Shown here: positions 1-64,000 of the stretch, in pieces | How positions within the stretch are numbered: the first letter of the stretch is position 1 | How the letters are laid out: every line of letters begins with the position of its first letter | Assembly: GCA_009777575.1 (NCBI GenBank) | Contig: WRLO01000002.1 | Location: forward strand, 28,386-92,385 | DNA from: Candidatus Cloacimonadota bacterium | GTDB taxonomy: Bacteria; Cloacimonadota; Cloacimonadia; Cloacimonadales; WRIO01 | DNA length: 64,000 nucleotides | Reading direction: 5' to 3' | Translations under genes and position numbers: made by a program | The notes under the pieces: generated by a model | The model's database searches: none | Told to the model about the DNA's origin: nothing | Seen by the model: only the letters and a program-made list of their open reading frames with translations

Positions 1-115
1 GAATAGATTGCTTCTTGAAAATAGCAAGCAGAGACCATTCAAAGACAGAAAACATATAGATATTTCTCCTACCTCCCTTGCAAATTGGGGTAATAAAATG
101 ATCTGAACAAAATCC

Positions 116-143
116 TTGACAAAATCAAATACATATAAATAAT
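116..143 (+). promoter_or_regulatory. Candidate sigma70-type promoter for the ArsR-cadA operon
   Basis: TTGACA at 116-121 and AATAAT at 138-143 (16-nt spacer), upstream of RBS AAGGAG at 215-220. Confidence 0.5.
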
Positions 144-147
144 TGCA

Positions 148-169
148 CATATCAGCATATATGTATATG
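148..169. promoter_or_regulatory. Candidate ArsR/SmtB operator
   Basis: Imperfect inverted repeat CATAT-N12-ATATG just downstream of the -10, the usual position for SmtB/CadC-type operators. Confidence 0.4.
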
Positions 170-225
170 ATTAATGTGTAAAAATATTTATTTATGCTTT
201 GTATAATATAGTTAAAGGAGTGATT

Positions 226-609
226 ATGTCAATAAATGATATTGAATTATGTAACCCTATTCAAATTCATGAAGAGATTGTCCAAAAGGCAAAAGAAGAT
301 CTGCTTGATGATGAGTATATCAGATTAACAGCTGATTTTTTTAAGGTTTTAGGCGACCCAACAAGGATTAAAATCATTCAGATTTTATTCAAGAATGAAC
401 TATGCGTTTGTGATTTATCAGCTGTAATGGGCATGAACCAGCCAGCTATATCTCAGCAATTGAAAATTTTAAAACAAGTAAATATTGTTAAATATCGTCG
501 TGATGGAAAAAATGTTTATTATTCTATCTATGATGAGCATATAAGACAATTGTTAGACTTGATTTTAAGTCCTGAAAATAATTCAATCATACCGGGGAGG
601 TACAGATGA
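226..609 (+). CDS. ArsR/SmtB family metal-responsive repressor (CadC/ZiaR-like)
   Basis: FFKVLGDPTRIKII, ELCVCDL and SQQLKILK wHTH motifs; ATG 226 follows AAGGAG and is preferred over the track start at 199; stop overlaps the cadA start (ATGA). Confidence 0.92.
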   Translation: MSINDIELCNPIQIHEEIVQKAKEDLLDDEYIRLTADFFKVLGDPTRIKIIQILFKNELCVCDLSAVMGMNQPAISQQLKILKQVNIVKYRRDGKNVYYSIYDEHIRQLLDLILSPENNSIIPGRYR

Positions 610-2759
610 AAAAGTATTATTTAAAGAATTTAGATTGTGCAAACTGTGCAGCAAATATCGAAGCCAGTCTAAAAAAGCTTGAATATGTGAGATCAATATC
701 CATCGATTTTAGTTCTGCGAGCATGTTTATAGATACAGACTTTATAGATAAAGTTGTAGAAGAAATGAAGAAAAAAGAACCAGATATCGAAGTATTGGAA
801 AAAGAAAGTTTCCAAAATGTAAAGATAGCTAACGAAAAAAACAAAACTGATTTTAATCCTCATATTGAGCTTTGGATAACCGTGATCTGCGTGATAGTCT
901 ACATTTTGGCTTTGATTTTCAATAAAAAACTGCAAGAAACACCCTTTATGATAGGTTCTTGGATAGTATTTGTGTCTATATATCTGGTTGCTGGTTGGAG
1001 AGTTTTGCTCAAGGCATTTAAAAATATCAGACATGGCGGTTTTTTTGATGAAAATTTTTTGATGACCATCGCTACACTGGGAGCTTTTGCTATCGGAGAA
1101 CTACCAGAAGCTGCTGGTGTGATGATCTTCTTTAAAGTGGGTAGTTATTTACAAGAATTGTCTATCTTTAGGTCTCGGAGAAGTATCAAGGCTCTTCTTG
1201 AAATCAGACCAGATTATGCAAATGTAGTTCACAATGCACAAATCTTCCAAGTTTCACCTGAAGAAGTTGATATAGATAGCGAGATTATAGTTAAACCGGG
1301 TGAAAAGATACCTTTAGATGGCGAAATCATTAGTGGTAGCTCACAGCTTGATACATCGGCTTTAACTGGTGAATCTATCCCCAAAATTGCCAACGAAAAA
1401 GACTCTGTTCTAGCGGGTATGATAAATCTAACTGGACTTTTGAGAATAAAGGTCACAAAACATTTTGCCGAGTCTTCTATAGCAAAGATCCTTGAAATGG
1501 TAGAAAATGCTACTCACAAAAAAGCTAAAACAGAGATGTTTTTTACTACTTTTGCCAGATATTATACCCCAGTGATTGTAGGAATCGCGTTGTTAACAGC
1601 ACTTTTGCCACCATTGTTGATGAATGATCAACTCTTTTCAGACTGGATTTACAGAGCTCTTGTTATTCTTGTGATTTCCTGCCCGTGTGCCTTGGTAGTG
1701 AGTATCCCATTGACTTATTTTGGAGGTATTGGAGCTGCTTCAAGGAAGGGTATACTTATAAAAGGTTCATCATTTATTGATAGCTTGAATCGTGTTCGAA
1801 CTATCGTTTTTGACAAAACAGGGACTTTAACAAAAGGTGTTTTCCAAGTAACAAAAATCAAAAATTATTTATCAGGAAAATCAAATACATCTTCTCTACC
1901 TTTTACTGATAACGATTTACTGCAAATCACTGCTGAAGCTGAAGCACATTCAAACCACCCTATAGCTTTATCTATTTTAAAAGCATATTCAGATATAATA
2001 GACAAAAAAAATGAACCAATAGATTATTCTGTGATAAAGGATTATCAAGAACTTGCCGGGAAAGGCATTTCAGTCAATATCAGAGAAAAAAAAGTTTTAG
2101 TAGGAAATGCCAAGCTCATGTCAGAGAACAACATAGATTTTGTCATTTCAGAAGATATAGGCACTATTGTTTATACAGCCATTGATGGCGTTTTTGCTGG
2201 TCATATTGTTATTAGTGATGAGTTAAAAGAAGATTCTACTATAGCAATAAAAAGGCTTCGCGATATGGGTATACATTCAATACAGATGCTCACAGGAGAT
2301 AATTTGATGATAGCTGAAGATTTATCAAAAAAGCTATCTTTAGATAGTTTCTATTCTGAACTATTACCGGAAGATAAAGTTGAAAAGCTTGAACAAATCA
2401 TAGAGACAAAAAATAAGAAAGAAAAATTGGTATATGTTGGTGACGGGATAAATGATGCTCCAGTCATAGCATTAGCCGATGTGGGCATTTCTATGGGGAG
2501 TCTTGGTTCTGATGCGGCTATAGAAACAGCAGATGTGGTGATTATGAACGATTCTTTGAACAAAATTCCTGATTTACTCAGAATTTCTAAAAAAACAAGG
2601 AATATTATCATTCAAAATGTAACCTTTGCCCTGAGTGTGAAAATTCTTTTTTTAATACTTGGTATTAGCGATCATGCAAGTATCTGGGAAGCAGTCTTTG
2701 CAGATGTTGGGGTAGCTTTGATTGCTGTGTTGAATGCTATGAGGATTATGAAAACATAA
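606..2759 (+). CDS. cadA: Heavy-metal (Cd/Zn/Pb) translocating P1B-type ATPase
   Basis: N-terminal CANC metal-binding motif, TGES, CPCALV, DKTGTLT, HP and GDGINDAP motifs. Confidence 0.95.
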   Translation: MKKYYLKNLDCANCAANIEASLKKLEYVRSISIDFSSASMFIDTDFIDKVVEEMKKKEPDIEVLEKESFQNVKIANEKNKTDFNPHIELWITVICVIVYILALIFNKKLQETPFMIGSWIVFVSIYLVAGWRVLLKAFKNIRHGGFFDENFLMTIATLGAFAIGELPEAAGVMIFFKVGSYLQELSIFRSRRSIKALLEIRPDYANVVHNAQIFQVSPEEVDIDSEIIVKPGEKIPLDGEIISGSSQLDTSALTGESIPKIANEKDSVLAGMINLTGLLRIKVTKHFAESSIAKILEMVENATHKKAKTEMFFTTFARYYTPVIVGIALLTALLPPLLMNDQLFSDWIYRALVILVISCPCALVVSIPLTYFGGIGAASRKGILIKGSSFIDSLNRVRTIVFDKTGTLTKGVFQVTKIKNYLSGKSNTSSLPFTDNDLLQITAEAEAHSNHPIALSILKAYSDIIDKKNEPIDYSVIKDYQELAGKGISVNIREKKVLVGNAKLMSENNIDFVISEDIGTIVYTAIDGVFAGHIVISDELKEDSTIAIKRLRDMGIHSIQMLTGDNLMIAEDLSKKLSLDSFYSELLPEDKVEKLEQIIETKNKKEKLVYVGDGINDAPVIALADVGISMGSLGSDAAIETADVVIMNDSLNKIPDLLRISKKTRNIIIQNVTFALSVKILFLILGISDHASIWEAVFADVGVALIAVLNAMRIMKT

Positions 2760-2810
2760 CATAATAGTATTTTATGACACAAACTCTAAAATTACAAAGA
2801 AAAAAAATCC

Positions 2811-2839
2811 TTTACAAAATATCTCATTTTAAATAAATT
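2811..2839 (+). promoter_or_regulatory. Candidate promoter for the decarboxylase-nusB cluster
   Basis: TTTACA 2811-2816, 17 nt, TAAATT 2834-2839. Confidence 0.4.
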
Positions 2840-2847
2840 GTCAAAAA

Positions 2848-3972
2848 ATGCATTTTGGTGGTGACATGGGGGATTTATTGATAGGGTTAACTTCATTGAT
2901 AGCTAATCCTAAAATGATTTTAATGATGATTGTAGGTGGTATCTTGATTTATTTAGCGATAAAGAAAGATTACGAGCCTGCCTTGCTTTTACCAATAGGA
3001 TTTGGGACTATTTTGGCAAATATTCCATTTTCTAGTGCGATTGGGGAACATGGTCCTTTAACATTGTTGTTTAATGCGGGAATAATGACCGAACTGTTTC
3101 CAATTTTGATTTTCATTGCTATAGGTGCAATGATAGATTTTTCTGTATTGCTACGAAACCCTTTTATGTTGATGTTTGGAGCAGCAGCTCAGTTTGGGAT
3201 ATTTTTTGCGATGATGATGGCATCTTTGTTAGGTTTTAGTTTTTTAGAATCAGCAGCAATTGGCATCATCGGAGCCGCAGATGGTCCTACATCGATATTT
3301 GTTGCAGGGAGATTTGCCCCAGAGCTTTTAGGGCCTATCACCGTTGCTGCATATTCATATATGGCTTTAGTGCCTATTATACAACCACCTGTTATTCGTT
3401 TATTGACAACTCAAAACGAAAGAAGAATACGCATGGACTCATTTAATGCTCAAGTTCCTAAAACTGTAAAAATACTTTTCCCTATCATAATCACAATAAT
3501 TGCAGGGATAGTAGCTCCTACCTCAGTAGCTTTAGTGGGCTTTTTAATGTTTGGAAATTTGCTAAGAGAATGTGGAGTTTTAGATAAACTAGCAAAATCA
3601 GCTCAAAACGAGTTATCAAGCCTTGTGACAATCTTGCTTGGGATAACGATAGCTTCCACAATGACAGCAGAAAAATTTTTAAATTTACAGACATTATATA
3701 TACTTGGGCTTGGTTTGATAGCTTTTATAGCTAATACTGCTGGAGGCGTTTTATTTGCAAAAATATTAAATCTATTTTTAAAGAAAAAGGTCAACCCAAT
3801 GATAGGCGCGGCAGGAATTTCAGCTTTTCCTATGTCTGCGAGAGTTATACAAAAGATGGGACAAAAAGAAGATAAACAGAATTTCCTATTAATGCCTGCA
3901 ACTAGTGCAAATGTTGCAGGTCAAATAGGTTCTGTGATAGCAGGTGGCTTGATACTTGCCCTTTGTTCCTAA
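2848..3972 (+). CDS. Na+-translocating decarboxylase beta subunit (OadB/MmdB/GcdB family)
   Basis: YEPALLLPIGFG, IGIIGAADGPTSIF, AAYSYMALVPIIQPP, IGAAGISAFPMSAR and ANVAGQIGS motifs; the true start may be ATG 2866. Confidence 0.93.
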   Translation: MHFGGDMGDLLIGLTSLIANPKMILMMIVGGILIYLAIKKDYEPALLLPIGFGTILANIPFSSAIGEHGPLTLLFNAGIMTELFPILIFIAIGAMIDFSVLLRNPFMLMFGAAAQFGIFFAMMMASLLGFSFLESAAIGIIGAADGPTSIFVAGRFAPELLGPITVAAYSYMALVPIIQPPVIRLLTTQNERRIRMDSFNAQVPKTVKILFPIIITIIAGIVAPTSVALVGFLMFGNLLRECGVLDKLAKSAQNELSSLVTILLGITIASTMTAEKFLNLQTLYILGLGLIAFIANTAGGVLFAKILNLFLKKKVNPMIGAAGISAFPMSARVIQKMGQKEDKQNFLLMPATSANVAGQIGSVIAGGLILALCS

Positions 3973-3999
3973 GTGTAAAGAAATCTCAGAGGAGAAATA

Positions 4000-4161
4000 A
4001 TGAACAATTTAAATACACCTTTTTCACCTGAATCAATAGCTGTTTTTTTAGAGACAATTTCGGTGATGTTAAAAGGAATGATCGGAATATTTGCTTTTAT
4101 GCTGATATTTTATGCCTTAATAAAAATATTAGATAAAGTTATAAAAGAGAAAACGGAATAA
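4000..4161 (+). CDS. Small single-TM protein, probable OadG-type gamma/delta subunit (53 aa, not in the ORF track)
   Basis: GGAG RBS at 3991-3994; translation MNNLNTPFSPESIAVFLETISVMLKGMIGIFAFMLIFYALIKILDKVIKEKTE; directly follows the beta subunit. Confidence 0.7.
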   Translation: MNNLNTPFSPESIAVFLETISVMLKGMIGIFAFMLIFYALIKILDKVIKEKTE

Positions 4162-4171
4162 GTTGATTTAA

Positions 4172-4639
4172 ATGGGTATCAGAAGAAAATCACGAGAATT
4201 AGTTATTCAAACATTTTATGCATTGACATATTCAGAAAAAGACCAATATTTACAATATCTTAGTTATTTGGATAAATATCAAGAGATTTTATTAAATATT
4301 GCCTCTGAAAATAAGATACAACCTGAGAATAAAGTATATGAACTTGCTGAGGCTATGATAAAAAATATTATTCCTAAAATTGAAGATATAGATGAAATCA
4401 TCAAAAGAAATTTGGGAAATATTAAAATAGAAAAATTAGGAGTTTTAGATGTGATTATCATCAGGATGGCAGTATTTGAGATGATTTTAGAAGATACACC
4501 ATCGATAGTTATGATAAATGAGGCAATCGAATTGGCAAAATTGTTTTGTGCTGAAAAAGCTCCTGCCTTGATAAATGCAATATTAGATAAAATAAGGAAT
4601 GCTGAAACAAATATTTCAGTAACAATTAGAAATGACTAA
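4172..4639 (+). CDS. nusB: Transcription antitermination factor NusB
   Basis: RRKSRELVIQTFY N-terminus; INEAIELAK and INAILD motifs. Confidence 0.92.
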   Translation: MGIRRKSRELVIQTFYALTYSEKDQYLQYLSYLDKYQEILLNIASENKIQPENKVYELAEAMIKNIIPKIEDIDEIIKRNLGNIKIEKLGVLDVIIIRMAVFEMILEDTPSIVMINEAIELAKLFCAEKAPALINAILDKIRNAETNISVTIRND

Positions 4640-5588
4640 AAAAAAATCTTTAAAAGAAAATGTAAACAGTGATTTAAATCATAGTTTCTCAGTTTGTAAC
4701 GAAAAGAAAACGGAACTACCGATTGTCAAATGTTCAATCGGAGTGATAGCCTACAATGAAGAAAAAAATATATCTCAAATATTAAGAGCCTTACTCAAAC
4801 AAGAATTACATGAAGTTGAGATAGATGAGATAATCGTTATTTCCTCTGGGAGCACTGATAAAACTGACTTAATCGTTAGAGAATATCAAGAAAAATTCAA
4901 CAAAATCAAGTTGTATATTCAAGAAAAGCGAGAAGGCAAGGCTTCTGCAATCAATCTTTTTTTAGAAAAAGCCAAGAACCATATTTTATTGATAGAATCT
5001 GCTGATACAATACCATCAAAAAATACTGTTGAAAAGCTCGTAAAACCTCTTAGAAAAACAAATATTGGAATGACCGGAGGTAGACCTATTCCATTACAAA
5101 CAAACGATAATTTTGTAGATTTTGCAGTTAATCTTTTATGGAAACTCCATCATAGAATGGCCAAATTTAAACCTAAACTTGGTGAAATGATAGCCTTTAA
5201 AAAAGTTTTCACTTCAATTCCAGAAGACTCAGCTGTAGATGAAGCAAGCATAGAAGCTCTTATCGATAAAGCAGGTTTAAAATGTCTTTATATTTCTGAC
5301 GCTATCATTTATAACAAAGGTCCAGAAACGATTTGTGACTTTATAAAACAAAGAAGAAGAATAGCTACAGGGCATTTGTGGTTAAAACACAAAGAGAACT
5401 ATAATGTGACCTCAAATCAACTCTCCTTATTATTTGGATTATATATATTTGAATGCCTAACTAACCCCAAGGATATAATTTATATAACTGGAACAGCAAA
5501 ACTTGAGATGTATTGTAGATTGTTGGGTTATTTCGATTATTATATAAAAAAAACAAACCCATATATATGGGAAATGATAGATAGATAA
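4632..5588 (+). CDS. Family 2 glycosyltransferase
   Basis: IAYNEE, SSGSTDKT, GKASAIN, SAD (DxD-like), VDE and QRRR motifs. Confidence 0.88.
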   Translation: MTKKKSLKENVNSDLNHSFSVCNEKKTELPIVKCSIGVIAYNEEKNISQILRALLKQELHEVEIDEIIVISSGSTDKTDLIVREYQEKFNKIKLYIQEKREGKASAINLFLEKAKNHILLIESADTIPSKNTVEKLVKPLRKTNIGMTGGRPIPLQTNDNFVDFAVNLLWKLHHRMAKFKPKLGEMIAFKKVFTSIPEDSAVDEASIEALIDKAGLKCLYISDAIIYNKGPETICDFIKQRRRIATGHLWLKHKENYNVTSNQLSLLFGLYIFECLTNPKDIIYITGTAKLEMYCRLLGYFDYYIKKTNPYIWEMIDR

Positions 5589-5590
5589 TT

Positions 5591-6877
5591 ATGCTACAAG
5601 TTCTTTCAAGATTGTTGTTGTATAAAGCATATTATTATTTTGGTTTTCCCAGAATAATGCCTATGAGTTATACAATATCATTGACCTGGGATTGCAATTC
5701 TAAATGTTCAACTTGCTTTGTCTGTAAAAGAAAGTCGACAGATATGAGTCTTGATGAGTATAAAAAGGTTTTTTATCATTTAGGAAAAAGTCCATATTGG
5801 ATAACCTTTAGCGGAGGAGAACCATTTCTGAGAAAAGATTTTACAGAAATTGTGAAATCTTTTTATGACATTTGTAAACCAAGAATTATTAATATTCCCA
5901 CCAATGGGATTCTTACTAATACAATTATCAAAAGCATTCAAGATATTTGCCAACACTGCAAAAAAGCACAAATAATTGTGAATTTATCAATAGATGGGAT
6001 AGGAGATCAACATGACCAAATTCGAAATGTCCCAGGTAATTATCAAAAGGTAATTCTAACTTTTGATAAACTAAAAAAAATGTGTAAAGCGACTAATAAC
6101 AATACCGATAAGCCTTTATATTCAAGAATCGATCGTTCAAAAAATATTGATAGAAAAAAACAACAAACTGGAAATATAAAAAGCTCTCTCAAATATAAAT
6201 CTAAAGGAAACAATTTTGTTTATCAAGCATCAATAAAGGATAAAAATTCTAATAAAATAAATGAAGATGCAGCTAACAACATTTCTTTTAAAAATCTTTC
6301 TGTAGGCATACATACTGTTATCTCTAAATATAATATTGACAATTTTGCTATGATATCAAATACACTCATGGAATTAAAACCAGAACAATATATAACGGAA
6401 ATAGCCGAAGAAAGGCATGAGCTTATGACTGTCGGAGTAGATATAACCCCTGAACTTTTAAATTATAAGGCAGCAGTAGACTACTTGACACATCGAATAA
6501 AACATACAGATATAGAAAAAAGAATGAATAGAATAACGCAAGCCTTTAGAATAGAATATTATAAACTCGCAAAAGCTATTCTGAGGTTTAAAACGCAAAT
6601 TATTCCATGTTATTCCGGTGTGGTATCATGCCAAATAGCTCCAGATGGTGATGTCTGGGCATGCTGCATAAAGGCGAAATCTCTCGGAAATTTAAGAAAA
6701 AACAAATACAATCTCAAAAAAATATTAAGAAACATAAAATTTAAAAAAGAAAGAAAATATATAAAAGATAAGCAGTGTTATTGCCCACTAGCTAACGCTT
6801 CTTATACAAATATGTTGCTTGATTTTAAAACTCTTTTTAGAGTTTTTTATAGAAGTTTTGTAAAATGGTTTAACTAA
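5591..6877 (+). CDS. Radical SAM protein with C-terminal SPASM/twitch-like Cys cluster
   Basis: CNSKCSTC (CxxxCxxC), FSGGEPF, SIDG; C-terminal CYSG..DGDVWACC..CYCP. Confidence 0.88.
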   Translation: MLQVLSRLLLYKAYYYFGFPRIMPMSYTISLTWDCNSKCSTCFVCKRKSTDMSLDEYKKVFYHLGKSPYWITFSGGEPFLRKDFTEIVKSFYDICKPRIINIPTNGILTNTIIKSIQDICQHCKKAQIIVNLSIDGIGDQHDQIRNVPGNYQKVILTFDKLKKMCKATNNNTDKPLYSRIDRSKNIDRKKQQTGNIKSSLKYKSKGNNFVYQASIKDKNSNKINEDAANNISFKNLSVGIHTVISKYNIDNFAMISNTLMELKPEQYITEIAEERHELMTVGVDITPELLNYKAAVDYLTHRIKHTDIEKRMNRITQAFRIEYYKLAKAILRFKTQIIPCYSGVVSCQIAPDGDVWACCIKAKSLGNLRKNKYNLKKILRNIKFKKERKYIKDKQCYCPLANASYTNMLLDFKTLFRVFYRSFVKWFN

Positions 6878-6881
6878 AGAT

Positions 6882-7625
6882 ATGAAAAAAAAGCATTATA
6901 TCCCTGCGGTATTCATAATAGTAGCTATATTATTGTCAGCTTATTATGTTTTTTTTCGAGACAATGAAATAGAAATTCAGCTTGATCGAAGCCGCTATAT
7001 CATCAATCAAAGAATACGAAATATAGAGTTAGAGAGATTTCCTTTGAGATTGCAACTTGAATTTGAAAGGCTTAGACGAGATTTCACTAATATTCAATTA
7101 CAAAAAGAATGGACTACAGAGCTTACTTTCGATCTTACTCATCCTCCTTTCTTTGATTTGAGAAATCTATATCTTGTTAGCTTTGATAAATTAGCTGTTT
7201 ATAACAAAAATGATTTAAATTCTGTTTGGGTAAAACAGCTTGACTTCGATATAGAGAGCTTTTCTTTGATAGATGGAAATAATATTTTAGTAATAGATAG
7301 TAATGGAAGCGCGTATGCCTTAAATCGTAATACAGGCGATTTGAATTGGTCTCAGAGCATACATGAGAGGTATATAAGCGAACATTCTTTTTCTATAAAA
7401 CCTATTTTAATAACACACAATGAGGATAAAAGAATTATCACCAGCATAATCATCTTCCCTATAAATAATGAATTAAGAATTTTTTGTAGTATAACAGGGG
7501 AAAATCTTTTTACATTGGATTTAGAGGATTATATTTATTTTTTATCAGAATATGATCAAATCAGTAACGCTATCTATGTCTCTTATGGAAATAGAATAGC
7601 AAAAATAATTCTTGATAAAAGGTGA
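6882..7625 (+). CDS. Membrane-anchored protein with PQQ-like beta-propeller repeats
   Basis: N-terminal hydrophobic anchor; DSNGSAYALNRNTGDLNWS repeat signature. Confidence 0.6.
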   Translation: MKKKHYIPAVFIIVAILLSAYYVFFRDNEIEIQLDRSRYIINQRIRNIELERFPLRLQLEFERLRRDFTNIQLQKEWTTELTFDLTHPPFFDLRNLYLVSFDKLAVYNKNDLNSVWVKQLDFDIESFSLIDGNNILVIDSNGSAYALNRNTGDLNWSQSIHERYISEHSFSIKPILITHNEDKRIITSIIIFPINNELRIFCSITGENLFTLDLEDYIYFLSEYDQISNAIYVSYGNRIAKIILDKR

Positions 7626-7644
7626 TTTTTGACGATAAAGAAGT

Positions 7645-8040
7645 ATGTTAAAAATAGTTATTTTGTTTTTTCTCATATTATTAGCAGTAGATGGCATTTT
7701 TAGAGATGGCTACTTGATTGAAGTCTTTCTTGGACATGAAATGCATCTACCCTTTTTTATAAGGATTGCTTACATTGTAGTGGCTATAGTTTCCACAGCT
7801 TTGCTTTTTCATGCTGTAGTTTGGGAATTTAATCTGATGCCTAAATTAGAGGAGAAAAAGACTCCTTTGCAAATAAAAAGAGATGAAGAGGAAGAAGCTA
7901 GGTTGAAAGCCGAAGAAGAAGAAGCTGCCGAAGCAGAAAGAATAAAGCAAGAAGAAGAAATGGCTGAAATAGCATTGAAGGTTGCTCAAAAAGAAGAAGA
8001 AGAACGCGTCAGTAATGAAGGTAGGAAATATTTATTGTAG
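7645..8040 (+). CDS. Hypothetical membrane protein with Glu-rich coiled tail
   Basis: Two hydrophobic segments followed by an EEEEARLKAEEEEAAEAE tract; lies in a co-directional gene run. Confidence 0.6.
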   Translation: MLKIVILFFLILLAVDGIFRDGYLIEVFLGHEMHLPFFIRIAYIVVAIVSTALLFHAVVWEFNLMPKLEEKKTPLQIKRDEEEEARLKAEEEEAAEAERIKQEEEMAEIALKVAQKEEEERVSNEGRKYLL

Positions 8041-8047
8041 TTTTGTC

Positions 8048-8120
8048 GTAGGGAACGCATGTAACTGCCGCTAACAATGCAGATTTGGCAACATTAGTAG
8101 GGAACGCATGTATGCGTTCC
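8048..8120 (+). repeat. GTAG-tagged REP-like palindrome, family 2 (partial copy 8048-8063, full copy 8097-8120)
   Basis: GTAG-GGAACGCAT-GT-ATGCGTTCC; identical copy at 54113-54136. Confidence 0.8.
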
Positions 8121-8136
8121 GAATATGTAGAGTATG

Positions 8137-8167
8137 AAAAATAAAAGAGGCACCCCGAAGGGTGCCT
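8137..8167 (-). terminator. Rho-independent terminator-like hairpin
   Basis: AGGCACCC-TTCG-GGGTGCCT followed by CTTTTATTTTT on the minus strand; only a weak U tract on the plus strand. Confidence 0.65.
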
Positions 8168-8274
8168 TGTGTATGAGGAGGTTATATGAACAGAATCTGT
8201 GGGGGAAGATTCTGTATTTTATTAAACTCCATTTTTTTTTTATGTTACAAAAAAAAATAAAAAAAGGAAAAATA

Positions 8275-9009
8275 ATGAATTTTTTTTTGACTATAGCTGC
8301 CTCTGACAGCTCGGGTGGAGCAGGGATACAACAAGATTTAAAGATGGCTCAAAGAACTGGATTCTGGGGGTTAAGTGCTGTTACTGCAATAACTTCGCAA
8401 GATTTTCATAATGTATATATTATCGAATTTTTAAAAGAAAAAGTAATTGAAACACAACTAAAAAATATTTTTAAATCTTTTAAAATTTCTGCAATAAAAA
8501 TCGGAGTATTGCCTTCTATAAGATTTGCAAAGATAATTTCACAATATCTTAATTCTGTTGACTGTCCAAAAGTTTATGATCCAGTTTATAAATCATCTTC
8601 TGGTCATTGTCTCTTAACTGATGAACCCAAGGAAATATTTCAAATCATAAGTCCACATTGCACCGTGATTACCCCTAATATCCCAGAATTTGAATTTTAT
8701 TATGATACTGATATAAAATCCGCTTTAAAAAATTTTAAAGGCAAACCAAATATATACTTAAAAGGTGGACATTCAACTGAAAACAAAATTATTGAATACC
8801 TATTCTATAAAAATACCCTTAAACATTTTGCTTATGAAAGAAGTAATTGGGTATATAATAAAGGTACTGGATGTGCTTTCTCATCATTATTAAGCATGTA
8901 TTTAGTAGATAATGAGATAGAAATAGCCTGTCAAAAAGCGAGAAGGGATTTAGTGCAATTTTACGATGAAACGAATATAAATCTCCATTCTCCTACTTTG
9001 TCATTCTGA
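8275..9009 (+). CDS. thiD: Hydroxymethylpyrimidine/phosphomethylpyrimidine kinase
   Basis: LTIAASDSSGGAGIQQDLK, AIKIG, DPV, TPNIPE, KGGH and GTGC motifs; ATG 8275 preferred over the track start at 8134; the stop codon lies inside the first 50-bp repeat. Confidence 0.88.
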   Translation: MNFFLTIAASDSSGGAGIQQDLKMAQRTGFWGLSAVTAITSQDFHNVYIIEFLKEKVIETQLKNIFKSFKISAIKIGVLPSIRFAKIISQYLNSVDCPKVYDPVYKSSSGHCLLTDEPKEIFQIISPHCTVITPNIPEFEFYYDTDIKSALKNFKGKPNIYLKGGHSTENKIIEYLFYKNTLKHFAYERSNWVYNKGTGCAFSSLLSMYLVDNEIEIACQKARRDLVQFYDETNINLHSPTLSF

Positions 9010-9146
9010 ACCCTATCTTGTCATTCTGAACGAAGTGAAGAATCTCTTTGTCATTCTGAACCCTATCTTGTCATTCTGAACGAAGTGAAGAATCTCTTTG
9101 TCATTCTGAACCCTATCTTGTCATTCTGAACGAAGTGAAGAATCTC
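8997..9146. repeat. Three tandem 50-bp units containing a TGTC-tagged palindromic element
   Basis: Unit TTTGTCATTCTGAACCCTATCTTGTCATTCTGAACGAAGTGAAGAATCTC at 8997, 9047 and 9097 with no spacers; sits between convergent genes. Confidence 0.92.
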
Positions 9147-9155
9147 CATTATCCA

Positions 9156-10928
9156 TTACTTCAAAAGCACCATCCTCTTCACTTCTACACCCGCATTTGT
9201 CTCCAGACGATATAAATAAATTCCCGAAGGCACATCTTCGGCATTCCATACTACTGAATATCTTCCTGCATTTTGCTGATCATTAATGAGGGTTTCAACG
9301 AGCTGCCCTCTGAGGTTGAAAATATCAATCTTTACATTTGATTCCTCTGCGAGGTGATATCTGATAGTGGTGCTAGGATTAAATGGATTAGGAAAATTAC
9401 TTAATAATTCAGTAAAAACAGGAATCTCAATCTCATCACCTTCAGAAACTCGAACTTCTATCTCAATAGACACTATTTCTGATTCACCAATCAGATAAAT
9501 AGCCTGTAAGTTATATACATGAACCCCATCAGGAACATCATAGTCAATAAAATTAGTCTCAAGGATGAGTGAGCTATATAAAGGAAATTCATCACGATAC
9601 AATCTATAACCCAATAGATTTGCCTCCATTTGCAGAGGGATGATATTAGGGGCAGTCCAGCTCAAAGTTACTGTATTACTTTCCACATTACCTTCAAAAT
9701 CGGTTGGAGGTAATAACTCTACCGCTTTTTCATACAATACAATGTTTCCCAACTCGATTTCGATGGTTCCTACTTCTAAATTTGTGTTTACAAAATCATA
9801 ATATCCTTCTTTTGATATTGTGAGTATGTAGACAAGATCAGGATATATATTTTCTAATAGAAATTGTCCCATATCATCAGTTGTAGTTTCGTACTGTTCA
9901 ACATTTGACGATTGGAAATCATCTCTACGATAGATACTATTTTCTTGGAGAGTGACCAATGCTCCCTGAATACCAGTTTGAATTTCTGATGTTATGACTA
10001 CACCTGAAACTGATACTTCTGATACCATTGAAATATTCAAAGTGGTAATTTCTCCCTCAAATATGCTTATATTATCTATCTCTTGAGTGACAAAACCATG
10101 TTTAGAAACAGTGATACTGATAATACCCTCTGGAAGCCTTTGTAAAATATACTGACCAAAACCGTCAGTCAATATTCTTCGTGTGCTATAGTTTACTCTT
10201 ACACGTACTCCTTCAAGAGGAACATCGTGATGCGTAACAATTCCTGAGAGATGACCAATACTTTCATTAGGAACGATTGATAATGTGATATTGGGCACAT
10301 TATGTGATAGCTGACCAGACGGTGGTGATAATGGATGTAAGCTATCTGACATACCCACAATGTGTATAGTCCTAAACTTACCTTCATCTTTTGTTTGTAA
10401 AAAGGGAGTTAGCATAGGCCATGTTTGTTTATATTTTTTCCATGTATAAATAACAAGATTACCACCTTGATAAATAAATGGATTATCTAAAACTAAGGTT
10501 AAAGGATTCATTCCACTTGGATGTTGAGGCAACACATCATCGTAAACAAGTGTGAAGTATTCAGAAGGTATCCAGCTATTATTGGAAGTAAAGGTATCTA
10601 TATCATCCCATATATTTGCCATATAAACAGCTATACTGCTACCTCCAACATTTGATGATTGATCATTGTAAGTATATTCAATACTTGAGATTAGACCTAC
10701 CTCATAAAGCTCATCTGCTGTATAGATAGTTTGAGCGAGACTGCTTTCCCAATCAAAAGTGAAAGGTGCTATTGGAGACCATTCGGTGCTATTAGGATCT
10801 CCCACATAAACTTCAAGAGTCTCACCATGTAGTATTGACAAGCTCAAAAAAAGTGTTGTCAATAGCAAAAATAGACAAACATTAGCCTGCCCAATTCGTT
10901 TTGTCATCTGTTTTTTTGTTGTTTTCAT
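9156..10928 (-). CDS. Secreted protein: carboxypeptidase-regulatory-like domains, FN3, C-terminal FlgD-Ig/T9SS-A-like sorting domain
   Basis: Signal peptide; LSGIVT..PLEGVRV..TDGFGQY repeats; LPPTDFEG..VTLSW FN3; NFPNPFNPSTTI..SGIYLYRL..MVLLK; ATG 10928 has an AAGGAG RBS (track start 10976). Confidence 0.82.
   Translation of the reverse strand: MKTTKKQMTKRIGQANVCLFLLLTTLFLSLSILHGETLEVYVGDPNSTEWSPIAPFTFDWESSLAQTIYTADELYEVGLISSIEYTYNDQSSNVGGSSIAVYMANIWDDIDTFTSNNSWIPSEYFTLVYDDVLPQHPSGMNPLTLVLDNPFIYQGGNLVIYTWKKYKQTWPMLTPFLQTKDEGKFRTIHIVGMSDSLHPLSPPSGQLSHNVPNITLSIVPNESIGHLSGIVTHHDVPLEGVRVRVNYSTRRILTDGFGQYILQRLPEGIISITVSKHGFVTQEIDNISIFEGEITTLNISMVSEVSVSGVVITSEIQTGIQGALVTLQENSIYRRDDFQSSNVEQYETTTDDMGQFLLENIYPDLVYILTISKEGYYDFVNTNLEVGTIEIELGNIVLYEKAVELLPPTDFEGNVESNTVTLSWTAPNIIPLQMEANLLGYRLYRDEFPLYSSLILETNFIDYDVPDGVHVYNLQAIYLIGESEIVSIEIEVRVSEGDEIEIPVFTELLSNFPNPFNPSTTIRYHLAEESNVKIDIFNLRGQLVETLINDQQNAGRYSVVWNAEDVPSGIYLYRLETNAGVEVKRMVLLK
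9907..9928 (-). repeat. GTAG-tagged REP-like palindrome, family 1, inside a CDS
   Basis: GTAGAGATGATTTCCAATCGTC on the minus strand, read in frame as RRDDFQSS. Confidence 0.8.
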
Positions 10929-10979
10929 AAATAACTCCTTGTTAAAATCGGAATATAAAAAATGATTTTTCTCCATTTT

Positions 10980-11030
10980 CCTATCTTGTCATTCTGAACG
11001 AAGTGAAGAATCTCCATTATCCATTACTTC
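10980..11030. repeat. 51-bp direct repeat of 9112-9162 (TGTC element plus the end of the sorting-domain gene)
   Basis: CCTATCTTGTCATTCTGAACGAAGTGAAGAATCTCCATTATCCATTACTTCA occurs at both positions. Confidence 0.9.
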
Positions 11031-14000
11031 AGCAACATCATTCTTCTCACTTGTGAAAACCCCTCCGTTCTCATCTGATAAAAATAGACACCACTGGCAA
11101 CTTCGCGACCATTTTCATCGGTTCCATGCCAGTCTATACTATGAGAACCTGCTAAAAAGAATTCATTGGTCAAAGTCCTAATTCTTTGACCACGGATATT
11201 AAAAATGTCTATCGAGACTATAGACTCTACTGCTAAATCAAAGGATATATTAGTGATAGGATTGAAAGGATTGGGGAAATTGCTCAATAGCCTTGTTTCG
11301 AGCGGAATTGTGTTTATCGGTGGTTTAGGCTCACTACATTGCAAATAACTGTATATTTGCTTCATGATAGCTTCATCCATCTTTCTATACTCTGCATAAC
11401 TCGCTGGAATGCCGACAGATGCTACTGGAAAACTCCTTTTTCCTTGTTCTGTGAGTTTCTGGATACAAAAAAGCTGAGATTTCATTGCCAATAGCCTTTC
11501 AAGCTCTCCGACTGGGTCTTGGATGATTTCTTCAAACAGCTCGATAGCCTCTTCATATTCCTCTATGAACATCTTGGTCATCGCTGTGACATGCTGTATC
11601 ACTATCGTGAGGTTCGGATGAGATATGTCGAGAAAATCAAAAAAGTCCTCTATATCAAGCTCCAAAACATTGTAAAGATGCGGCATAAGAGCGATACTAT
11701 AAATAGCATAAATTGTGTCTGGATATTCGTCAACTATGCTCTTGAATGCTAAAAGGGCTACATCGTAATCTTCCTCTTCTATTGCCTCTAATCCTCCGTC
11801 ATAAACTCCTCTTGCTGATACACCCGGTTTTTCTTCAAAATGAGCTTCTGAAAACCAAAAACAATCGCTACATGGATAAAAACGACTCAAATCTGCTTTG
11901 GACACATTTAACATTGAGACATTTATATGAGGTCGCAAAGGAGGTGTATATGATCCCATGATACGAAGTAGATAATGGTCATCACCACCAGAGTTTACTT
12001 CATCTATTGCACTTGGGCGGGTTTGATGGGTGAGAGTATTGGGAAAACTAACCCATGCATTATACATCGCAGATATCTCAGCAGAACCATTGTTCGAGAT
12101 TATTGATGGTCCAGAGATAACACTTTGCTGCTCAGATAGACTATAAAACCCGTATTCTAAGTTATCTTGTATTATTGTATCAAGGAGGTGAACGCGAGTT
12201 CCCTGCCATACTTCAAGCCCCGACCCAGCATTCTCGTTGATTTCAGCATTGTATACTCTATTCTGAAAAATTGTGTCTCGATTTAAAGACCCCCCAATAT
12301 TAAAAGATGGAGAGTTATCTATGATAAGACCGGTAGAACCATTGTCGAGGATATATAACTCATCAGCATCTATGATACTGTTTTTCAAAGTTATGCCTTT
12401 AGCGTTTTCTTCATATACGAGATTGCGAGCATACAATTTTGAATTCGATGTCAGGTATAATTCATGAATTGAGGTGATTGTGGTGTCATAAAAATTAAGA
12501 GATGATTCTATTGCATAAAAAGAACCTATATTTTCTACCATTACATCTTCAAATTTTACACTACTATTGATAAATAAAAAATTATGTATTTCTGTTATCA
12601 AATTTGATGCAATGGAACTTATTGTGAAATCATTTTCTATATTAGGTTGAGAGTCTATTATCACAAACCCATTGAATCTATTACCTGTTCTGCTCAGAAT
12701 TTCAGTCTCTTCACCTAAAATCATTCTACTATTATCTATGATGATTAAATCTTTGCGGTCAGATAAATCATTTATCTCAGTTATATCTATCAAACTACCC
12801 TCAGCAGAACCATATATTCTACTCATTCCCTCCATACTAAACAAACTATTGTTATTGAAAACGATGTTTTGAGCGTGATTCATTACTATATCGGTATCAT
12901 TTATCTCCAAACTCGAATTGTAAAAAGCTGCTGAACCATCTACTACCAACTCGATTTTTCCGTTATCTAAAATGATACTACTGTTTTGAACTAACAAGAA
13001 ACTGTTCTCACCACTGATTGAGATAGAACCATTTCCTAAATTGATTTCTGAAGATATTATTTTCAATTCTCCAAACCTGATTTGAAATCCATAAAATTTA
13101 TTCAGAGCTTGATTTTGATTTTCATTGATGATAGAGTTGGTTATAGTCAAAATAGCCTCATTATCGATGACATACATCTTGTTTATAGCAAACTCCTCAC
13201 CACTCATGATTGTGTCCTCTGTAATCCAGATCTGGTCTCCCAGTATCCTCTGCACTGGATTGAGCATATTCAATCTGCCACCAGTTATAGTACTGTCCTG
13301 CATTGCAGGGATTCGATCCACTCCATCAAGGATATATTGCTTCATGAGTAAAGCAAGTCCGCTAGGATTACCTTCATATTCATCAAGCAAATCATCAGGG
13401 GCGATTTGATAGAGTAATCCGATTAGACCTGTTACATGAGGAGCAGCCATAGAAGTGCCAGAAGATTCATAGTACCAACCAACTCCATTATAATAATTGA
13501 TTGTTGATAATATGTAATCTCCTGGTGAACCTAGATGAACTGAATTTGAGCCATAATTAGAATTAATTGCAAACTCATCTTTATTGTTTGTGGATGATAC
13601 ACTTAAAATATATTGTGATTTTATAGTAGCAGGTATCATTTTATTTTCGGGCAAATCATTATTACCAGATGAATTTCCCGCTGCTGCAATTGTCATTACT
13701 CCAGCCTGCCCCATAAGTTCAATAATATATTCCATTATATCAAGTTCATATTCTCCAAAAGAAATGAATCCAAAAGATGAATTTACAGCCACGATATATT
13801 CTCCGCCCTGAATGAATATATCATTGTAATCGAGTCTTTGTTCTAACACATATTGATATGCCATAATTACCCAAAAGACTGTCCCCCATCCTCTATCCAT
13901 TGGAAGCCCAAATGAAATTGGCATCATTGTAACCACAGGTAATATTTTTATATTCCTTGCTATTCCTGATATTCCCAGATTATTGTTACTAATAGCTCCT

Positions 14001-14614
14001 GCTATCCCTGCCACATGAGTGCCATGCGAGCCAATATATAAAGAATCGTTACTTGTTATTACATTCCATCCTTTATACCAATTTATATCTGGATGATTTG
14101 GTGCATATCCATTATCAGCTATGGCTAAAACTACATCGTTGTCAAAAATTATTTCTTGTTGAAATAAACTTAAAAGTTCCCAGACATATTGAAAACTAAT
14201 GTCAGCATTAGATAAACCTTTTATATCATTTACTATCTGACTAGTATTTTTTAATGCCCATTGATCTGGATATAATGGGTCATTAGGATAGTTTCCAAGA
14301 CTCTCTATATAATAATTAAATTGGGCAAGGTGAACATTTGGGTCTTGTCTCATCCTTTCAAGAATATCATCGTCTGATATCAAATTTTGGTTGTAATAAA
14401 AAAGATGAGTATTAAAACGTTCTGAATATCTGTGACTTTCGTCAATTACTAATTCAAATTGAGAATATGACGAAATAAAATTTATTAGATCATCACCTCT
14501 GGTGTTGTTGTTTAAATCAAGGATAATTTGCCCTGGTATACTATTTGATGAACTCAAACAGTATATCAAAACCGACAAAAACAATAAAAAATTAAATTTT
14601 TTACAAAAAATCAT
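11024..14614 (-). CDS. Secreted S8 (subtilisin-like) serine peptidase with beta-helix-like region, TPR-like helices and C-terminal sorting domain
   Basis: Catalytic triad motifs IADNG, HGTHVAG and SGTSMAAPHV; NFPNPFNP..ASGVYFYQM..MMLLK tail; GGAGG RBS. Confidence 0.9.
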   Translation of the reverse strand: MIFCKKFNFLLFLSVLIYCLSSSNSIPGQIILDLNNNTRGDDLINFISSYSQFELVIDESHRYSERFNTHLFYYNQNLISDDDILERMRQDPNVHLAQFNYYIESLGNYPNDPLYPDQWALKNTSQIVNDIKGLSNADISFQYVWELLSLFQQEIIFDNDVVLAIADNGYAPNHPDINWYKGWNVITSNDSLYIGSHGTHVAGIAGAISNNNLGISGIARNIKILPVVTMMPISFGLPMDRGWGTVFWVIMAYQYVLEQRLDYNDIFIQGGEYIVAVNSSFGFISFGEYELDIMEYIIELMGQAGVMTIAAAGNSSGNNDLPENKMIPATIKSQYILSVSSTNNKDEFAINSNYGSNSVHLGSPGDYILSTINYYNGVGWYYESSGTSMAAPHVTGLIGLLYQIAPDDLLDEYEGNPSGLALLMKQYILDGVDRIPAMQDSTITGGRLNMLNPVQRILGDQIWITEDTIMSGEEFAINKMYVIDNEAILTITNSIINENQNQALNKFYGFQIRFGELKIISSEINLGNGSISISGENSFLLVQNSSIILDNGKIELVVDGSAAFYNSSLEINDTDIVMNHAQNIVFNNNSLFSMEGMSRIYGSAEGSLIDITEINDLSDRKDLIIIDNSRMILGEETEILSRTGNRFNGFVIIDSQPNIENDFTISSIASNLITEIHNFLFINSSVKFEDVMVENIGSFYAIESSLNFYDTTITSIHELYLTSNSKLYARNLVYEENAKGITLKNSIIDADELYILDNGSTGLIIDNSPSFNIGGSLNRDTIFQNRVYNAEINENAGSGLEVWQGTRVHLLDTIIQDNLEYGFYSLSEQQSVISGPSIISNNGSAEISAMYNAWVSFPNTLTHQTRPSAIDEVNSGGDDHYLLRIMGSYTPPLRPHINVSMLNVSKADLSRFYPCSDCFWFSEAHFEEKPGVSARGVYDGGLEAIEEEDYDVALLAFKSIVDEYPDTIYAIYSIALMPHLYNVLELDIEDFFDFLDISHPNLTIVIQHVTAMTKMFIEEYEEAIELFEEIIQDPVGELERLLAMKSQLFCIQKLTEQGKRSFPVASVGIPASYAEYRKMDEAIMKQIYSYLQCSEPKPPINTIPLETRLLSNFPNPFNPITNISFDLAVESIVSIDIFNIRGQRIRTLTNEFFLAGSHSIDWHGTDENGREVASGVYFYQMRTEGFSQVRRMMLLK

Positions 14615-14652
14615 TTTAGCCTCCTGTGTTTTTTGTTTTATATTTATTCATT

Positions 14653-16722
14653 TTATCTTAGCAGGATCATTCTTCTTGTTTCATTATAGTCTTCTGTCAC
14701 CATTGTATAGAAATAAATACCACTACTCACTCTGAGATTTGAACTATCTACTCCAGTCCAAAATATCTCATATTTTCCAGCTGGTAAAAGATTATTTATC
14801 AATGTTATTATTCTCTGACCTCTTATGTTGAATATTTCTATTGAGACAAATCCATTTCGAGCAAGGGAAAAATTTATCGTTGTTTGTGGATTGAAAGGAT
14901 TCGGAAAATTTCCCAAAAGCAATGTCGTATAAGAGATGATTTCGTCATTTTCATCGCTAGTTTCAGGTTTTGCTATAACTATATTTGATGGCTCAGACTC
15001 TCCATCTATCTCTCCACCCCATATTGCAGTGACATGATATTCGTAATAAATATCATTCTCCAATCCGATATCGGAATACTCTTTATATGGGCTTAATATT
15101 ACATCTATTTTTTTATCATCTCGAAAAACATTGTATCCAATCACAGTTCCATATTTTTGAGTATTGGGGATTTCCCATGATAGATTTACTACTCCATCAC
15201 CGGCAATAGCTTGCAGATTCAATGGTGGACTAAATAATGGCATTATGATTGATGTTCCCGCCGATCCAAATTCACCATCATCATAATATGCTATTATCCA
15301 ATAAGAATATTTTGTATCTGTATCCAGATTAAGATCAATGTAATTCATATCTGTTGTTTGATTTACAAATATGTGATTTCGATAAAGTATAAATCCATTT
15401 AAACTTGCCTGAATATTGCTGTCGTAATTAATAGAAAAATCAGATTTGAGCCATGTTAATACTACATCATGGTCTAAAATTTTTCCTGTAAAATCGACTG
15501 GCGCTTTTCTCTTGTTATCCATACTCCGTAAAAAAGGATAACCATTATTGAGTCTTTCGTCTATCCACCATATATTTTCTAAATCCCAATCATTATTTAT
15601 AAAAGTAGAATTTTGTTTCATTTCTAAAGTAGTTAATCCGAAATTATTATTTATTGTATGGTTCTGCCCTTCTACTAAATTAAATGGTTCTAAAACTCCT
15701 GTAGTTTCAGTATTCCAAAAATTATGTCTGATATTTGAGGGATTTTGAGAAGAACTTATTCGACCGATAAGCCCACTTATATTTTGAAAGTCTGTATAAG
15801 ATACTACATAACAAAACTGGACATCTGATAATGACATTGAGCCGATTAATCCTCCATTCCTTTCTCTTTCTATAGAGCTAAAAATATCTCCATAAAAAAA
15901 TGAATTTTTCAATGTGGTTTGTCCGGTATAGCCTATTATTCCACCTAAAGATGATGTTTCACTCATGAAATCATAAATAGTTACTTTTGAATAACAATAC
16001 TCTATATGAGACCTTTGAGCATTCCCCACCAGGCTACCAACAATTGAAGTAATAGATATTTCTGGATATGACGTTCCTACTAAAAGTTCTCCAGAAACTT
16101 TACAATTTTCTATTTTGCTTTCAAATGCGCATCCAACTAAAACGCCTATATATGATTGGTAGGTTCTATTTTCTTCCAATTTAACGGTTGCATTTTCTAC
16201 TCTGAGATTTTTTATTGTAGCAAAATCTAAATAACCAAATAAAGCTGGGTGAACAATGGCAGGAATATCAAAATAACCTTCATGATAATATAATTCATCA
16301 GGGGTATTGATATGCAAATTGCTTATTTTATGATAATCTCCGTCATATATACCTAAAAATGATAACACTTTTGCATTCATTGTTGCTACCTCAAAATAAT
16401 TGCCTATCGGATGAAATCCCTTGCCTTCATTCCAGTTTATAGTCTCAGAAGCATCTATGTCAGCTGTTTGCAAGAAATAATATCTATATACCTCCCAATT
16501 ATTATCTAGTAAAGCAAAACCCCACACATCAGGTGTCTCTGACAACCACCTCAAATTCGCCAGATTCGCTATTAAAAAAGGGGTTTCTTCTGACCCTGCG
16601 TTTTCCTCATGAAAATTTGAGGGTGGTTCTGCAAGGGTTTCGGTGTGTAAAGAAAACAAACTAACACAAAAAAACATTGCGATTAATAACACAAAAAAAA
16701 CATTTTTTCTGTCTATTCTCAT
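14653..16722 (-). CDS. Secreted GLUG-repeat/FN3 protein with C-terminal sorting domain (cassette C)
   Basis: GSEETPFLIANLANL, FLQTADID, YDG, G(G/S)LVG repeats, PPLNL..VNLSW FN3, NFPNPFNP tail. Confidence 0.85.
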   Translation of the reverse strand: MRIDRKNVFFVLLIAMFFCVSLFSLHTETLAEPPSNFHEENAGSEETPFLIANLANLRWLSETPDVWGFALLDNNWEVYRYYFLQTADIDASETINWNEGKGFHPIGNYFEVATMNAKVLSFLGIYDGDYHKISNLHINTPDELYYHEGYFDIPAIVHPALFGYLDFATIKNLRVENATVKLEENRTYQSYIGVLVGCAFESKIENCKVSGELLVGTSYPEISITSIVGSLVGNAQRSHIEYCYSKVTIYDFMSETSSLGGIIGYTGQTTLKNSFFYGDIFSSIERERNGGLIGSMSLSDVQFCYVVSYTDFQNISGLIGRISSSQNPSNIRHNFWNTETTGVLEPFNLVEGQNHTINNNFGLTTLEMKQNSTFINNDWDLENIWWIDERLNNGYPFLRSMDNKRKAPVDFTGKILDHDVVLTWLKSDFSINYDSNIQASLNGFILYRNHIFVNQTTDMNYIDLNLDTDTKYSYWIIAYYDDGEFGSAGTSIIMPLFSPPLNLQAIAGDGVVNLSWEIPNTQKYGTVIGYNVFRDDKKIDVILSPYKEYSDIGLENDIYYEYHVTAIWGGEIDGESEPSNIVIAKPETSDENDEIISYTTLLLGNFPNPFNPQTTINFSLARNGFVSIEIFNIRGQRIITLINNLLPAGKYEIFWTGVDSSNLRVSSGIYFYTMVTEDYNETRRMILLR

Positions 16723-16856
16723 TTCTCCTCCAAATTTGAGTCAATTTTGAAACTCATTTTTTAACTTTAAGGTATATTTTTTTATTTTTACTATTTTTGT
16801 CAACAATTATTTTATTTTTATTTTTCAGATATTTTTTTGAATAATTTTAAATAAGA
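16723..16856 (-). promoter_or_regulatory. Conserved intergenic leader repeated before all five GLUG genes (also 19245-19373, 21564-21697, 24098-24226, 26417-about 26535)
   Basis: Minus strand: TTGACA (TCGACA in one copy), A-rich spacer, TATACC, TGAGT-N10-ACTCA, GGAGG RBS, ATG. Confidence 0.7.
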
Positions 16857-19244
16857 TTATTTCAACAATACCATCCTTCTCACGGTAGTAAAATCTCCAG
16901 CTCTCATCACATAAAAATACAACCCGCTTCCGACATCGCGACCATATTCGTCCTCTCCATTCCACAATACTTGATGAAATCCTACATTCATGCTCTCATT
17001 CAACAGATTCCTAACTCTTTGTCCACGAATATTGTATATATCAATCGAAACGATTGATTCTACGGCGATATTAAACTTTATTATAGTCTCAGGATTAAAT
17101 GGATTAGGAAAATTACCTATCAATTCTGTTATCAAGGGTATCTCAATATCTTCAAACTCTGACGCATAAACTTCTATTTCAACAGAAACATGCTCTGATT
17201 CACCACCGTTGTAAACAGCACTTACACTATAGACATATTCCCCAACAGGCACATAAGCTTGTATATATCTATAATTTGACAATCCTGATGCTTGGCGAAA
17301 AGTAAGAAATTCTTCGTTACGATAGATATTATAACCTTTCAGGCTTTCTACTTCAGAGACATTCCTTTTAACTGAATTGTTTATTCTCCTTGAGGTTCTA
17401 TTTTCACCATCATGATTTTCTCTATAAGGTGGTTTCCAGTTTATTATCACTGTATTCCCATTTACACTACTGACACTACCTTCCAATTCTGTAGGTGGTA
17501 GCATCATAAAATCCAAAACTATATTCACAATATTTGTAGGCTCAGATACCCCTTCTATCGCACCACCCCATACTGCTGTGATATAATATTCATGTTCATC
17601 ACCGTTTTTTAAACCTTTATCTATGTATTCAATTTGCCACCCTTTATAAGGGAGGGATAATACCTCATCTATCAACACCCCGTCCCTATAAATATTATAT
17701 CTTAATAATTCACCATATTTTTGCACATCTGAAGATTCCCAAGATAAAGTCACCTCTCCATCACCTGCCCAAGCCACTAAATTTTTTGGTGGACTATAAA
17801 CAACCGTGATGATAGACAAATCAGTCGCTCCAAAATCTCCATCCTCATAAAGAGCTATCAAGAAATAATTGTATTTCTCATCCAGCTCTATGTCTGTATC
17901 AATATAAGATAATTCGGTTGTTTCTACTAAAAATACATCGTTTCGATATAATCTGTAATTGATGGAGGATTTGTAAAATTGTCCAAAGCTTTGATGGAAA
18001 CCATTATCCATTTCATTGCCAGGCTCCTCCCATGTCAAAACTATGTCACCATCCACTATCTCTGCATTAAAATTCCCTGGCGATTTTCTCGCATCTATCA
18101 TACTTCTCAGATACGGATATCCACTATTTATATAGGGTTTCATAAACCATATATTCTCAAAGTCCCATCCATTGTCAATATATGTGGATTTTTGTTTCAT
18201 CTCTTCGGTTGTTTTTCCAAAATTATCGATCACTGTTCCATGTCCTATCTCTACATTAAAGAGCTGAGATACACCAGTAGTCTCCTCATCCCAAAGATTG
18301 TTTGTGATGATGGAAACTCCCCATGTATGATGAATTTCCCCAATAAAGCTATTAATATTAGTAAATATAACATCTGAAACCACATAACAATTACTGATTC
18401 TTGAACGACTAGCGTATCCTACAAGTCCACCATTACTATCTCTTTCGATTGAGCTGTTAATGAAACCATTAAAATATGAATTTTCTATTGTAGTATTACT
18501 AGATCCACCAACAAGTCCACCTGTTATATTACTATAGTTTGTAGCGTCTATAATTATAAAAGATGAATAATTATTTCTTATGGTTGAATTTATAGCATTA
18601 CCCACTAAACCTCCTGCAATCGTCCAAGATGCCCCAATCATTTGTCCAGTAACAGAGACATTTTCTATTAATCCACCTTGAATAATTCCAGCCAAAGGAC
18701 CAACTTCATTGTATAGCAAATCTTCATTAGGTAAAATACTTACATTATCTAGTCGTAGATTTTTTATTGTGCCACCTAGTATTACTCCAAACATGCCAGG
18801 GACAGGAACACAATAAATTACAATATTGTGTGGACAGTTAATAAATAAATTTTTTATAGAATACCCATTTCCATCATAAACTCCCATGAAACCCTTATCA
18901 TTACCTGCAGAACCAGTCAGATTTCTTACTCCTATAGGTCTAAAACCACAACCATCTTCCCAATAGATAGTCTCTGTAGCATCAATATCTGCAGTTTGCA
19001 AAAAATGATACCATAAAAAATTACTACCTGATACCCATTCACACCACACATCAGGCGTCTCCGACAACCATCTCAGATTCGCCAGATTCGCTATTAAAAA
19101 AGGATTTTCTTCTGACCCTGCGTTATCATCATGAAAATTTGAGGGTGGTTCGGCAAGGGTTTCGGTGTGTAAAGAAAACAAACTAACACAAAAAAACATT
19201 GCGATTACTAACACAAAAAAAACATTTTTTCTGTCTATTCTCAT
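16857..19244 (-). CDS. Secreted GLUG-repeat/FN3 protein with C-terminal sorting domain (cassette A)
   Basis: Same architecture with three FN3-like units; paralog of 21698-24097. Confidence 0.87.
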   Translation of the reverse strand: MRIDRKNVFFVLVIAMFFCVSLFSLHTETLAEPPSNFHDDNAGSEENPFLIANLANLRWLSETPDVWCEWVSGSNFLWYHFLQTADIDATETIYWEDGCGFRPIGVRNLTGSAGNDKGFMGVYDGNGYSIKNLFINCPHNIVIYCVPVPGMFGVILGGTIKNLRLDNVSILPNEDLLYNEVGPLAGIIQGGLIENVSVTGQMIGASWTIAGGLVGNAINSTIRNNYSSFIIIDATNYSNITGGLVGGSSNTTIENSYFNGFINSSIERDSNGGLVGYASRSRISNCYVVSDVIFTNINSFIGEIHHTWGVSIITNNLWDEETTGVSQLFNVEIGHGTVIDNFGKTTEEMKQKSTYIDNGWDFENIWFMKPYINSGYPYLRSMIDARKSPGNFNAEIVDGDIVLTWEEPGNEMDNGFHQSFGQFYKSSINYRLYRNDVFLVETTELSYIDTDIELDEKYNYFLIALYEDGDFGATDLSIITVVYSPPKNLVAWAGDGEVTLSWESSDVQKYGELLRYNIYRDGVLIDEVLSLPYKGWQIEYIDKGLKNGDEHEYYITAVWGGAIEGVSEPTNIVNIVLDFMMLPPTELEGSVSSVNGNTVIINWKPPYRENHDGENRTSRRINNSVKRNVSEVESLKGYNIYRNEEFLTFRQASGLSNYRYIQAYVPVGEYVYSVSAVYNGGESEHVSVEIEVYASEFEDIEIPLITELIGNFPNPFNPETIIKFNIAVESIVSIDIYNIRGQRVRNLLNESMNVGFHQVLWNGEDEYGRDVGSGLYFYVMRAGDFTTVRRMVLLK

Positions 19245-21541
19245 TTCTCCTCCAAATTTGAGTCAACTCTGAAACTCATTTTTTTAACCTTATGGTATAT
19301 TTTTTATTTTATATTTTTTGTCAACAATTTTTTTTTCTTAATTTTCAAATATTTTCTAATAATTTAAATAAAATTATTTCAACAATACCATCCTTCTCAC
19401 AGTAGTAAAATCTCCAGTCCTCATCACATAAAAATACAACCCGCTTCCGACATCGCGACCATATTCATCCTCTCCATTCCACAATACTTGATGAAATCCA
19501 GCTTTCATGCTCTCATTCAACAGATTCCTAACTCTTTGTCCACGAATATTGTATATATCAATCGAAACTATTGAATCTATGGCGACATTAAACCTAATCA
19601 TAGTCTCAGGATTGAAAGGATTAGGAAAATTGCCTACCAATTCTGTCATCAAGGGTACCTCAATATCTTCAAACTCTGATGCATAAACTTCTATTTTTAC
19701 TGAAACATGCTCTGATTCACCACCGTTGTAAACAGCACTTACACTATAGACATATTCCCCAACAGGCAAATCATGTTCTATGAACGATGTTTCTGAAGTG
19801 CTTAGCTCTGTCAATGGCATTTCATCTCGATAGATGTAATATCCTATTGGATAACTATCTGGTGCCATCCAATTTAATGTAACAGAGTAATTATCTACAC
19901 TACCAACAAGATCTGTCGGAGGAAGAATATCCTCTAAGAGTATCATTTTCACAGTATTCGAGGGTTCAGACTCCCCTTCAGGATTTTCATACAAAGCTGT
20001 GATAACATAATTATATTCGACATAGTATTCTACATCCTCATCTAAATAAAAAAGGGTTTCTAATGGTAATAAATCAGATAAAACCTCACCTTCCCTATAA
20101 ACTATATATCCTAAAATATCTCCAAAATTTGCTTTTTGAGGTGCTTTCCATGTCAGAAATATATCATTACCCACAATTGATGCATCTAAATCCTTGGGTG
20201 AATAAAATGCTGGGATATAGATATTAATAATATCTGCTCCTAAATCTCCGCTTTCATAGACTGCAAAAAGAAAATATGTATACTTCGTATCAACATCGGC
20301 ACTAACATCAGTAAAAGATAAATCTGAAGTTTCTGTCAATAATATACCGTTGCGATACAGTTTGAAACCTATAAAATTTGATTTTATCTGAGAGCTATGA
20401 AATGAATTATAACTCAAATTCCAAGTGAGTTTGATATTATTGTCTATTATTTCTGCAATTAGATTCATCGTTGGCAAAGAAATGTTTTTTGTTTCTCGAA
20501 AAAAAGGATACCCGTCATTGATTTCGGGGTGTATATACCATACATGTTCAAAGTCCCAACCATTTTCTATATACATAGTGACTCGTCTCATTTCTTGTGT
20601 AGTTTTTCCAAAATTATTTTCTATTGTATGTTCAGAGCCTTGTATCTCATTGAAAGGATTTAAAATTCCCGTAGATTCTATATTCCAAAAATTGTTTGAG
20701 ACCGTAGAAGAAGGTTCAATGGTTATTTTTCCTATTAATCCACCTACATTATTCATTTCTAAATTACTCGAGACATAAGAATAGGAAACTACCGAGTTCT
20801 GCATACTACCAACCAATCCGCCATATTCAATAGCTTCAGAATCAGAAACGATATTTCCCAAAAAAAAGGAATTCGTTATTGACGAACTTACAATACCAGC
20901 CGCTATCCCCCCTACAGTCGAGGGATAAGTGGGAAGAAATTCATTATTAACAAAAATGTTTCCACTTACAAAACAATTAATTATGGATGAACTACCCGCT
21001 GATGCAACTAAACCTCCAAAAAAATGTGAGTCGAGTCCAGAAATTATAGCATTGATATCTTGTAAATATACATTTTTTACAGTAGATTCGTATATAAGAC
21101 CAAAAAGTGTTGAATTTAAAACCATAGAAGGTATTTCATCTTCATTATATTGATTTACATAGAGATTGTTAATAGAAAAATGATTACCATCATACTCTCC
21201 TATGAATAATCTTAAAGTAGGGCTTGAGCGGCCTATTGGCACAAATCCAATTCCACCATGCCAAACTTTTGTTTCAGATGCATCAATATCAGCAGTTTGA
21301 AGAAAATAGTTCTTTCCTAAAACAATTAACTCTCCAGTAATCAGATCAAATGTGAAGTCTCCCCAAACAGAACGAGTCTCCGACAACCACCTCAAATTTG
21401 CCAGATTTGCTATTAAAAAAGGATTTTCTTCTGACCCTGCATTTTCTTCATGAAAATTTGAGGGTGGTTCGGCAAGGGTTTCGGTGTGTAAGGAAAACAA
21501 TCCCACATAAAAGACCATTGCGATTACAAACACAAAAAAAA
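18809..21541. repeat. About 2.7-kb direct repeat, copy 1 (copy 2 at 23662-26394)
   Basis: Constant offset of 4853 for the gene starts, the B/B' stop and the shadow ORFs; identical wherever compared; first mismatches at 18808 and 21542. Confidence 0.9.
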
Positions 21542-21563
21542 AATTTTTTCTGTCTATTCTCAT
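19374..21563 (-). CDS. Secreted GLUG-repeat/FN3 protein with C-terminal sorting domain (cassette B)
   Basis: Same architecture; differs from 24227-26416 only at residue 8 (F vs I). Confidence 0.87.
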   Translation of the reverse strand: MRIDRKNFFFVFVIAMVFYVGLFSLHTETLAEPPSNFHEENAGSEENPFLIANLANLRWLSETRSVWGDFTFDLITGELIVLGKNYFLQTADIDASETKVWHGGIGFVPIGRSSPTLRLFIGEYDGNHFSINNLYVNQYNEDEIPSMVLNSTLFGLIYESTVKNVYLQDINAIISGLDSHFFGGLVASAGSSSIINCFVSGNIFVNNEFLPTYPSTVGGIAAGIVSSSITNSFFLGNIVSDSEAIEYGGLVGSMQNSVVSYSYVSSNLEMNNVGGLIGKITIEPSSTVSNNFWNIESTGILNPFNEIQGSEHTIENNFGKTTQEMRRVTMYIENGWDFEHVWYIHPEINDGYPFFRETKNISLPTMNLIAEIIDNNIKLTWNLSYNSFHSSQIKSNFIGFKLYRNGILLTETSDLSFTDVSADVDTKYTYFLFAVYESGDLGADIINIYIPAFYSPKDLDASIVGNDIFLTWKAPQKANFGDILGYIVYREGEVLSDLLPLETLFYLDEDVEYYVEYNYVITALYENPEGESEPSNTVKMILLEDILPPTDLVGSVDNYSVTLNWMAPDSYPIGYYIYRDEMPLTELSTSETSFIEHDLPVGEYVYSVSAVYNGGESEHVSVKIEVYASEFEDIEVPLMTELVGNFPNPFNPETMIRFNVAIDSIVSIDIYNIRGQRVRNLLNESMKAGFHQVLWNGEDEYGRDVGSGLYFYVMRTGDFTTVRRMVLLK

Positions 21564-21697
21564 TTCTCCTCCAAATTTGAGTCAACTCTGAAACTCATTT
21601 TTTCACCTTATGGTATATTTTTTTATTTTTTCTTTTTTTGTCGACAAATATTTTATTTTTATTTTTCAGATATTTTTTTGAATAATTTTAAATAAGA

Positions 21698-24097
21698 TTA
21701 TTTCAACAATACCATCCTTCTCACGGTAGTAAAATCTCCAGCTCTCATCACATAAAAATACATCCCACTTCCGACATCGCGACCATACTCATCCTCTCCA
21801 TTCCACAATACTTGATGAAATCCAGCTTTCATACTCTCATTCAACAGATTCCTAACTCTTTGTCCACGAATATTGTATATATCAATCGAAACTATAGATT
21901 CTACAGCGATATTAAACTTAATCATAGTCTCAGGATTGAAAGGATTAGGAAAATTGCCTACCAATTCTGTCATCAAGGGTACCTCAATATCTTCAAACTC
22001 TGACGCATAAACTTCTATTTCAACAGAAACATACTCAGATTCACCACCGTTGTAAACAGCACTTACACTATAGACATATTCCCCAACAGGCACATAAGAT
22101 TGTATATATCTATAATTTGACAATCCTGATGCTTGGCAAAAGAAAAGAAAATCTTCATCACGATAGATATTATATCCTTTCAGGCTTTCTACTTCAGAGA
22201 CATTTCTTTTAACTGAATTGTTTATTCTCCTTGAGGTTCTATTTTCACCATCATGATTTTCACTATAAGGTGGTTTCCAGTTTATTATCACTGTATTCCC
22301 ATTGACATTACTAACACTACCTTCCAATTCTGTAGGTGGTAACATCATAAAATCCAAAACTATATTCACAATATTTGTAGGCTCAGATACACCATCTATC
22401 TCGCCACCCCATACTGCTGTGATATAATATTCATGTTCATCACCGTTTTTTAAACCTTTATCTATGTATTCAATTTGCCTCGCTTTGTAAGGCGGGGATA
22501 ATACCTCATCTATCAATACTCCATCCCTATAAATATTATACCTTAATACTTCACCATATTTTTGCACATCTGAAGATTCCCAAGATAAAGTTACCTCTCC
22601 ATCACCTGCCCAAGCTACTAAATTTTTTGGTGGACTATAAACAACCGTGATGATAGACAAATCAGTCGCTCCAAAATCTCCATCCTCATAAAGAGCTATC
22701 AAGAAATAATTGTATTTCTCATCCAACTCTATGTCTGTATCTATATAAGATAATTCGGTTGTTTCTACTAAAAATACATCATTTCGATATATTCTGTAAT
22801 TGATGGAGGATTTGTATAATTGTCCAAAGTTTTGATGGAAACCATTATCCATTTCATTGCCAGGCTCCTCCCATGTCAAAACTATGTCACCATCCACTAT
22901 CTCTGCATTAAAATTCCCTGGCGTTTTTCTCGCATCTATCATACTTCTCAGATACGGATACCCATTGTTTATAAAAGGTTTCATAAACCATATATTCTCA
23001 AAATCCCAACCATTATCAATATAGGTCGTAGCTTGTTTCATCTCTGCTGTTGTTTTTCCATAATTACCACTCACAGTGCCTTGCCCTGTCTCTACATTAA
23101 ATAGTTGTGTTATACCAGTAGTCTCCTCATCCCAAAGATTATTTGTGATGATAGATGGAAATCCTGTTGGGTTAGGGTGTGAAATCCATCCAATAAAGCT
23201 ATTAATGTTTATAAATGAATCTTCTGAAACTACATAACAATTACGGATCCTTGATTCGCTGGCTCTTCCTACAAGACCACCATATCCATCGCTTTCAATT
23301 GAGCTGTTAATGAAACCATTAAAATATGAATTTTCAATTGTAGAATTATATAAATAACCTACAAGCCCACCTATTCTAATACTATGACTTGTAGCATCAA
23401 TAATAAATAAAGATGAATAACTATTTCTTATCGTTGTATGTGATGCATCTCCAGCTAAACCTCCTGTTAATCTTGAGGATGCTTCTATAACCATTTGCCC
23501 AGTAACAGAGACATTTTCAATTAATCCACCTTGAATTATTCCCGCTAAAGGTCCGACTTGATTATAATGCAAATCTTCATTAGGTAATATATTTACATTT
23601 TCCAGTCTTAGATTTTTAATAGTGCCATTTTGTATTACACCAAACATGCCAGGGACTGGGGCACAATAAATTACAATATTGTGTGGACAGTTAATAAATA
23701 AATTTTTTATAGAATACCCATTTCCATCATAAACTCCCATGAAACCCTTATCATTACCTGCAGAACCAGTCAGATTTCTTACTCCTATAGGTCTAAAACC
23801 ACAACCATCTTCCCAATAGATAGTCTCTGTAGCATCAATATCTGCAGTTTGCAAAAAATGATACCATAAAAAATTACTACCTGATACCCATTCACACCAC
23901 ACATCAGGCGTCTCCGACAACCATCTCAGATTCGCCAGATTCGCTATTAAAAAAGGATTTTCTTCTGACCCTGCGTTATCATCATGAAAATTTGAGGGTG
24001 GTTCGGCAAGGGTTTCGGTGTGTAAAGAAAACAAACTAACACAAAAAAACATTGCGATTACTAACACAAAAAAAACATTTTTTCTGTCTATTCTCAT
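21698..24097 (-). CDS. Secreted GLUG-repeat/FN3 protein with C-terminal sorting domain (cassette A')
   Basis: First 145 aa identical to cassette A, then a divergent GLUG core. Confidence 0.87.
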   Translation of the reverse strand: MRIDRKNVFFVLVIAMFFCVSLFSLHTETLAEPPSNFHDDNAGSEENPFLIANLANLRWLSETPDVWCEWVSGSNFLWYHFLQTADIDATETIYWEDGCGFRPIGVRNLTGSAGNDKGFMGVYDGNGYSIKNLFINCPHNIVIYCAPVPGMFGVIQNGTIKNLRLENVNILPNEDLHYNQVGPLAGIIQGGLIENVSVTGQMVIEASSRLTGGLAGDASHTTIRNSYSSLFIIDATSHSIRIGGLVGYLYNSTIENSYFNGFINSSIESDGYGGLVGRASESRIRNCYVVSEDSFININSFIGWISHPNPTGFPSIITNNLWDEETTGITQLFNVETGQGTVSGNYGKTTAEMKQATTYIDNGWDFENIWFMKPFINNGYPYLRSMIDARKTPGNFNAEIVDGDIVLTWEEPGNEMDNGFHQNFGQLYKSSINYRIYRNDVFLVETTELSYIDTDIELDEKYNYFLIALYEDGDFGATDLSIITVVYSPPKNLVAWAGDGEVTLSWESSDVQKYGEVLRYNIYRDGVLIDEVLSPPYKARQIEYIDKGLKNGDEHEYYITAVWGGEIDGVSEPTNIVNIVLDFMMLPPTELEGSVSNVNGNTVIINWKPPYSENHDGENRTSRRINNSVKRNVSEVESLKGYNIYRDEDFLFFCQASGLSNYRYIQSYVPVGEYVYSVSAVYNGGESEYVSVEIEVYASEFEDIEVPLMTELVGNFPNPFNPETMIKFNIAVESIVSIDIYNIRGQRVRNLLNESMKAGFHQVLWNGEDEYGRDVGSGMYFYVMRAGDFTTVRRMVLLK

Positions 24098-26394
24098 TTC
24101 TCCTCCAAATTTGAGTCAACTCTGAAACTCATTTTTTTAACCTTATGGTATATTTTTTATTTTATATTTTTTGTCAACAATTTTTTTTTCTTAATTTTCA
24201 AATATTTTCTAATAATTTAAATAAAATTATTTCAACAATACCATCCTTCTCACAGTAGTAAAATCTCCAGTCCTCATCACATAAAAATACAACCCGCTTC
24301 CGACATCGCGACCATATTCATCCTCTCCATTCCACAATACTTGATGAAATCCAGCTTTCATGCTCTCATTCAACAGATTCCTAACTCTTTGTCCACGAAT
24401 ATTGTATATATCAATCGAAACTATTGAATCTATGGCGACATTAAACCTAATCATAGTCTCAGGATTGAAAGGATTAGGAAAATTGCCTACCAATTCTGTC
24501 ATCAAGGGTACCTCAATATCTTCAAACTCTGATGCATAAACTTCTATTTTTACTGAAACATGCTCTGATTCACCACCGTTGTAAACAGCACTTACACTAT
24601 AGACATATTCCCCAACAGGCAAATCATGTTCTATGAACGATGTTTCTGAAGTGCTTAGCTCTGTCAATGGCATTTCATCTCGATAGATGTAATATCCTAT
24701 TGGATAACTATCTGGTGCCATCCAATTTAATGTAACAGAGTAATTATCTACACTACCAACAAGATCTGTCGGAGGAAGAATATCCTCTAAGAGTATCATT
24801 TTCACAGTATTCGAGGGTTCAGACTCCCCTTCAGGATTTTCATACAAAGCTGTGATAACATAATTATATTCGACATAGTATTCTACATCCTCATCTAAAT
24901 AAAAAAGGGTTTCTAATGGTAATAAATCAGATAAAACCTCACCTTCCCTATAAACTATATATCCTAAAATATCTCCAAAATTTGCTTTTTGAGGTGCTTT
25001 CCATGTCAGAAATATATCATTACCCACAATTGATGCATCTAAATCCTTGGGTGAATAAAATGCTGGGATATAGATATTAATAATATCTGCTCCTAAATCT
25101 CCGCTTTCATAGACTGCAAAAAGAAAATATGTATACTTCGTATCAACATCGGCACTAACATCAGTAAAAGATAAATCTGAAGTTTCTGTCAATAATATAC
25201 CGTTGCGATACAGTTTGAAACCTATAAAATTTGATTTTATCTGAGAGCTATGAAATGAATTATAACTCAAATTCCAAGTGAGTTTGATATTATTGTCTAT
25301 TATTTCTGCAATTAGATTCATCGTTGGCAAAGAAATGTTTTTTGTTTCTCGAAAAAAAGGATACCCGTCATTGATTTCGGGGTGTATATACCATACATGT
25401 TCAAAGTCCCAACCATTTTCTATATACATAGTGACTCGTCTCATTTCTTGTGTAGTTTTTCCAAAATTATTTTCTATTGTATGTTCAGAGCCTTGTATCT
25501 CATTGAAAGGATTTAAAATTCCCGTAGATTCTATATTCCAAAAATTGTTTGAGACCGTAGAAGAAGGTTCAATGGTTATTTTTCCTATTAATCCACCTAC
25601 ATTATTCATTTCTAAATTACTCGAGACATAAGAATAGGAAACTACCGAGTTCTGCATACTACCAACCAATCCGCCATATTCAATAGCTTCAGAATCAGAA
25701 ACGATATTTCCCAAAAAAAAGGAATTCGTTATTGACGAACTTACAATACCAGCCGCTATCCCCCCTACAGTCGAGGGATAAGTGGGAAGAAATTCATTAT
25801 TAACAAAAATGTTTCCACTTACAAAACAATTAATTATGGATGAACTACCCGCTGATGCAACTAAACCTCCAAAAAAATGTGAGTCGAGTCCAGAAATTAT
25901 AGCATTGATATCTTGTAAATATACATTTTTTACAGTAGATTCGTATATAAGACCAAAAAGTGTTGAATTTAAAACCATAGAAGGTATTTCATCTTCATTA
26001 TATTGATTTACATAGAGATTGTTAATAGAAAAATGATTACCATCATACTCTCCTATGAATAATCTTAAAGTAGGGCTTGAGCGGCCTATTGGCACAAATC
26101 CAATTCCACCATGCCAAACTTTTGTTTCAGATGCATCAATATCAGCAGTTTGAAGAAAATAGTTCTTTCCTAAAACAATTAACTCTCCAGTAATCAGATC
26201 AAATGTGAAGTCTCCCCAAACAGAACGAGTCTCCGACAACCACCTCAAATTTGCCAGATTTGCTATTAAAAAAGGATTTTCTTCTGACCCTGCATTTTCT
26301 TCATGAAAATTTGAGGGTGGTTCGGCAAGGGTTTCGGTGTGTAAGGAAAACAATCCCACATAAAAGACCATTGCGATTACAAACACAAAAAAAA
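23662..26394. repeat. About 2.7-kb direct repeat, copy 2
   Basis: Matches 18809-21541. Confidence 0.9.
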
Positions 26395-26416
26395 TATTTT
26401 TTCTGTCTATTCTCAT
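24227..26416 (-). CDS. Secreted GLUG-repeat/FN3 protein with C-terminal sorting domain (cassette B')
   Basis: Near-exact copy of cassette B at offset 4853. Confidence 0.87.
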   Translation of the reverse strand: MRIDRKNIFFVFVIAMVFYVGLFSLHTETLAEPPSNFHEENAGSEENPFLIANLANLRWLSETRSVWGDFTFDLITGELIVLGKNYFLQTADIDASETKVWHGGIGFVPIGRSSPTLRLFIGEYDGNHFSINNLYVNQYNEDEIPSMVLNSTLFGLIYESTVKNVYLQDINAIISGLDSHFFGGLVASAGSSSIINCFVSGNIFVNNEFLPTYPSTVGGIAAGIVSSSITNSFFLGNIVSDSEAIEYGGLVGSMQNSVVSYSYVSSNLEMNNVGGLIGKITIEPSSTVSNNFWNIESTGILNPFNEIQGSEHTIENNFGKTTQEMRRVTMYIENGWDFEHVWYIHPEINDGYPFFRETKNISLPTMNLIAEIIDNNIKLTWNLSYNSFHSSQIKSNFIGFKLYRNGILLTETSDLSFTDVSADVDTKYTYFLFAVYESGDLGADIINIYIPAFYSPKDLDASIVGNDIFLTWKAPQKANFGDILGYIVYREGEVLSDLLPLETLFYLDEDVEYYVEYNYVITALYENPEGESEPSNTVKMILLEDILPPTDLVGSVDNYSVTLNWMAPDSYPIGYYIYRDEMPLTELSTSETSFIEHDLPVGEYVYSVSAVYNGGESEHVSVKIEVYASEFEDIEVPLMTELVGNFPNPFNPETMIRFNVAIDSIVSIDIYNIRGQRVRNLLNESMKAGFHQVLWNGEDEYGRDVGSGLYFYVMRTGDFTTVRRMVLLK

Positions 26417-26765
26417 TTCTCCTCCAAATTTGAGTCAACTCTGAAACTCATTTTTTCACCTTATGGTATATTTTTTTATTTTTACTTTTTTTGTCAACAA
26501 TTATTTTATTTTTTATTTTTCAAATATTTTTGGATAATTTTTATAGCTTATTGCATAAGCCTAATCTCATTGTGTCTTGAGAATTATACGAAAACAACTC
26601 CTATCATCGCTAAAATTGTACCGTTAATTTGAGATATATCAGAGATGGTATCAATGATATACTCCGTAGGAGTCGTGGTTTGGTAGAAAAAGTGACGCCC
26701 CCCACCAACCATCTTTATTCCGTTAGGATCCGTCTCCGAAAAATATATTTTCACAAAATCATACT

Positions 26766-26903
26766 TTACATACCCCGAAGGGGTCGGTTCAAGAGCTATT
26801 CGGGGTGGGAGATGTAGTGGTAATCGTTTTCTCATGAGGTAATTCTGCGAGCTATTCGGTATAACCTCATATCTCTTGAACCGATCACCTTCGGGATGTG
26901 TAA
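26766..26903. mobile_element. 138-bp MITE-like or structured element with about 30-bp imperfect terminal inverted repeats
   Basis: Arms 26766-26795 and 26873-26903 match at 27 of 31 aligned positions; internal hairpin ATGAGGT/ACCTCAT; ACCCC-GAA-GGGGT hairpin within the left arm. Confidence 0.5.
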
Positions 26904-26960
26904 GGAATATCAATAGTTAAGAATCGACTTTTCGGCGAGGACTCATTGACGACGGCAGTC

Positions 26961-27098
26961 TGAGACCCCATATTTGTAGTGGCGTATTGCTTACGCCTTA
27001 TTTTCGATGAGACCCCATATTTGTAGTGGCGTATTGCTTACGCCTTATTTTCGATGAGAATACAAGCGTTATAGAAGGCGTAAGCAATACGCCACTAC
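26961..27098. repeat. GTAG-tagged REP cluster, family 3 (two tandem 47-bp units plus an inverted copy; REPIN/BIME-like)
   Basis: GTAG-T-GGCGTA-TTGCT-TACGCC at 26976-26997 and 27023-27044; reverse copy at 27077-27098. Confidence 0.85.
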
Positions 27099-27119
27099 GA
27101 TTTTAGATGAGGATTAGTA

Positions 27120-28358
27120 TTATTCTGCTCTAAAAATAAAACTTTGATGATTTCTTGAGTTATAAATTCTTTGATTTGCTTGTGCATCTGTTTGAGTTGA
27201 GTATGGTCCTTGCACAACAGCGTGTAATCTCCTTGCTCCTACCGGTTTAGTAATTTGAAAAGTTTGAATACCGTCTCTGTTTAGGGTGGCTACAAAATTT
27301 CTTGCTGCTACTTCTGTGCTGAAAACTCCAAATTGAATATAAAAACTATCTCTGACAAGATCTTCATATCTATTTTCAACCACATTTCCGAAACCTGTTT
27401 GAATTGGTGGTGTGATGGGATTGGGTGGTGGGTTTACGGGAGGTGGTTGAACTATAGGTTGTCCCCTCACATTTCCTCTCAAAGCGAATAACCTGTCTTC
27501 GGCTTGCACTCTATATTGAGATTGGGGAAACTCATTTACAATTTGACTGTATATTGTTCTAGCTCTTGCAACATTTGTCCTTTCCAACAGCATTCCGTTC
27601 AAAAAAAGTAAATAAGCCTTATATTCCTCAAAGTTTGAATGATTTGAAAAAGTTCGATAATTTCTTTCAAACCCGGACAAATCACCTTGATGAGAGTTTG
27701 TTTCCAAAATCATTATCCAAACAAAAGGTATCAGTTGATGATTGGGAAACTGTCTTATAAAACTTTGTCCTAAAGATAAGACAGTATTATGGATTTGGAG
27801 CATCTGATTTATTTTAATCCTCCAATACAGAGCTTCAGGGAGATTATCATTATTTATCTGATTCAATTTTATAAGTGCATTATCGTGATCATGATTGATA
27901 AAATCAATTGAAACAAGCTGTATTCCAGACATTTGTCCATAATGTTCGTTGTTAAAAGTGCTAAAATTGTTAGTGTGTATTGACATAACCTCTTCAATAT
28001 TCTTATGTAATAAAGCACGATAATAATTTTTTGCCGCTTTTAAGCTGTCTGAATCTAAAGAGTCAATAACCAAAAGTGGGTCATTGTAAACTAAAGTATT
28101 TTCTTGAAAAGAATTTTGAATCCTTTCTATAACAGACTGTTGATTTGATGATAAAGGATTTGAGCCTTGTTGAGCGTTGAGAGAGCTGAAAAAAAGTAAA
28201 TGAAAAATGAAAATATAAGTCAAATATTTCAATTTTGTCTTATTTAACTTGTTTTTCTCTCTAAAAATTTTATGAATTAATCCATTTGACGATTGGAAAT
28301 CGTCTCTACGATTTGACGATTGGAAATCGTCTCTACGATAGATACCATTATTTTTCAT
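27120..28358 (-). CDS. Exported TPR-like plus SPOR (peptidoglycan-binding) domain protein
   Basis: Signal peptide; ALYWR..YLLFLNG..QIVNEFPQS TPR-like helices; Pro-rich linker; FYIQFGVFS..GPYSTQTDA SPOR motif; start overlaps the upstream stop (ATGA). Confidence 0.8.
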   Translation of the reverse strand: MKNNGIYRRDDFQSSNRRDDFQSSNGLIHKIFREKNKLNKTKLKYLTYIFIFHLLFFSSLNAQQGSNPLSSNQQSVIERIQNSFQENTLVYNDPLLVIDSLDSDSLKAAKNYYRALLHKNIEEVMSIHTNNFSTFNNEHYGQMSGIQLVSIDFINHDHDNALIKLNQINNDNLPEALYWRIKINQMLQIHNTVLSLGQSFIRQFPNHQLIPFVWIMILETNSHQGDLSGFERNYRTFSNHSNFEEYKAYLLFLNGMLLERTNVARARTIYSQIVNEFPQSQYRVQAEDRLFALRGNVRGQPIVQPPPVNPPPNPITPPIQTGFGNVVENRYEDLVRDSFYIQFGVFSTEVAARNFVATLNRDGIQTFQITKPVGARRLHAVVQGPYSTQTDAQANQRIYNSRNHQSFIFRAE

Positions 28359-28427
28359 ATTTTTAATCTCAAAATCCCGTACTCAGGCAGTTGTTTATTT
28401 ATTTGACGATTGGAAATCGTCTCTACG
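28284..28427 (-). repeat. GTAG-tagged REP family 1: two tandem 27-bp copies (28284-28337) and one copy at 28401-28427, all within CDSs
   Basis: GTAG-A-GACGATT-TCC-AATCGTC; translated as RRDDFQSSN twice in the SPOR gene and as VETISNRQ in the U32 gene. Confidence 0.9.
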
Positions 28428-29602
28428 ATCTTTATGTAAAAAGACGAATTCGGTTTTGTTGATTGTATCGCAAGCAAATTTTCATCAAACAATTGAGGTT
28501 TTTTTATCTTCAAGTCATATTGTTTGTCCGGAAAGATAATTTCTATCTCATCATTTTCTGTTATTTTAGCATAAGATTTTACAAGAGCATAGCCATTTTT
28601 TATTTCTAATATATTACCAGCAAATTGCCAGTCTCTGATATAAGTAGAGGAAGCATAGTTTTGAGTGTCTTCAGCATTGGCTTCATCAAAAAAAGCTTCT
28701 GTATAAATTCTATGACTAACTTTATCAAGCTCAGTTCTCCAAAAAGCCTTATCCTGAGTTGTGGTCTTGGACTTAATACTCTGTATTTGCGATTTATAAG
28801 CTCTTGTTACAGCTGAGATATAGTAAAGGCTCTTCATTCTACCCTCTATTTTTACGCTATCAATCCCACATTGGTAAATCTCTTCAAGTCTATTAAAAAG
28901 ACATAAATCCTTAGAATTCATAAAATAAAATCCATGTTTATCTTCGTCTATACTAAAAGCCTCGCTGGGTCTGCTTTCTTCTATCAAATGGTATTTCCAA
29001 CGACAAGGTTGTGTGCATTCTCCTCTATTGGCGCTTCTGATGATGTTTTGTGTTTTATTGCTAAAAAAAGCACTTAATAAACAGCGACCTGAATAAGATA
29101 TACACATAGCTCCATGAATAAATATTTCTAATTCTATATCAGGGCATTTTTGTCTGATTTCTTTTATTTCTGAAAAAGTCAATTCACGAGCTAATATAAT
29201 CCTTTTTGCTCCCAATTTCGCAAAAGCTTTCACCGCTTGATATGATGTTACATTTGCCTGTGTACTGACATGTATTGGCATATTTGGTGCTATATTTTTT
29301 ACTAGCTCAAAAACTCCTAAATCTGAAACTATCACTGCATCGATTTTTGCTTCATAAATACTCTGTATGTAAGTTTTTAGCTCTTCTATATGTCTATTAT
29401 GAGCGTAAATGTTTAAGGGTACATATAGTTTTACTGAGTTTGTATGGCAAAATTCAACTGCCTTTAATAAGTCATCATAATCAAAATTGTCTGCTTTGGC
29501 TCTTAAACTAAAGGCTTGGCTACCTGCATAAACAGCATCAGCACCATACATTACAGCGTATTTTATTTTTTCCAGATTTCCTGCTGGTGATAAAACTTCC
29601 AC
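28355..29602 (-). CDS. U32 family peptidase-like protein (TrhP/YegQ-type)
   Basis: EVLSPAG, GADAVY, HVSTQAN, LARE, HGAMCISYSGRC, NRGECTQPCRW and KIEGRMKS motifs; GTG start. Confidence 0.9.
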   Translation of the reverse strand: MEVLSPAGNLEKIKYAVMYGADAVYAGSQAFSLRAKADNFDYDDLLKAVEFCHTNSVKLYVPLNIYAHNRHIEELKTYIQSIYEAKIDAVIVSDLGVFELVKNIAPNMPIHVSTQANVTSYQAVKAFAKLGAKRIILARELTFSEIKEIRQKCPDIELEIFIHGAMCISYSGRCLLSAFFSNKTQNIIRSANRGECTQPCRWKYHLIEESRPSEAFSIDEDKHGFYFMNSKDLCLFNRLEEIYQCGIDSVKIEGRMKSLYYISAVTRAYKSQIQSIKSKTTTQDKAFWRTELDKVSHRIYTEAFFDEANAEDTQNYASSTYIRDWQFAGNILEIKNGYALVKSYAKITENDEIEIIFPDKQYDLKIKKPQLFDENLLAIQSTKPNSSFYIKIVETISNRQINKQLPEYGILRLKI

Positions 29603-29603
29603 A

Positions 29604-30896
29604 TTAACTACTCATTGATTTTAGAAGTTGGATATTATCTTTAGTGTCTTTCATTTTGGTTCTTAGTGTTTCTATGCCTTGAACGGGATTCAATGTTTTT
29701 AAGAACTTACGAAGAACAAACATTCTGCTTAATTCCAGTTCAGAAAGTAACAATTCTTCTCTTCTAGTGCCAGATTTTATTAAATCTATTGCTGGGAAAA
29801 GACGCAAGTCGGATATAGAACGGTCTAAAACAAGCTCCATATTACCGGTGCCTTTAAACTCCTCAAAGATGACTTGATCCATCTTGCTACCTGTATCTAT
29901 CAAGGCTGTAGCGATTATTGTCAAAGAACCTGCCTCTTCTGTATTTCTTGCTGCCCCAAAAAATTTCTTGGGTTTATGTAAGGCATTTGAATCGAGACCA
30001 CCAGACATAATTTTTCCTGTAGAAGGAGAATGATTGTTGTAGGCTCGAGCAAGTCTTGTGATGCTATCAAGAACTAATACAACATCAAATCCTAACTCTA
30101 CCATCCTTTTTGCTTTATCTATAGCCATCTCAGCTACAGAAACATGTCGTTTAGCAGTTTCATCAAAGGTCGAGCTAATTATTTCAGAATTGTAAGGATA
30201 TATAATCCTTTTCATTTCTGTCACTTCTTCTGGGCGTTCATCTATCAACAATACTATTAAATAGACTTCTGGATGGTTTAGCAAAATAGAATTTGTGATA
30301 TTTTGTAATAAAACTGTTTTGCCTGTTCGTGGAGGAGAGACAATCAATCCACGCTGTCCTTTACCTATAGGGGTAAAGAGATTAACCACTCTTGTGGAAA
30401 TAGTGTCGAGTTTATAACGCAATTCGCTGAGTTTTCTCGGAGCTACTTCCAATTCAAGTCGTTTTTCTGGATAATAGGGAGTCAATTCTTCAAATGGCAA
30501 TACTGATGCCACTTTTGCAGGCTCTTCATAATTTATCATATCAACTCGAAACAATGCGAAATATTTCTCACCCTCTTTGGGTGCACGAACAGGTCCAGAA
30601 ATCATATGACCGTTTTTTAATAACAATTTCTTAATTTGAGCTGCTGAGATATATACATCATCTTTACCCGGCAAATAATTGTTGTGGGGAAATCTCAAAA
30701 ATCCAAATCCATCATCCATTACCTCTAAACATCCAGTTGCAAATGCTAATCCCTCTTGAGTAGCGGAAGTTTCAAGAATCTTATAGATTAAATCATTTTT
30801 CTTTGAGATTGACCAGTTCTTGATATCAAGCTCTTTGGCTATTTTCTGAAGTTCTGGCACATTCATACCAAATATATTTTCAATATTTTCTGGCAT
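29604..30896 (-). CDS. rho: Transcription termination factor Rho
   Basis: [42 protein letters not shown] and [10 protein letters not shown] motifs. Confidence 0.98.
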
Positions 30897-31074
30897 TTTT
30901 ACTCCTTTGTAGTTTACATTTTTTTTGTTTTTTATTAGTTTTGGACAAAAAATCTCAACATTGTTATTATGTCAAGATTTTTTGATTCAGTGATATTCAT
31001 ATCAATTTTTTTTTTGAGTGAACAGAATAAGGATTATTCCAATAATAAAAAAGTTTAGAAAATATATTGATATT

Positions 31075-31500
31075 TCAATCTCTTCTTGCATTTTTCAAAT
31101 AAAACCCAAAACTTTTTTTGGGTTTAAGCTGAAAAGTGCAACTCTCATTAAGTACACCTCCATATTTAAGCATATTTACGGAAGGGTACTGACGACAAAT
31201 CAAAGGTCTTTGTTTATATTTTAGACATTTATTATCTTTAAATAAATTGCATTTAAAAAAGAGTTCTCCGCTTTCTTCTTGTCCGGATATTTCAAGACAG
31301 TTATAAGAAGGAAAATCTCTTTGTAATTTGAAAAATTCATCCTCTTTAGTTACAACCTTATATCCAATCAAAATGTGTATTTTCTGACAACAAACACCAC
31401 ATTGACTACAATATCCCTCAATTTTAAGATTGGAAGGAAAGAATAGTTTATAAAAATTGATTTTTAAGTAACTTAATACTCTTTGTATCAAAATTTTCAT
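31075..31500 (-). CDS. YkgJ-family cysteine-cluster protein
   Basis: CSQCGVCC, FKC..NKC and RPLICRQYP motifs. Confidence 0.78.
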   Translation of the reverse strand: MKILIQRVLSYLKINFYKLFFPSNLKIEGYCSQCGVCCQKIHILIGYKVVTKEDEFFKLQRDFPSYNCLEISGQEESGELFFKCNLFKDNKCLKYKQRPLICRQYPSVNMLKYGGVLNESCTFQLKPKKSFGFYLKNARRD

Positions 31501-33250
31501 AAATTAAGTAACTGCCTTCTTTATCTACAGTTACGGCCCCTAAGGCATTTCCTAAAATTTTTTGTTTATATTCTTGGGTTTGAGGTTTAAAAAAGATAGC
31601 ATTTTTAAGTTTTTTTAAAAGATAATTATTTTCAATGTTATGACTAACAGAAATATTAACAGATGATATATTATCTCTCTTAAAAGCCTCCTGCCATTCA
31701 TTTTTAAATAATAAGTAATACTCTTCTTTAAACTTATCACAACAATCCGCTCCCAAAAATTCTGGATAAAAATGAGTCTTTGATAGAATAAACCAGTCGA
31801 AAATGAGACAATCTTTAAAAAAATCATTGTTTGGGAGTATTAAATATCCAAGATGCTCAAAAGTTGCTTGGAAAATCTTTATTCTATCTGAAACTTTTTT
31901 AGTGATGTTTTTTTTCTTGAAATACTTACCCAAAGAGAGAAAATAATCTACTCCATTCATTTTAGTTTCTTCAGCATTTTCAGAAAATATTTTTTTTGAA
32001 AAAAAGGGCATAATTCCAGAATTGTATACCAAATCCAAAGCATTTTCTATCAGTTCTATTTGAGACATTTCATCAAAAGTTAATGTATTTGAAGAAAAAA
32101 TCCTATAGGGAGCTTTTTTTTGATATTTAATACCCCATTTTTCTATTTCCTTTGATATTTTAGTACCCGGCAATATTTTTAAGAAACCAAGTTGAAAATG
32201 GTCTGGTTTTAACATGATTATCTCATTAAAGGTCGCAGTTGTTTCCAAAAAAGTTTCCTCAGGCAATCCTGCTATCATATCAAAATGAGTGTGGACATTT
32301 TTTAGTTTTGAGAGTTCAGATAATTTTTCTTTAATCTCAGACCAAACACCTTTTCTATTGATATGATTCAAGGTTTTTTCATGAATCGTTTGTATACCTA
32401 CTTCAAGCTGAACTCTTTCTTTGGGCATAAATTTCAGAATGTCTAACTGCTCTGATGTAAGATATAAAGGGTGAATCTCAAAGTGAAATTTTGTTTTTGT
32501 TTGGCAAGAAGCTATAAATTTTAATATTTGCATACATAAATCATTGTTTACATTAAATGACCTATCGATAAATTTTATTATTATAGGCTCAAAATCAAGA
32601 AGATATTCCAATTCTTTTAGCACTAATTCATATTCTTTATATTCAAGCTTTTGCTCTGAGCTTGATGAAATACAATAACTACACTCAAAAGGACATCCTC
32701 TACTCGCTTCATAATAAATGTAACGGTTTTTTAGAGATGTTATATCTTCAACTCTGTAGGGCATGTTTATTTCTGAAAAAGAGTAATTATCTTTTTTGAT
32801 GATTTTAAATTTTGTCACTTCATTTTGACTCTTATGATTCTTTTGAAGTGGGTCATGAAAGTGTTTAAAATCATTATCTTGTAGCTCCTGAAAAGCCTTT
32901 TCACCAGCACCTTGAATTATAAAATCAATGTCTGAATATTTTTCAAGCCAGTCGTCAGGATTCCATGAAATATCCGGACCACCGCATATAATAATTAGCT
33001 CTGGTAAAACTTTTTTTATGTCTCTCAAAATGCTTTGAATATGGCTCTGATTCCATATATAACATGATAAACAAAGGACATCTGGTTTTATCTCATTGAT
33101 GTCAGAGATGATATCCCAAACAAAATCCTTGATAGTTTTTTCTAGGATTATGGCTTCATGTCTTGTATCATCTACACATTGACGCAAATAATACAGAGCA
33201 AGATTTACATGAGTAAACCTCGCATTGATACCAAGTAATAATATTTTCAT
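31448..33250 (-). CDS. B12-binding-domain radical SAM protein
   Basis: N-terminal LSCYIWN/GGPD cobalamin-binding region; YEASRGCPFECSYC; EVGIQT, DMIAGLP. Confidence 0.88.
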   Translation of the reverse strand: MKILLLGINARFTHVNLALYYLRQCVDDTRHEAIILEKTIKDFVWDIISDINEIKPDVLCLSCYIWNQSHIQSILRDIKKVLPELIIICGGPDISWNPDDWLEKYSDIDFIIQGAGEKAFQELQDNDFKHFHDPLQKNHKSQNEVTKFKIIKKDNYSFSEINMPYRVEDITSLKNRYIYYEASRGCPFECSYCISSSSEQKLEYKEYELVLKELEYLLDFEPIIIKFIDRSFNVNNDLCMQILKFIASCQTKTKFHFEIHPLYLTSEQLDILKFMPKERVQLEVGIQTIHEKTLNHINRKGVWSEIKEKLSELSKLKNVHTHFDMIAGLPEETFLETTATFNEIIMLKPDHFQLGFLKILPGTKISKEIEKWGIKYQKKAPYRIFSSNTLTFDEMSQIELIENALDLVYNSGIMPFFSKKIFSENAEETKMNGVDYFLSLGKYFKKKNITKKVSDRIKIFQATFEHLGYLILPNNDFFKDCLIFDWFILSKTHFYPEFLGADCCDKFKEEYYLLFKNEWQEAFKRDNISSVNISVSHNIENNYLLKKLKNAIFFKPQTQEYKQKILGNALGAVTVDKEGSYLIYENFDTKSIKLLKNQFL

Positions 33251-33262
33251 TTATACCAATAT

Positions 33263-33988
33263 TTAGTTATTATCCATTAAAAACAACTCTTCTCTTGCTT
33301 TTTTTAAATCTTCTGGAAAATCAATCTCTATACAAGGTAAACCATCTGTATATATTGGCAATAAATCAACATTATCACACATCAGATTGACAGCATATTC
33401 AAAATAATTGTTTTCTTGTTTATCACGGATTCCCTGCTCAAGATAGTCTACGAATATTGATAAATCTCTTTTAACAAATTTTGCTATACCTATAAATTCT
33501 CCTTCTGCTTTTGTAGGCTCTATCTGCTTGTGAATTTCTTTTATCAAGCCATTTTCTACTTTGACCTTGACTTCTTCGGTACTAGTTTTCTTTTTTTCGA
33601 TAAGTAGTAGGTTTTTATTTTCTCCTTTAACCAGTTTTGTAAGTAAAATCGGATGAAACAAGACATCTGCATTGAAATAAAGAAAATCTTCATTCATGTA
33701 TTCCCTTGTAAGATAAAGAGAATAAAGAGTATTGGTTTTCTCAAAAATCGGGTTCTCTACAAAGATAACCTGCTCTTTTTGTAAAACCTTAAAAACATGC
33801 TCCATTAACAATTCTTTTTCGTATCCCACCACTATGACAAAATTTTGTATTCCTTGTTTTAGACAGTTTGAAATTTGATAGTGCATGATAGATATACCAT
33901 TTATCTCCTCCATTGATTTAGGAATAGCAGACCTAGCACCACTATTTAATCTCATTCCGCGCCCTGCTGCAAGTATAATAGCTTTCAT
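33263..33988 (-). CDS. Phosphocholine/sugar-phosphate cytidylyltransferase (LicC-like NTP transferase)
   Basis: AIILAAGRGMR, PKS, NADV and EIDFPEDL motifs. Confidence 0.82.
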   Translation of the reverse strand: MKAIILAAGRGMRLNSGARSAIPKSMEEINGISIMHYQISNCLKQGIQNFVIVVGYEKELLMEHVFKVLQKEQVIFVENPIFEKTNTLYSLYLTREYMNEDFLYFNADVLFHPILLTKLVKGENKNLLLIEKKKTSTEEVKVKVENGLIKEIHKQIEPTKAEGEFIGIAKFVKRDLSIFVDYLEQGIRDKQENNYFEYAVNLMCDNVDLLPIYTDGLPCIEIDFPEDLKKAREELFLMDNN

Positions 33989-34000
33989 AATTTTATGCTC

Positions 34001-35035
34001 CTATATATTAAAATTCTGTAACAAATCTTTTATTTTCTCTGCTGCTCTTTTGCCAGAATTTCCATCTAGAGAGTCAAACAAAATCCTAGAGACTTCTTTT
34101 CTTTCTTTGGAAAACATGTTTTTATCGTCCAAAAGGATTTTTATTGCTCCCTCAAGTTCTTCAAATTCATCTATTCTTATGGAAATCTTTTCTATCATAT
34201 TAATAACTTCTGTTAAGGTTCGTTTGGTTTCTTTCACTCGAAATGTTATTAAGGGTTTATCCAACAAACAAATTTCAGCTATCATCGAACTAGTATCACA
34301 AATACAAATGTCAGCCAGATTTATATATTTCAATCTATCTAATTCGTCAATAAAAAAAACTGATGCATTCTCACGAAGCGATTTTTTATAAATTTCACTC
34401 ATCCACTCATGTACTGACACCAATATGTTGTATCTATCCTTAAGAAGACCAACCTTTTCATACCATTTTTCGATAGCAGACATTCCGCTACCATCCCAAG
34501 TAGAAGCAAAAAAAAGCGTTTTTTTACTGTAATCAAGTGTAAAAGGTATAGTTGCTCTTGTTTCTGATGATGCTATATCATCTATTTTGGGGTACGCAGT
34601 TTCAAGTGCTATATTTACACCTAAAGCTCTTACATTATCTATTTCTTTTTGTGATGTCAGAAAAAAGAGGTTAAACATATTGTAATACTTGGCATTTGAA
34701 TGCTTTTTAAAATTAAATGCTCCATGTTTGAATCCTATTTTTTTAATTTTTTTGCAAGGAAATTTCCAAGCCATATTCCGAAACATTATCACAGCATCTG
34801 GGTAAGAAGGCAAAGTAGTAATCTTTTGATATCCAAAAGATTCAAGTTTATTTTTTACTTTTTTATTTTTTGCTACTATTTCAATATTTTCCAAATATTT
34901 ACCTACATTCTTAAAAAGAATAATGTCAAAAGCATCTTCACAATATAAAATGCATTTTCTTCTTTTTCTAAAAAATCTCAAAAAATGCCAAATCACATTG
35001 TAAAAAGGGTATTTTATGTAATAAGAAAAGACCAT
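34001..35035 (-). CDS. CDP-glycerol glycerophosphotransferase (TagB/TagF-like) family protein
   Basis: KHG, AYPKID, FASTW, ICDTSSM..E and DGNSGKR motifs. Confidence 0.72.
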   Translation of the reverse strand: MVFSYYIKYPFYNVIWHFLRFFRKRRKCILYCEDAFDIILFKNVGKYLENIEIVAKNKKVKNKLESFGYQKITTLPSYPDAVIMFRNMAWKFPCKKIKKIGFKHGAFNFKKHSNAKYYNMFNLFFLTSQKEIDNVRALGVNIALETAYPKIDDIASSETRATIPFTLDYSKKTLFFASTWDGSGMSAIEKWYEKVGLLKDRYNILVSVHEWMSEIYKKSLRENASVFFIDELDRLKYINLADICICDTSSMIAEICLLDKPLITFRVKETKRTLTEVINMIEKISIRIDEFEELEGAIKILLDDKNMFSKERKEVSRILFDSLDGNSGKRAAEKIKDLLQNFNI

Positions 35036-35044
35036 AATACCACC

Positions 35045-36334
35045 TCACATTAGACTAGATAAATATTTTATTATCAAGTTTACTGTAGCAAAGGCTGCAT
35101 GTATATTATATCCACCGGTATCTCCATCTATATCTATACATTCACCAGCAACAAAAACATTAGGTAGTTTTTTTAACATCATGTTTTTCTTGTCTATTTC
35201 AGATAAATCGACCCCACCTTTGCTACACATAGCAGAGTTGATGCTTTCAAAACCTAATACTAAAAATTCAATACAAAAAAGACTATTGACCAAAGATTTT
35301 CTTTGAGACTTTGAAAGTTCAGCTGATTTTTTATCAGTGTTAAATCCTTTTAATACATATTCAATAACCCTCTCTGGTATTCCCAATTGATTGATTATAT
35401 TGCTAATTTTTCTTTTAGGATATTTTTCAATAAGGTCAAAGAGTTTTTTCTCCAGTTCTGATTTATCCTTGAAATCTGTAAGATAAACTCTTAAGCTATC
35501 TCCTTTTTCAAAATATCTTGAATTGTCAAGAATCAGTGGCCCAGATAAGCCTATATGTGTAAAGAGTAATGCTCCTGATTGCGTGTAGATAGTTTTATCA
35601 TTTCTTATTATCGATAAAAAAGCATTTGGAAAAGTTACTCCAGAAAGATGTCCTAAATCAAAAGGAATTGTTTGACCATTATTAATACTATTTATGAGTG
35701 GAAAAGTCAAAGCTGGTTTGAAATAATGTGTTTTGATATTAAAATTCTTCAACAATTTTATTACATCTCCAGTTGAACCTGTTTCTGGATATGATGCCCC
35801 GCCAGTGCATAAAATCAGGTATTTTGTTTTAATTTTATGTTCATAATATTTATTATCTGATTTTTTTATAGATATCCCCAAAATAATACCATCTGCTTTA
35901 TATTCTATCTTTTCAAGTTTACTATTTACTTTTATGTCTACAGGATATTTTTTAGCTTGGGAAATTAGTGTTTTTTTTATATCATCTGATATTAATGATT
36001 TTGGGAAAACTTTTTTATCTTCACGCATTATTGTTTCTAAACCTTTTGAACTAAAAAAATCTATGAGTTTTATATTTGAAAGCTGATATAAAGCATCTTT
36101 TAGAAAATTGCCATTTTCTCCATAGTGTTTCCTAAAATCTTTCATATCACATCCGTTAGTAAAATTACATTGAGAATTTCCAGATAGACATAGTTTATTA
36201 CCGAGAGAACCTGTCTTTTCTAAAAGAAGAACTTTTTTTCCCTTGTGCATGAGTTCTGAAACTCTCGCAGAACCGAACAAACCAGCAGAACCACCACCAA
36301 CTATTACAATATCATAAATATCTTGTTCTGACAT
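35045..36334 (-). CDS. HI0933/BaiN-family NAD(P)/FAD-dependent oxidoreductase
   Basis: GGGSAG, GNKLCLSGNSQCNFTN, LCTGGASYPETGSTG, FTHIGLSGP and GECIDIDGDTGGYN motifs. Confidence 0.9.
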   Translation of the reverse strand: MSEQDIYDIVIVGGGSAGLFGSARVSELMHKGKKVLLLEKTGSLGNKLCLSGNSQCNFTNGCDMKDFRKHYGENGNFLKDALYQLSNIKLIDFFSSKGLETIMREDKKVFPKSLISDDIKKTLISQAKKYPVDIKVNSKLEKIEYKADGIILGISIKKSDNKYYEHKIKTKYLILCTGGASYPETGSTGDVIKLLKNFNIKTHYFKPALTFPLINSINNGQTIPFDLGHLSGVTFPNAFLSIIRNDKTIYTQSGALLFTHIGLSGPLILDNSRYFEKGDSLRVYLTDFKDKSELEKKLFDLIEKYPKRKISNIINQLGIPERVIEYVLKGFNTDKKSAELSKSQRKSLVNSLFCIEFLVLGFESINSAMCSKGGVDLSEIDKKNMMLKKLPNVFVAGECIDIDGDTGGYNIHAAFATVNLIIKYLSSLM

Positions 36335-36402
36335 AAAAAAACCTTATTTCGTTTTCATTCTGATAGTTAATCAGTTAGACTAACAATACTAAATAAATGT
36401 TT

Positions 36403-37188
36403 TTATTTTTTACAATATATAATTTCTTTAGTTTCATCTGACAACAAACGCATATTTTCAAAATTATCTTCAGAAGTTATATCCTTAAAATTGAAAATTT
36501 TCACTTCAAATCCTACAGATTGTAACCTCTCACAAATATCTTGTCCATATCTGCGGACATGGCTTTTACTGCCAAAGAATTTTAATCTATCTTCTTCGCT
36601 AACTATTGTTTTATCCTCAAATGTTTTGGCCTCCGGAAAAAGAGGAACTGTAATGATTGCTAATCCATTTTTTCTTAAAATTCTAAAAAGCTCACTCATA
36701 GCTTTTATATCATCTAAAACATGCTCTAATACATGATTACATAAAACAATATCGAAACTCTCGTCAGGATAATTTATAGCGGTAATATCCATTTTGACCA
36801 TAGCTCGAGGATTATTTAAGTCTGCAGTTATGTATCGTTTACCATGAAAATCTTCGAATCTTTTAGAAAAACATGTTTCGGCTGCTATATGCAACACATC
36901 ATGTAGTTGTGTAAATAAATCTGTATGATTTTGATAAAAAATCCATAATAATCTATGCCTTTCTGCTGATAAACAATTTGGACAATGAACTTTTGTGTTC
37001 GCAGTTTTTCTAGGAGTATATGATAAAAAATAATCATATTTTTGACATATAGGGCAGAAATTTTTAGGCTCAGAACCATACAATGCTTTTGCTTTCAAAT
37101 ATTTTCTTTTTTTTATCATCCACCAATAAATATCTCGTAGTTTTGGAGGCACAATCGTCCTGATAATATTTCTGATTAAATGGTTCAT
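36403..37188 (-). CDS. Class I SAM-dependent methyltransferase with N-terminal Zn-ribbon-like Cys pairs
   Basis: CPIC..CPNC; LHIAAE, DITAI..DESFD..NHVLEHV motifs. Confidence 0.8.
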   Translation of the reverse strand: MNHLIRNIIRTIVPPKLRDIYWWMIKKRKYLKAKALYGSEPKNFCPICQKYDYFLSYTPRKTANTKVHCPNCLSAERHRLLWIFYQNHTDLFTQLHDVLHIAAETCFSKRFEDFHGKRYITADLNNPRAMVKMDITAINYPDESFDIVLCNHVLEHVLDDIKAMSELFRILRKNGLAIITVPLFPEAKTFEDKTIVSEEDRLKFFGSKSHVRRYGQDICERLQSVGFEVKIFNFKDITSEDNFENMRLLSDETKEIIYCKK

Positions 37189-38579
37189 TTAATTAGACTC
37201 CACTCCGTCCCGTTTGCTGTATCTCTTAGCTCAAATCCCATTGCTTTTAACTCCTGGCGAATCTTATCGGCTAAAGCAAAATTTTTATCCTTTTTAGCTT
37301 GATTTCTGAGTTCAAGTAAAAGTAAAATTAATTTTTCTGCTTTATTATCTATATTTTTAGTAAGTTTTTCTGATAAATCTTTGAAAAAACCAAGAACTGA
37401 GCCAAGTTTATACAAAAGTTTAGCTGCTTCTTTTTGAGAATTTTCATCATTTTGAGGGTTAAATACCTCTTTAGCTAAATCAAATAGGCAAGCGATTGCT
37501 TTTGCTGTATTAAAATCATCATCCATTGCCTCTATGAACTGTTTATTTATATTATCCAAATTTTCTTCTAACTTGTAACTTGTATCTTGTAACTCCTCAT
37601 ACACAGGATATTTCCTAAAAACCTCATAAAATCGAGCTATAGCTGTTTTGGACTCCTCTAAAATCCCCTGATTGTAATCAATAGGACTCCTATAATGTTT
37701 GGATAAAAAGAAAAATCTTATCACATCAGCTTCATAAACTTTTAATACATCTCTTGTTGTGAAAAAATTATTCAAAGACTTTGACATCTTATCACCTTCA
37801 ATATTCAAAAAGCCATTGTGCATCCAATAATTAGCCAAAGGTTTTTGAAACATAACTTCAGCCTGAGCAATCTCATTTTCATGATGAGGAAAAATCAAAT
37901 CCATACCACCACCATGAATATCAAATGTTTCTCCTAAGAAACTTCTCGACATTACCACACACTCTGTATGCCAACCAGGTCTTCCTTTCCCCCAAGGACT
38001 ATCCCAAGCAGGCTCACCATCTTTTGCTTTTTTCCATAATGTAAAATCAAAAGGATTACGTTTTTGTTGATTTGCCTCAATCCTTGCGCCTGCTTGCAAA
38101 TCTTCAAGATTTTTACCAGATAATTTCCCATAATTTATATCTTTTTTAACTTCAAAATAAACATCCCCGTTTACTTCATAAGCAAATTTTTTATTTATCA
38201 TGGAATTTATTATTTCTATCATTTCCGACACAAATTCTGTAGCTCTTGGATTTTTATCAGCAAAAGTGATATTCAAATTTGTAAGATCTTTGTAAAAAGC
38301 CTCTATATACTTTTGAGTAATCTCCTTGAAATCTTTTTTTTCTTCTATAGCTTGAGTTATTATTTTATCATCTATATCTGTTATATTTTGAATATAAACA
38401 GTTTCATAACCCAGGAAATTGAAATATTTTCTTACTACATCAAAGAAAAGAAAGGGTCTTGCATTACCTATATGAAAATAATTATATACAGTCGGTCCGC
38501 ATACATACATCTTGACTTTATTTTTCTCAATTGGAATAAACTCTTCTTTTTTCTTGCTCATTGTGTTGAATATAAACAT
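37185..38579 (-). CDS. cysS: Cysteine--tRNA ligase
   Basis: CGPTVY, HIGNAR, GRPGWHTEC, HGGGMDLIFPHHENE and KMSKS motifs. Confidence 0.98.
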   Translation of the reverse strand: MFIFNTMSKKKEEFIPIEKNKVKMYVCGPTVYNYFHIGNARPFLFFDVVRKYFNFLGYETVYIQNITDIDDKIITQAIEEKKDFKEITQKYIEAFYKDLTNLNITFADKNPRATEFVSEMIEIINSMINKKFAYEVNGDVYFEVKKDINYGKLSGKNLEDLQAGARIEANQQKRNPFDFTLWKKAKDGEPAWDSPWGKGRPGWHTECVVMSRSFLGETFDIHGGGMDLIFPHHENEIAQAEVMFQKPLANYWMHNGFLNIEGDKMSKSLNNFFTTRDVLKVYEADVIRFFFLSKHYRSPIDYNQGILEESKTAIARFYEVFRKYPVYEELQDTSYKLEENLDNINKQFIEAMDDDFNTAKAIACLFDLAKEVFNPQNDENSQKEAAKLLYKLGSVLGFFKDLSEKLTKNIDNKAEKLILLLLELRNQAKKDKNFALADKIRQELKAMGFELRDTANGTEWSLIK

Positions 38580-38628
38580 CTTTTCTCCTTAATGAAATAA
38601 TGAACATCAGATTTTTTTCTGTATCTAA

Positions 38629-39240
38629 TTATATATTTTGAATAAAACTAACAAAAATATTAGCAGTATTTTTCTCTTTAAAAACAAATTTTTTCAAGTC
38701 ATCTTTTATTGGTTCTTCTTTCGAATGTTCGACGATAAGAATCCCATCTGCAATGAGTAAATCATTGTCGAGTATTTGCCTCACTGTGTTATTGACCAAT
38801 CCTTTGTTGTATGGCGGATCTGCAAATATGAGATTATACCTACAGCCTTCTGGTTCTATTGATTTTTGATTATCTTCCATGTAAGATGTATCTATCTCGC
38901 CTTTTTGATGATTAATAGAATTCGATAAAAAGTTCTCTACTTTCTTTAATAATACTTTACAATTGTCATGACATTTCAATTTTGTTATATTAGAAATGAT
39001 TGTAGAAACAGATTTTTTTGAACCATCAACAAATACGACCTCTCTGCAACCTCTGGAGATAGCTTCCAATCCCATTGCTCCACTTCCTGAGTATAAATCC
39101 AATACTTTATCATAGTTTTGATTTAAAGAATATAATGTAGAAAAAATCATTTCTCTGATAAAATCAGAAGTAGGCCTCGCTGTCAAACCTTCAACAGCAT
39201 TAATTTTCATACCTTTGTATTTACCTGCAATTATTCGCAT
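38629..39240 (-). CDS. rsmD: 16S rRNA (guanine-966-N2) methyltransferase
   Basis: MRIIAG, RPTSD, LDLYSGSGAMGLEAISRG and DPPY motifs. Confidence 0.93.
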   Translation of the reverse strand: MRIIAGKYKGMKINAVEGLTARPTSDFIREMIFSTLYSLNQNYDKVLDLYSGSGAMGLEAISRGCREVVFVDGSKKSVSTIISNITKLKCHDNCKVLLKKVENFLSNSINHQKGEIDTSYMEDNQKSIEPEGCRYNLIFADPPYNKGLVNNTVRQILDNDLLIADGILIVEHSKEEPIKDDLKKFVFKEKNTANIFVSFIQNI

Positions 39241-39246
39241 AATATC

Positions 39247-39396
39247 CTATTTTATCTTAAAATCAAAAATTAATTGCTTGGGTTTTGCACGAAACTTAGG
39301 GCAAGAAACTAATATCAAAGCCTTTGTCTGTTTGCAGTTACGCATACATCTAACACACAATTTGTTGATGTCGCTATCTAGTTTTTTCGGTTTCAT
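39247..39396 (-). CDS. 49-aa Cys-rich microprotein (not in the ORF track)
   Basis: MKPKKLDSDINKLCVRCMRNCKQTKALILVSCPKFRAKPKQLIFDFKIK; co-directional and ends 7 nt before the rsmD start. Confidence 0.6.
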   Translation of the reverse strand: MKPKKLDSDINKLCVRCMRNCKQTKALILVSCPKFRAKPKQLIFDFKIK

Positions 39397-39564
39397 AATA
39401 TCAATCCATTAATTCATTATTTATTTCGACTAATACTCACATCACAAAATCACCACACAATTCCTTTTTGTATTTATATTAAAGTATATTTTTCTTAGAT
39501 GAATATAAAGTTTATTATGATTTTTCTGACTTTCTTTGTTCAGGAGGGATAAAATCTTCACCTA

Positions 39565-40347
39565 TCATAATTTAAACAACCTTTGAAAAAAATTTTTTTT
39601 CAAAGGAATTTGTTGTTTATGATTATAAAAATGTGGTAAATCTTCATTATTGAGCATTTTTTGAGGATATTCAACTCCTAGTAAATCAGCAGTCTTATCA
39701 CCAAATATTTTTCTCAGGACATCTATAGCTTCTGGAAAATCATAAACTCCATTTTGGCAATGACAATCTGTTCCTAAAAAATGAGCATATCCTCTATCTA
39801 TCAGCTCAAAAGACACATCTTTAACTCGATTTCCATATAATCCCAAGAGGCTTCCAGTGTTTATTTGTAAATATACATCCCTGTGCATGAATTCTTCTGC
39901 TAATAGCGGTTTTTCTTTTATTTCGACATATCTTTCTGGGTGAGCGAGAATCGGTTTAAAGCCCAGTTTGCCTAATTTATATAAATTTTCATATAAATCA
40001 TATGAAAAACCTGTCAAACTGTTTTCCACTAAAACATACCTAGAACCATTGATCATAAAGGAATTAATTTGAATATCATCAATAGATTCATTACCAACAA
40101 GGTATATTTCTGCAGCACAATAAGTATTTAAGATATACCCTTTTCTTTCAATTATTTGTCTTGTTCTTTGATAGACATCTAGAATTTTATCTTTTGTATT
40201 GTTATAAAATCCTCTCATATAATGAGGCGTGAATACTATTCCTTCCATTTTTGCCTCAACTACTCTGTCTATATAAAAAGCAGTCACATCTTCATGTGGA
40301 GAACCATCATCAAGACCGGGTAAAATGTGATTGTGGATGTCAATCAT
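39565..40347 (-). CDS. PHP-family tyrosine-protein phosphatase (CpsB/CapC-like)
   Basis: MIDIHNHILPGLDDG, TPH, AHPERY and GTDCH motifs. Confidence 0.9.
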   Translation of the reverse strand: MIDIHNHILPGLDDGSPHEDVTAFYIDRVVEAKMEGIVFTPHYMRGFYNNTKDKILDVYQRTRQIIERKGYILNTYCAAEIYLVGNESIDDIQINSFMINGSRYVLVENSLTGFSYDLYENLYKLGKLGFKPILAHPERYVEIKEKPLLAEEFMHRDVYLQINTGSLLGLYGNRVKDVSFELIDRGYAHFLGTDCHCQNGVYDFPEAIDVLRKIFGDKTADLLGVEYPQKMLNNEDLPHFYNHKQQIPLKKNFFQRLFKL

Positions 40348-40422
40348 AATAAAACAATAAATACTCCCTTATTTTAAGTTTTATAACTCTATTTTAATTA
40401 TAATACGAAAAATATTTATCCT

Positions 40423-41172
40423 CTACTTTTTTTTGTGAATTGCATCTGCAAATTCTTTTATTATCAGAGGATTATCAATATTTTCCAAAGCAGTTCCTAC
40501 AACGATAATATCAGCTCCCGCAGTTGCTTTTTCATAAGCAAGTTCTGGGGTTCTTATTCCACCGCCTACAATCAAAGGCACATCAATATGTTCTTTTACC
40601 GCTTTTATCATTTCGTCTGGAACTTGGAGAACAGCACCACTACCAGCTTCGAGGTAAATTAATTTTTGACCCATATATTGAGCTGCTAGAGAATGAGCTA
40701 CTGCTATATCGCTTTTTAACCTTGGAATTGGAAAACTATGACTCATATATTGAACAGAGGATAAAGATCCTGATTCAATCAATAAATAAGCAGTAGGAAT
40801 GACTTCAAGCTTTGAGTGATAAACTAAAGGAGCAGACCTAACTTGTTCATTGATTAAAACTTGAGGGTTTCTGCTGCTCAACATATTGAGCATAAGCAAA
40901 GCATCTGCATGAGGACAGACAAAATTGAAAATGCCGGGGAAAATTATCAAGGGAATGTTTACCTGTTTTTTTATCTCCTTGATAGTATCAGAAAACCAAT
41001 TATTCATCATCATGCTACCTCCTATAAGGATAGCATCTGCACCGTTTTCAGCATATAGCTGAGCGACCTCAATAGATTGATTTATTTCCAATTTATCAGG
41101 GTCTATCAAACATAAAAAAGCTGATTTATCTCGAATTGTATCGAGTAAATACTTAAATGTTGTGTCTTTCAT
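40423..41172 (-). CDS. Geranylgeranylglyceryl phosphate synthase (group II GGGPS)
   Basis: LIDPDK, GGS, FPG, SSRN, AYLLIESG, YLEAGSGA, VGGGIR and VVGT motifs of the GGGPS/PcrB TIM barrel. Confidence 0.92.
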   Translation of the reverse strand: MKDTTFKYLLDTIRDKSAFLCLIDPDKLEINQSIEVAQLYAENGADAILIGGSMMMNNWFSDTIKEIKKQVNIPLIIFPGIFNFVCPHADALLMLNMLSSRNPQVLINEQVRSAPLVYHSKLEVIPTAYLLIESGSLSSVQYMSHSFPIPRLKSDIAVAHSLAAQYMGQKLIYLEAGSGAVLQVPDEMIKAVKEHIDVPLIVGGGIRTPELAYEKATAGADIIVVGTALENIDNPLIIKEFADAIHKKK

Positions 41173-41179
41173 TTGTCTC

Positions 41180-42088
41180 CTAAAACCTTAAATTAATTAT
41201 ATCGTTTGATATAAATGATATAACAATCAAAAGCATGTTTAACTTCATTATTTTTTGTGTGATTCTGACAATCTTCATATTATTATTATCTAAATTTGCT
41301 TGATTCATGTGCTTAGATTTACACAAAACTATAATCATAACAAAAACTGGGAGGGTTATGACTAAATGTAAAGCATACCACAAAAAATCATTAACATGAT
41401 AAAAATAATAGATATTTGCGACTAAAATCATTGCTGGTAACCATAACAATCTAGCGGTGTTTAATTTTCCCAAAACAACTGCTATTGACCTGACATTTCC
41501 AATCATATCGCCTTCATAATCTTCTATAGTTTTTACCCATTCTCTCATGATGGTGTAAATAAATGAAAAACAGACGATAGGCATTATATTTTGAATATTT
41601 GAATTTATCAAAGCACCATATATGAATGTCGAACAAGCGTTCCATGCAACGATAATATTTCCTAATAAAAAAGTTTTTTTGAAAATTCTCGCATAACAAT
41701 AAAGACTGATAGAGTTCACCAAAGCAATGATGATACAGTAGATATTTCTTGTCCAGAAAGCAAAAATAAAGCCTATAATGAAAAGAAAGAAACAATATTT
41801 TTTTGCCTGTAATAAAGACATTAAACCCTTTGGCAATGTTCTATCCGGTTTGTTCTTTTTGTCAATTTCAAAATCAAAAAAATCATTGACCACATACCCA
41901 CCAGCTGCGATAAGAAATGTAGAAATACAAGCAAATATAATGGACAATGGAAATTGGAAAATGGGGAATGACTGATAAGAAAACTGGGGATTATTTAAAT
42001 ACCAAAACCCTATAAATGTTGTAAGCATAGCAAACAAGCAGTTTAAAGGTCTGATAATTTTTAAATAAGCAATGATTTTCATTAGCAT
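41180..42088 (-). CDS. UbiA-family prenyltransferase, probable DGGGP synthase
   Basis: IIRPLN, NDFFDFEIDKKNKPDRTLPKG, FKK..LGN and REWVKTIEDYEGD motifs; multiple TM segments; directly upstream of GGGPS. Confidence 0.82.
   Translation of the reverse strand: MLMKIIAYLKIIRPLNCLFAMLTTFIGFWYLNNPQFSYQSFPIFQFPLSIIFACISTFLIAAGGYVVNDFFDFEIDKKNKPDRTLPKGLMSLLQAKKYCFFLFIIGFIFAFWTRNIYCIIIALVNSISLYCYARIFKKTFLLGNIIVAWNACSTFIYGALINSNIQNIMPIVCFSFIYTIMREWVKTIEDYEGDMIGNVRSIAVVLGKLNTARLLWLPAMILVANIYYFYHVNDFLWYALHLVITLPVFVMIIVLCKSKHMNQANLDNNNMKIVRITQKIMKLNMLLIVISFISNDIINLRF
41939..41973. repeat. Five degenerate heptamers inside the DGGGP synthase CDS
   Basis: AATGGAC AATGGAA ATTGGAA AATGGGG AATGACT; encodes part of QSFPIFQFPLSI on the minus strand. 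Confidence 0.65.
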
Positions 42089-42113
42089 AATTTTTTTGTC
42101 CTATTTTATTTTA

Positions 42114-42187
42114 TCCCCCCCCTGCCCCCCCCATAAATGAGCGGGGAAATCCTCCCCCAACATTTATGGGGGGGGAGCAGGGGGGGA
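42114..42187. repeat. GC-rich long inverted repeat between the polyprenyl synthase and UbiA genes
   Basis: C8-TG-C8-ATAAATG ... CATTTAT-G8-AGCA-G7. Confidence 0.8.
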
Positions 42188-42212
42188 GTTTATAGACATG
42201 TATTTTCCTATA

Positions 42213-43100
42213 TCATGGTAACCTATCTTTGACCATATTGACAAATTCAAGAAGATTTTCATTATTTTTCATATTTTTTACTAGTTTATATGAATCATCA
42301 AGCAATTTATCCGCCATTTTTCTTGCCTTATCTAGTCCCATGATGGTAGGATATGTAGTTTTATTGTTTTTAACATCCTCAAAAGGATCTTTTCCTAGGG
42401 TCTCAAAATCTCCTACATCATCCAGAATATCATCAATTATCTGATAAGCATGTCCTAAATTCATAGCGTAAGTTGACAATGTCTGAGTGAGTGTATAGTC
42501 TGCATCGGCACAGGCACAAGCCATTCGGATAGCTGCATCCAATAATGAACCTGTCTTTTTGGAATGCACATATCTTAATATGTTTAATTGTAAGACTTGC
42601 TTATCTGATGATAAAACATCAACGGTCTGCCCTCCTATCATACCTCTTGTTGAGACGGCGTTACACATTAATTGAACCAAATATAATGCTACTTCTTTGT
42701 TTTCATAAAGAGTCAGCATTTCAAAAGCTTTTGTCAATAATGAGTCACCTGCTAAGATTGCAGTCGCTGGGTCAAATTTTACATGACAACTTGGTTGCCC
42801 TCTTCTTTCGTTTGAATCGTCAAGAGCTGGTAAATCATCATGTATCAATGAGGCTGTATGAACCATTTCCAAAGCAGCGGCCACCGGGAGCAATGGTTTT
42901 ATCTTTTCTAAATCATTTGATAGCTTAATCATTTCATAAGTCGCAAAAAACAAGACAGGTCTAAGTCTTTTGCCACCACTAAAAACAGAATAATTTATCG
43001 CCTGATAAAGCCTTTCAGGTTCAAGGTCTTCGTAATTTAGATATTGCTTGAGCGCTTCATCCAAAAATTTTGTTCGAGTGTTAAAATATGATTTTAACAT
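42213..43100 (-). CDS. Polyprenyl diphosphate synthase, probable GGPP synthase
   Basis: GGKRLRP, HTASLIHDDLPALDD (FARM with small Ala at -5), GQ, KTG and YQIIDDILD (SARM) motifs. Confidence 0.88.
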   Translation of the reverse strand: MLKSYFNTRTKFLDEALKQYLNYEDLEPERLYQAINYSVFSGGKRLRPVLFFATYEMIKLSNDLEKIKPLLPVAAALEMVHTASLIHDDLPALDDSNERRGQPSCHVKFDPATAILAGDSLLTKAFEMLTLYENKEVALYLVQLMCNAVSTRGMIGGQTVDVLSSDKQVLQLNILRYVHSKKTGSLLDAAIRMACACADADYTLTQTLSTYAMNLGHAYQIIDDILDDVGDFETLGKDPFEDVKNNKTTYPTIMGLDKARKMADKLLDDSYKLVKNMKNNENLLEFVNMVKDRLP

Positions 43101-43130
43101 AAAATAAAGTTCCTTTTATCTTTAAGTATT

Positions 43131-44087
43131 TTAAACTACTCCAGATTTAATCAAATCGTGCATATGTAAGAGACCAACTGGCTCGTCTTTTTCATTTACA
43201 ATGGGTAGCATTGTGATTTTATATTTTTCCATTAGATTTAAGGCTTCTACTGCCAATTCTTCTGGATGCATTCTCTTGGGGTTGACTGTCATTACACTTA
43301 ATACAGAAACCTTTAAACTGATATTTCCTTGCGATAAAAATCTTCTCAGGTCTCCATCTGTAATTATTCCTATCAATTTATTGTCTTGAGAAACTATATT
43401 TGTGCAACCAAGTCCTTTTGATGTCATTTCTATGATAGCCTCTTGCATATCAGAGGAATCTTTTGTGGTAGGGTTTTGCCGTCCTTTGTGCATTAGGTCT
43501 GATATTTTTAAAAGAAGTTTTTTTCCTATTACTCCACCGGGATGATATTGTGCGAAATCATCTATTTTAAAACCTTTTTGGGTTAATACTGACACCGCTA
43601 AAGCATCTCCAATTGCCAACTGAACTGTAGTACTTGCTGTTGGAACCAGTCCGAAAGGTTCTATGTCTTTTTCTATGGAAGAGTCTATCACATAATCGGA
43701 GTTTTTAGCTAAGATTGACTCAGTATTTCCAGTGATTGAGATTAGAGGGATTTTGTGAAATTTAATAAATGGTATGATAGAAACCAATTCCTGAGTATTT
43801 CCACTTTGAGAAAAAGCAAGCACTACATCACTTTTTTGAAGCATTCCTAAATCTCCATGAATACCCTCAGCTGGATGTAAATAAATTGAAGTTGTTCCAG
43901 TAGAAGCAAAAGTTGCTGAGACCTTGCGTGCTATTATACCTGATTTTCCCATGCCTGTCGTTACTAACTTGCCTTTGCATTTAAATATAAATGAAATAGC
44001 TTTTTCTATATCCTTTGTTATTTTAGCTGATGCTTTTTTGATTGCTTCAGAACTGGAAAGCATCTCTTTTTGGATGATAGTTTTCAT
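43131..44087 (-). CDS. kdsD: Arabinose-5-phosphate isomerase (KpsF/GutQ family, SIS plus CBS domains)
   Basis: TGMGKSG, HPAEGIHGDLG, PTASTT, HPGG and ITDGDLRR motifs. Confidence 0.92.
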   Translation of the reverse strand: MKTIIQKEMLSSSEAIKKASAKITKDIEKAISFIFKCKGKLVTTGMGKSGIIARKVSATFASTGTTSIYLHPAEGIHGDLGMLQKSDVVLAFSQSGNTQELVSIIPFIKFHKIPLISITGNTESILAKNSDYVIDSSIEKDIEPFGLVPTASTTVQLAIGDALAVSVLTQKGFKIDDFAQYHPGGVIGKKLLLKISDLMHKGRQNPTTKDSSDMQEAIIEMTSKGLGCTNIVSQDNKLIGIITDGDLRRFLSQGNISLKVSVLSVMTVNPKRMHPEELAVEALNLMEKYKITMLPIVNEKDEPVGLLHMHDLIKSGVV

Positions 44088-44176
44088 TCTTCCTCTTCAA
44101 TTTCGTGCATTTTATCTACTTGCGATAGTAACGGTTGTATATTTTGATTTTTACTCATTCTTAGTTAATGCTCACT

Positions 44177-46144
44177 TCATGTTACATTGTTTGGTTTTAT
44201 CATTGAGATTACTTCTTCGATGTCGCATGACCCCAAATCTCCTTGTTTATGTCTCCTCACTGACAATGATTTTGTTTTTATCTCTTTTTCTCCAACGACC
44301 AAGATAAATGGTATCTTACTCATTTCAGCTTCTCTGATTTTATAGCCAATTTTTTCGCTACGAATATCGATATTGACTCGGATATTTTTTTCAAGGAATA
44401 AATTGTAGACTTCGTTTGCATAGTCTATTGAATTATCTGAAACTGTCAACAAAATAGCCTGCACAGGTGCTAACCATACAGGGAAATTGCCTCCATAAAA
44501 TTCAATCAAAGTGCCAAAGAACCTCTCTAAAGAACCAAGTAACGCTCGATGTATCATCAATGGTCGATGTGGTTGATTATCGCTGCCCACATACTCCATA
44601 TTGAAACGAGATGTTAAATTGAAATCAAACTGTATAGTGCTACATTGCCATGCTCGATCTAGAGCATCTTTGATTTTGATGTCAATCTTCGGACCATAAA
44701 ATGCACCGCCACCTTCATCAATTTCATATATCAAATTGAGTTTTTCAAGTGCTGATTTTAGCGATAAAGTCGCTTTGTCCCAGTCTTCAACCTCGCCGAC
44801 ATATTTTTCGGGGCGTGTTGAGAGGAAAATCTGAAAATTGATAAATCCAAAGTCTCTGAGCATCATGATAGAAAACTCTATAATTTTTTCAACTTCTTCC
44901 ATCATCTGTTCTGGAGTGCAGATTATATGAGCATCGTCCTGTGTAAAGCCACGCACACGCATCAATCCATGCAAAGTGCCAGACCTTTCATACCGATATA
45001 CTGTCCCCATCTCTGCATATTTGATAGGAAGCTCTCTATAACTCCGTTTTGTAGATTTATATATGTTTATATGGTAAGGACAGTTCATGGGTTTCAGGAA
45101 ATACTCCTGTTCGTCAACGAGTATAGGTGAATACATACTCTCTTGATAAAAACCTGTATGACCACTTGTATTCCACAAGTCGACCTTACCTATATGAGGA
45201 GTATATACGAGTTGATAGCCATTTTTAAGATGTTTTTCTTTCCAATAAGACTCTATGATATGTCTCATCAAAGCTCCTTTAGGATGCCATAAGATGAGAC
45301 CAGCTCCTATTTCGTCAGATACAGAAAATAAATCTAAATCCTTACCAAGCTTTCTATGGTCGCGTTTTTTTGCCTCTTCAAGCTTTTCTAAGTAATTTTC
45401 CAGCTCTTTGGCGGATGGGAAACTGATGCCGTAAATCCTTTTCAACATCTTGTTCTTTTCATCACCACGCCAATATGCTCCTGATGTTTTGAGAAGTTTG
45501 ACTGCTTTGACTTTAGTAGAGTTTCTCAGATGAGGTCCACGACATAAATCCGTAAACGTTCCATGAATATAATCTGACTCGCTGTCTTCATCACTGTGCG
45601 GATGTAAGGTATAGATTGATATTGTTTCATCCTCTGGAATCTCATTTAATAACTCTATTTTGTATATTTCTCCTTTTTTCTCAAATAAATCTATTGCCTC
45701 TTTTCGACTTAACTCTTGTCTTTCATAAACATAATTGCTTTTCGCAATTGCATAAATTTTTTCTTCTATCTGTAAAAGCTCATCCTCTGTAAACGATTCT
45801 TCTCTATCAAAATCATAATAAAAACCATTTTCAATCGCAGGGCCTATAGCGACTTTTACTTCTGGAAACAATTCTTTTACTGCCTGAGCCATCAAATGTG
45901 AAGTGCTATGCCAAAACACCTCTTTACCTTTTTCTGTATCGAATGTATGAAAAAACAACTGCGCATCCTCTGTTAATTTGATGTCTGGATCATACATTTT
46001 GCCATTGATTTCCGCTGCCACCACTCTTTCAGCAAATTTATTGCTGATAGACTTTGCTACTCCAAAAGCTGAAATGCCAGCATTAAAGGCTTTCACACTC
46101 TTGTCTGGAAATGTAATATTTATTTGCATTGTTTTGCCCTCCAT
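44177..46144 (-). CDS. thrS: Threonine--tRNA ligase
   Basis: TGS domain, HSTSH, DLCRGPH, RDHRKLG, KPMNCP, RVRGFTQDDAH and FYGPKID motifs. Confidence 0.98.
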   Translation of the reverse strand: MEGKTMQINITFPDKSVKAFNAGISAFGVAKSISNKFAERVVAAEINGKMYDPDIKLTEDAQLFFHTFDTEKGKEVFWHSTSHLMAQAVKELFPEVKVAIGPAIENGFYYDFDREESFTEDELLQIEEKIYAIAKSNYVYERQELSRKEAIDLFEKKGEIYKIELLNEIPEDETISIYTLHPHSDEDSESDYIHGTFTDLCRGPHLRNSTKVKAVKLLKTSGAYWRGDEKNKMLKRIYGISFPSAKELENYLEKLEEAKKRDHRKLGKDLDLFSVSDEIGAGLILWHPKGALMRHIIESYWKEKHLKNGYQLVYTPHIGKVDLWNTSGHTGFYQESMYSPILVDEQEYFLKPMNCPYHINIYKSTKRSYRELPIKYAEMGTVYRYERSGTLHGLMRVRGFTQDDAHIICTPEQMMEEVEKIIEFSIMMLRDFGFINFQIFLSTRPEKYVGEVEDWDKATLSLKSALEKLNLIYEIDEGGGAFYGPKIDIKIKDALDRAWQCSTIQFDFNLTSRFNMEYVGSDNQPHRPLMIHRALLGSLERFFGTLIEFYGGNFPVWLAPVQAILLTVSDNSIDYANEVYNLFLEKNIRVNIDIRSEKIGYKIREAEMSKIPFILVVGEKEIKTKSLSVRRHKQGDLGSCDIEEVISMIKPNNVT

Positions 46145-46238
46145 ATCCTCTTGTATAAAACATACTATTTATAATGAAATACATTGATAATCACAACTAA
46201 CTAATTAAATTTTTGATAATTTTTTCTCATTTTGTGTC

Positions 46239-46266
46239 AATATAAAAATAATGTCATTTCTGTCAA
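46239..46266 (-). promoter_or_regulatory. Candidate thrS promoter
   Basis: Minus strand TTGACA (46266-46261), 16 nt, TATATT (46244-46239). Confidence 0.5.
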
Positions 46267-46445
46267 TAATTTTTTCAAAATGTGAAATTTTATTTTTTCA
46301 ATACATTTTATAATTATACATAAAGTCTTTAATTAAAAACGGAAAAATAAACAACTTAAATAATTAAAGACTAGTAAAGCCAATATATTATTCTACATAA
46401 ATAATTTTTTATTTTTTCTTTCAAACATTGTCCAAAAACAATTCC

Positions 46446-46473
46446 TTGACAAAAAAAAGCAATTTATTATCTT
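46446..46473 (+). promoter_or_regulatory. Candidate coaX promoter
   Basis: TTGACA 46446-46451, 16 nt, TATCTT 46468-46473. Confidence 0.55.
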
Positions 46474-46479
46474 TGTATC

Positions 46480-47409
46480 ATGGAAAAAAATATATTTGTT
46501 ATAGACATTGGAAACACAAACATAGTTTGTGGGCTGTATGAAGGGGAAAACCTTTTAGGTTCTTGGCGTATAGAATCTGATAAAACGAAGATAGCAGAAG
46601 ATTATTATGTTTTGTTTACGGAAATGTTAAGTTCAATTTTTGATAATAATCATGCTGATAGTCAGAATTTTTCTTTGCTAAAACTGACAAGGGACAATAT
46701 TTTATGCGAACATATTGACTATTTCTCAATATCCTCTGTAGTGCCCGTTATAGGAAAAAAAATTGAAGAAATGTTAGATAAGTATTTTTTAAAACCTTAT
46801 ATTTTTGTAGATGGAAAGACAAAATTGGGAATAAAATACCTTGTAGATGATCCATCCTGTATCGGAGCTGATTTGATTGCAAATGCTTATGCAGCATGGC
46901 ATAAATATCAAACAAATTGTATAATCATAGATTTTGGAACAGCTACTACGATACAAATGATGGGTGCTGATGGAACATTTTATGGGACTTCAATATTACC
47001 TGGAATAGTGACTGCTACCAATGGTTTGCTTGACAAGGCTGCTCAATTATCGAGAGAAATATTTGATATAACATCATATTTTGAAATGGATAATGATAAA
47101 GAGCAGACAATAGATATTTCTCCAACAATCCCACTAAAAATAAAAGAAGAAAGTAAAAATAATCCTATTTTAGGAAAAAACACAAAAGAATCTTTAATTT
47201 CAGGTATAATCATGGGACATTGTCTTTCGGTAGAAGGTTTTATTAACATCATCAAAGAGGAATATATAGAACTTCAAAATATACAAACAATAATAACTGG
47301 AGGAATTGCAGACATGATGAAAAAACAATCTAAAATGATTGATATTTGCGATAAAAATCTTACTTTGGAGGGATTATTTTTGATAGCTAAAAAAATATTA
47401 GTAACATAA
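46480..47409 (+). CDS. coaX: Type III pantothenate kinase
   Basis: IDIGNTN, SSVVP, IGAD, IDFGTATT, ILPG and TGG motifs. Confidence 0.93.
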   Translation: MEKNIFVIDIGNTNIVCGLYEGENLLGSWRIESDKTKIAEDYYVLFTEMLSSIFDNNHADSQNFSLLKLTRDNILCEHIDYFSISSVVPVIGKKIEEMLDKYFLKPYIFVDGKTKLGIKYLVDDPSCIGADLIANAYAAWHKYQTNCIIIDFGTATTIQMMGADGTFYGTSILPGIVTATNGLLDKAAQLSREIFDITSYFEMDNDKEQTIDISPTIPLKIKEESKNNPILGKNTKESLISGIIMGHCLSVEGFINIIKEEYIELQNIQTIITGGIADMMKKQSKMIDICDKNLTLEGLFLIAKKILVT

Positions 47410-47567
47410 TAGCTATTGAGTGGTTATTAATATTCGTAGCTATCTCGACAATAAAAACTTAGTCGAAGCGAACAAAGGTCTTCGGGTGACGAAAATCCCC
47501 TAAAATTTGTAGAAATAGAAAAAATCTGCTACAGATGGGTGCTTTTTAGTTGTTCTAACGGTGAAAG

Positions 47568-57099: not shown

Positions 57100-60000
57100 A
57101 AAAGATAAAAGATAAAAGATACAAGTTACGAGTTACGAGTTACGGGTTACGAGTCGGAAAGTGCAAGAATAGAGCAGTTGGATTCTTGATTCTCCTTTTT
57201 TTACTATCACTAATTCAAGGATGCCCAACCCATAGCAAAGATGAACCTATCAGCGGGACAAGGACATATATAGATTTTGTAGACACAGGAAAAAGATTTG
57301 GTGTCGAGGCAGGCGATGTATATGGAGACCTTGCTAGAGATTTTTTCGTCGCTAGGTCTGTTAAGGAAAATATAAATATAGCTGATTTGTTAGACCCTCT
57401 TAAAAGAAAAAGAATAGATGCGATATTAGTGGGAAGTGATTATTTAACTCAATTGTTAGATTCAGGTATCTATAATGAGTTTGAATATTTATGGTTACCT
57501 GAATCTGTTTTTGTGAAAAAATCCTCATTTATATTTCATTCTGAGAGTTTGAGAGATCAATACAATGAGTGGTTTCAAGGTATCAAATCGGATGGAACTT
57601 TTCAGACAATTTTAGACAGGTGGTTGGGAGGCTCGCTACCCAATCATAGCGATATCCCTGTTTTTGAATTTAGTGATGAAAACGGCATCTTAAGAATCGC
57701 AGATACAGGAAATTACCCGCCTTTGAGTTATCTTGATGCACAAGGAAATTTAATTGGTTTTGGAGCAGAACTGGCAAGCCATTTTGCTCAGCATCTTGGT
57801 ATGAAACCAGAGTTTTCATTAATGCCATATGAAAATATAATTTCCAATGTCGTTTCTGAAAGAAATGATATGAGTTCAGCAACAATGTCTATTTCAGATT
57901 CAAGAAATAATGAACTTTTTTTTGGAGATCCTTCAAATATTACAAGAGCTGTTTTGATAGTGCCAAGAGGTCGAAAACTTGGTGTTGACATCTATGATTT
58001 TGTGGGACAGAGATTGGCAATATTAACAAGCTCTCATGCAAAAAATGTTGTTCAGGAAATTAAAGGATTTCCTGTCAGTTATGATAGTATTTCTGATGCA
58101 GTAGATTCTGTTCTGCGAAGCCAAATCCTTGGTTTTATGTCACCTTTTTCGGTCTTAAGATCAATCTCTATGTTAGAAGGTGGGGGACTTTTAGATGTTA
58201 TTGCTGTTCCAGTTGAAATTGACTATACAGCTGTTGGTGCAATGTCAATGAATCAAGATATTATTGACAGCTTTAATGATTTTCTGGAAATGATTACAAA
58301 CGATGGGACGCTACATAGTTTACAAAATAGATGGTTTATTTCGAATGTTGATTATAATCACAAAATTGATTATTTTCTCGATAATCCTCCCAATATGCAA
58401 GGAGCGAATCTACGAGTTGTTGTAAATGCTGAAGCAATACCTTATGTTTTCATTAATACTGATGGTAATTTTTCTGGATATAGCGCTGAGCTTGCGCTGC
58501 GATTTGGTGATTATATAGGGAGAAATATAGATTTTATTAATGCACCTTTTGGGGAAGTTATAAATATCGTTGAGCAAGGATTAGCTGATTTTAGTATAGA
58601 CAAATTTGGCATAACTGAAGAGAGACAGCAAAGAGTCTTATTTACAAACCCTATATATTCAGAACGAAATGGTATATTATTCTTGAGACAATTAGATGAC
58701 TCAAGAGAAGAGATAGATGATTATAGAAAATTTATTAATAAAAGAATAGGTATGTCTATAGGCTCGCTTGCAGAAGGAGTTACTATAAATCATTTGAAAG
58801 GTGTTCCTGTATTTTTTACTTACTACTCTGCATCCATAGCTGATTTAAGAGCAGGAAGAATTGATGGGCACATGTCAGATTTATCTACCCTAAATGCTTT
58901 AGCTGCTATGCCTGAAAACCACGATTTACATGTATATGAGATACCTAGCAGTATTTTTAGTTCTCCAATAGGTGCATTTTCAAATGACCAAGCTTTAATA
59001 GATAGATTTAATGCTTTTCTTACCGAATTAGAAAGGCTCGGTATGTTAAGAGAAATACAGAATCGTTGGTTTTCAACACCTATAAATCTTGACTCAAGAC
59101 TACATTCATTATCAAATGTAGGTGCAAATGGAGTTTTAAGGGTTGCAACCAGCGATGGAAGTCCTCCTTATTCTTTTGTAGGGAACGATGGAGAAATGCA
59201 AGGATACAGCATAGAGCTAATCAGATTGTTTGCCAATCATGAGGGTTTGATGATACGGTTTGCTGAAATGAATTTTGATGCTCTTTTGACTTATGTCAGC
59301 ACTGGTAGAGCTGACATAGGGATCTCCAATGTGAGTATTTCAGAAGGGCGAAGGCAGATAGTAAATTTTTCCAATCCCATTTACTTTGATAGATTTGGGA
59401 TATTAGCCTTAAAAACTGAAACTCAATTAGAAAATCAACCTCTTGTCCTAACAGATTTTTTTGGAAAAAGAATTGGAGTCACCTTTGGAACAAACTTTGA
59501 TAGTATTACAACAAATGTGATCCAAGGGATACCTGTTTATTACAATGATTTCAATTCGGCATTGACTGATATAATTGCTGGCAGATTAAATGGATACATG
59601 TTGAATTACACAGTGGCAAGTATGCTGGAAACTGTAGCATCATCAAGTTTTGAAATCATCGAATTGATGCCCACAGAAATGTTTATTACGCAAGTAGCCG
59701 CTATCTCTAAAAATAAAGATTTATTAGATAGGTTCAATCTTTTTTTAGAAAATATCACCACAGATGGCACTTTAAATGAGATACAAAGGACTTGGATGTT
59801 CTCTATGCCAAAACCAGATATCAGACTGACAGAATCTTCCTCAAGAGGTGAAAATGGCGTGTTAAGAGTTGTAACATCTGGAGCAACTTTACCTTTTTCT
59901 TTTTACAATGAAGACAATGAGCCTGTAGGTTTTAGTTTAGAAATTGCTAAAAGATTTGCAGATCATGAAAATATGAGCATAGATTTTGTTCACACAAACT

Positions 60001-60911
60001 TAAGTAGAATATTCAGATATATTGAGGATGACAACGCTGATATGGGTTTTGATTTATTTCAAATTCCTGAAGAACAGACAAGCAATATTCTTTATTCTGA
60101 CCCATTTTTCTTGTGTAATGCCTCAATAGTCGCTTTTAGAGACGCTCCAGATCAAAATGTTAATTATTTTTCTAAAGCATGTTCTTGGATACAAACAGGT
60201 ATTCAAAAAAATCTAATCACCGATAATCGTTGGAGATTGCTTTTAGATGGTTTCAAAATAACAATGTTCATTACGATTTTAGCACAAATTTTTGGAACCA
60301 TTCTGGGTAGCTTTATTTGCTTTTTAATGGTTAAAAAAAATAAATTTTTAAGAACTATTGGCAATCTTTATCATGAAATTATTTGTAGAATACCAAAAGT
60401 AGTATTGCTTTTAGTAGCATATTATATTCTTTTTAATAAAACATCGCTATCAAATGTTATGATAGCTGTTTTTGCCTTTACGATGATTGCCAGCTCCAAC
60501 ATTGCTAGAGTTTTTAGAAATTCATTTTACAATATCAATGTTATGGAAAAAGAAGCGGCAAAGACTTTAGGTTTTACGAATATACAAACTTTCATTTATA
60601 TCACTTTACCGCAATTAATTCAGCAATCAATTGTTGCCTACACAAAAGACTTTATAGAGCTTCTCAAAACGACTGCAATTGTTGGGTATATTGCTATCCA
60701 AGACTTGACAAGAGCAGGTGAAATAATCAGGAGTAGGACCTTTGATGCCTTTTTCCCTTTGTTAGTTGTTACACTCATTTATATGTTGGTCATTACAATA
60801 TCCATTTTTATTTTTAAGATTCTCGCTATGAAAATAAATAAAAATTTGCCTTTCTATGATAAATCTCTGCATGTTAACGCTCTTGACAAGCTTACAGGAG
60901 GTATCTCATGA
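57096..60911 (+). CDS. Fusion of multiple family-3 (polar amino acid) substrate-binding domains to an ABC permease
   Basis: Four GKRIG-type and four NG.LRV-type lobes; C-terminal TM domain with EAAKTLG (EAA) motif; ATGA overlaps on both sides. Confidence 0.88.
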   Translation: MKKIKDKRYKLRVTSYGLRVGKCKNRAVGFLILLFLLSLIQGCPTHSKDEPISGTRTYIDFVDTGKRFGVEAGDVYGDLARDFFVARSVKENINIADLLDPLKRKRIDAILVGSDYLTQLLDSGIYNEFEYLWLPESVFVKKSSFIFHSESLRDQYNEWFQGIKSDGTFQTILDRWLGGSLPNHSDIPVFEFSDENGILRIADTGNYPPLSYLDAQGNLIGFGAELASHFAQHLGMKPEFSLMPYENIISNVVSERNDMSSATMSISDSRNNELFFGDPSNITRAVLIVPRGRKLGVDIYDFVGQRLAILTSSHAKNVVQEIKGFPVSYDSISDAVDSVLRSQILGFMSPFSVLRSISMLEGGGLLDVIAVPVEIDYTAVGAMSMNQDIIDSFNDFLEMITNDGTLHSLQNRWFISNVDYNHKIDYFLDNPPNMQGANLRVVVNAEAIPYVFINTDGNFSGYSAELALRFGDYIGRNIDFINAPFGEVINIVEQGLADFSIDKFGITEERQQRVLFTNPIYSERNGILFLRQLDDSREEIDDYRKFINKRIGMSIGSLAEGVTINHLKGVPVFFTYYSASIADLRAGRIDGHMSDLSTLNALAAMPENHDLHVYEIPSSIFSSPIGAFSNDQALIDRFNAFLTELERLGMLREIQNRWFSTPINLDSRLHSLSNVGANGVLRVATSDGSPPYSFVGNDGEMQGYSIELIRLFANHEGLMIRFAEMNFDALLTYVSTGRADIGISNVSISEGRRQIVNFSNPIYFDRFGILALKTETQLENQPLVLTDFFGKRIGVTFGTNFDSITTNVIQGIPVYYNDFNSALTDIIAGRLNGYMLNYTVASMLETVASSSFEIIELMPTEMFITQVAAISKNKDLLDRFNLFLENITTDGTLNEIQRTWMFSMPKPDIRLTESSSRGENGVLRVVTSGATLPFSFYNEDNEPVGFSLEIAKRFADHENMSIDFVHTNLSRIFRYIEDDNADMGFDLFQIPEEQTSNILYSDPFFLCNASIVAFRDAPDQNVNYFSKACSWIQTGIQKNLITDNRWRLLLDGFKITMFITILAQIFGTILGSFICFLMVKKNKFLRTIGNLYHEIICRIPKVVLLLVAYYILFNKTSLSNVMIAVFAFTMIASSNIARVFRNSFYNINVMEKEAAKTLGFTNIQTFIYITLPQLIQQSIVAYTKDFIELLKTTAIVGYIAIQDLTRAGEIIRSRTFDAFFPLLVVTLIYMLVITISIFIFKILAMKINKNLPFYDKSLHVNALDKLTGGIS
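57101..57156 (+). repeat. Eight consecutive degenerate heptamers at the 5' end of the CDS
   Basis: AAAGATA x3, CAAGTTA, CGAGTTA x2, CGGGTTA, CGAGTCG. Confidence 0.75.
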
Positions 60912-61996
60912 ACATTCTTTCAATAAAAAATCTCTGTAAACAATACGGTGAAAAGACTGTTTTACAAAATGTCAACATCGATATAAAAAAAGGGGAAATT
61001 ATAGCTATAATAGGACATTCTGGTTCTGGAAAAAGTTCATTATTAAGAGCTATAAATTATCTTGACCCACCAACATCTGGTGAAATTTATATTTTTGATA
61101 AAAAAATAGAACAAAAAGATATATCTTCCATTAGACAAAAAATTGGTTTGGTAGATAATCAGACTGAGTTGTTCAGCAATCTTACTGTCATTGAAAACAT
61201 GATGTTAGGGCAATTGTGTCTGTGTGGGGTTACAAAAATGGTTGCTAAAGATAATTCTATGTTACTATTGAAATCAGTAGGTCTTGTAGAAAAAGCAAAT
61301 TTTTATCCACATCAATTAACTAAAAGTCAAAAACTGAGAATTGCTATTGTCAGATGTCTTTCCATGAATCCAAATATCTTGCTTCTTGATGATCCCACAA
61401 AAGATTTAGAACACATTGCTTCAAATGAAGTAATGACAATAATCAAAAATTTAACACAAACATCTTTTCCGAGTAAAGACCTGACTATCCTGATGTCCAC
61501 TAGTGATAGAGACTTTATTCGTAATGCTGCTACCAGAGTTCTTTATTTAGATGAAATGGGTATTTATGAAGAAGGAAGCCCTGTCAAAATATTGGAAAAA
61601 CCTAAAAAAACTTTGACAAAAGGATATATAAACAATCTTTGCTCTTTTAAATATGATGTTATAAGCAAAGATTTTGATTTTGTTGAGTTTTTTAGTGCTA
61701 TCGACAGTTATTGTATTCGCTATTTTATAGAAAAGAAAACAGCTATTAAACTAAGATTATTGGCTGAAGAAATGGTTATTAATATTGTTACACCTATATA
61801 TAAGGCTTGTAAATTGAAAATGAGTTATTCTGAAAAATCAGACTCATATCTGCTCTCAATTTCTTATCTTGGTGATGATACAAATGCTCTCGAAATAACT
61901 GATGACCTAATCTCAGTTAAAATGGTGAAAAAATGCACTACAAAGATTTGGCATACATACAAAGATGGTGAGAATGTCGTAAATTTGGAATTTTAA
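60908..61996 (+). CDS. GlnQ-like ABC ATP-binding protein with degenerate catalytic motifs and a C-terminal RsbW-like domain
   Basis: Walker A GHSGSGKS intact; signature LTKSQ, Walker B LLDDPT, H-loop STSD; tail EEMVINIV..MVKK..DGENVVNL. Confidence 0.82.
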   Translation: MNILSIKNLCKQYGEKTVLQNVNIDIKKGEIIAIIGHSGSGKSSLLRAINYLDPPTSGEIYIFDKKIEQKDISSIRQKIGLVDNQTELFSNLTVIENMMLGQLCLCGVTKMVAKDNSMLLLKSVGLVEKANFYPHQLTKSQKLRIAIVRCLSMNPNILLLDDPTKDLEHIASNEVMTIIKNLTQTSFPSKDLTILMSTSDRDFIRNAATRVLYLDEMGIYEEGSPVKILEKPKKTLTKGYINNLCSFKYDVISKDFDFVEFFSAIDSYCIRYFIEKKTAIKLRLLAEEMVINIVTPIYKACKLKMSYSEKSDSYLLSISYLGDDTNALEITDDLISVKMVKKCTTKIWHTYKDGENVVNLEF

Positions 61997-62074
61997 CAGC
62001 TCATCAATATTCTAAAAAATAGCTTTTGTTGATGCAATAATGCTGTCCAATAAAGATTATAAATAGGAGATTAT

Positions 62075-62476
62075 ATGCTACCAGAAAACGAACTTTTAAT
62101 AGAGTCAATACCAGAAAACCATAGTATGGTAATGGATTTTGTCGACAGTCAAATTTCAGATTGTCCAGACGATGTCAAAGATCAAATCAATATTGCTGTA
62201 GATGAGATATATTCAAATATAGTTCAATATGCCTATCATCCTGAAACTGGTGGTGTAAAAATCCGTATCACTGTCACTGATGTTATCATATTGGAATTTG
62301 AAGACAAAGGAATTCCCTATAACCCGCTGACTGAAGAAACTCCAGATATCAATAAACCTATTGAAGAAAGACCATTAGGGGGGCTCGGCGTGTTTATGGT
62401 GAAAAAACTGATGGATTCTGTTGAATATAAAAGAGTGGGCGGGAAAAATTTGCTGATTTTAAGAAAAAAACTATGA
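62075..62476 (+). CDS. Anti-sigma factor Ser/Thr kinase (RsbW/SpoIIAB-like HATPase_c)
   Basis: DEIYSNIV (N-box), EDKG and GGLGVFMVKKLMD motifs; AGGAG RBS. Confidence 0.93.
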   Translation: MLPENELLIESIPENHSMVMDFVDSQISDCPDDVKDQINIAVDEIYSNIVQYAYHPETGGVKIRITVTDVIILEFEDKGIPYNPLTEETPDINKPIEERPLGGLGVFMVKKLMDSVEYKRVGGKNLLILRKKL

Positions 62477-62497
62477 TGATAGTTGTAAAATAAAAAT

Positions 62498-63652
62498 ATG
62501 TTTGATCTGAAAAATTTATATATTATACGAAAAAAATTTCATCGGATACCTGAACTTGCTTTCCAAGAAATCAAGACTCAAGATTTGATTTTAAGTGAAT
62601 TTGCTGATAAAAGCATGATGAAATCAACATTGCCTTTGAGTAAAGAAGCTAATACAGCCCCTTTGTTGTTAACAAAATTTGAACCTACTGGTTTATTATA
62701 TGAATATGCAAATGGTGATGGTGACTACATTCTTTTCAGGGCAGATATGGATGCTCTACCGATAAAAGAAGAAACTGGATGTGATTTTCAATCAGAGCAT
62801 AGCGGTGTATCACATGCCTGCGGGCACGACATACATTTGACTATATTGATAGGTTTGATCCATTATGTAATTAAGTATAAACTAAAAAAAAATATACTTT
62901 TCCTTTTTCAACCAGCAGAAGAAGGTCACGGAGGTGCAGAACATATCATAAAAACTGGGGTTTTTGAAAAATATAAAATAAAAGCCGCTTTTGCTCTGCA
63001 TATAACAGGACAATATCCAACTGGTTCTATAGGCATAAAATCTGGAATTTTCTTTGGTATCCCACAAGAATTTGATATAGAATTTTTTGGTAAATCAGGG
63101 CATGTAGCAACCCCTCAGAAAGGTAACGATGCTTTTATGGCTGGAATGCTGTATTATCAGATGATAAAAAATATGCTTTCCAATAGATTTCCAGCTCAAG
63201 AGCCTATCATTTTTCATATTGGTAAGATTTCATCTGGCTCTGTCAGAAATAGTATTCCTGATTATTGCAAATTTGAGGGGACTTTTCGCTGTCTTAAAAA
63301 AGAGGTTCGAGATAGTATTTTAAATATGCTCCAAAAATCTTCAGAAATGCTCGAAAACTTCACAGAAATAAAAATCAAAGTAACAACCCTATCTTCTTAT
63401 GATCCTGTCGTAAACGATGATTTTTTAACAAAATTCTTAATAGAATCATTACCAGAGGATATAAATGTCCATTATGCTGATTATACAATGACTGGTGAGG
63501 ATTTTGGCTTTTTTTCTGGATTGTTTCCAAGTGTTCTTTTCTGGCTTGGGACAAATAGCAATGATGATTTACATTCAAATAAATTTTTACCAGATGAAAA
63601 AAGTATAGAAATAGCTTTGAGAATATATAAAAACATTTTAGAAAAAATCTGA
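62498..63652 (+). CDS. M20-family amidohydrolase (N-acetyldiaminopimelate deacetylase-like)
   Basis: HRIPEL, RADMDALP, HACGHD, FQPAEEG and GEDFG motifs. Confidence 0.88.
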   Translation: MFDLKNLYIIRKKFHRIPELAFQEIKTQDLILSEFADKSMMKSTLPLSKEANTAPLLLTKFEPTGLLYEYANGDGDYILFRADMDALPIKEETGCDFQSEHSGVSHACGHDIHLTILIGLIHYVIKYKLKKNILFLFQPAEEGHGGAEHIIKTGVFEKYKIKAAFALHITGQYPTGSIGIKSGIFFGIPQEFDIEFFGKSGHVATPQKGNDAFMAGMLYYQMIKNMLSNRFPAQEPIIFHIGKISSGSVRNSIPDYCKFEGTFRCLKKEVRDSILNMLQKSSEMLENFTEIKIKVTTLSSYDPVVNDDFLTKFLIESLPEDINVHYADYTMTGEDFGFFSGLFPSVLFWLGTNSNDDLHSNKFLPDEKSIEIALRIYKNILEKI

Positions 63653-63706
63653 TGACTATTTTAGAGTTATCTCATAAATATATTACTAAATATTAAGGAG
63701 AAAAAA

Positions 63707-64000
63707 ATGTTTTTCGACCCAACATTTTTGCTGTTAATTCCCGTAATGATATTGGCTATCTGGGCACAAACAAATGTCAAAAGTTCATACAAAAAGTATA
63801 GTCAAGTCAAAAATTCAATTAATATCTCTGGAGCTGAAGCTGCAGAGCAAATACTCAAGAAAAACGGTATTTATGATGTCCCCGTGCATGTCGGTAAAGG
63901 ATTTTTGATAGACCATTATCATCCGGGTAAAAAAGAGGTTGTCCTATCCGAAGAGGTTTATTATGGAACATCAATAGCTTCTCTAAGCATAGCTGCCCAT
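63707..64000 (+). CDS. YugP-like neutral zinc metallopeptidase, truncated by the window end
   Basis: AAGGAG RBS; MFFDPTFLLLIP..SGAEAA..L..DHYHP..SIAAH, ending where the HExxH motif would begin. Confidence 0.8.
   Translation, partial: MFFDPTFLLLIPVMILAIWAQTNVKSSYKKYSQVKNSINISGAEAAEQILKKNGIYDVPVHVGKGFLIDHYHPGKKEVVLSEEVYYGTSIASLSIAAH

Follow-up and report, generated by a model that had tools for sequence, protein, structure and literature searches.

Homogenised ends and divergent cores in a tandem array of GLUG protein genes from a Cloacimonadota bacterium

Five neighbouring genes in the genome of a Candidatus Cloacimonadota bacterium encode products that are closely alike at both ends and strongly divergent in between. 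The question raised by this locus is whether such a layout represents a dedicated repertoire of constant-variable-constant cassettes, as an initial annotation had proposed, or a more ordinary outcome of gene-family evolution. The Cloacimonadota are an uncultured phylum for which, to our knowledge, there are almost no functional data. The DNA analysed, referred to here as the window, is a stretch of 64,000 nucleotides, and the source genome is a MAG of 198 contigs, of short-read style. The reading favoured below, and considered probable, is a lineage-specific tandem expansion within a family of T9SS surface proteins, shaped by ordinary concerted evolution and involving no programmed cassette switching.

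Array layout and protein architecture

Open reading frame calls in the window place five intact, co-directional genes on the minus strand between positions 14653 and 26416 (Table 1), each of them complete and equipped with a separate leader, ribosome-binding site and ATG start. The five tandem units of the initial annotation were recovered as a count, but not as five distinct units: only three gene types are present, A (g1), B (g2 and g4) and C (g3 and g5), and a two-gene C+B unit is duplicated with a period of 4,853 bp. The proteins encoded by g3 and g5 differ at a single residue (F8 versus I8).

Table 1 Features of the array and its surroundings (window positions)
Feature	Position	Strand	Description
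g1, type A	14653..16722	-	689 aa; signal peptide, GLUG beta-helix, 2 FN3, divergent T9SS CTD
g2, type B	16857..19244	-	795 aa; GLUG beta-helix, 3 FN3, CTD
g3, type C	19374..21563	-	729 aa; T10 tract at codons 8-10
g4, type B'	21698..24097	-	799 aa; 90% identical to g2
g5, type C	24227..26416	-	729 aa
leader1	16723..16856	-	134 nt; TTGACA box, A-rich spacer, GGAGGAG ribosome-binding site
leader2	19245..19373	-	129 nt; identical to leader4
leader3	21564..21697	-	134 nt; duplication junction
leader4	24098..24226	-	129 nt
leader5	26417..26535	-	adjoins unique upstream DNA
Identical tract, copy 1	23662..26394	-	g5 from codon 9, leader4, first ~435 nt of g4
Identical tract, copy 2	18809..21541	-	g3 from codon 9, leader2, first ~435 nt of g2; offset 4,853 bp
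g4 divergent GLUG core	22984..23661	-	72-86% nt identity to g2; dS 0.64, dN/dS 0.23
g2 divergent GLUG core	18143..18808	-	counterpart of g4 core; lower bound approximate
3' homogenised tract of g2	16857..17252	-	end of last FN3 + CTD, last 131 codons
3' homogenised tract counterparts	19374-19769 (g3), 21698-22093 (g4), 24227-24622 (g5)	-	last 131 codons
S8 peptidase with beta-helix + CTD	11024..14614	-	neighbouring T9SS cargo, outside the repeat family
SprA-like T9SS translocon gene	47568..53816	+	SprA_N 1.8e-29; 2,082 aa

The leaders between the genes measure 134, 129, 134 and 129 nt, with at least 120 nt upstream of g5, in agreement with the conserved leader of about 130 bp per unit described initially. 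They have a mean column identity of 86%, a TTGACA box and an invariant GGAGGAG ribosome-binding site. An Rfam scan for structured leader RNA returned one chance match, a palindromic repeat outside the array, and leader folding z-scores of -1.5 to -2.5 were unremarkable. A promoter and terminator scan gave 78 matches against 66 expected, which is uninformative in AT-rich DNA, and a search of the array mRNA strand for a 3'UTR element complementary to the leader (an anti-SD match) found none.

Pfam searches identified Glug (PF07581) above its cut-off of 20.5 bits in all five proteins (49.4, 39.3, 24.3, 49.9 and 24.3 bits), together with fn3 and Por_Secre_tail/FlgD_ig. The sorting domain of type A T9SS cargo is described by TIGR04183 and PF18962; the NCBIfam model, TIGR04183 (cut-off 23 bits), was scanned against three proteins and matched g1, g2 and g3 with 34.1, 31.5 and 31.9 bits, respectively. 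An AF2 model of g1 (pLDDT 87.5) comprises a signal helix at residues 5-25, a cap helix at residues 54-62, a predicted beta-helix at about residues 69-400 with pLDDT above 90, two FN3 domains and a CTD that forms a beta-sandwich. The helix at residues 5-25 is hydrophobic and is followed by SLHTET, and the N-terminus is predicted to be a Sec signal peptide with a putative cleavage site.

The GLUG repeat beta-helix resembles the N-terminal beta-helix of the Streptococcus IgA1 proteases (PDB 6xjb, 7uvk and 7uvl), and the family profile matched chains 6xjb and 7uvk with E-values of 2e-17 to 1e-15. Unlike those proteases, the array proteins have no M26 protease domain, and they would be anchored through a T9SS CTD and not LPXTG. 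A Foldseek search with the whole model returned generic beta-helix/L-domain and FN3 receptors (e.g. the insulin receptor) with TM-scores below 0.25 and gave no functional lead. A T9SS has been reported for the Cloacimonadota (PMC11285876). The domain architecture and the SprA-like translocon gene in the window point to display at the cell surface, where the proteins most likely act in binding, as adhesins whose beta-helices would differ in specificity.

The GLUG family has about 35 members in this genome. A homologue on another contig, P0005, is a singleton gene without an array. The shared first 60 or so residues noted initially were found in all five proteins, but the mature N-terminal motif within them, ETLAEPPSNF..NPFLIANLANLRWLSET, is kept across the whole family and is not specific to the array. 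The constant N-terminus is thus in part a family-wide structural cap maintained by selection. Only the leader and the signal peptide, MRIDRKN, set the array apart from the rest of the family.

Identity at the ends and in the middle of the genes

Residues 1-66 are 82-100% identical among the five proteins, whereas the middle, comprising the GLUG core and the FN3 units, is only 26-53% identical between types. The last 131 or so residues are 88-100% identical among g2-g5, and those of g1 are only 42-54% identical to them, so that the divergent middle and the related sorting domain, near-identical in four copies, are as first described. Between types, nucleotide identity is 88.7-93.6% at the 5' end (85 nt of leader and 198 nt of coding sequence) and 54.6-57.0% in the middle; types B and C share 93.7-94.9% identity over the 3' 396 nt.

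One explanation for this profile is selection only: the export signals (promoter, signal peptide and CTD) would have been preserved after old duplications, with no recombination. The signal peptide, the N-cap motif and the CTD are indeed functional elements, and the N-cap motif is conserved family-wide. However, the synonymous sites are conserved as well. dS was 0.16-0.38 for codons 1-66 and 0.15-0.18 for the last 131 codons (B versus C), compared with 1.1-2.9 for the core and FN3 regions. Where two genes encode the same residue, codon identity was 81-92% over codons 1-66 and, for B versus C, 90% over the last 131 codons; in the middle it was 47-53% (P values of 1e-5 to 1e-15 against the ends). 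The segment FLQTADID, which is conserved and lies next to the N-terminal tract, has saturated dS and illustrates the signature left by selection acting on its own. Profile scores mark the CTD of g1 as functional, although its DNA is only about 53% identical to the other CTDs, and the 3' homogenised tract begins within an FN3 domain instead of coinciding with the edge of the CTD. The contrast between low dS and high codon identity at the ends and a saturated middle indicates that the shared ends are recombinational and not due to selection alone, which makes an account by selection only very improbable.

Recombination also left its mark within the tail, where the last 140 codons contain interleaved site patterns that group g2 with g4 (24 sites), g4 with g3 (13 sites) and g2 with g3 (8 sites). 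A recombination check on the aligned paralogs, proposed initially, thus yielded both a tract-wise drop in dS with sharp boundaries and conflicting site patterns in the tail.

Comparison of the two B genes revealed three layers of divergence, with dS of 0, 0.64 and 0.15. The differences between the g2 and g4 cores lie at third codon positions in 74 of 136 cases (54%) and are symmetric in base type; the g2 bases at these sites are A 44, T 46, G 25 and C 21, with no adenine bias. Together with the dS and dN/dS values of the cores (Table 1), the lack of adenine bias marks them as an older layer and not a product of hypermutation. DGR-like or otherwise targeted hypermutation was rejected, there being neither an adenine bias nor an RT gene in the flanks. 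Diversifying selection on the core was unsupported when these two sequences were compared segment by segment, dN/dS being 0.04-0.55 in every segment. The B cores are each other's closest relatives and are under purifying selection.

The duplicated unit and the reliability of its assembly

A tract of 2,733 bp is perfectly identical between the duplicated units. At the junction of the units, the first 49 nt of leader3 equal those of leader1 exactly, and its 3' part resembles leader5 with three private changes, including TTGACA to TCGACA; such a chimera is the pattern expected of unequal crossing-over.

Other assemblies bear on how far this arrangement can be trusted. Exact matches to the g1 and g5 proteins occur in two other assemblies, on three contigs in all; look-ups of g2, g3 and g4 gave no match. 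An ENA contig assembled with MEGAHIT (L003) carries the exact g5 protein, runs unbroken from unique upstream DNA into the identical tract and ends exactly at 23662. The contigs L001 and L002, from the other assemblies, differ from the window in that a g4-type tail is joined directly to leader1 and g1; the assignment of this tail is supported by 52 of 52 discriminating sites in L001 and by all 19 sites covered in L002. This join reflects a deletion haplotype or else wrong phasing, and it makes uncertain which core belongs with which tail in the two B copies. Double use of one segment of the assembly graph may partly account for the complete lack of differences between the copies of the 2.7-kb tract. 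Only one public run contained the stretch, and its contigs, at 2-4x depth, hold both g2- and g4-specific core pieces and cover neither junction; a junction-specific search of public runs found nothing. Short-read assemblies break at members of this family, so the numbers of genes and the alleles called from MAGs need caution at such loci.

These observations leave room for an assembly artefact, in which the true locus is a three-gene C-B-A array in two co-occurring strains, carrying g2 and g4 as alleles, that was strung into a false tandem duplication. In its favour are the fragmentation of the MAG, an identical tract longer than a short-read span, the way in which L003 enters this tract from unique DNA and stops at its end, and the g4-type tail next to g1 in L001 and L002. 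Against it, leader3 exists as assembled: its leader1-like 5' part follows a B-type stop codon, and its leader5-like 3' part, with the private changes, precedes a C-type gene whose F8 codon is private. At the join, leader1 and a leader5-type sequence have no exact word in common longer than about 12 nt, which would not let any assembler jump from one to the other, so the B-then-C adjacency must exist in real molecules; given this and the C-then-B adjacency, a duplication is required. The MAG also contains no alternative-haplotype contigs. An artefact of this kind is accordingly thought unlikely.

Scans of metagenome and genome contigs returned only distant relatives, with 27-51% identity. By its Rho homologues, the genome belongs to the Cloacimonadota. 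In relatives whose Rho is 95%, 90% and 82% identical, the Rho-U32-SPOR block is retained and other genes follow SPOR, and the array is therefore lineage-specific at this site.

Under the favoured account of tandem expansion and concerted evolution, an ancestral C-B-A array would have had its C+B unit duplicated through unequal crossing-over within the leaders. Repeated homology-driven gene conversion among the genes, to which the footprints point and which is presumably RecA-dependent, would then have kept alike the leader and first 66 codons of all five genes and the last 131 or so codons of g2-g5. The most recent conversion would be that of the 2.7-kb tract, which covers all of the C gene and the beginning of the B gene, while the beta-helix cores and FN3 regions would continue to diverge under purifying selection. 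The constant-variable-constant appearance would then have three sources: common descent of the genes, concerted evolution of their ends, and the constraint that function places on export signals. The part of the initial proposal that homologous recombination acted on the shared ends is borne out by the dS contrast, the patchwork tail, the chimeric leader3, the 2,733-bp identical tract and the joins of a g4-type tail to g1.

Cassettes, switching and comparison with known systems

No recombinase, integrase or RT gene occurs in the gene lists over about positions 4600-36400 of the window, i.e. within about 10 kb of the array, as had been observed initially. A tblastn search of the contig for partial or promoterless donor cassettes found none, and no case was found of one core borne on different ends. 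With all copies being complete genes, the proposal of a dedicated cassette repertoire was not upheld. A high-low-high identity profile was also found in pairs of family members on other contigs (C60/C17, C182/C73, C19/C134 and a C25 pair); its recurrence in unlinked members makes the mosaic look like a passive by-product of homology.

The same footprints at both ends, and the recurrence of the mosaic between unlinked genes, would also be expected of a contingency locus. Here the constant ends would serve as recombination handles, cores would be amplified, deleted or exchanged at a useful frequency, homopolymers would switch copies, and the population would vary in its adhesins. Codons 8-10 contain a T8 tract in every gene except g3, where it is T10, and the sole difference between g3 and g5 lies at the tract edge; the A-tract between the TTGACA box and the start varies in length among the leaders. 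The junction of a g4 tail with g1 in two other assemblies is what a repeat-to-repeat deletion would give. On the other side, silent cassettes, a dedicated recombinase and cores on different ends were not found in the searches above; T8 runs are common in this genome of 34% GC (0.5 per kb); identical runs of 109 and 114 nt could have misled the phasing and produced the alternative junction; and the reads are too thin to show variation in length or structure. A contingency locus is considered quite unlikely. The same low expectation applies to a wider version, in which the whole GLUG family would be a set of exchangeable modules, with end handles kept by conversion, copies added or deleted by crossing-over and switched by slippage in the T8-T10 and A-tracts, all without a dedicated recombinase. 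We know of no recombination-plus-phase-variation contingency system of this kind for surface adhesins in the Cloacimonadota. The mosaic design may nonetheless carry a selected benefit.

Among known systems, the babA/babB/babC, sabA/sabB and homA/homB genes of Helicobacter pylori are complete, separately expressed paralogs of outer-membrane adhesins with near-identical 5' and 3' ends and divergent middles, and what maintains the bab pattern is gene conversion of the homology-driven, RecA type, neither a dedicated recombinase nor silent cassettes being involved. The array resembles bab in its complete genes, alike ends, divergent middles and, probably, homology-driven conversion. It differs in being tandem where the bab loci are dispersed, and in encoding T9SS cargo with a beta-helix where the Hop porins are autotransporter-like; conversion of bab during infection has been shown experimentally, whereas here sequence footprints point to it. 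In Porphyromonas gingivalis, rgpA, kgp and hagA encode T9SS cargo with near-identical adhesin modules shared by recombination. As at the present locus, T9SS type A cargo genes of one genome share long, almost identical segments; theirs are internal haemagglutinin/adhesin domains of dispersed genes, whereas here the shared parts are the leader and signal end and the last FN3 and CTD end of tandem genes. Neisseria pilE/pilS, Borrelia vlsE and Anaplasma msp2 have one expression site, many promoterless silent cassettes and unidirectional segmental conversion. They share with the array constant ends around a variable centre and the movement of sequence between copies by recombination, but the copies in the array are all full genes, and no silent cassettes accompany them on the contig.

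The locus thus reveals no new mechanism, recombined ends being a well-known route in the evolution of surface-protein families. It is a clean, quantified case from the Cloacimonadota in which tandem genes for T9SS surface proteins evolve in concert at both ends, and the homogenised part includes the non-coding leader.

The presence of about 35 GLUG beta-helix genes in this termite-gut bacterium parallels the gain of GLUG proteins by the cockroach-gut archaeon Methanimicrococcus blatticola, for which a role in adhesion has been proposed (PMC9723798). In both, the GLUG family is expanded in a microbe of the insect hindgut. This parallel hints that GLUG proteins may matter for life in that habitat, for instance by letting the cells adhere to fibre, to cuticle or to partner cells.

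Array layout and encoded proteins

All five units described for the array in the initial annotation are present as intact ORFs for predicted secreted GLUG/FN3 proteins (g1 to g5), running in the same direction. They represent three types only, however: A (g1), B (g2 and g4, 90% identical) and C (g3 and g5, which differ at one residue), with an overall identity of 45–53% between types. The leaders between the ORFs are 134, 129, 134 and 129 nt long, a related leader also lies upstream of g5, and alignment of the five gave a mean column identity of 86%. Common to the leaders are a TTGTTGACA box (TCGACA in leader3, upstream of g3), an A-rich spacer and an invariant last 35 nt with GGAGGAGAA at its end, directly 5' of the ATG. 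Each leader also contains a conserved 12-codon upstream ORF (ATGAGTTTCAGAGTTGACTCAAATTTGGAGGAGAAATGA, MSFRVDSNLEEK), preceded by AAGGT in four of the five, whose TGA stop overlaps the main ATG (ATGA); this may be a coupled leader peptide or a coincidence.

Coordinates of the array and associated features in the window
Feature	Position	Strand	Description
Array	14653-26416	minus	five intact ORFs
g1	14653-16722	minus	689 aa
g2	16857-19244	minus	795 aa
g3	19374-21563	minus	729 aa
g4	21698-24097	minus	799 aa
g5	24227-26416	minus	729 aa
Homopolymer tract, g1	16693-16700		T8, coding strand
Homopolymer tract, g2	19215-19222		T8, coding strand
Homopolymer tract, g3	21534-21543		T10, coding strand
Homopolymer tract, g4	24068-24075		T8, coding strand
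Homopolymer tract, g5	26387-26394		T8, coding strand
Leader upstream ORF (examples)	16723-16757; 19245-19279; 26417-26451	minus	12 codons
Tract identical between C+B units	26394-23662 and 21541-18809		2,733 bp
REP-like repeat cluster	26773-27100		palindromic
ORF overlapping REP-like cluster	26584-26913		overlap 26773-26913
Tandem repeat	8996-9146		50-nt unit, 3.0 copies
SprA_N protein	47568-53816	plus	2,082 aa

Pfam searches placed Glug above threshold in all five proteins and also matched fn3 and Por_Secre_tail/FlgD_ig. The proteins scanned with NCBIfam (g1, g2 and g3) carry a T9SS type A sorting domain according to TIGR04183, with scores of 31–34 bits against a cut-off of 23. An AlphaFold2 model of g1, built with 81 homologues as input (mean pLDDT 87.5), predicted a signal helix (residues 5-25), a cap helix (54-62) and a right-handed beta-helix (about 69-400), followed by two FN3 domains and a beta-sandwich C-terminal sorting domain (CTD). 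The family profile matched the beta-helical N-terminal region of streptococcal IgA1 proteases (6xjb, 7uvl and 7uvk; E 2e-17 to 1e-15) and also the PorU CTD, and Foldseek with the whole g1 model returned generic beta-helix plus FN3 receptors and nothing else. Fifteen GLUG proteins have been gained by a cockroach-gut archaeon, with a proposed role in adhesion (PMC9723798).

Two further T9SS cargo genes follow the array, one encoding an S8 peptidase and the other a CarboxypepD_reg protein. The gene for a SprA_N protein (1.8e-29), likely the T9SS translocon, lies at a distance of about 21 kb from the array; T9SS has already been reported for the phylum Cloacimonadota (PMC11285876). The MAG consists of 198 contigs (3.76 Mb, 34% GC), and the named best matches of the window's Rho are exclusively Cloacimonadota/Cloacimonetes.

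Shared ends and divergent cores

Between types, dS was 0.16-0.38 over codons 1-66 and 1.1-2.9 over the core and FN3 regions, and the last 131 codons gave 0.15-0.18 for B versus C. Just downstream of the 5' tract, the residues of the motif FLQTADID..PIG are conserved and dS is saturated, so that it serves as an internal example of conservation through selection alone. At positions encoding the same residue, the share of identical codons was 81-92% for the N tract and 90-91% for the C tract, but 47-53% for the middle region (Fisher P 1e-5 to 1e-8 and about 1e-15). These three lines of evidence point to recombination for the constant ends. DNA identity was 88.7-93.6% at the 5' end (85 nt of leader plus 198 nt of CDS), 54.6-57.0% in the middle and 93.7-94.9% over the 3' 396 nt for B versus C; the g1 tail shares 52-55% with the other tails, yet forms a valid CTD. 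Informative sites in the tails are interleaved (g2=g4 at 24, g4=g3 at 13, g2=g3 at 8), and eight of the g4=g3 sites run consecutively. The 3' tract starts within the last FN3 domain, off any domain border, which together with the other tract evidence argues that the ends were homogenised, apparently in several separate episodes of gene conversion or crossing-over. Homologous recombination at the shared ends, as first suggested, is thus upheld by low dS, codon identity and the interleaved tail sites.

The g2/g4 core gave dS 0.64 and dN 0.15 (dN/dS 0.23, and 0.04-0.55 across all 30-codon windows), with 74 of 136 differences at third codon positions. It represents an older layer of divergence between younger converted layers (5' dS 0, 3' dS 0.15). 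Targeted hypermutation or a DGR was rejected for this core on its low dN/dS, its symmetric base spectrum and the absence of adenine bias. No closer relative of either core was found among the family members in the MAG, and hence there is no sign of core import from elsewhere in the MAG.

The C+B duplication across assemblies

At the DNA level, a two-gene C+B unit is duplicated, the copies being offset by 4,853 bp. The perfectly identical tract starts at codon 9 of the C gene, takes in the leader that follows and ends near nt 435 of the B gene; beyond it come about 680 bp at 72-86% (the g2/g4 GLUG core) and a remainder at 89-98%. Leader3, at the duplication junction, consists of 49 nt of leader1 and thereafter leader5, plus three private changes, a structure expected from unequal crossing-over inside leaders.

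The duplication could also have arisen in assembly, by stringing two strains together. An ENA contig (L003, MEGAHIT) is 100% identical to 36416-23662 and stops exactly where the identical tract stops, and perfect identity over 2.7 kb may be overstated if the assembler reused one graph segment. A purely artefactual duplication is unlikely, since leader3 as assembled implies that a C-type gene follows a B-type gene in genuine molecules, and the exact match common to both sides of its join is only about 12 nt. The only public run with this stretch, a termite gut metagenome, has 2-4x depth, and its contigs span neither junction.

Two further contigs (L001, JGI; L002, ENA) match the window at 100% identity from leader1 on, but the gene fragment upstream of leader1 has a g4-type tail (52/52 discriminating sites in L001; all 19 covered sites in L002). 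This junction could reflect a genuine three-gene haplotype, g5-g4-g1, as deletion between direct repeats would yield, or a phasing error, made possible by two stretches (109 and 114 nt) over which g2 and g4 do not differ, the 109-nt one containing the start of L001.

The same junction is among the observations favouring a contingency locus, together with the T8-T10 tract at codons 8-10 of every gene and the variation of A-tracts in the leaders; we regard this as improbable. The single coding change that separates g3 from g5 falls at the edge of the homopolymer tract, and in leaders 2 and 4 an A9 run lies immediately 5' of the TTGACA box. Both kinds of tract are possible slippage sites.

Outside the array, a perfect tandem repeat (unit CTTTGTCATTCTGAACCCTATCTTGTCATTCTGAACGAAGTGAAGAATCT) apparently has one extra copy in L001, as the two alignments of that contig are offset by 50 nt; the repeat is thus variable in copy number between assemblies.

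Origin of the array and the wider GLUG family

The array is probably a tandem expansion of putative T9SS-displayed beta-helix adhesins, in which duplication and unequal crossing-over would have added units, recurrent gene conversion would have acted on the gene ends, and the cores would have diverged under purifying selection. The closest known analogues we take to be the H. pylori bab/sab/hom adhesin paralogs and the P. gingivalis rgpA/kgp/hagA modules. The constant-variable-constant cassette repertoire initially proposed was not supported as a dedicated system. Tests for the hallmarks of programmed cassette variation found no lone expression site served by silent donors among the five genes and on the MAG contig, and neither an RT in the array flanks nor A-biased variation in the g2/g4 core differences. 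Gene lists spanning about 4600-36400 contained no recombinase, integrase or RT, in agreement with the initial annotation.

Contigs of relatives whose Rho is 95%, 90% and 82% identical keep the Rho-peptidase U32-SPOR block, and no GLUG array follows SPOR, the upstream neighbour of the array, on these contigs, which argues that the array expanded recently, in this lineage only, at a point where synteny breaks. After SPOR (window about 27120), the relatives' loci (L010-L013) carry an M28 peptidase-CTD gene and an MmeI-type restriction enzyme, or sigma-70, or MutS/FliD. The DNA after SPOR thus differs by lineage in related termite-gut Cloacimonadota, as a synteny breakpoint or variable region. Between SPOR and the array, directly upstream of the latter, lies a hairpin-forming REP-like cluster (three copies of 24-nt arms, GTAGTGGCGTATTGCTTACGCCTT) with relatives at 81-93% identity on at least nine other MAG contigs; the ORF overlapping it has no Pfam match.

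Searching the MAG with an HMM built on the N-terminal and core region identified 35 family ORFs, several cut at contig ends. Most carry the mature N-terminal motif ETLAEPPSNF..NPFLIANLANLRWLSET, modelled as a helix cap; features unique to the array are confined to the leader and the MRIDRKN signal peptide, and other GLUG subfamilies each have their own common signal peptide. High identity at the 5' and 3' ends around a low-identity core also occurs in several pairs across contigs: C60/C17 (5' 87-92%, core 44-52%, 3' 93-96%), C182/C73 (96-100%, 38-53%, 80-90%), and likewise C19/C134 and the C25 pair. The mosaic thus characterises the family at large and is not peculiar to this locus. Many short contigs (C19, C32, C122, C134, C180, C168, C197, C182) start or stop within GLUG-family genes, which makes the family a main cause of assembly breaks in the MAG; its true size is probably underestimated. 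Within subfamilies, near-identical 5' ends recur across contigs, for example MTLKRHLL on four.

Follow-up and report, generated by a model that had tools for sequence, protein, structure and literature searches.

An old GLUG beta-helix block between recently copied stretches in tandem paralogs of predicted T9SS cargo from Cloacimonadota

The M26 IgA1 metalloproteases (S. pneumoniae IgA1P, 6xja/6xjb; G. haemolysans, 7uvk) and the B. ovatus protein BACOVA_03286 (3n6z) share an architecture in which a small subdomain and a linker lead into a short GLUG beta-helix. Pneumococcal IgA1P uses its N-terminal domain to bind the IgA1 Fab (PMC7695701). We found the same architecture in gene A and its tandem paralog A', which lie in a 64,000-nucleotide stretch from an uncultured Candidatus Cloacimonadota bacterium (contig WRLO01000002.1; hereafter the window). 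By analogy with Fab binding by the IgA1P domain, a binding role is plausible for the A-type module.

Recombining families of surface proteins offer a second comparison. Porphyromonas gingivalis exchanges adhesin domains among rgpA, kgp, and hagA, and Flavobacterium psychrophilum carries a tandem array of LRR surface proteins; both are examples of recombining T9SS cargo. Like these families, A and A' have near-identical ends copied among secreted paralogs, distinct central binding regions, and mosaics with sharp breaks. Unlike them, A and A' come from Cloacimonadota and are built on a GLUG beta-helix, their breaks fall at the linkers of a single domain, and exchange between them is deduced from sequence.

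A third comparison is with LRR solenoids such as those of plant NLRs (xxLxLxx) and lamprey VLRs, in which, as in A and A', variable residues occupy fixed rung positions beside an invariant motif. The classic LRR examples either have a dN/dS above 1 at these variable positions or owe their diversity to a dedicated assembly mechanism. In A and A', by contrast, the variable stripe has a dN/dS of 0.4-0.7, and silent sites have diverged to the same degree. The original prediction for this locus was of diversifying selection on one face of a beta-solenoid, as in LRR binders.

The array and its predicted secreted proteins

The array has five members, all on the minus strand. Positions are those of the window.

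14653..16722, minus strand: gene C, 689 aa, fifth array member, with the same architecture as A
16857..19244, minus strand: gene A, an open reading frame of 795 aa
16857..18119, minus strand: intermediate stratum of A, with the end of the cap, the FN3-like domains, and the sorting domain (counterpart in A', 21698-22960)
18120..18808, minus strand: divergent block of A, residues 146-375, the whole six-rung beta-helix and most of the C-terminal cap
18809..21630, minus strand: copy 1 of a 2,822-nt repeat, with A codons 1-145, a 129-nt spacer, B, and 67 nt upstream of B
19374-21563, minus strand: gene B, wholly inside repeat copy 1
21698..24097, minus strand: gene A', 799 aa, tandem paralog of A
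22961..23662, minus strand: divergent block of A', residues 146-379
23662..26483, minus strand: copy 2 of the 2,822-nt repeat, with A' codons 1-145, the spacer, B', and 67 nt upstream
24227-26416, minus strand: gene B', wholly inside repeat copy 2

A consists of a putative signal peptide, an N-terminal subdomain (residues ~30-145), a GLUG beta-helix with its cap (146-~381), FN3-like domains, and a T9SS type A sorting domain. The Pfam Glug family (PF07581, cut-off 20.5 bits) is matched by A (39.3 bits), A' (49.9), C (49.4), and B (24.3). The AF2 model of A has a pLDDT of 89.3 and a pTM of 0.86. Foldseek matches this model to 3n6z at E 1e-6 (TM 0.55/0.64) and to 6xja at E 3e-5, and the M26 N-terminal domains and BACOVA_03286 as a group fall between E 1e-6 and 2.5e-4 with TM 0.49-0.64. 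A profile search gives E 2e-18 for 3n6z and 5e-18 for IgA1P. A has a GLUG beta-helix fold like that of the prototype, 3n6z, and its N-terminal 380 residues are a binding-type module homologous to the M26 IgA1 protease N-terminal domain and BACOVA_03286. The parts of the module are a small subdomain, a linker, and the six-rung GLUG beta-helix with its cap; it includes no protease domain.

Unlike the M26 proteases, A, A', B, and C are without the middle and C-terminal catalytic domains and have FN3-like domains and a T9SS sorting domain instead. The HExxH motif is absent from all four proteins, and Pfam detects no peptidase domain in them. Scores for PF05342 (Peptidase_M26_N) are 19.6 and 24.3 bits, below the cut-off of 27.7, and those for the NCBIfam ZmpA/B/D models, whose cut-off is 3000, are 16-20 bits. 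Since HExxH and the catalytic domains are missing and PF05342 stays below its cut-off, these proteins are not M26 peptidases.

A and A' are instead predicted to be T9SS type A cargo. Both pass the cut-off of 23 bits for the type A sorting model TIGR04183 (A 31.5, A' 36.4). For PF18962 (cut-off 27), A (17.8) and A' (19.6) score below and C (30.2) above. A has a hydrophobic N-terminus, MRIDRKNVFFVLVIAMFFCVSLFSL, and the model gives residues 5-25 a helical conformation. Of the T9SS machinery we searched for SprA, which is present: a 2,083-aa frame (window ORF 47568-53816) matches SprA_N (PF14349) with 108 bits at C2:78842-80137. The family to which A belongs has about 30 or more genes, counted as 53 matching segments in this genome, and it is most expanded here, with 0-28 segments in 20 related genomes.

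Three strata in the A/A' alignment

Where do A and A' differ? Residues 1-145 are 100% identical. From residue 146 to ~375, the copies disagree at 141 of 690 aligned nucleotides (20.4%) and at 56 of 230 aligned residues, and two in-frame indels account for 12 nt, or 4 codons, of gaps. In the tail that follows the block, differences fall to 25 of 420 alignment columns and 59 of 1,263 nt (4.7%). The confinement of dense differences to the GLUG region below identical heads had been proposed previously and is confirmed here, with the coordinates of the variable region right to within 1 nt. All four peptide pairs that had been singled out (GGLVGNAINS/GGLAGDASHT, GGLVGGSSNT/GGLVGYLYNS, GGLVGYASRS/GGLVGRASES, and FIGEIHHTW/FIGWISHPNPT) are found, and both GGLxG and TIxNxY are kept, in line with the claim of a retained scaffold.

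The identical heads belong to the 2,822-nt repeat, whose copies, compared at an offset of 4853, match everywhere except at 21542; between B and B', 1 nt out of 2,190 is different. Silent sites follow the same three-part division. dS between A and A' is 0 in the head, 0.65 in the block, and 0.14 in the tail, while dN/dS is 0.22 in the block and 0.19 in the tail. The 4-5-fold rise of dS in the block is of a kind that selection on the protein cannot produce. A two-break model fitted to silent differences at codons for identical amino acids locates its two breaks just behind alignment columns 145 and 379 (residues 145 and about 375), with silent-difference rates of 0, 0.29, and 0.076 in the three segments (LR 78.5, reached by 0 of 200 permutations; block versus tail, Fisher p = 8e-10). 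These break points match the linkers that bound the beta-helix unit, where the pLDDT of the model dips (141-150 and 381-400). In the last ~130 codons, sites at which A matches B and sites at which A' matches B interleave with sites at which A matches A'. Abrupt synonymous shifts and incompatible paralog site patterns, as expected of a gene-conversion mosaic, are both present. A second pair, on contigs C180 and C168, also has an identical head, a diverged helix with raised dS, and a conserved tail.

The elevation of silent sites, the sharp breaks, and the flanking 2,822-nt repeat point to a gene-conversion or recombination mosaic. The block is an old stretch between recently copied stretches. 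We consider it probable that the full pattern is a mosaic of three strata, in which an old beta-helix block with the constraint profile of the family lies between younger, homogenised strata. The younger strata would have been made by non-allelic recombination or gene conversion inside the array. The 2.8 kb tract, with its one mismatch, would be the most recent, and an older homogenised tract would span the FN3 domains and the tail (dS 0.14).

What is the source of the block? C is the nearest other paralog in the genome, at 42-45% amino acid identity, and a tblastn search of the whole MAG found no donor above 45%. The nearest candidate among 5.8 billion public proteins is 39% identical, and the nearest in the 20 related genomes is 41-44% identical. 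With no donor found in these searches, the block is either an old remnant or derived from an unsampled source; that is, it may never have been overwritten or may have been imported from an unsampled relative. With either origin, the silent and replacement sites of the block would both be old (dS about 0.65). Asymmetric evolution of one copy found no support in a Tajima relative-rate test with C as outgroup (6 versus 11 unique changes, chi-square 1.47, not significant).

Could the tandem itself be a product of assembly? The source genome is a MAG of 198 contigs that is 91% complete, short reads span a 2.8-kb near-exact repeat poorly, and many family members lie on short contigs broken at shared sequence, with C180 and C168 beginning at the same codon. 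A and A' might then be alleles of one locus in two co-occurring strains, joined into a false tandem through a collapsed 2.8-kb unitig. However, the block and tail of A' are flanked on both sides by the repeat, and this tail is 4.7% different from that of A, so that real repeat-A'-repeat junctions are required. Moreover, past 21630 and 26483 the upstream regions of B and B' are no longer alike, and the A and A' reading frames are both intact, with every indel between them in-frame. We regard a false tandem as very unlikely, and the conclusions on dS and dN would be unchanged even if A and A' were alleles. Assembly may nevertheless have contributed to the 0% stratum, if a single collapsed unitig was placed twice.

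Diversity-generating retroelements also vary a surface-protein domain densely and locally, and this is the only feature that A and A' share with them. Programmed hypermutation of the GLUG repeats by such an element, or by a similar targeted mutator, would call for a reverse transcriptase, and the genome has three such genes. These are on contigs C133, C195, and C173, however, and none is in the window or on its contig. Substitutions show a symmetric spectrum (T>A 28, A>T 23, G>A 18, A>G 15) with no bias toward adenine, more than half of the changes (77 of 141, 55%) are at third codon positions, and there is no template repeat, the next-nearest paralog being only 42-45% identical. We therefore rejected targeted mutagenesis, on the symmetric spectrum and the lack of a nearby reverse transcriptase, and assign it a negligible probability.

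The variable stripe and the case for selection

The predicted beta-helix has six rungs of ~30 residues. We placed the replacements in the register of these rungs, counting offsets from the last G of GGLxG. The replacements concentrate at offsets -9 to -5 (16/30) and at +1, +3, +4, and +5 (13/24) and are nearly absent from GGLxG and strands c and d. The resulting stripe takes in strand a, the b-c turn, and, from strand b, the outward-facing residues +1 and +3; it holds 29 of the 56 replacements within 52 of 236 positions (OR 7.3). The idea that substitutions fall on one face thus survives in that they are clustered in the register of the predicted helix rather than scattered; they appear to align on one side of the solenoid, as judged by rung register and DSSP.

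The valid independent test of the stripe is provided by four other paralog pairs, in which replacements are likewise enriched (OR 2.1-6.4, p 0.02 to 3e-8). A logistic model in which a stripe term was added to family entropy gave an LRT p of 0.003, which we do not count as evidence because the A/A' pair had already served to define the stripe. The A/A' replacements sit in columns that are variable family-wide (entropy 2.96 versus 1.98 bits, p = 3e-10), a placement that weak constraint alone predicts. Variability of the stripe across the whole paralog family and in the four pairs also fits weak constraint.

Is there evidence that selection drove these changes? The collections searched contain no ortholog above 44% identity; in place of site-wise dN/dS over orthologs, we therefore used three close pairs of paralogs and pooled them by rung register. 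dN/dS is 0.46 at the flanking positions originally named and 0.65 for the five residues after GGLxG. In the stripe, which was picked post hoc, it is 0.57 for the A/A' pair, and across the three paralog pairs it is 0.57, 0.64, and 0.40, never exceeding 1. Stripe dN over block dS is 0.70 (bootstrap 95% interval 0.42-1.13), and the upper bootstrap limit for the stripe is 1.13-1.20. For the scaffold, comprising the GGLxG turn and strands c and d, dN/dS is 0.13. In pairwise comparisons of the block, the named flanks, the stripe in three pairs, and single offsets, no site class had a dN/dS significantly above 1. The power of these comparisons is low, as they are pairwise only with a single close pair for gene A, and a few sites with dN/dS above 1 could go unnoticed in such averages.

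Diversifying selection therefore is unproven: dS is elevated as much as dN, and dN/dS is 0.22 in the block and 0.46-0.65 at the named positions. Two findings together had been specified as speaking against it, a dN/dS well below 1 and a scatter of substitutions over the structure; the first was observed and the second was not. Selection could still account for the locus if the +1/+3 ladder after GGLxG were exposed to ligand or phage and if selection also purged conversion tracts that homogenise the helices. The placement of replacements on one register stripe agrees with this reading, as do the two or three nucleotide changes in some stripe codons (for example, GGA TCT AGT versus TAT TTA TAT), the helix-only divergence of the C180/C168 pair, and the expansion of the family in this genome. 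The +1 offset, the highest of all, has a pooled pN/pS of 1.38, but this value is inflated by uncorrected p-distances and is not significant with 27 offsets tested (uncorrected p = 0.07). Furthermore, the stripe simply corresponds to the least conserved columns of the family, and the rise in block dS is beyond the reach of protein selection. On balance, we think diversifying selection unlikely.

We favor the three-strata mosaic, within whose old block the scaffold would be under strong purifying selection and the stripe would be nearly free to change. The stripe may be a ligand-contacting surface, and the helices of A and A' may bind different targets.

Helix-only divergence with homogenised flanks, seen in two pairs, is also predicted by selection against the erasure of distinct specificities. 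A broader possibility is a surface-variation system in which recombination maintains a repertoire of binding modules. The conserved leader and N-subdomain at one end and the FN3 and sorting-domain tail at the other would serve as homology arms, whole helix cassettes delimited by the two linkers would be kept distinct or exchanged between tandem copies, and the +1/+3 ladder would set specificity under episodic positive selection. We view such a system as a rather improbable extension of the present data.

Implications for the GLUG family

Our work illustrates how variable residues on a fixed scaffold can mimic diversifying selection when the regions of a gene differ in age. When conversion overwrites the flanks, the one structural domain between them stays old. 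The A/A' case opens no new mechanism. For the annotation of Cloacimonadota, it adds a large, lineage-expanded family of predicted T9SS cargo that carries a putative binding module resembling the IgA1 protease N-terminal domain, with no protease. Finally, the variable stripe of this module is now defined, and positions +1 and +3 of each rung are the first candidates for determining ligand specificity.

Array context and host genome

Five tandem genes belonging to one family lie on the minus strand of the window. Each has GLUG motifs over the Pfam cut-off, a hydrophobic N-terminus, FN3-like domains and, at its C-terminus, a sorting domain; the TIGR04183 sorting domain scores 31.5 bits in A and 36.4 bits in A' (curated cut-off 23).

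14653-16722, minus strand: gene C, ORF of the GLUG family
16857-19244, minus strand: gene A, ORF of the GLUG family
19374-21563, minus strand: gene B, ORF of the GLUG family
21698-24097, minus strand: gene A', ORF of the GLUG family
24227-26416, minus strand: gene B', ORF of the GLUG family

SprA is the outer-membrane translocon of the T9SS. An SprA-type T9SS translocon gene at 47568-53816 on the plus strand (2,082-aa ORF; SprA_N PF14349, 108 bits) lies about 21 kb from this array of T9SS cargo genes. Immediately downstream of the array, a 1,196-aa ORF (11024-14614, minus strand) has subtilisin-type motifs read by eye (HGTHVAG, SGTSMAAPH) and a family-like C-terminal sorting tail, and probably encodes a further T9SS cargo protein, a serine protease.

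The assembly is a MAG of 198 contigs and 3.76 Mb, 91% complete. Best matches to the window ThrRS reach at most 74% identity and all fall in Candidatus Cloacimonadota MAGs, so the host represents a poorly sampled lineage of that phylum. The N-module family has 53 matching segments in this genome versus 0-28 in 20 other genomes from its family or order, the largest expansion of the set. One GLUG-family paralog on another contig (C12:15836-16960) contains an in-frame TAG and is possibly a pseudogene.

Three strata between A and A'

A and A' are 100% identical over their first 145 residues (the head). Over the following block, to residue ~375 (18120-18808 in A, 22961-23662 in A'), 56 of 230 aligned residues differ and there are two in-frame indels; beyond it, in the tail, 25 of 420 columns differ. 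The original prediction had therefore picked out a real pattern, and its coordinates and quoted peptides were correct. At the nucleotide level, 18809-21630 and 23662-26483 share 2,822 nt with one mismatch, a repeat comprising the A head, the spacer, gene B in full and the 67 nt upstream of that gene. Mismatches then affect 141 of 690 aligned nt in the block (20.4%) and 59 of 1,263 nt between 16857-18119 and its A' counterpart (4.7%). The inter-repeat sequence has a repeat copy on either side and is 4.7% off the A tail, which speaks for a genuine tandem structure; the number of copies could be wrong, and the literal 0% divergence over 2.8 kb is that of the assembly. Protein A has no record in other assemblies.

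Could diversifying selection, as originally proposed, explain the block? By Nei-Gojobori estimates, dS and dN are 0.65 and 0.15 in the block (dN/dS 0.22), 0.14 and 0.027 in the tail (0.19) and both 0 in the head. Silent sites in the block are old as well, which protein-level selection cannot yield. When only codons for the same amino acid in A and A' were considered, silent-difference rates were 0, 0.29 and 0.076 in head, block and tail (block versus tail, Fisher's test p = 8e-10), with maximum-likelihood breaks after alignment columns 145 and 379 (LR 78.5; 0 of 200 permutations as high).

Two other comparisons support recombination in the family. Over their final ~130 codons, A, A' and B differ from each other by a few per cent, and sites at which A' equals B interleave with sites at which A equals B. 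Two short contigs of the same MAG, C180 (1-1353) and C168 (1-1347), share 89% identity and open on one and the same GLUG-gene codon; they represent paralogs, or else alleles of different strains at which the assembly broke. They repeat the A/A' pattern, in which the head is identical, the helix has diverged and the tail is conserved, with dS of 0-0.05 in the head, 0.14-1.0 in the helix, 0.04 just past it and 0.2-0.5 in the tail. Within the 20%-diverged A/A' block, ~38 nt encoding EN SYFNGFINSS (18440-18490, A codons ~252-265) are the same in both copies and have the lowest local dS of the block (chance estimate about 0.03, marginal). This patch may be a micro-conversion tract or reflect strong constraint.

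Where did the block come from? We found no donor for either copy in the MAG (nearest paralog C, 42-45%), among 5.8 billion public proteins (nearest 39%) or in 20 related genomes (nearest 41-44%), and a relative-rate test detected no asymmetry between A and A' (6 versus 11 unique changes). On these results, the block is either what an old duplication has left unconverted or a stretch imported from an unsampled relative. A DGR is excluded because the spectrum is symmetric, 77 of the 141 changes fall at third codon positions, and the genome's three RT genes are on other contigs. Those RVT_1 reverse-transcriptase genes, which may be of the group II intron, retron or DGR type, occupy short contigs (C133:2710-3381, C195:2258-2851 and C173:3519-3860), none close to the array.

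A weakly constrained stripe on the helix

We placed replacements by rung register, counting offsets in every rung from the final G of GGLxG. A/A' replacements occupy 16 of 30 cells at offsets -9 to -5 (strand a) and 13 of 24 at +1, +3, +4 and +5 (outward strand b residues and the b-c turn), compared with 1 of 30 in GGLxG and 7 of 54 at +6 to +14 (strand c, the next turn and the first half of strand d). Changes thus wrap one corner of the solenoid. The proposal that variable positions lie on one side of a fixed scaffold is upheld in this register; diversifying selection as their cause is not. The positions originally singled out, the four residues preceding and the five following each glycine motif, have a dN/dS of 0.46, with 0.65 in the five following residues and 0.16 in the remaining block. 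Given these values, the block dN/dS of 0.22 and equally old silent sites, diversifying selection is unsupported.

The two high-replacement sets of offsets form a stripe that recurs in the family. Columns that differ between A and A' are also the variable columns of the other 30 members (mean entropy 2.96 versus 1.98 bits, Mann-Whitney p = 3e-10), and four other paralog pairs likewise show an excess of replacements in the stripe as defined on A/A' (odds ratios 3.5, 2.3, 2.1 and 6.4). Stripe and scaffold dN/dS are 0.57 and 0.13 for A/A', 0.64 and 0.26 for C180/C168, and 0.40 and 0.17 for C18/C197, a further paralog pair. In both close pairs the ratio of stripe dN to block dS is 0.70 (bootstrap intervals 0.42-1.13 and 0.39-1.20). 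Judged from these alignments, the stripe is not particular to A/A' and is weakly constrained. When these three pairs were pooled by offset, +1 alone exceeded the neutral expectation (ratio 1.38, uncorrected p = 0.07 over 27 offsets); +3 reached 0.91 and every other offset was below 0.71. With dS at 0.65-0.8, pairwise dN/dS is poorly able to reveal a few selected sites. Positive selection at +1/+3 is possible.

Predicted fold and evolution of the array

The input to AF2 was an alignment of 32 family members, of which 23 are modules of this genome and nine are database homologs. The model of A residues 1-400 (pLDDT 89.3, pTM 0.86) has a small subdomain, six rungs of ~30 residues with four strands (a-d) each, a helical cap, and a disordered linker from residue ~385; confidence dips at residues 141-150. 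Both silent-site breakpoints fall at the two linkers bounding the beta-helix unit. Foldseek matches the model to BACOVA_03286 (3n6z; E 1e-6, TM 0.55/0.64) and to the N-terminal domain of pneumococcal and Gemella IgA1 proteases, and a PDB-sequence profile search agrees (E 2e-18 and 5e-18). The pneumococcal IgA1P N-terminal domain, a small subdomain joined to a short beta-helix, binds the Fab of IgA1 (PMC7695701). This module is shared by A, A', B and C, which lack an HExxH motif and a peptidase domain; they are not proteases but predicted binding-module proteins.

Our analysis shows that the array evolves by non-allelic homologous recombination, which starts in the leader and N-subdomain that the whole family conserves and in the FN3 and sorting tail, and that the tracts end at the edges of the helix-coding block. 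In the mechanism that we propose, they would end there either because 20% divergence blocks heteroduplex extension or because converted helices are selected against. Homology to the N-terminal domain of IgA1P suggests that the helix is a binding module, and its variable stripe would set the binding target of each paralog. We read the dominant signal in these sequences as a gene-conversion mosaic in which one structural domain has stayed old, together with weak constraint on an exposed stripe. Evolution of this sort is ordinary in tandem arrays of surface-protein genes.

Follow-up and report, generated by a model that had tools for sequence, protein, structure and literature searches.

The closest described counterparts of the locus analysed here come from the same phylum. 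In Black Sea members of the Cloacimonadota, Villanueva et al. (2020; PMC7852524) found GGGP synthase activity, obtained PG-archaeol in E. coli and detected transcripts of all three genes by RT-PCR. Within the wider FCB group, the enzyme of Flavobacterium johnsoniae (4JEJ) has been proven to act as a G1P-dependent GGGP synthase (cited in PMC7852524). Bacillus subtilis PcrB, another bacterial member of the PcrB family, links a polyprenyl chain to G1P through an ether bond; the resulting heptaprenylglyceryl phosphate is dephosphorylated and acetylated and is not CDP-activated. Bacteria with the capacity for archaeal-type ether lipids are relevant to the “lipid divide” and to the natural stability of mixed membranes. 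We know of no cultured member of the Cloacimonadota in which these lipids have been demonstrated, and our literature search gave nothing contrary.

We analysed a stretch of 64,000 nucleotides (the window) from a Candidatus Cloacimonadota bacterium, in which a sequence-only reading had proposed adjacent, co-directional genes for a polyprenyl synthase, a UbiA-type prenyltransferase and a group II GGGP synthase. All three ORFs were recovered on the minus strand (Table 1), with family matches that agree with the proposal. The gaps between genes are 30 nt (kdsD-like gene to synthase), 124 nt (synthase to UbiA gene) and 7 nt (UbiA gene to GGGPS gene). We read the locus, with a probability of about 0.75, as the form that the archaeal pathway to the isoprenoid diether core takes in a divergent family of the Cloacimonadota. 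The models, solved relatives, tree and co-occurrence data described below all agree with the earlier suggestion that this bacterium carries a GGPP/GGGP/DGGGP triad of archaeal type.

Table 1. Features of the locus, with positions counted from the first letter of the window.
Feature	Position	Strand	Basis
KpsF/GutQ-family sugar-phosphate isomerase, kdsD-like, SIS and two CBS domains	43131..44087	-	TIGR00393
Short-chain trans-prenyl diphosphate synthase, type II GGPPS character, 295 aa	42213..43100	-	Pfam polyprenyl_synt
Dispersed G/C-run palindromic repeat copy between synthase and UbiA	42115..42187	-	sequence, copy search, fold
DGGGP-synthase-type UbiA prenyltransferase, 302 aa	41180..42088	-	Pfam UbiA, 6M31 match, tree
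Group II geranylgeranylglyceryl phosphate synthase (GGGPS), PcrB family, 249 aa	40423..41172	-	TIGR01769, NF003198
CpsB/YwqE-type PHP-domain phosphoesterase, 260 aa	39565..40347	-	PF19567, YwqE 3QY6

The triad does lie directly downstream of the gene that had been read as kdsD. This gene belongs to the KpsF/GutQ family (TIGR00393, 314 bits; cut-off 204) and falls below the cut-off of the KdsD equivalog (332 bits; cut-off 505). We rejected the linkage as meaningful because the thrS-kdsD flank occurs in only 2 of 14 relatives (two of five in family f1 and none of nine in other families). The kdsD-like gene is an upstream neighbor outside the conserved lipid block. At the other end, the three-gene unit proposed at first stands and is extended by a fourth gene, encoding a CpsB-type phosphatase.

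The window synthase matched PF00348 (polyprenyl_synt) with 193 bits and the NCBIfam FPPsyn subfamily model with 287 bits, above its cut-off of 275, while it missed the cut-off of the curated GGPPS equivalog CrtE (NF045685; 241 bits against 460). Both Asp-rich motifs are intact (FARM, D88-D89-x4-D94; SARM, D223-D224-x2-D227). Published mutagenesis has established that small residues at positions -5 and -4 before the FARM, where FPPS has an aromatic residue, lead to longer products. The Ala five residues before the first Asp-rich motif, which had been taken to favor products longer than C15, was identified as A83 and is followed by S84. This argument on chain length stands and gains from the comparison within the genome: a second synthase, on contig C131, carries Tyr-Thr at these positions and is of the FPPS type. 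The Ala-Ser pair was present in 17 of 17 cassette-linked synthase orthologues. From these residues we infer that the window synthase would produce C20 GGPP. A phmmer search of the genome with the window synthase as the query returned only two trans-prenyl synthases, each of the short-chain type, and no long-chain prenyl synthase.

The predicted GGGPS matched PF01884 (PcrB) with 145 bits and exceeded both curated cut-offs (TIGR01769, 212.8 bits against 161.6; NF003198, 278 bits against 247). Compared to the group II structures, it scored 177 bits for 4MM1 (40% identity), 170 for 4JEJ, 150 for 6NKE and 145 for 6JO3, versus approximately 35 bits for the group I enzyme of A. fulgidus (2F6U) and for Bacillus PcrB (1VIZ and 3VZX). 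These scores support the assignment of the putative enzyme to group II. It is encoded by a single-copy gene and is the only PcrB protein in the genome. A Bacillus-type PcrB/C35 pathway was rejected because the GGGPS falls in group II and both synthases of the genome are of the short-chain type.

The genome has a single UbiA-family gene, and its product matched PF01040 with 119 bits. Its top three NCBIfam models were all of the DGGGPS type, and it fell below the equivalog cut-off of each (NF009521, 179.5 bits against 296; NF009523, 145.7 against 269; NF009522, 122.3 against 353). Its best solved relative was the DGGGP synthase of Methanocaldococcus jannaschii, MjDGGGPS (6M31; 114 bits, E = 7e-32, 34% identity over 259 residues), as compared with 29 bits for a chlorophyll synthase (ChlG) structure; the match to 6M31 is decisive as regards the fold. 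Motif 1 reads N68-D69-x2-D72-x3-D76, where N68, D72 and D76 align to N62, D66 and D70 of MjDGGGPS, and motif 2 (Y130...K135) aligns to the Y...K motif of that enzyme. The protein is divergent, with at most 48% identity to any sampled relative. In a maximum-likelihood tree it grouped with the verified MjDGGGPS and archaeal DGGGPS-type sequences in a 39-row clade of moderate support (83/90), and MenA-like, chlorophyll-synthase and other UbiA paralogs lay outside this clade. The UbiA proteins of family f1 formed a clade of their own (support 100/98) with no unusually long branch. The grouping with quinone or heme prenyltransferases that had been named as an outcome that would refute the proposal was not what the tree gave. 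We rejected the possibility that the UbiA protein serves quinone, heme or chlorophyll synthesis, on the basis of the tree, the model scores and its status as the sole UbiA protein of the genome.

To place the locus in its phylum, we surveyed 151 genomes. The UbiA and GGGPS genes occurred together in 65 genomes and neither occurred alone in any; in 55 of the 65 pair-bearing genomes they were adjacent and in the same order. Because the order is kept in so many of these genomes, the arrangement is not due to chance. The full order synthase-UbiA-GGGPS, with the synthase orthologue directly upstream of UbiA, was found in 14 of 14 relatives, and at least eight families of the phylum share the block. 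The UbiA and GGGPS genes together behave like a cassette between the prenyl synthase and the CpsB-type phosphatase, both of which stay when the cassette is absent. The catalytic motifs of the synthase were intact in all 17 cassette-bearing genomes compared; among 23 genomes without the cassette, 18 had altered motifs.

In the proposed pathway, the window synthase would extend C5 units to GGPP, which fits the Ala-Ser pair before its first Asp-rich motif, while the Tyr-type synthase on C131 would provide FPP for housekeeping. The soluble group II GGGPS would then join glycerol phosphate and GGPP through an ether bond to give GGGP, and the membrane-bound UbiA enzyme would add a second geranylgeranyl chain to yield DGGGP. 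The sequence-only reading had noted that a G1P dehydrogenase, CarS and a geranylgeranyl reductase (GGR) were not seen in the window and had suggested a genome-wide search. Of these three, only the GGR was found: an archaeal-type reductase that forms a single 475-aa protein with its ferredoxin and is encoded outside the window, on contig C24. No match to the G1P dehydrogenase (Fe-ADH_2, EgsA/AraM; PF13685) or to CarS (PF01864) was obtained in the whole 91%-complete genome, so the gene set of a complete archaeal phospholipid pathway is not present. A GGR orthologue occurred in 63 of the 65 cassette-bearing genomes; it carries the motif PxxYxWxFP, and its ferredoxin is either fused to it, as in the window genome and one genome of family f11, or encoded directly upstream. 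Such a reductase could saturate the chains, and the bacterial CdsA, which is present in the genome, could replace the missing CarS and activate the lipid for head-group attachment. The outcome would be isoprenoid ether phospholipids beside ordinary bacterial lipids.

The lack of a G1P dehydrogenase raises the question of the glycerol backbone. It is possible, although we favor the reading given above, that these enzymes work as predicted on sn-glycerol-3-phosphate, in which case the products would be isoprenoid ethers of bacterial chirality and not truly of the archaeal type. This would account for the absence of any Fe-ADH_2 match, and it is consistent with the observations that a Cloacimonetes GGGPS also took G3P in vitro and that DGGGPS is reported to tolerate G3P-based GGGP. 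On the other hand, GGGPS enzymes strongly prefer G1P, and the genome is incomplete (91%). Furthermore, E. coli without araM still produced G1P-based archaeal lipids (Caforio et al., as cited in PMC7852524), which suggests that a bacterial G1P source of another kind exists.

A second question concerns the later motif of the UbiA protein. The sequence-only reading had cautioned that this motif reads KTIED instead of KDIED, and the caution was justified: the stretch is K186-T187-I188-E189-D190-x3-D194, and the pattern D-x2-D-x3-D of motif 3 (D180, D183 and D187 in MjDGGGPS) is replaced by T187-x2-D190-x3-D194. The missing residue is a sensitive one, as the D180A substitution strongly reduced the activity of MjDGGGPS (PMC9385802). 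One reading of these data is that the f1 enzymes are poor makers of DGGGP, and that the pathway stops at a mono-ether derived from GGGP or that another acceptor is prenylated. In addition to the effect of D180A, motif 3 mutations impair GGGP binding, the Asp is absent from the window protein and from all five sampled f1 relatives (four with Thr and one with Val), and the window protein misses every DGGGPS equivalog cut-off. We consider this reading unlikely, however. The remaining catalytic residues (N68, D72, D76, Y130, K135, D190 and D194) are kept, Thr differs from Ala in that it can still form hydrogen bonds, and the f1 UbiA gene is intact, adjoins GGGPS and does not sit on an unusually long branch. 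Moreover, in four genomes of the Thermoproteota and Nitrososphaerota the only DGGGPS-type paralog reads KTVED; in two of these four, the other UbiA paralogs were classified by NCBIfam as MenA-like or unassigned, and the archaeal KT-type proteins also fall below the DGGGPS equivalog cut-offs. KTIED is a genuine departure at an Asp that is sensitive to mutation, yet it is a family-wide trait that also occurs in archaea.

The fourth gene of the block suggested another fate for the lipid. The CpsB-like gene lies directly downstream of GGGPS, at a distance of 5–79 nt, in 62 of the 65 cassette-bearing genomes, even where UbiA is unlinked, and in 11 relatives it is followed by genes for an SDR, a methyltransferase, a flippase-like protein and MoxR. 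It could be speculated that the ether lipids, rather than being CDP-activated as bulk phospholipids, lose their phosphate to the co-transcribed PHP phosphoesterase and are then tailored in the manner of Bacillus heptaprenylglyceryl phosphate. This is also unlikely, and a dedicated lipid phosphatase was demoted as an explanation for the gene. The phosphatase occurs in 143 of the 151 genomes, including 78 that lack the cassette; its ordinary partner, a Wzc-type BY-kinase, is above cut-off in 140 of 151; and f12, the only family without the phosphatase, is also without a BY-kinase above cut-off. Both by motif and by best structural match it corresponds to the Tyr phosphatases YwqE and CpsB (PF19567, 146 bits; YwqE 3QY6, 101 bits), and in the window genome the SDR-to-MoxR block is detached and lies on another contig. 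The most likely explanation is that the CpsB-like protein is an ordinary phosphotyrosine phosphatase. A second role for this phosphoesterase, as the long-sought phosphatase of bacterial isoprenoid glycerol ethers, would mean that the Cloacimonadota complete their ether lipids by a CDP-independent route. We regard this as improbable, since it is weakened by the persistence of the phosphatase without the cassette and by its absence from the one family that lacks a BY-kinase above cut-off.

The idea that the triad stems from archaeal contamination, or was transferred very recently and binned wrongly with a bacterial genome, finds some footing in the nearest named UbiA relatives outside the phylum, which are DPANN archaea and one Cytophagia MAG (30–36% identity), and it is rejected as extremely improbable by the GC content of the triad, which equals that of its flanks, by its position in a 97-kb contig among thrS, the kdsD-like gene, cysS and rsmD, by an independent JGI assembly contig with identical gene order and by the phylum-wide synteny. 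The identical GGGPS protein lies on a JGI metagenome contig.

The gap between the synthase and UbiA genes is occupied by a palindromic repeat whose arm has at least 27 genomic copies with two or fewer mismatches. As RNA it is predicted to fold into a very stable hairpin (-62.7 kcal/mol, z = -5.1), and the region was also called terminator-like in our scan. Such a gap was absent in the 14 relatives compared. The repeat could act as an attenuator or stabilizer within the operon. An Rfam search of the window gave no matches, and a promoter scan of the window returned 52 sites as compared with 40 ± 7 expected by chance, which is not above chance.

How does the locus compare with the systems known from other organisms? 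The GGGPS shares the phosphate-binding stretches GGS, YLEAGSGA and GGGIR with the group II enzymes of M. thermautotrophicus (4MM1) and F. johnsoniae (4JEJ). In nine Bacteroidota loci, by contrast, GGGPS is not beside a UbiA homologue except for one weak and distant match, whereas the window GGGPS follows UbiA immediately. B. subtilis PcrB is a group I enzyme that uses a C35 chain from a heptaprenyl synthase, while the window genome has no long-chain synthase and does have an enzyme for a second prenyl transfer. The UbiA protein shares the N/D/D residues of motif 1, the Y...K pair and the last two Asp residues of motif 3 with MjDGGGPS (Ren et al. 2020), and differs in having Thr187 where the archaeal enzyme has D180 and in its bacterial host. 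In Methanosarcina acetivorans, according to a review (PMC10821996), a GGR with PxxYxWxFP is paired with a 2x[4Fe-4S] ferredoxin encoded at the same locus; in the window genome the two are fused, and their gene lies on a different contig from the triad.

The presence of this gene set in the Cloacimonadota and other FCB genomes had been noted as already reported, and the literature bears this out for the phylum (PMC7852524). A 2020 publication had already described this gene set in the phylum and tested it in E. coli, so the locus adds one more, divergent case to a known oddity. It establishes no new principle, since earlier work had covered the genes themselves, what they do in E. coli and how widely they occur in the FCB group. 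What the comparison adds is detail. The ether-bond genes are either both present or both missing, and in most lineages without them the neighboring synthase shows altered catalytic motifs; the cassette is accompanied by a ferredoxin-GGR unit; a DGGGPS residue that is sensitive to mutation has changed naturally from Asp to Thr both in this bacterial family and in the Thermoproteota and Nitrososphaerota; and the adjacent phosphatase is matched in the phylum by the kinase that is its ordinary partner. These details could guide experiments.

The nearest systems are the Black Sea Ca. Cloacimonetes MAGs NIOZ-UU1 to UU4 (Villanueva et al., ISME J 2020/21; PMC7852524), which, compared by their published description, encode these three enzymes together on a single piece of DNA. 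Both further have a second polyprenyl synthase elsewhere in the genome, GGR and CdsA, and lack egsA/araM and CarS. The genome and a Black Sea Cloacimonetes MAG share the FPPS-dut-trmN6 synteny, with approximately 54% identity, which lends support to placing the organism in the Cloacimonadota. The window genome differs in belonging to another family and habitat, and it is set apart by the Asp-to-Thr replacement at the start of motif 3, the fusion of GGR to ferredoxin, the palindromic repeat between synthase and UbiA and the detachment of the downstream SDR-to-MoxR genes.

Five genes transcribed in the same direction from the minus strand fill window 39565-44087 (see the table). The sequence-only reading had singled out three of them, encoding a polyprenyl synthase, a UbiA-family prenyltransferase and a GGGP synthase (GGGPS), as an archaeal-type ether-lipid precursor triad. 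Gene order, family models and nearest structures all confirmed that observation. The solved structures nearest to the GGGPS were the group II proteins 4MM1 (177 bits) and 4JEJ (170 bits), while group I and PcrB structures reached only ~35 bits. For the UbiA protein the nearest was the M. jannaschii DGGGP synthase (MjDGGGPS, 6M31; 114 bits, 34% identity), and chlorophyll synthase came second at 29 bits. The residues named in that reading were also correct: A83 and S84 occupy positions -5 and -4 relative to the first Asp-rich motif (FARM; D88) of the synthase, and the later UbiA motif is K186-T187-I188-E189-D190. An independent JGI metagenome contig carries the same gene order downstream of GGPS and an identical GGGPS protein. 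Promoter-like matches in a scan were no more frequent than expected by chance.

Features of the locus and of related sites on other contigs (C24, C25) of the same genome; L029 and L128 are fetched loci
Feature	Position	Strand	Remarks
KpsF/GutQ-family isomerase, kdsD-like	43131-44087	-	
Polyprenyl synthase	42213-43100	-	passes FPPsyn subfamily model (287 vs cut-off 275 bits)
G/C-run palindrome, 73 nt	42115-42187		
UbiA-family prenyltransferase	41180-42088	-	top three model matches DGGGPS-type, each under its equivalog cut-off
PcrB-family protein (GGGPS)	40423-41172	-	TIGR01769, 212.8 vs cut-off 161.6 bits; NF003198, 278 vs 247
CpsB/CapC-type PHP phosphoesterase	39565-40347	-	
Cys-rich ORF, 49 codons (MKPKKLDSDINKLCVRCMRNCKQT...)	~39250-39396	-	inside the 324 nt that separate the CpsB-like gene from rsmD
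Ferredoxin-GGR fusion, 475 aa	C24:23340-24764; L029:1216-2643	-	
SDR-to-MoxR block	C25:37338-41441; L128:4369-8445		behind a T9SS-tailed subtilase gene

To place the UbiA protein we built a maximum-likelihood tree of 54 sequences (LG+C20+F+G4, 291 columns). The window protein fell within the clade of its own family, f1 (support 100/98), which was nested in a group of Cloacimonadota and Bacteroidota (87/92). This group in turn lay in a 39-sequence clade with MjDGGGPS and archaeal DGGGPS-type sequences (83/90), a node to be read knowing that several long branches meet and deep support is moderate. MenA-like proteins, chlorophyll synthase, Bacillus/Pirellulaceae homologues and other archaeal UbiA paralogs were outside it. 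The placement agrees with both the model scores and the trees of Villanueva et al.

A caveat raised earlier, that the UbiA motif reads KTIED for KDIED, is real: Thr187 aligns to D180 of MjDGGGPS. In the mutational data of Ren et al. 2020, as cited in a review (PMC9385802), the substitutions D66A, D70A, D180A, D183A and D187A strongly reduced MjDGGGPS activity, and motif 3 mutants were impaired in GGGP binding. The Thr187 departure therefore falls at a functionally sensitive position, and one possibility is that the f1 enzyme is impaired or has a changed acceptor. We consider this unlikely. KTIED occurs in the window protein and in four of five f1 relatives (KVIED in the fifth), and other families of the phylum have KDxED. 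We argue that Thr is tolerated at the first Asp position of motif 3, and predict that the enzyme is active, because all other motif residues and the ORFs are intact in f1, the stem of the f1 clade is not unusually long, and the same change occurs in archaea. Four genomes of Thermoproteota/Nitrososphaerota, which depend on the DGGGPS reaction, carry KTVED in the sole UbiA paralog strongly matching the DGGGPS-like profile. Their other UbiA paralogs are MenA-like or unassigned (NCBIfam, two of the four genomes).

Across a sample of 151 genomes of the phylum, UbiA and GGGPS orthologues occurred together in 65, and no genome held just one. The two genes were adjacent, UbiA first, in 55 genomes of eight families. 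The order synthase-UbiA-GGGPS was found in 14/14 relatives sampled from six families, and in 12 of these the CpsB-like gene came next inside the fetched stretch. A CpsB-like gene followed GGGPS after a gap of 5-79 nt in 62 of the 65 genomes; in the remaining three the two genes lie on different contigs. Family f2 has a split block, in which synthase-UbiA and GGGPS-CpsB occupy separate sites. Where the pair is missing (families f3, f6 and f7), the synthase gene lies immediately next to the CpsB-like gene; UbiA-GGGPS thus acts as a cassette of two genes whose neighbors on either side are retained in its absence. Loss of the cassette in f3, f6 and f7 appears more parsimonious, since the full arrangement is present in both sampled orders of the class. 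Outside the phylum, GGGPS-DGGGPS adjacency was seen solely at a Methanosarcinales locus (L012) and one from an unnamed archaeon (L016), where two GGGPS-like ORFs, one divergently oriented, adjoin a DGGGPS homologue.

The synthase motifs and the GGR correlate with the cassette. All 17 cassette-bearing genomes sampled for motifs had intact FARM, second Asp-rich motif (SARM) and Ala-Ser, and 63/65 had a strong GGR orthologue. Most cassette-less f3 genomes lack GGR; among 16 sampled, the FARM is a conserved DDxxxxM, 13 have Glu in place of the first SARM Asp, and later Asp positions are also changed. The two genomes sampled from f7 genus g15 have completely degenerate motifs (SALPSLND; RRG lost) and no GGR. 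Cassette-less f6 (two) and f7 genera g22/g32 (three) have intact motifs and GGR. Beside the CpsB-like gene the altered synthase is still an intact ORF (f3 loci L091, L094 and L099-L113; g15 loci L093 and L115), which makes it a candidate pseudo-enzyme or neo-enzyme. As independent evolutionary events are few, perhaps two or three, the correlation is suggestive, not statistical. The motif pattern fits a role in which the window synthase would supply GGPP to the ether-lipid pathway.

The CpsB-like protein has an N-terminal DxHxH...DDG, and among solved structures it matches the phosphotyrosine phosphatases YwqE and CpsB best. Its gene is single-copy in 143/151 genomes, 78 of them cassette-less. 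A Wzc-type BY-kinase scored above the TIGR01007 cut-off in 140/151, including this genome (contig C65). Family f12 (six reduced, single-contig genomes of 1.5-1.6 Mb), the one family lacking the phosphatase, also has no kinase over cut-off and no cassette. Most simply, the two proteins would be a usual kinase/phosphatase pair, the phosphatase gene being by coincidence a fixed downstream neighbor; that the protein dephosphorylates an ether lipid is unlikely.

Some features of the locus are specific to its lineage. The palindrome occupies most of the 124-nt gap between synthase and UbiA, genes that abut in relatives. Its arm, CATTTATGGGGGGGGCAGGGGGGGG, is a dispersed repeat with at least 27 copies in this 34%-GC genome, and as RNA the palindrome folds into a highly stable hairpin (-62.7 kcal/mol, z -5.1). 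In 11/11 relatives checked, genes for an SDR/epimerase, a methyltransferase, an LPG_synthase_TM/flippase-like protein and a MoxR ATPase come after the CpsB-like gene. Here that block is detached and rsmD and cysS come after CpsB, an order confirmed by the JGI contig. Runs of at least 18 G at many contig ends of this genome (e.g. C3:33, C4:61, C7:57) are probably a sequencing or assembly artefact.

For the rest of the pathway we searched the whole assembly (3.76 Mb, 198 contigs, 91% complete; the contig that holds the window is 97 kb long). PcrB, the UbiA family and bacterial CdsA are each represented by a single gene. The sequence-only reading had seen no G1P dehydrogenase, CarS or GGR in the window. 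Genome-wide the first two are indeed missing, with zero matches to Fe-ADH_2 (EgsA/AraM) and CarS in this 91%-complete genome, but one GGR-family gene exceeds the cut-off, on contig C24. It encodes an N-terminal 2x[4Fe-4S] ferredoxin fused to a GGR in which both the catalytic PxxYxWxFP motif and LxGD are present. The fusion recurs in one f11 genome; in f1, f5 and f10 relatives an ORF of its own, ~57-69 codons long and directly upstream of GGR, encodes the ferredoxin. This pairing mirrors the ferredoxin dependence of the M. acetivorans GGR (reviewed in PMC10821996). The genome has two trans-prenyl synthases, the window copy and one on contig C131 with Tyr-Thr at -5/-4, the FPPS pattern. The latter adjoins dut, as in a published Black Sea Cloacimonetes MAG, with which this genome shares FPPS-dut-trmN6 synteny and ~54% protein identity (PMC7852524 supplement), a likeness that points to membership of Cloacimonadota.

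In Ca. Cloacimonetes, Villanueva et al. (PMC7852524) reported two synthases, GGR and CdsA present, egsA/araM and CarS absent, and a polyprenyl synthase gene that shares its scaffold with the ether-lipid genes. A purified enzyme showed GGGP synthase activity, E. coli with both enzymes formed PG-archaeol, and RT-PCR detected transcripts of all three genes. The present genome repeats the entire presence/absence pattern, which supports the archaeal-type lipid-precursor interpretation, and the locus is a new, divergent member of this already published system.

Follow-up and report, generated by a model that had tools for sequence, protein, structure and literature searches.

The locus raises the question of what an ABC nucleotide-binding domain (NBD) can do when its catalytic motifs are replaced, when its C-terminus carries a domain resembling the anti-sigma kinase RsbW, and when its operon also encodes partner-switching proteins. 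To our knowledge, the signal inputs and controlled targets of partner switching outside Bacillota and Actinomycetota are mostly unknown. The window, the whole stretch of 64,000 nucleotides analysed from a Candidatus Cloacimonadota bacterium, shows this gene at 60908-61996, from the ATG at 60908 to the stop codon at 61994-61996 (362 aa), and these boundaries are correct. An AGGAGG ribosome-binding site precedes the gene, whose start and the stop of the permease gene upstream share 4 bp (ATGA). The region contains the following features:

54573..54878, + strand: STAS anti-sigma-antagonist-like protein, 101 aa (Pfam STAS 1.1e-14, STAS_2 2.9e-14; ORF map)
54904..57099, + strand: membrane dCache-HAMP-PP2C phosphatase of the SpoIIE/RsbU type, 731 aa (Pfam SpoIIE 4.3e-45, dCache_1 1.9e-20, HAMP 1.5e-11)
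57096..60911, + strand: fusion of multiple SBP_bac_3 domains to a single type-I importer permease domain, 1271 aa (Pfam SBP_bac_3 1.7e-98 in 5 stretches, BPD_transp_1 1.3e-13)
60908..61627, + strand: degenerate ABC NBD, aa 1-240 (Pfam ABC_tran 7e-31; motif table against 119 homologs; Foldseek)
61628..61996, + strand: predicted C-terminal RsbW/SpoIIAB-like pseudo-kinase domain, aa 241-362, and stop codon (hhalign, family-tail Pfam matches, AF2, Foldseek)
62075..62476, + strand: canonical RsbW-type Ser kinase/anti-sigma-like protein, 133 aa (Pfam HATPase_c_2 2.4e-20; invariant alignment columns)
62498..63652, + strand: M20 peptidase/amidohydrolase (Pfam Peptidase_M20 8.5e-37, M20_dimer 7.9e-11)

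The STAS gene opens the operon after an upstream gap of 756 bp, and its product retains the SpoIIAA/RsbV phospho-Ser position (YISSAGL). The RsbW shows intact N-box, G1 (D77xG79) and G2 (GGLG) in the alignment of the operon RsbWs, and the partner-switching set is thus co-encoded: a STAS protein with a phosphorylatable Ser, a SpoIIE-type PP2C and a HATPase_c_2 RsbW with intact boxes. No sigma-factor gene was found between 54573 and 64000 by ORF map and Pfam. The M20 peptidase gene starts 21 nt downstream of the RsbW gene and is possibly the final gene of the same transcription unit. The operon contains one ABC_tran gene and one permease gene, and the permease fusion shows an EAA-type coupling motif (EKEAAKTLG...ITLPQ).

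The NBD is of the GlnQ/ArtP type found in importers of polar amino acids. It scores 108.1 bits with ABC_tran against a Pfam gathering cutoff of 25 and so belongs to PF00005; its best NCBIfam match, the GlnQ equivalog NF007027, reaches 180.6 bits, far under the cutoff of 379, which leaves it outside GlnQ proper. With the predicted model, Foldseek matches include 4yms_A (E 6e-27, rmsd 1.3 across 243 columns, TMt 0.95), ArtP 2olj and HisP 1b0u. MetNI and MlaF are also among the matches over the NBD. GlnPQ-type importers (GlnQ, ArtP, HisP; Lactococcus GlnPQ) are alike in NBD fold (TMt 0.89-0.95, 4yms_A included), in the fusion of SBP_bac_3 domains to a BPD_transp_1 permease, and in having one NBD gene and one permease gene, which implies a homodimeric complex. 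They differ in that the NBD described here lacks five catalytic or dimerisation motifs and has an extra RsbW-like C-terminal domain of ~120 aa, and in that four or five binding-domain units are present here versus one or two in GlnPQ.

Walker A is intact (GHSGSGKS, residues 36-43, nt 61013-61036) and the Walker B Asp is retained (ILLLD161). Compared with 114 canonical homologs, the Q-loop V-F-Q is replaced by V82-D83-N84, the signature LSGGQ by L137-T-K-S-Q141 (nt 61316-61330), the catalytic Glu by D162, the D-loop SALD by K165-D-L-E168 and the H-loop His by S199, and each of these five motifs of a competent ABC ATPase (Q-loop Gln, LSGGQ, catalytic Glu, SALD, His) is non-canonical. A previous sequence-only reading had listed these same five replacements beside an intact Walker A and had called the product a pseudo-ATPase; all of this holds against the canonical homologs, with the Walker B Asp as a further retained residue. 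The NBD probably still binds nucleotide and docks on the permease coupling helix, yet should be unable to power transport. The conserved Walker A suggests that nucleotide binding is still important, and slow or unconventional ATP hydrolysis may occur.

The tail searched alone shows no Pfam HATPase_c_2 match, scoring below any threshold; pairwise comparison with the adjacent RsbW by BLASTP is not significant (E 0.25, last strand only), and among PDB sequences a tail profile finds just a chance-level match to ykuJ (E 0.1). At the family level, hhalign of the tails against the operon RsbWs gives 98.3% (E 2.2e-14, 116 columns), Pfam HATPase_c_2 (PF13581) matches 20 of 35 family tails (best 1.1e-7), and the adjacent RsbW is the best match outside the family when the tail HMM is searched against its own genome. 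Foldseek with the full-length model matched the NBD only, and an AF2 model of the tail alone (pLDDT 92.5) was used for the tail. The top 18 PDB matches of this model are all anti-sigma Ser kinases (SpoIIAB/RsbW/SiaB/UsfX; E 1e-4 to 9e-3, TMq 0.54-0.71), headed by 1tid_A, 1l0o_A, 6kko, 8jzt, 6m37 and 8ih8, each with probability 1.0. The tail is homologous to HATPase_c_2/RsbW-SpoIIAB, and its predicted structure is a Bergerat fold, recovered by both profile and structure searches.

The hhalign alignment pairs LLAEEMVINIV of the tail with IAVDEIYSNIV of RsbW at the N-box, ISYLGDDTNAL with FEDKGIPYNPL at G1, where RsbW Asp77 corresponds to Tyr320, ISVKMVKK with LGVFMVKK, and DGENVVNLE with GGKNLLILR; the by-eye pairings of the sequence-only reading (EEMVINIV, ISVKMVKK, DGENVVNL) are thereby reproduced. 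The tail shares with RsbW, SpoIIAB and SiaB the fold and element order (beta-alpha-alpha-beta-beta-alpha-beta-beta), the N-box Glu and Asn (E288 and N292), the G1 Gly (G322), an NxL motif and a C-terminal GxN strand. It differs from them in its fusion to an ABC NBD, in the change of the G1 Asp to Tyr, in a family-specific SYSEK motif and in a 12-residue deletion between L334 and I335, equivalent to RsbW 92-103, the residues that hold the ATP lid and, as the first half of G2, the two leading Gly of GGLG; RsbW G105 aligns with S336. The full Bergerat ATP-binding set (N-box, G1 DxGxG, ATP lid, G2 GxGxG) is therefore not present. The losses noted earlier, of the G1 Asp and the GLG box, stand, but with the N-box Glu and Asn kept the loss of Bergerat motifs is not complete. 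Having neither adenine-binding Asp nor ATP lid nor G2 box, the tail is, judged by its motifs, unable to act as a kinase, and this applies to the whole family.

That family, NBD plus tail, is widespread and unnamed, with members in Cloacimonadota, Bacteroidota and Clostridia; 1697 homologs were counted (374 clusters at E<=1e-10). Neither Pfam nor NCBIfam captures the architecture, and the literature searched contained no account of the fusion. Canonical ATPase motifs are present in 114 of 120 sampled members. An Asp at the G1 position of the tail is present in none of the 120, all of which are predicted to be kinase-dead, D257 is found in 120/120, E288 in 118/120 and the N-box Asn in just 49/120. 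The dead-ATPase members are six sequences with 45-69% identity, and form one monophyletic clade (SH-aLRT 100, stem length 0.42) whose sister is a canonical clade holding a paralog of the same genome (C60). The dead clade includes two further paralogs of this genome, the gene described here (C2) and C12, and, as a sister subclade within it, P0004, P0005 and P0021. Inside this clade the catalytic motifs, otherwise at the top of the conservation range (0.93-1.0), drop to its lower end (0.56-0.69), and conservation is maintained in the tail (0.67 vs 0.75) and in the helix after Walker A (0.85 vs 0.85); ABC/tail identity is 53/48% in the dead clade and 74/56% in the canonical relatives. The product had been called doubly degenerate, and both degeneracies stand, but as two events of differing age: the kinase-dead tail is ancestral to a large family of mostly canonical ATPases, and the loss of the ATPase motifs is specific to the six-sequence clade, in which it is conserved.

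Genes encoding PP2C, STAS or RsbW were found beside the tail-bearing NBD gene in 8 of 24 loci, versus 0 of 74 tail-less GlnQ-type loci, a control taken from the reused results of a full-length-alignment locus search, which are mostly tail-less GlnQ genes. The enrichment has a Fisher value of 4.7e-6, or 8e-5 when counted as 6 lineages, for loci that are not phylogenetically independent and neighbours detected by seed-based phmmer, not full Pfam models. Such neighbours are present at the window locus and at contig C60 of the same genome, at G198, at G199, at G119/G120, in one genome of Bacteroidota and in one MAG of Paludibacteraceae; they also lie next to the closest ortholog (P0002), which preserves synteny with RsbW. 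The other two thirds of the tail-bearing loci, among them both copies of Anoxybacterium hadale, have no partner-switching gene in the flanking sequence covered, and the role of the tail may therefore be more general than partner switching. The three paralogs of this genome show different contexts: C2 has STAS, PP2C and RsbW; C60, with canonical ATPase motifs, has STAS and PP2C only, with the STAS gene directly after the NBD-tail gene and RsbW absent; and C12, dead like C2, has REC proteins and a hybrid kinase. The gene order of C60 points to STAS as the common partner of the tails. In the dead-ATPase subclade P0004, P0005 and P0021, the NBD-tail gene is followed by proteins combining an unknown N-domain with REC, and by a hybrid kinase, instead of STAS/RsbW, and therefore the tail partner is not fixed.

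The reading that we favour, and hold to be rather probable, is that the dead-ATPase complex would be a non-transporting ligand receptor which feeds the partner switch through its pseudo-RsbW tail; it would act as a receptor because the NBD cannot, by its motifs, power transport. With a single NBD gene and a single permease gene in the operon, a GlnPQ-like complex (SBD4-TMD)2(NBD-tail)2 is predicted, and in such a homodimer both ATP sites would be dead. Ligand binding to the tethered binding domains would change the TMD/NBD conformation, and this would alter the engagement of the cytoplasmic tails with the partner-switching proteins of the operon. Two candidate partners are the unphosphorylated STAS protein, as SpoIIAB binds SpoIIAA, and the true RsbW, bound by an interface like that of the SpoIIAB dimer. 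An amino-acid signal would thereby be combined with the dCache-PP2C input. In the canonical-ATPase relatives, by analogy with MlaB on MlaF, the tail most likely lets the phosphorylation state of STAS regulate transport. The scaffold presenting an interaction surface, put forward in the sequence-only reading, is also what we infer, here with the support of the gene-neighbourhood statistics.

An unlikely but better surviving alternative is that the tail has no protein partner and serves regulation or dimerisation, either by holding a small molecule in what remains of the Bergerat pocket, with trans-inhibition as in MetN C2 and ModC, or by joining the NBDs as a SpoIIAB-like dimer. The two thirds of loci without partner-switching neighbours, A. 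hadale included, agree with this, and the near-invariant E288 and D257 are as expected of a conserved pocket or interface. Dimerising C-terminal regulatory domains under NBDs are well known, MetNI being among the NBD matches, and the MetN C2, MalK/CysA TOBE-like and ModC domains show the same position right after the NBD, likely dimerising beneath it. The tail, however, has an unrelated fold (Bergerat, not ACT-like or TOBE), and its genomic context ties it to partner-switching genes rather than to substrate trans-inhibition. No conserved nucleotide-type pocket should remain, because the lid, the G1 Asp (120/120) and, in most tails, the N-box Asn are lost, and the enrichment of PP2C/STAS/RsbW neighbours is left unexplained.

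Slightly less probable, and also unlikely, is that the tail is the output of the switch: PP2C/RsbW/STAS would sense through dCache, STAS on the tail would toggle the ABC complex, and the dead clade would have a task that needs no ATP, for example gated facilitated diffusion or ligand sequestering. The PP2C does carry its own extracellular dCache sensor. Most of the family are canonical ATPases that share this tail, and their neighbours are often the same too, so regulation of transport is the likely ancestral role of the tail. A precedent is MlaF-MlaB, in which an ABC ATPase is regulated by a bound STAS protein and the C-terminal extension of the NBD is involved in regulation (PMC7367683). Both systems show an ABC NBD with a C-terminal extension, co-encoded with a single-domain STAS protein; in Mla, unlike here, the STAS protein contacts the NBD directly along with a short C-terminal extension, the system lacks a Bergerat domain, a kinase and a phosphatase, and the MlaF ATPase is active. 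Against this output reading, the product of the gene in the window appears to have no hydrolysis left to regulate, and the dead clade contains the largest binding-domain arrays (permease fusions of 1231-1271 aa versus 748-1005 aa in canonical relatives), which suit sensing better than regulated transport.

Rescue of transport by a heterodimer with a canonical NBD encoded elsewhere, such as the C60 paralog of the same genome, with one working site, is very improbable and was rejected. Heterodimers with a single degenerate site are frequent among ABC proteins, and in the exporters TAP1/2 and TM287/288 and in CFTR (site 1) one composite site is degenerate and the other drives transport; the kinds of substitution are the same as here (Asp for the catalytic Glu, no H-loop His, non-canonical signature). 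Here, however, a single NBD type is degenerate in both halves, the catalytic side of its own site (Q-loop, Glu, His) and the signature that it donates, so no consensus ATP site should form and, in the ATP-sandwich arrangement, any heterodimer would have two impaired composite sites; moreover, every paralog is translationally coupled to a permease of its own. That the gene is a recent, still uninterrupted pseudogene scarcely deserves credence and was likewise rejected, for although many catalytic residues are gone together, the 362-aa frame is intact with its ribosome-binding site and translational coupling, Walker A, tail and structural core stay conserved, the closest ortholog keeps RsbW beside it, and the simple decay once raised as an alternative is not borne out by clade-level conservation (nearest homolog 57% identical, synonymous sites saturated), the dead state defining one diverse clade with a second paralog in this genome.

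Under the receptor reading, the homodimeric and fully degenerate NBD would join the ABC proteins that gave up transport. The NBD-tail family suggests a concrete wiring in which the ABC motor subunit itself bears an RsbW-like pseudo-kinase domain, and the paralogs C60, with working ATPase motifs, and C2 and C12, with dead ones, provide a natural comparison within one genome and across three signalling contexts. More tentatively, and at somewhat less than even confidence, an NBD-borne kinase-dead RsbW may constitute an unrecognised direct link between nutrient transport and partner switching, of which the Cloacimonadota clade would be the end point: an importer with both sites dead, turned into a multi-domain extracellular receptor that would signal by capture or release of STAS (or RsbW) at the membrane.

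The P0001 gene is an intact ORF of 362 amino acids, encoding a GlnQ-type ABC nucleotide-binding domain (NBD) followed by a C-terminal RsbW-like tail, and lies within a row of co-directional genes in a Cloacimonadota genome of 3.76 Mb and 33% G+C. Start and stop codons overlap as ATGA at the boundary with the upstream permease gene (P0001 ATG, permease TGA), and AGGAGG lies ahead of the ATG. A gap of 756 bp lies ahead of the row, between the STAS gene and the end of an ORF of 2082 amino acids (47568-53816). The row and the genes that follow are:

54573-54878: STAS protein, first gene of the row
54904-57099: dCache-HAMP-PP2C protein, second gene of the row
57096-60911: permease fusion of 1271 amino acids, with several SBP_bac_3 domains and one BPD_transp_1 domain
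60908-61996 (+): P0001, NBD and tail, directly after the permease fusion
62075-62476: canonical RsbW (HATPase_c_2), after P0001
62498-64000: M20 peptidase/amidohydrolase, starting 21 nt past RsbW and followed by a Zn_peptidase_2 gene

The PP2C domain shows DVSEKG where both paralogs in the genome show DVSGKG, and about 45 inserted residues, rich in E, K, N and Q (SKQKIEQEKDNSENNPIEKQIDEDN), split its Pfam SpoIIE match into two stretches. At locus L039, in a Paludibacteraceae relative, an SDF-family symporter gene comes after the equivalent operon; this symporter and the M20 peptidase hint that the output is related to amino-acid or peptide supply.

Residues 19-164 of P0001 match ABC_tran in Pfam (7e-31), and the top NCBIfam model is GlnQ, with 180.6 bits versus a cutoff of 379. 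The full-length AlphaFold model (pLDDT 90.3) superposes on the polar amino-acid NBDs 4yms_A, ArtP and HisP (Foldseek, TMt up to 0.95), over only about 243 residues. When the best 120 of 1697 full-length homologs were aligned, 114 showed the motifs GPSGxGKST, VFQ, LSGGQxQR, LFDEPTSxLDP and VTHEM, whose counterparts in P0001 are GHSGSGKS, VDN, LTKSQ, LLDDPTKDLE and STSDR. All the motif substitutions listed by the sequence-only reading are real in this alignment; of the ATPase motifs, only Walker A and the Walker B Asp are kept.

That reading had also aligned the tail by eye with the adjacent RsbW. BLASTP of residues 240-362 against this RsbW is not significant (E 0.25) and Pfam gives no match to the tail alone, while 20 of 35 homologous tails match HATPase_c_2 (best 1.1e-7). 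The likeness is borne out at profile level: comparing the tail alignment with six operon RsbWs, hhalign reports a probability of 98.3% (E 2.2e-14, 116 columns). Across the complete ORF set of the genome, the tail HMM finds three paralogs, then the adjacent RsbW (E 0.001), and likewise a PP2C-RsbW fusion on another contig; operon RsbWs elsewhere are matched at 1e-7 to 2e-9. The tail-only AlphaFold model (pLDDT 92.5) shows the order beta-alpha-alpha-beta-beta-alpha-beta-beta, and its 18 best Foldseek PDB matches are all SpoIIAB, RsbW, SiaB or UsfX (E 1e-4 to 9e-3, probability 1.0, TMq 0.54-0.71). In the profile alignment the tail retains the N-box (E288, N292), G322 and N326. The noted absence of the EDKG Asp and the GLG box is confirmed: Tyr320 occupies the adenine-binding G1 Asp position, RsbW residues 92-103 (the ATP lid and the first half of GGLG) are missing, and S336 replaces the last G2 glycine.

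Proteins with this architecture are widespread, with 374 clusters at 50% identity for E<=1e-10 and 1348 for E<=1e-3, in Cloacimonadota, Bacteroidota, Clostridia, Bacillota and Coriobacteriales, and the tail is C-terminal in every case. Some representatives, P0175 (1150 aa), P0198, P0242 and P0139, join binding domain(s), permease, NBD and tail in one polypeptide, a half-transporter plus tail. Among the best 120 homologs, D257, E288, S308, G322 and N356 are almost invariant, the N-box Asn is kept in only 49, and all 120 have Tyr or Ser, never Asp, at G1. Therefore the tail would already be a pseudo-kinase in relatives with otherwise canonical ATPases, and by these residues a kinase-dead tail is predicted to be ancestral to the family.

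The six sequences with degenerate ATPases (P0001-P0005 and P0021) form one clade with SH-aLRT 100 and a long stem (0.42), within which the degeneracy is conserved. P0005 is a second degenerate paralog of the same genome (contig C12), and the sister clade is canonical and includes its third paralog (contig C60). The majority fraction at catalytic motifs is 0.56-0.69 in the degenerate clade versus 0.93-1.0 in canonical relatives, the helix after Walker A is equally conserved (0.85 in both), and tail conservation is 0.67 versus 0.75. Mean pairwise identities of the ABC and tail parts are 53 and 48% versus 74 and 56%, and Walker A fits GxxGxGK[ST] in all six members. This pattern indicates that catalytic constraint was lost and structural, nucleotide-binding and tail constraints were retained, the opposite of what a decaying gene, the alternative first raised for this copy, would show.

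The window shows STAS, PP2C and RsbW genes beside the NBD-tail gene, and RsbW is next downstream of P0002, the closest ortholog. Two other Cloacimonadota genera show PP2C-STAS-RsbW-SBP-permease-NBD-tail, and two further ones a PP2C/STAS/RsbW triad about 5 kb from the NBD-tail gene. A Bacteroidota genome contains NBD-tail, SBP and STAS, then REC-PP2C, RsbW and two STAS, and a Paludibacteraceae MAG contains PP2C, NBD-tail, RsbW, permease and SDF symporter. The canonical paralog operon (C60:4427-9946, L011) contains PP2C, a three-SBD permease fusion and NBD-tail, with STAS directly after and no RsbW gene. Partner-switching neighbours occur at 8 of 24 tail-bearing loci versus 0 of 74 tail-less GlnQ-type loci in the same scan (Fisher 4.7e-6; 8e-5 counted as six lineages). 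In the other degenerate subclade (P0004, P0005, P0021), proteins with an unrecognised N-domain and REC follow, with a dCache hybrid kinase in one case; the degenerate clade thus has a signalling context in every case seen, with varying partners. At C12:46630-55938 (L001/L010), P0005 accompanies a 1268-aa binding-domain/permease fusion, and downstream are two paralogs with REC and a helical N-domain of about 140 aa, which has no Pfam match, then a dCache hybrid histidine kinase. Directly after the canonical NBD-tail gene of a close relative (P0013 locus), a 264-aa protein without a Pfam match (L004:11109-11903) is encoded, which may be a further tail partner. On contig C35 (17298-19811, L012), an 837-aa protein contains a periplasmic Cache-like sensor, HAMP, PP2C and a C-terminal canonical RsbW-type kinase (FEDLGKPFNPL...GGLGVY), joining partner-switch phosphatase and kinase in one chain.

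In ABC transporters, ATP is bound at the dimer interface: one NBD contributes Walker A, Walker B, the Q-loop and the H-loop, and its partner contributes the signature. Given this sandwich geometry and the lost motifs, a P0001 dimer would have no competent ATP site. Pairing P0001 with a canonical NBD would still leave both sites impaired, because P0001 offers neither a catalytic side nor a signature. P0001 probably still binds nucleotide and docks on the permease, which retains its EAA-type coupling motif. Beyond the observed domain identities, motif losses, phylogenetic pattern and neighbourhood enrichment, the complex is probably a receptor, in which ligand bound by the tethered binding domains would rearrange NBD and tail on the cytoplasmic side and so change how accessible the pseudo-RsbW surface is to STAS (in the way SpoIIAB binds SpoIIAA) or to RsbW. 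STAS is favoured as partner, being the most consistent neighbour. In relatives with a canonical ATPase, transport would come under the control of the STAS phosphorylation state through this contact; the nearest precedent for STAS acting on ABC transport is MlaB-MlaF (PMC7367683).

The NBD-tail architecture has no model in Pfam or NCBIfam and is not found among solved structures (PDB sequence profile search and Foldseek), and full-text literature search found no description of the fusion. Its ingredients are known: degenerate NBDs, C-terminal regulatory domains of importer NBDs, pseudo-kinases and partner switching. The finding offers a clear experimental handle, and the C60 operon lends itself to comparison with the one in the window.
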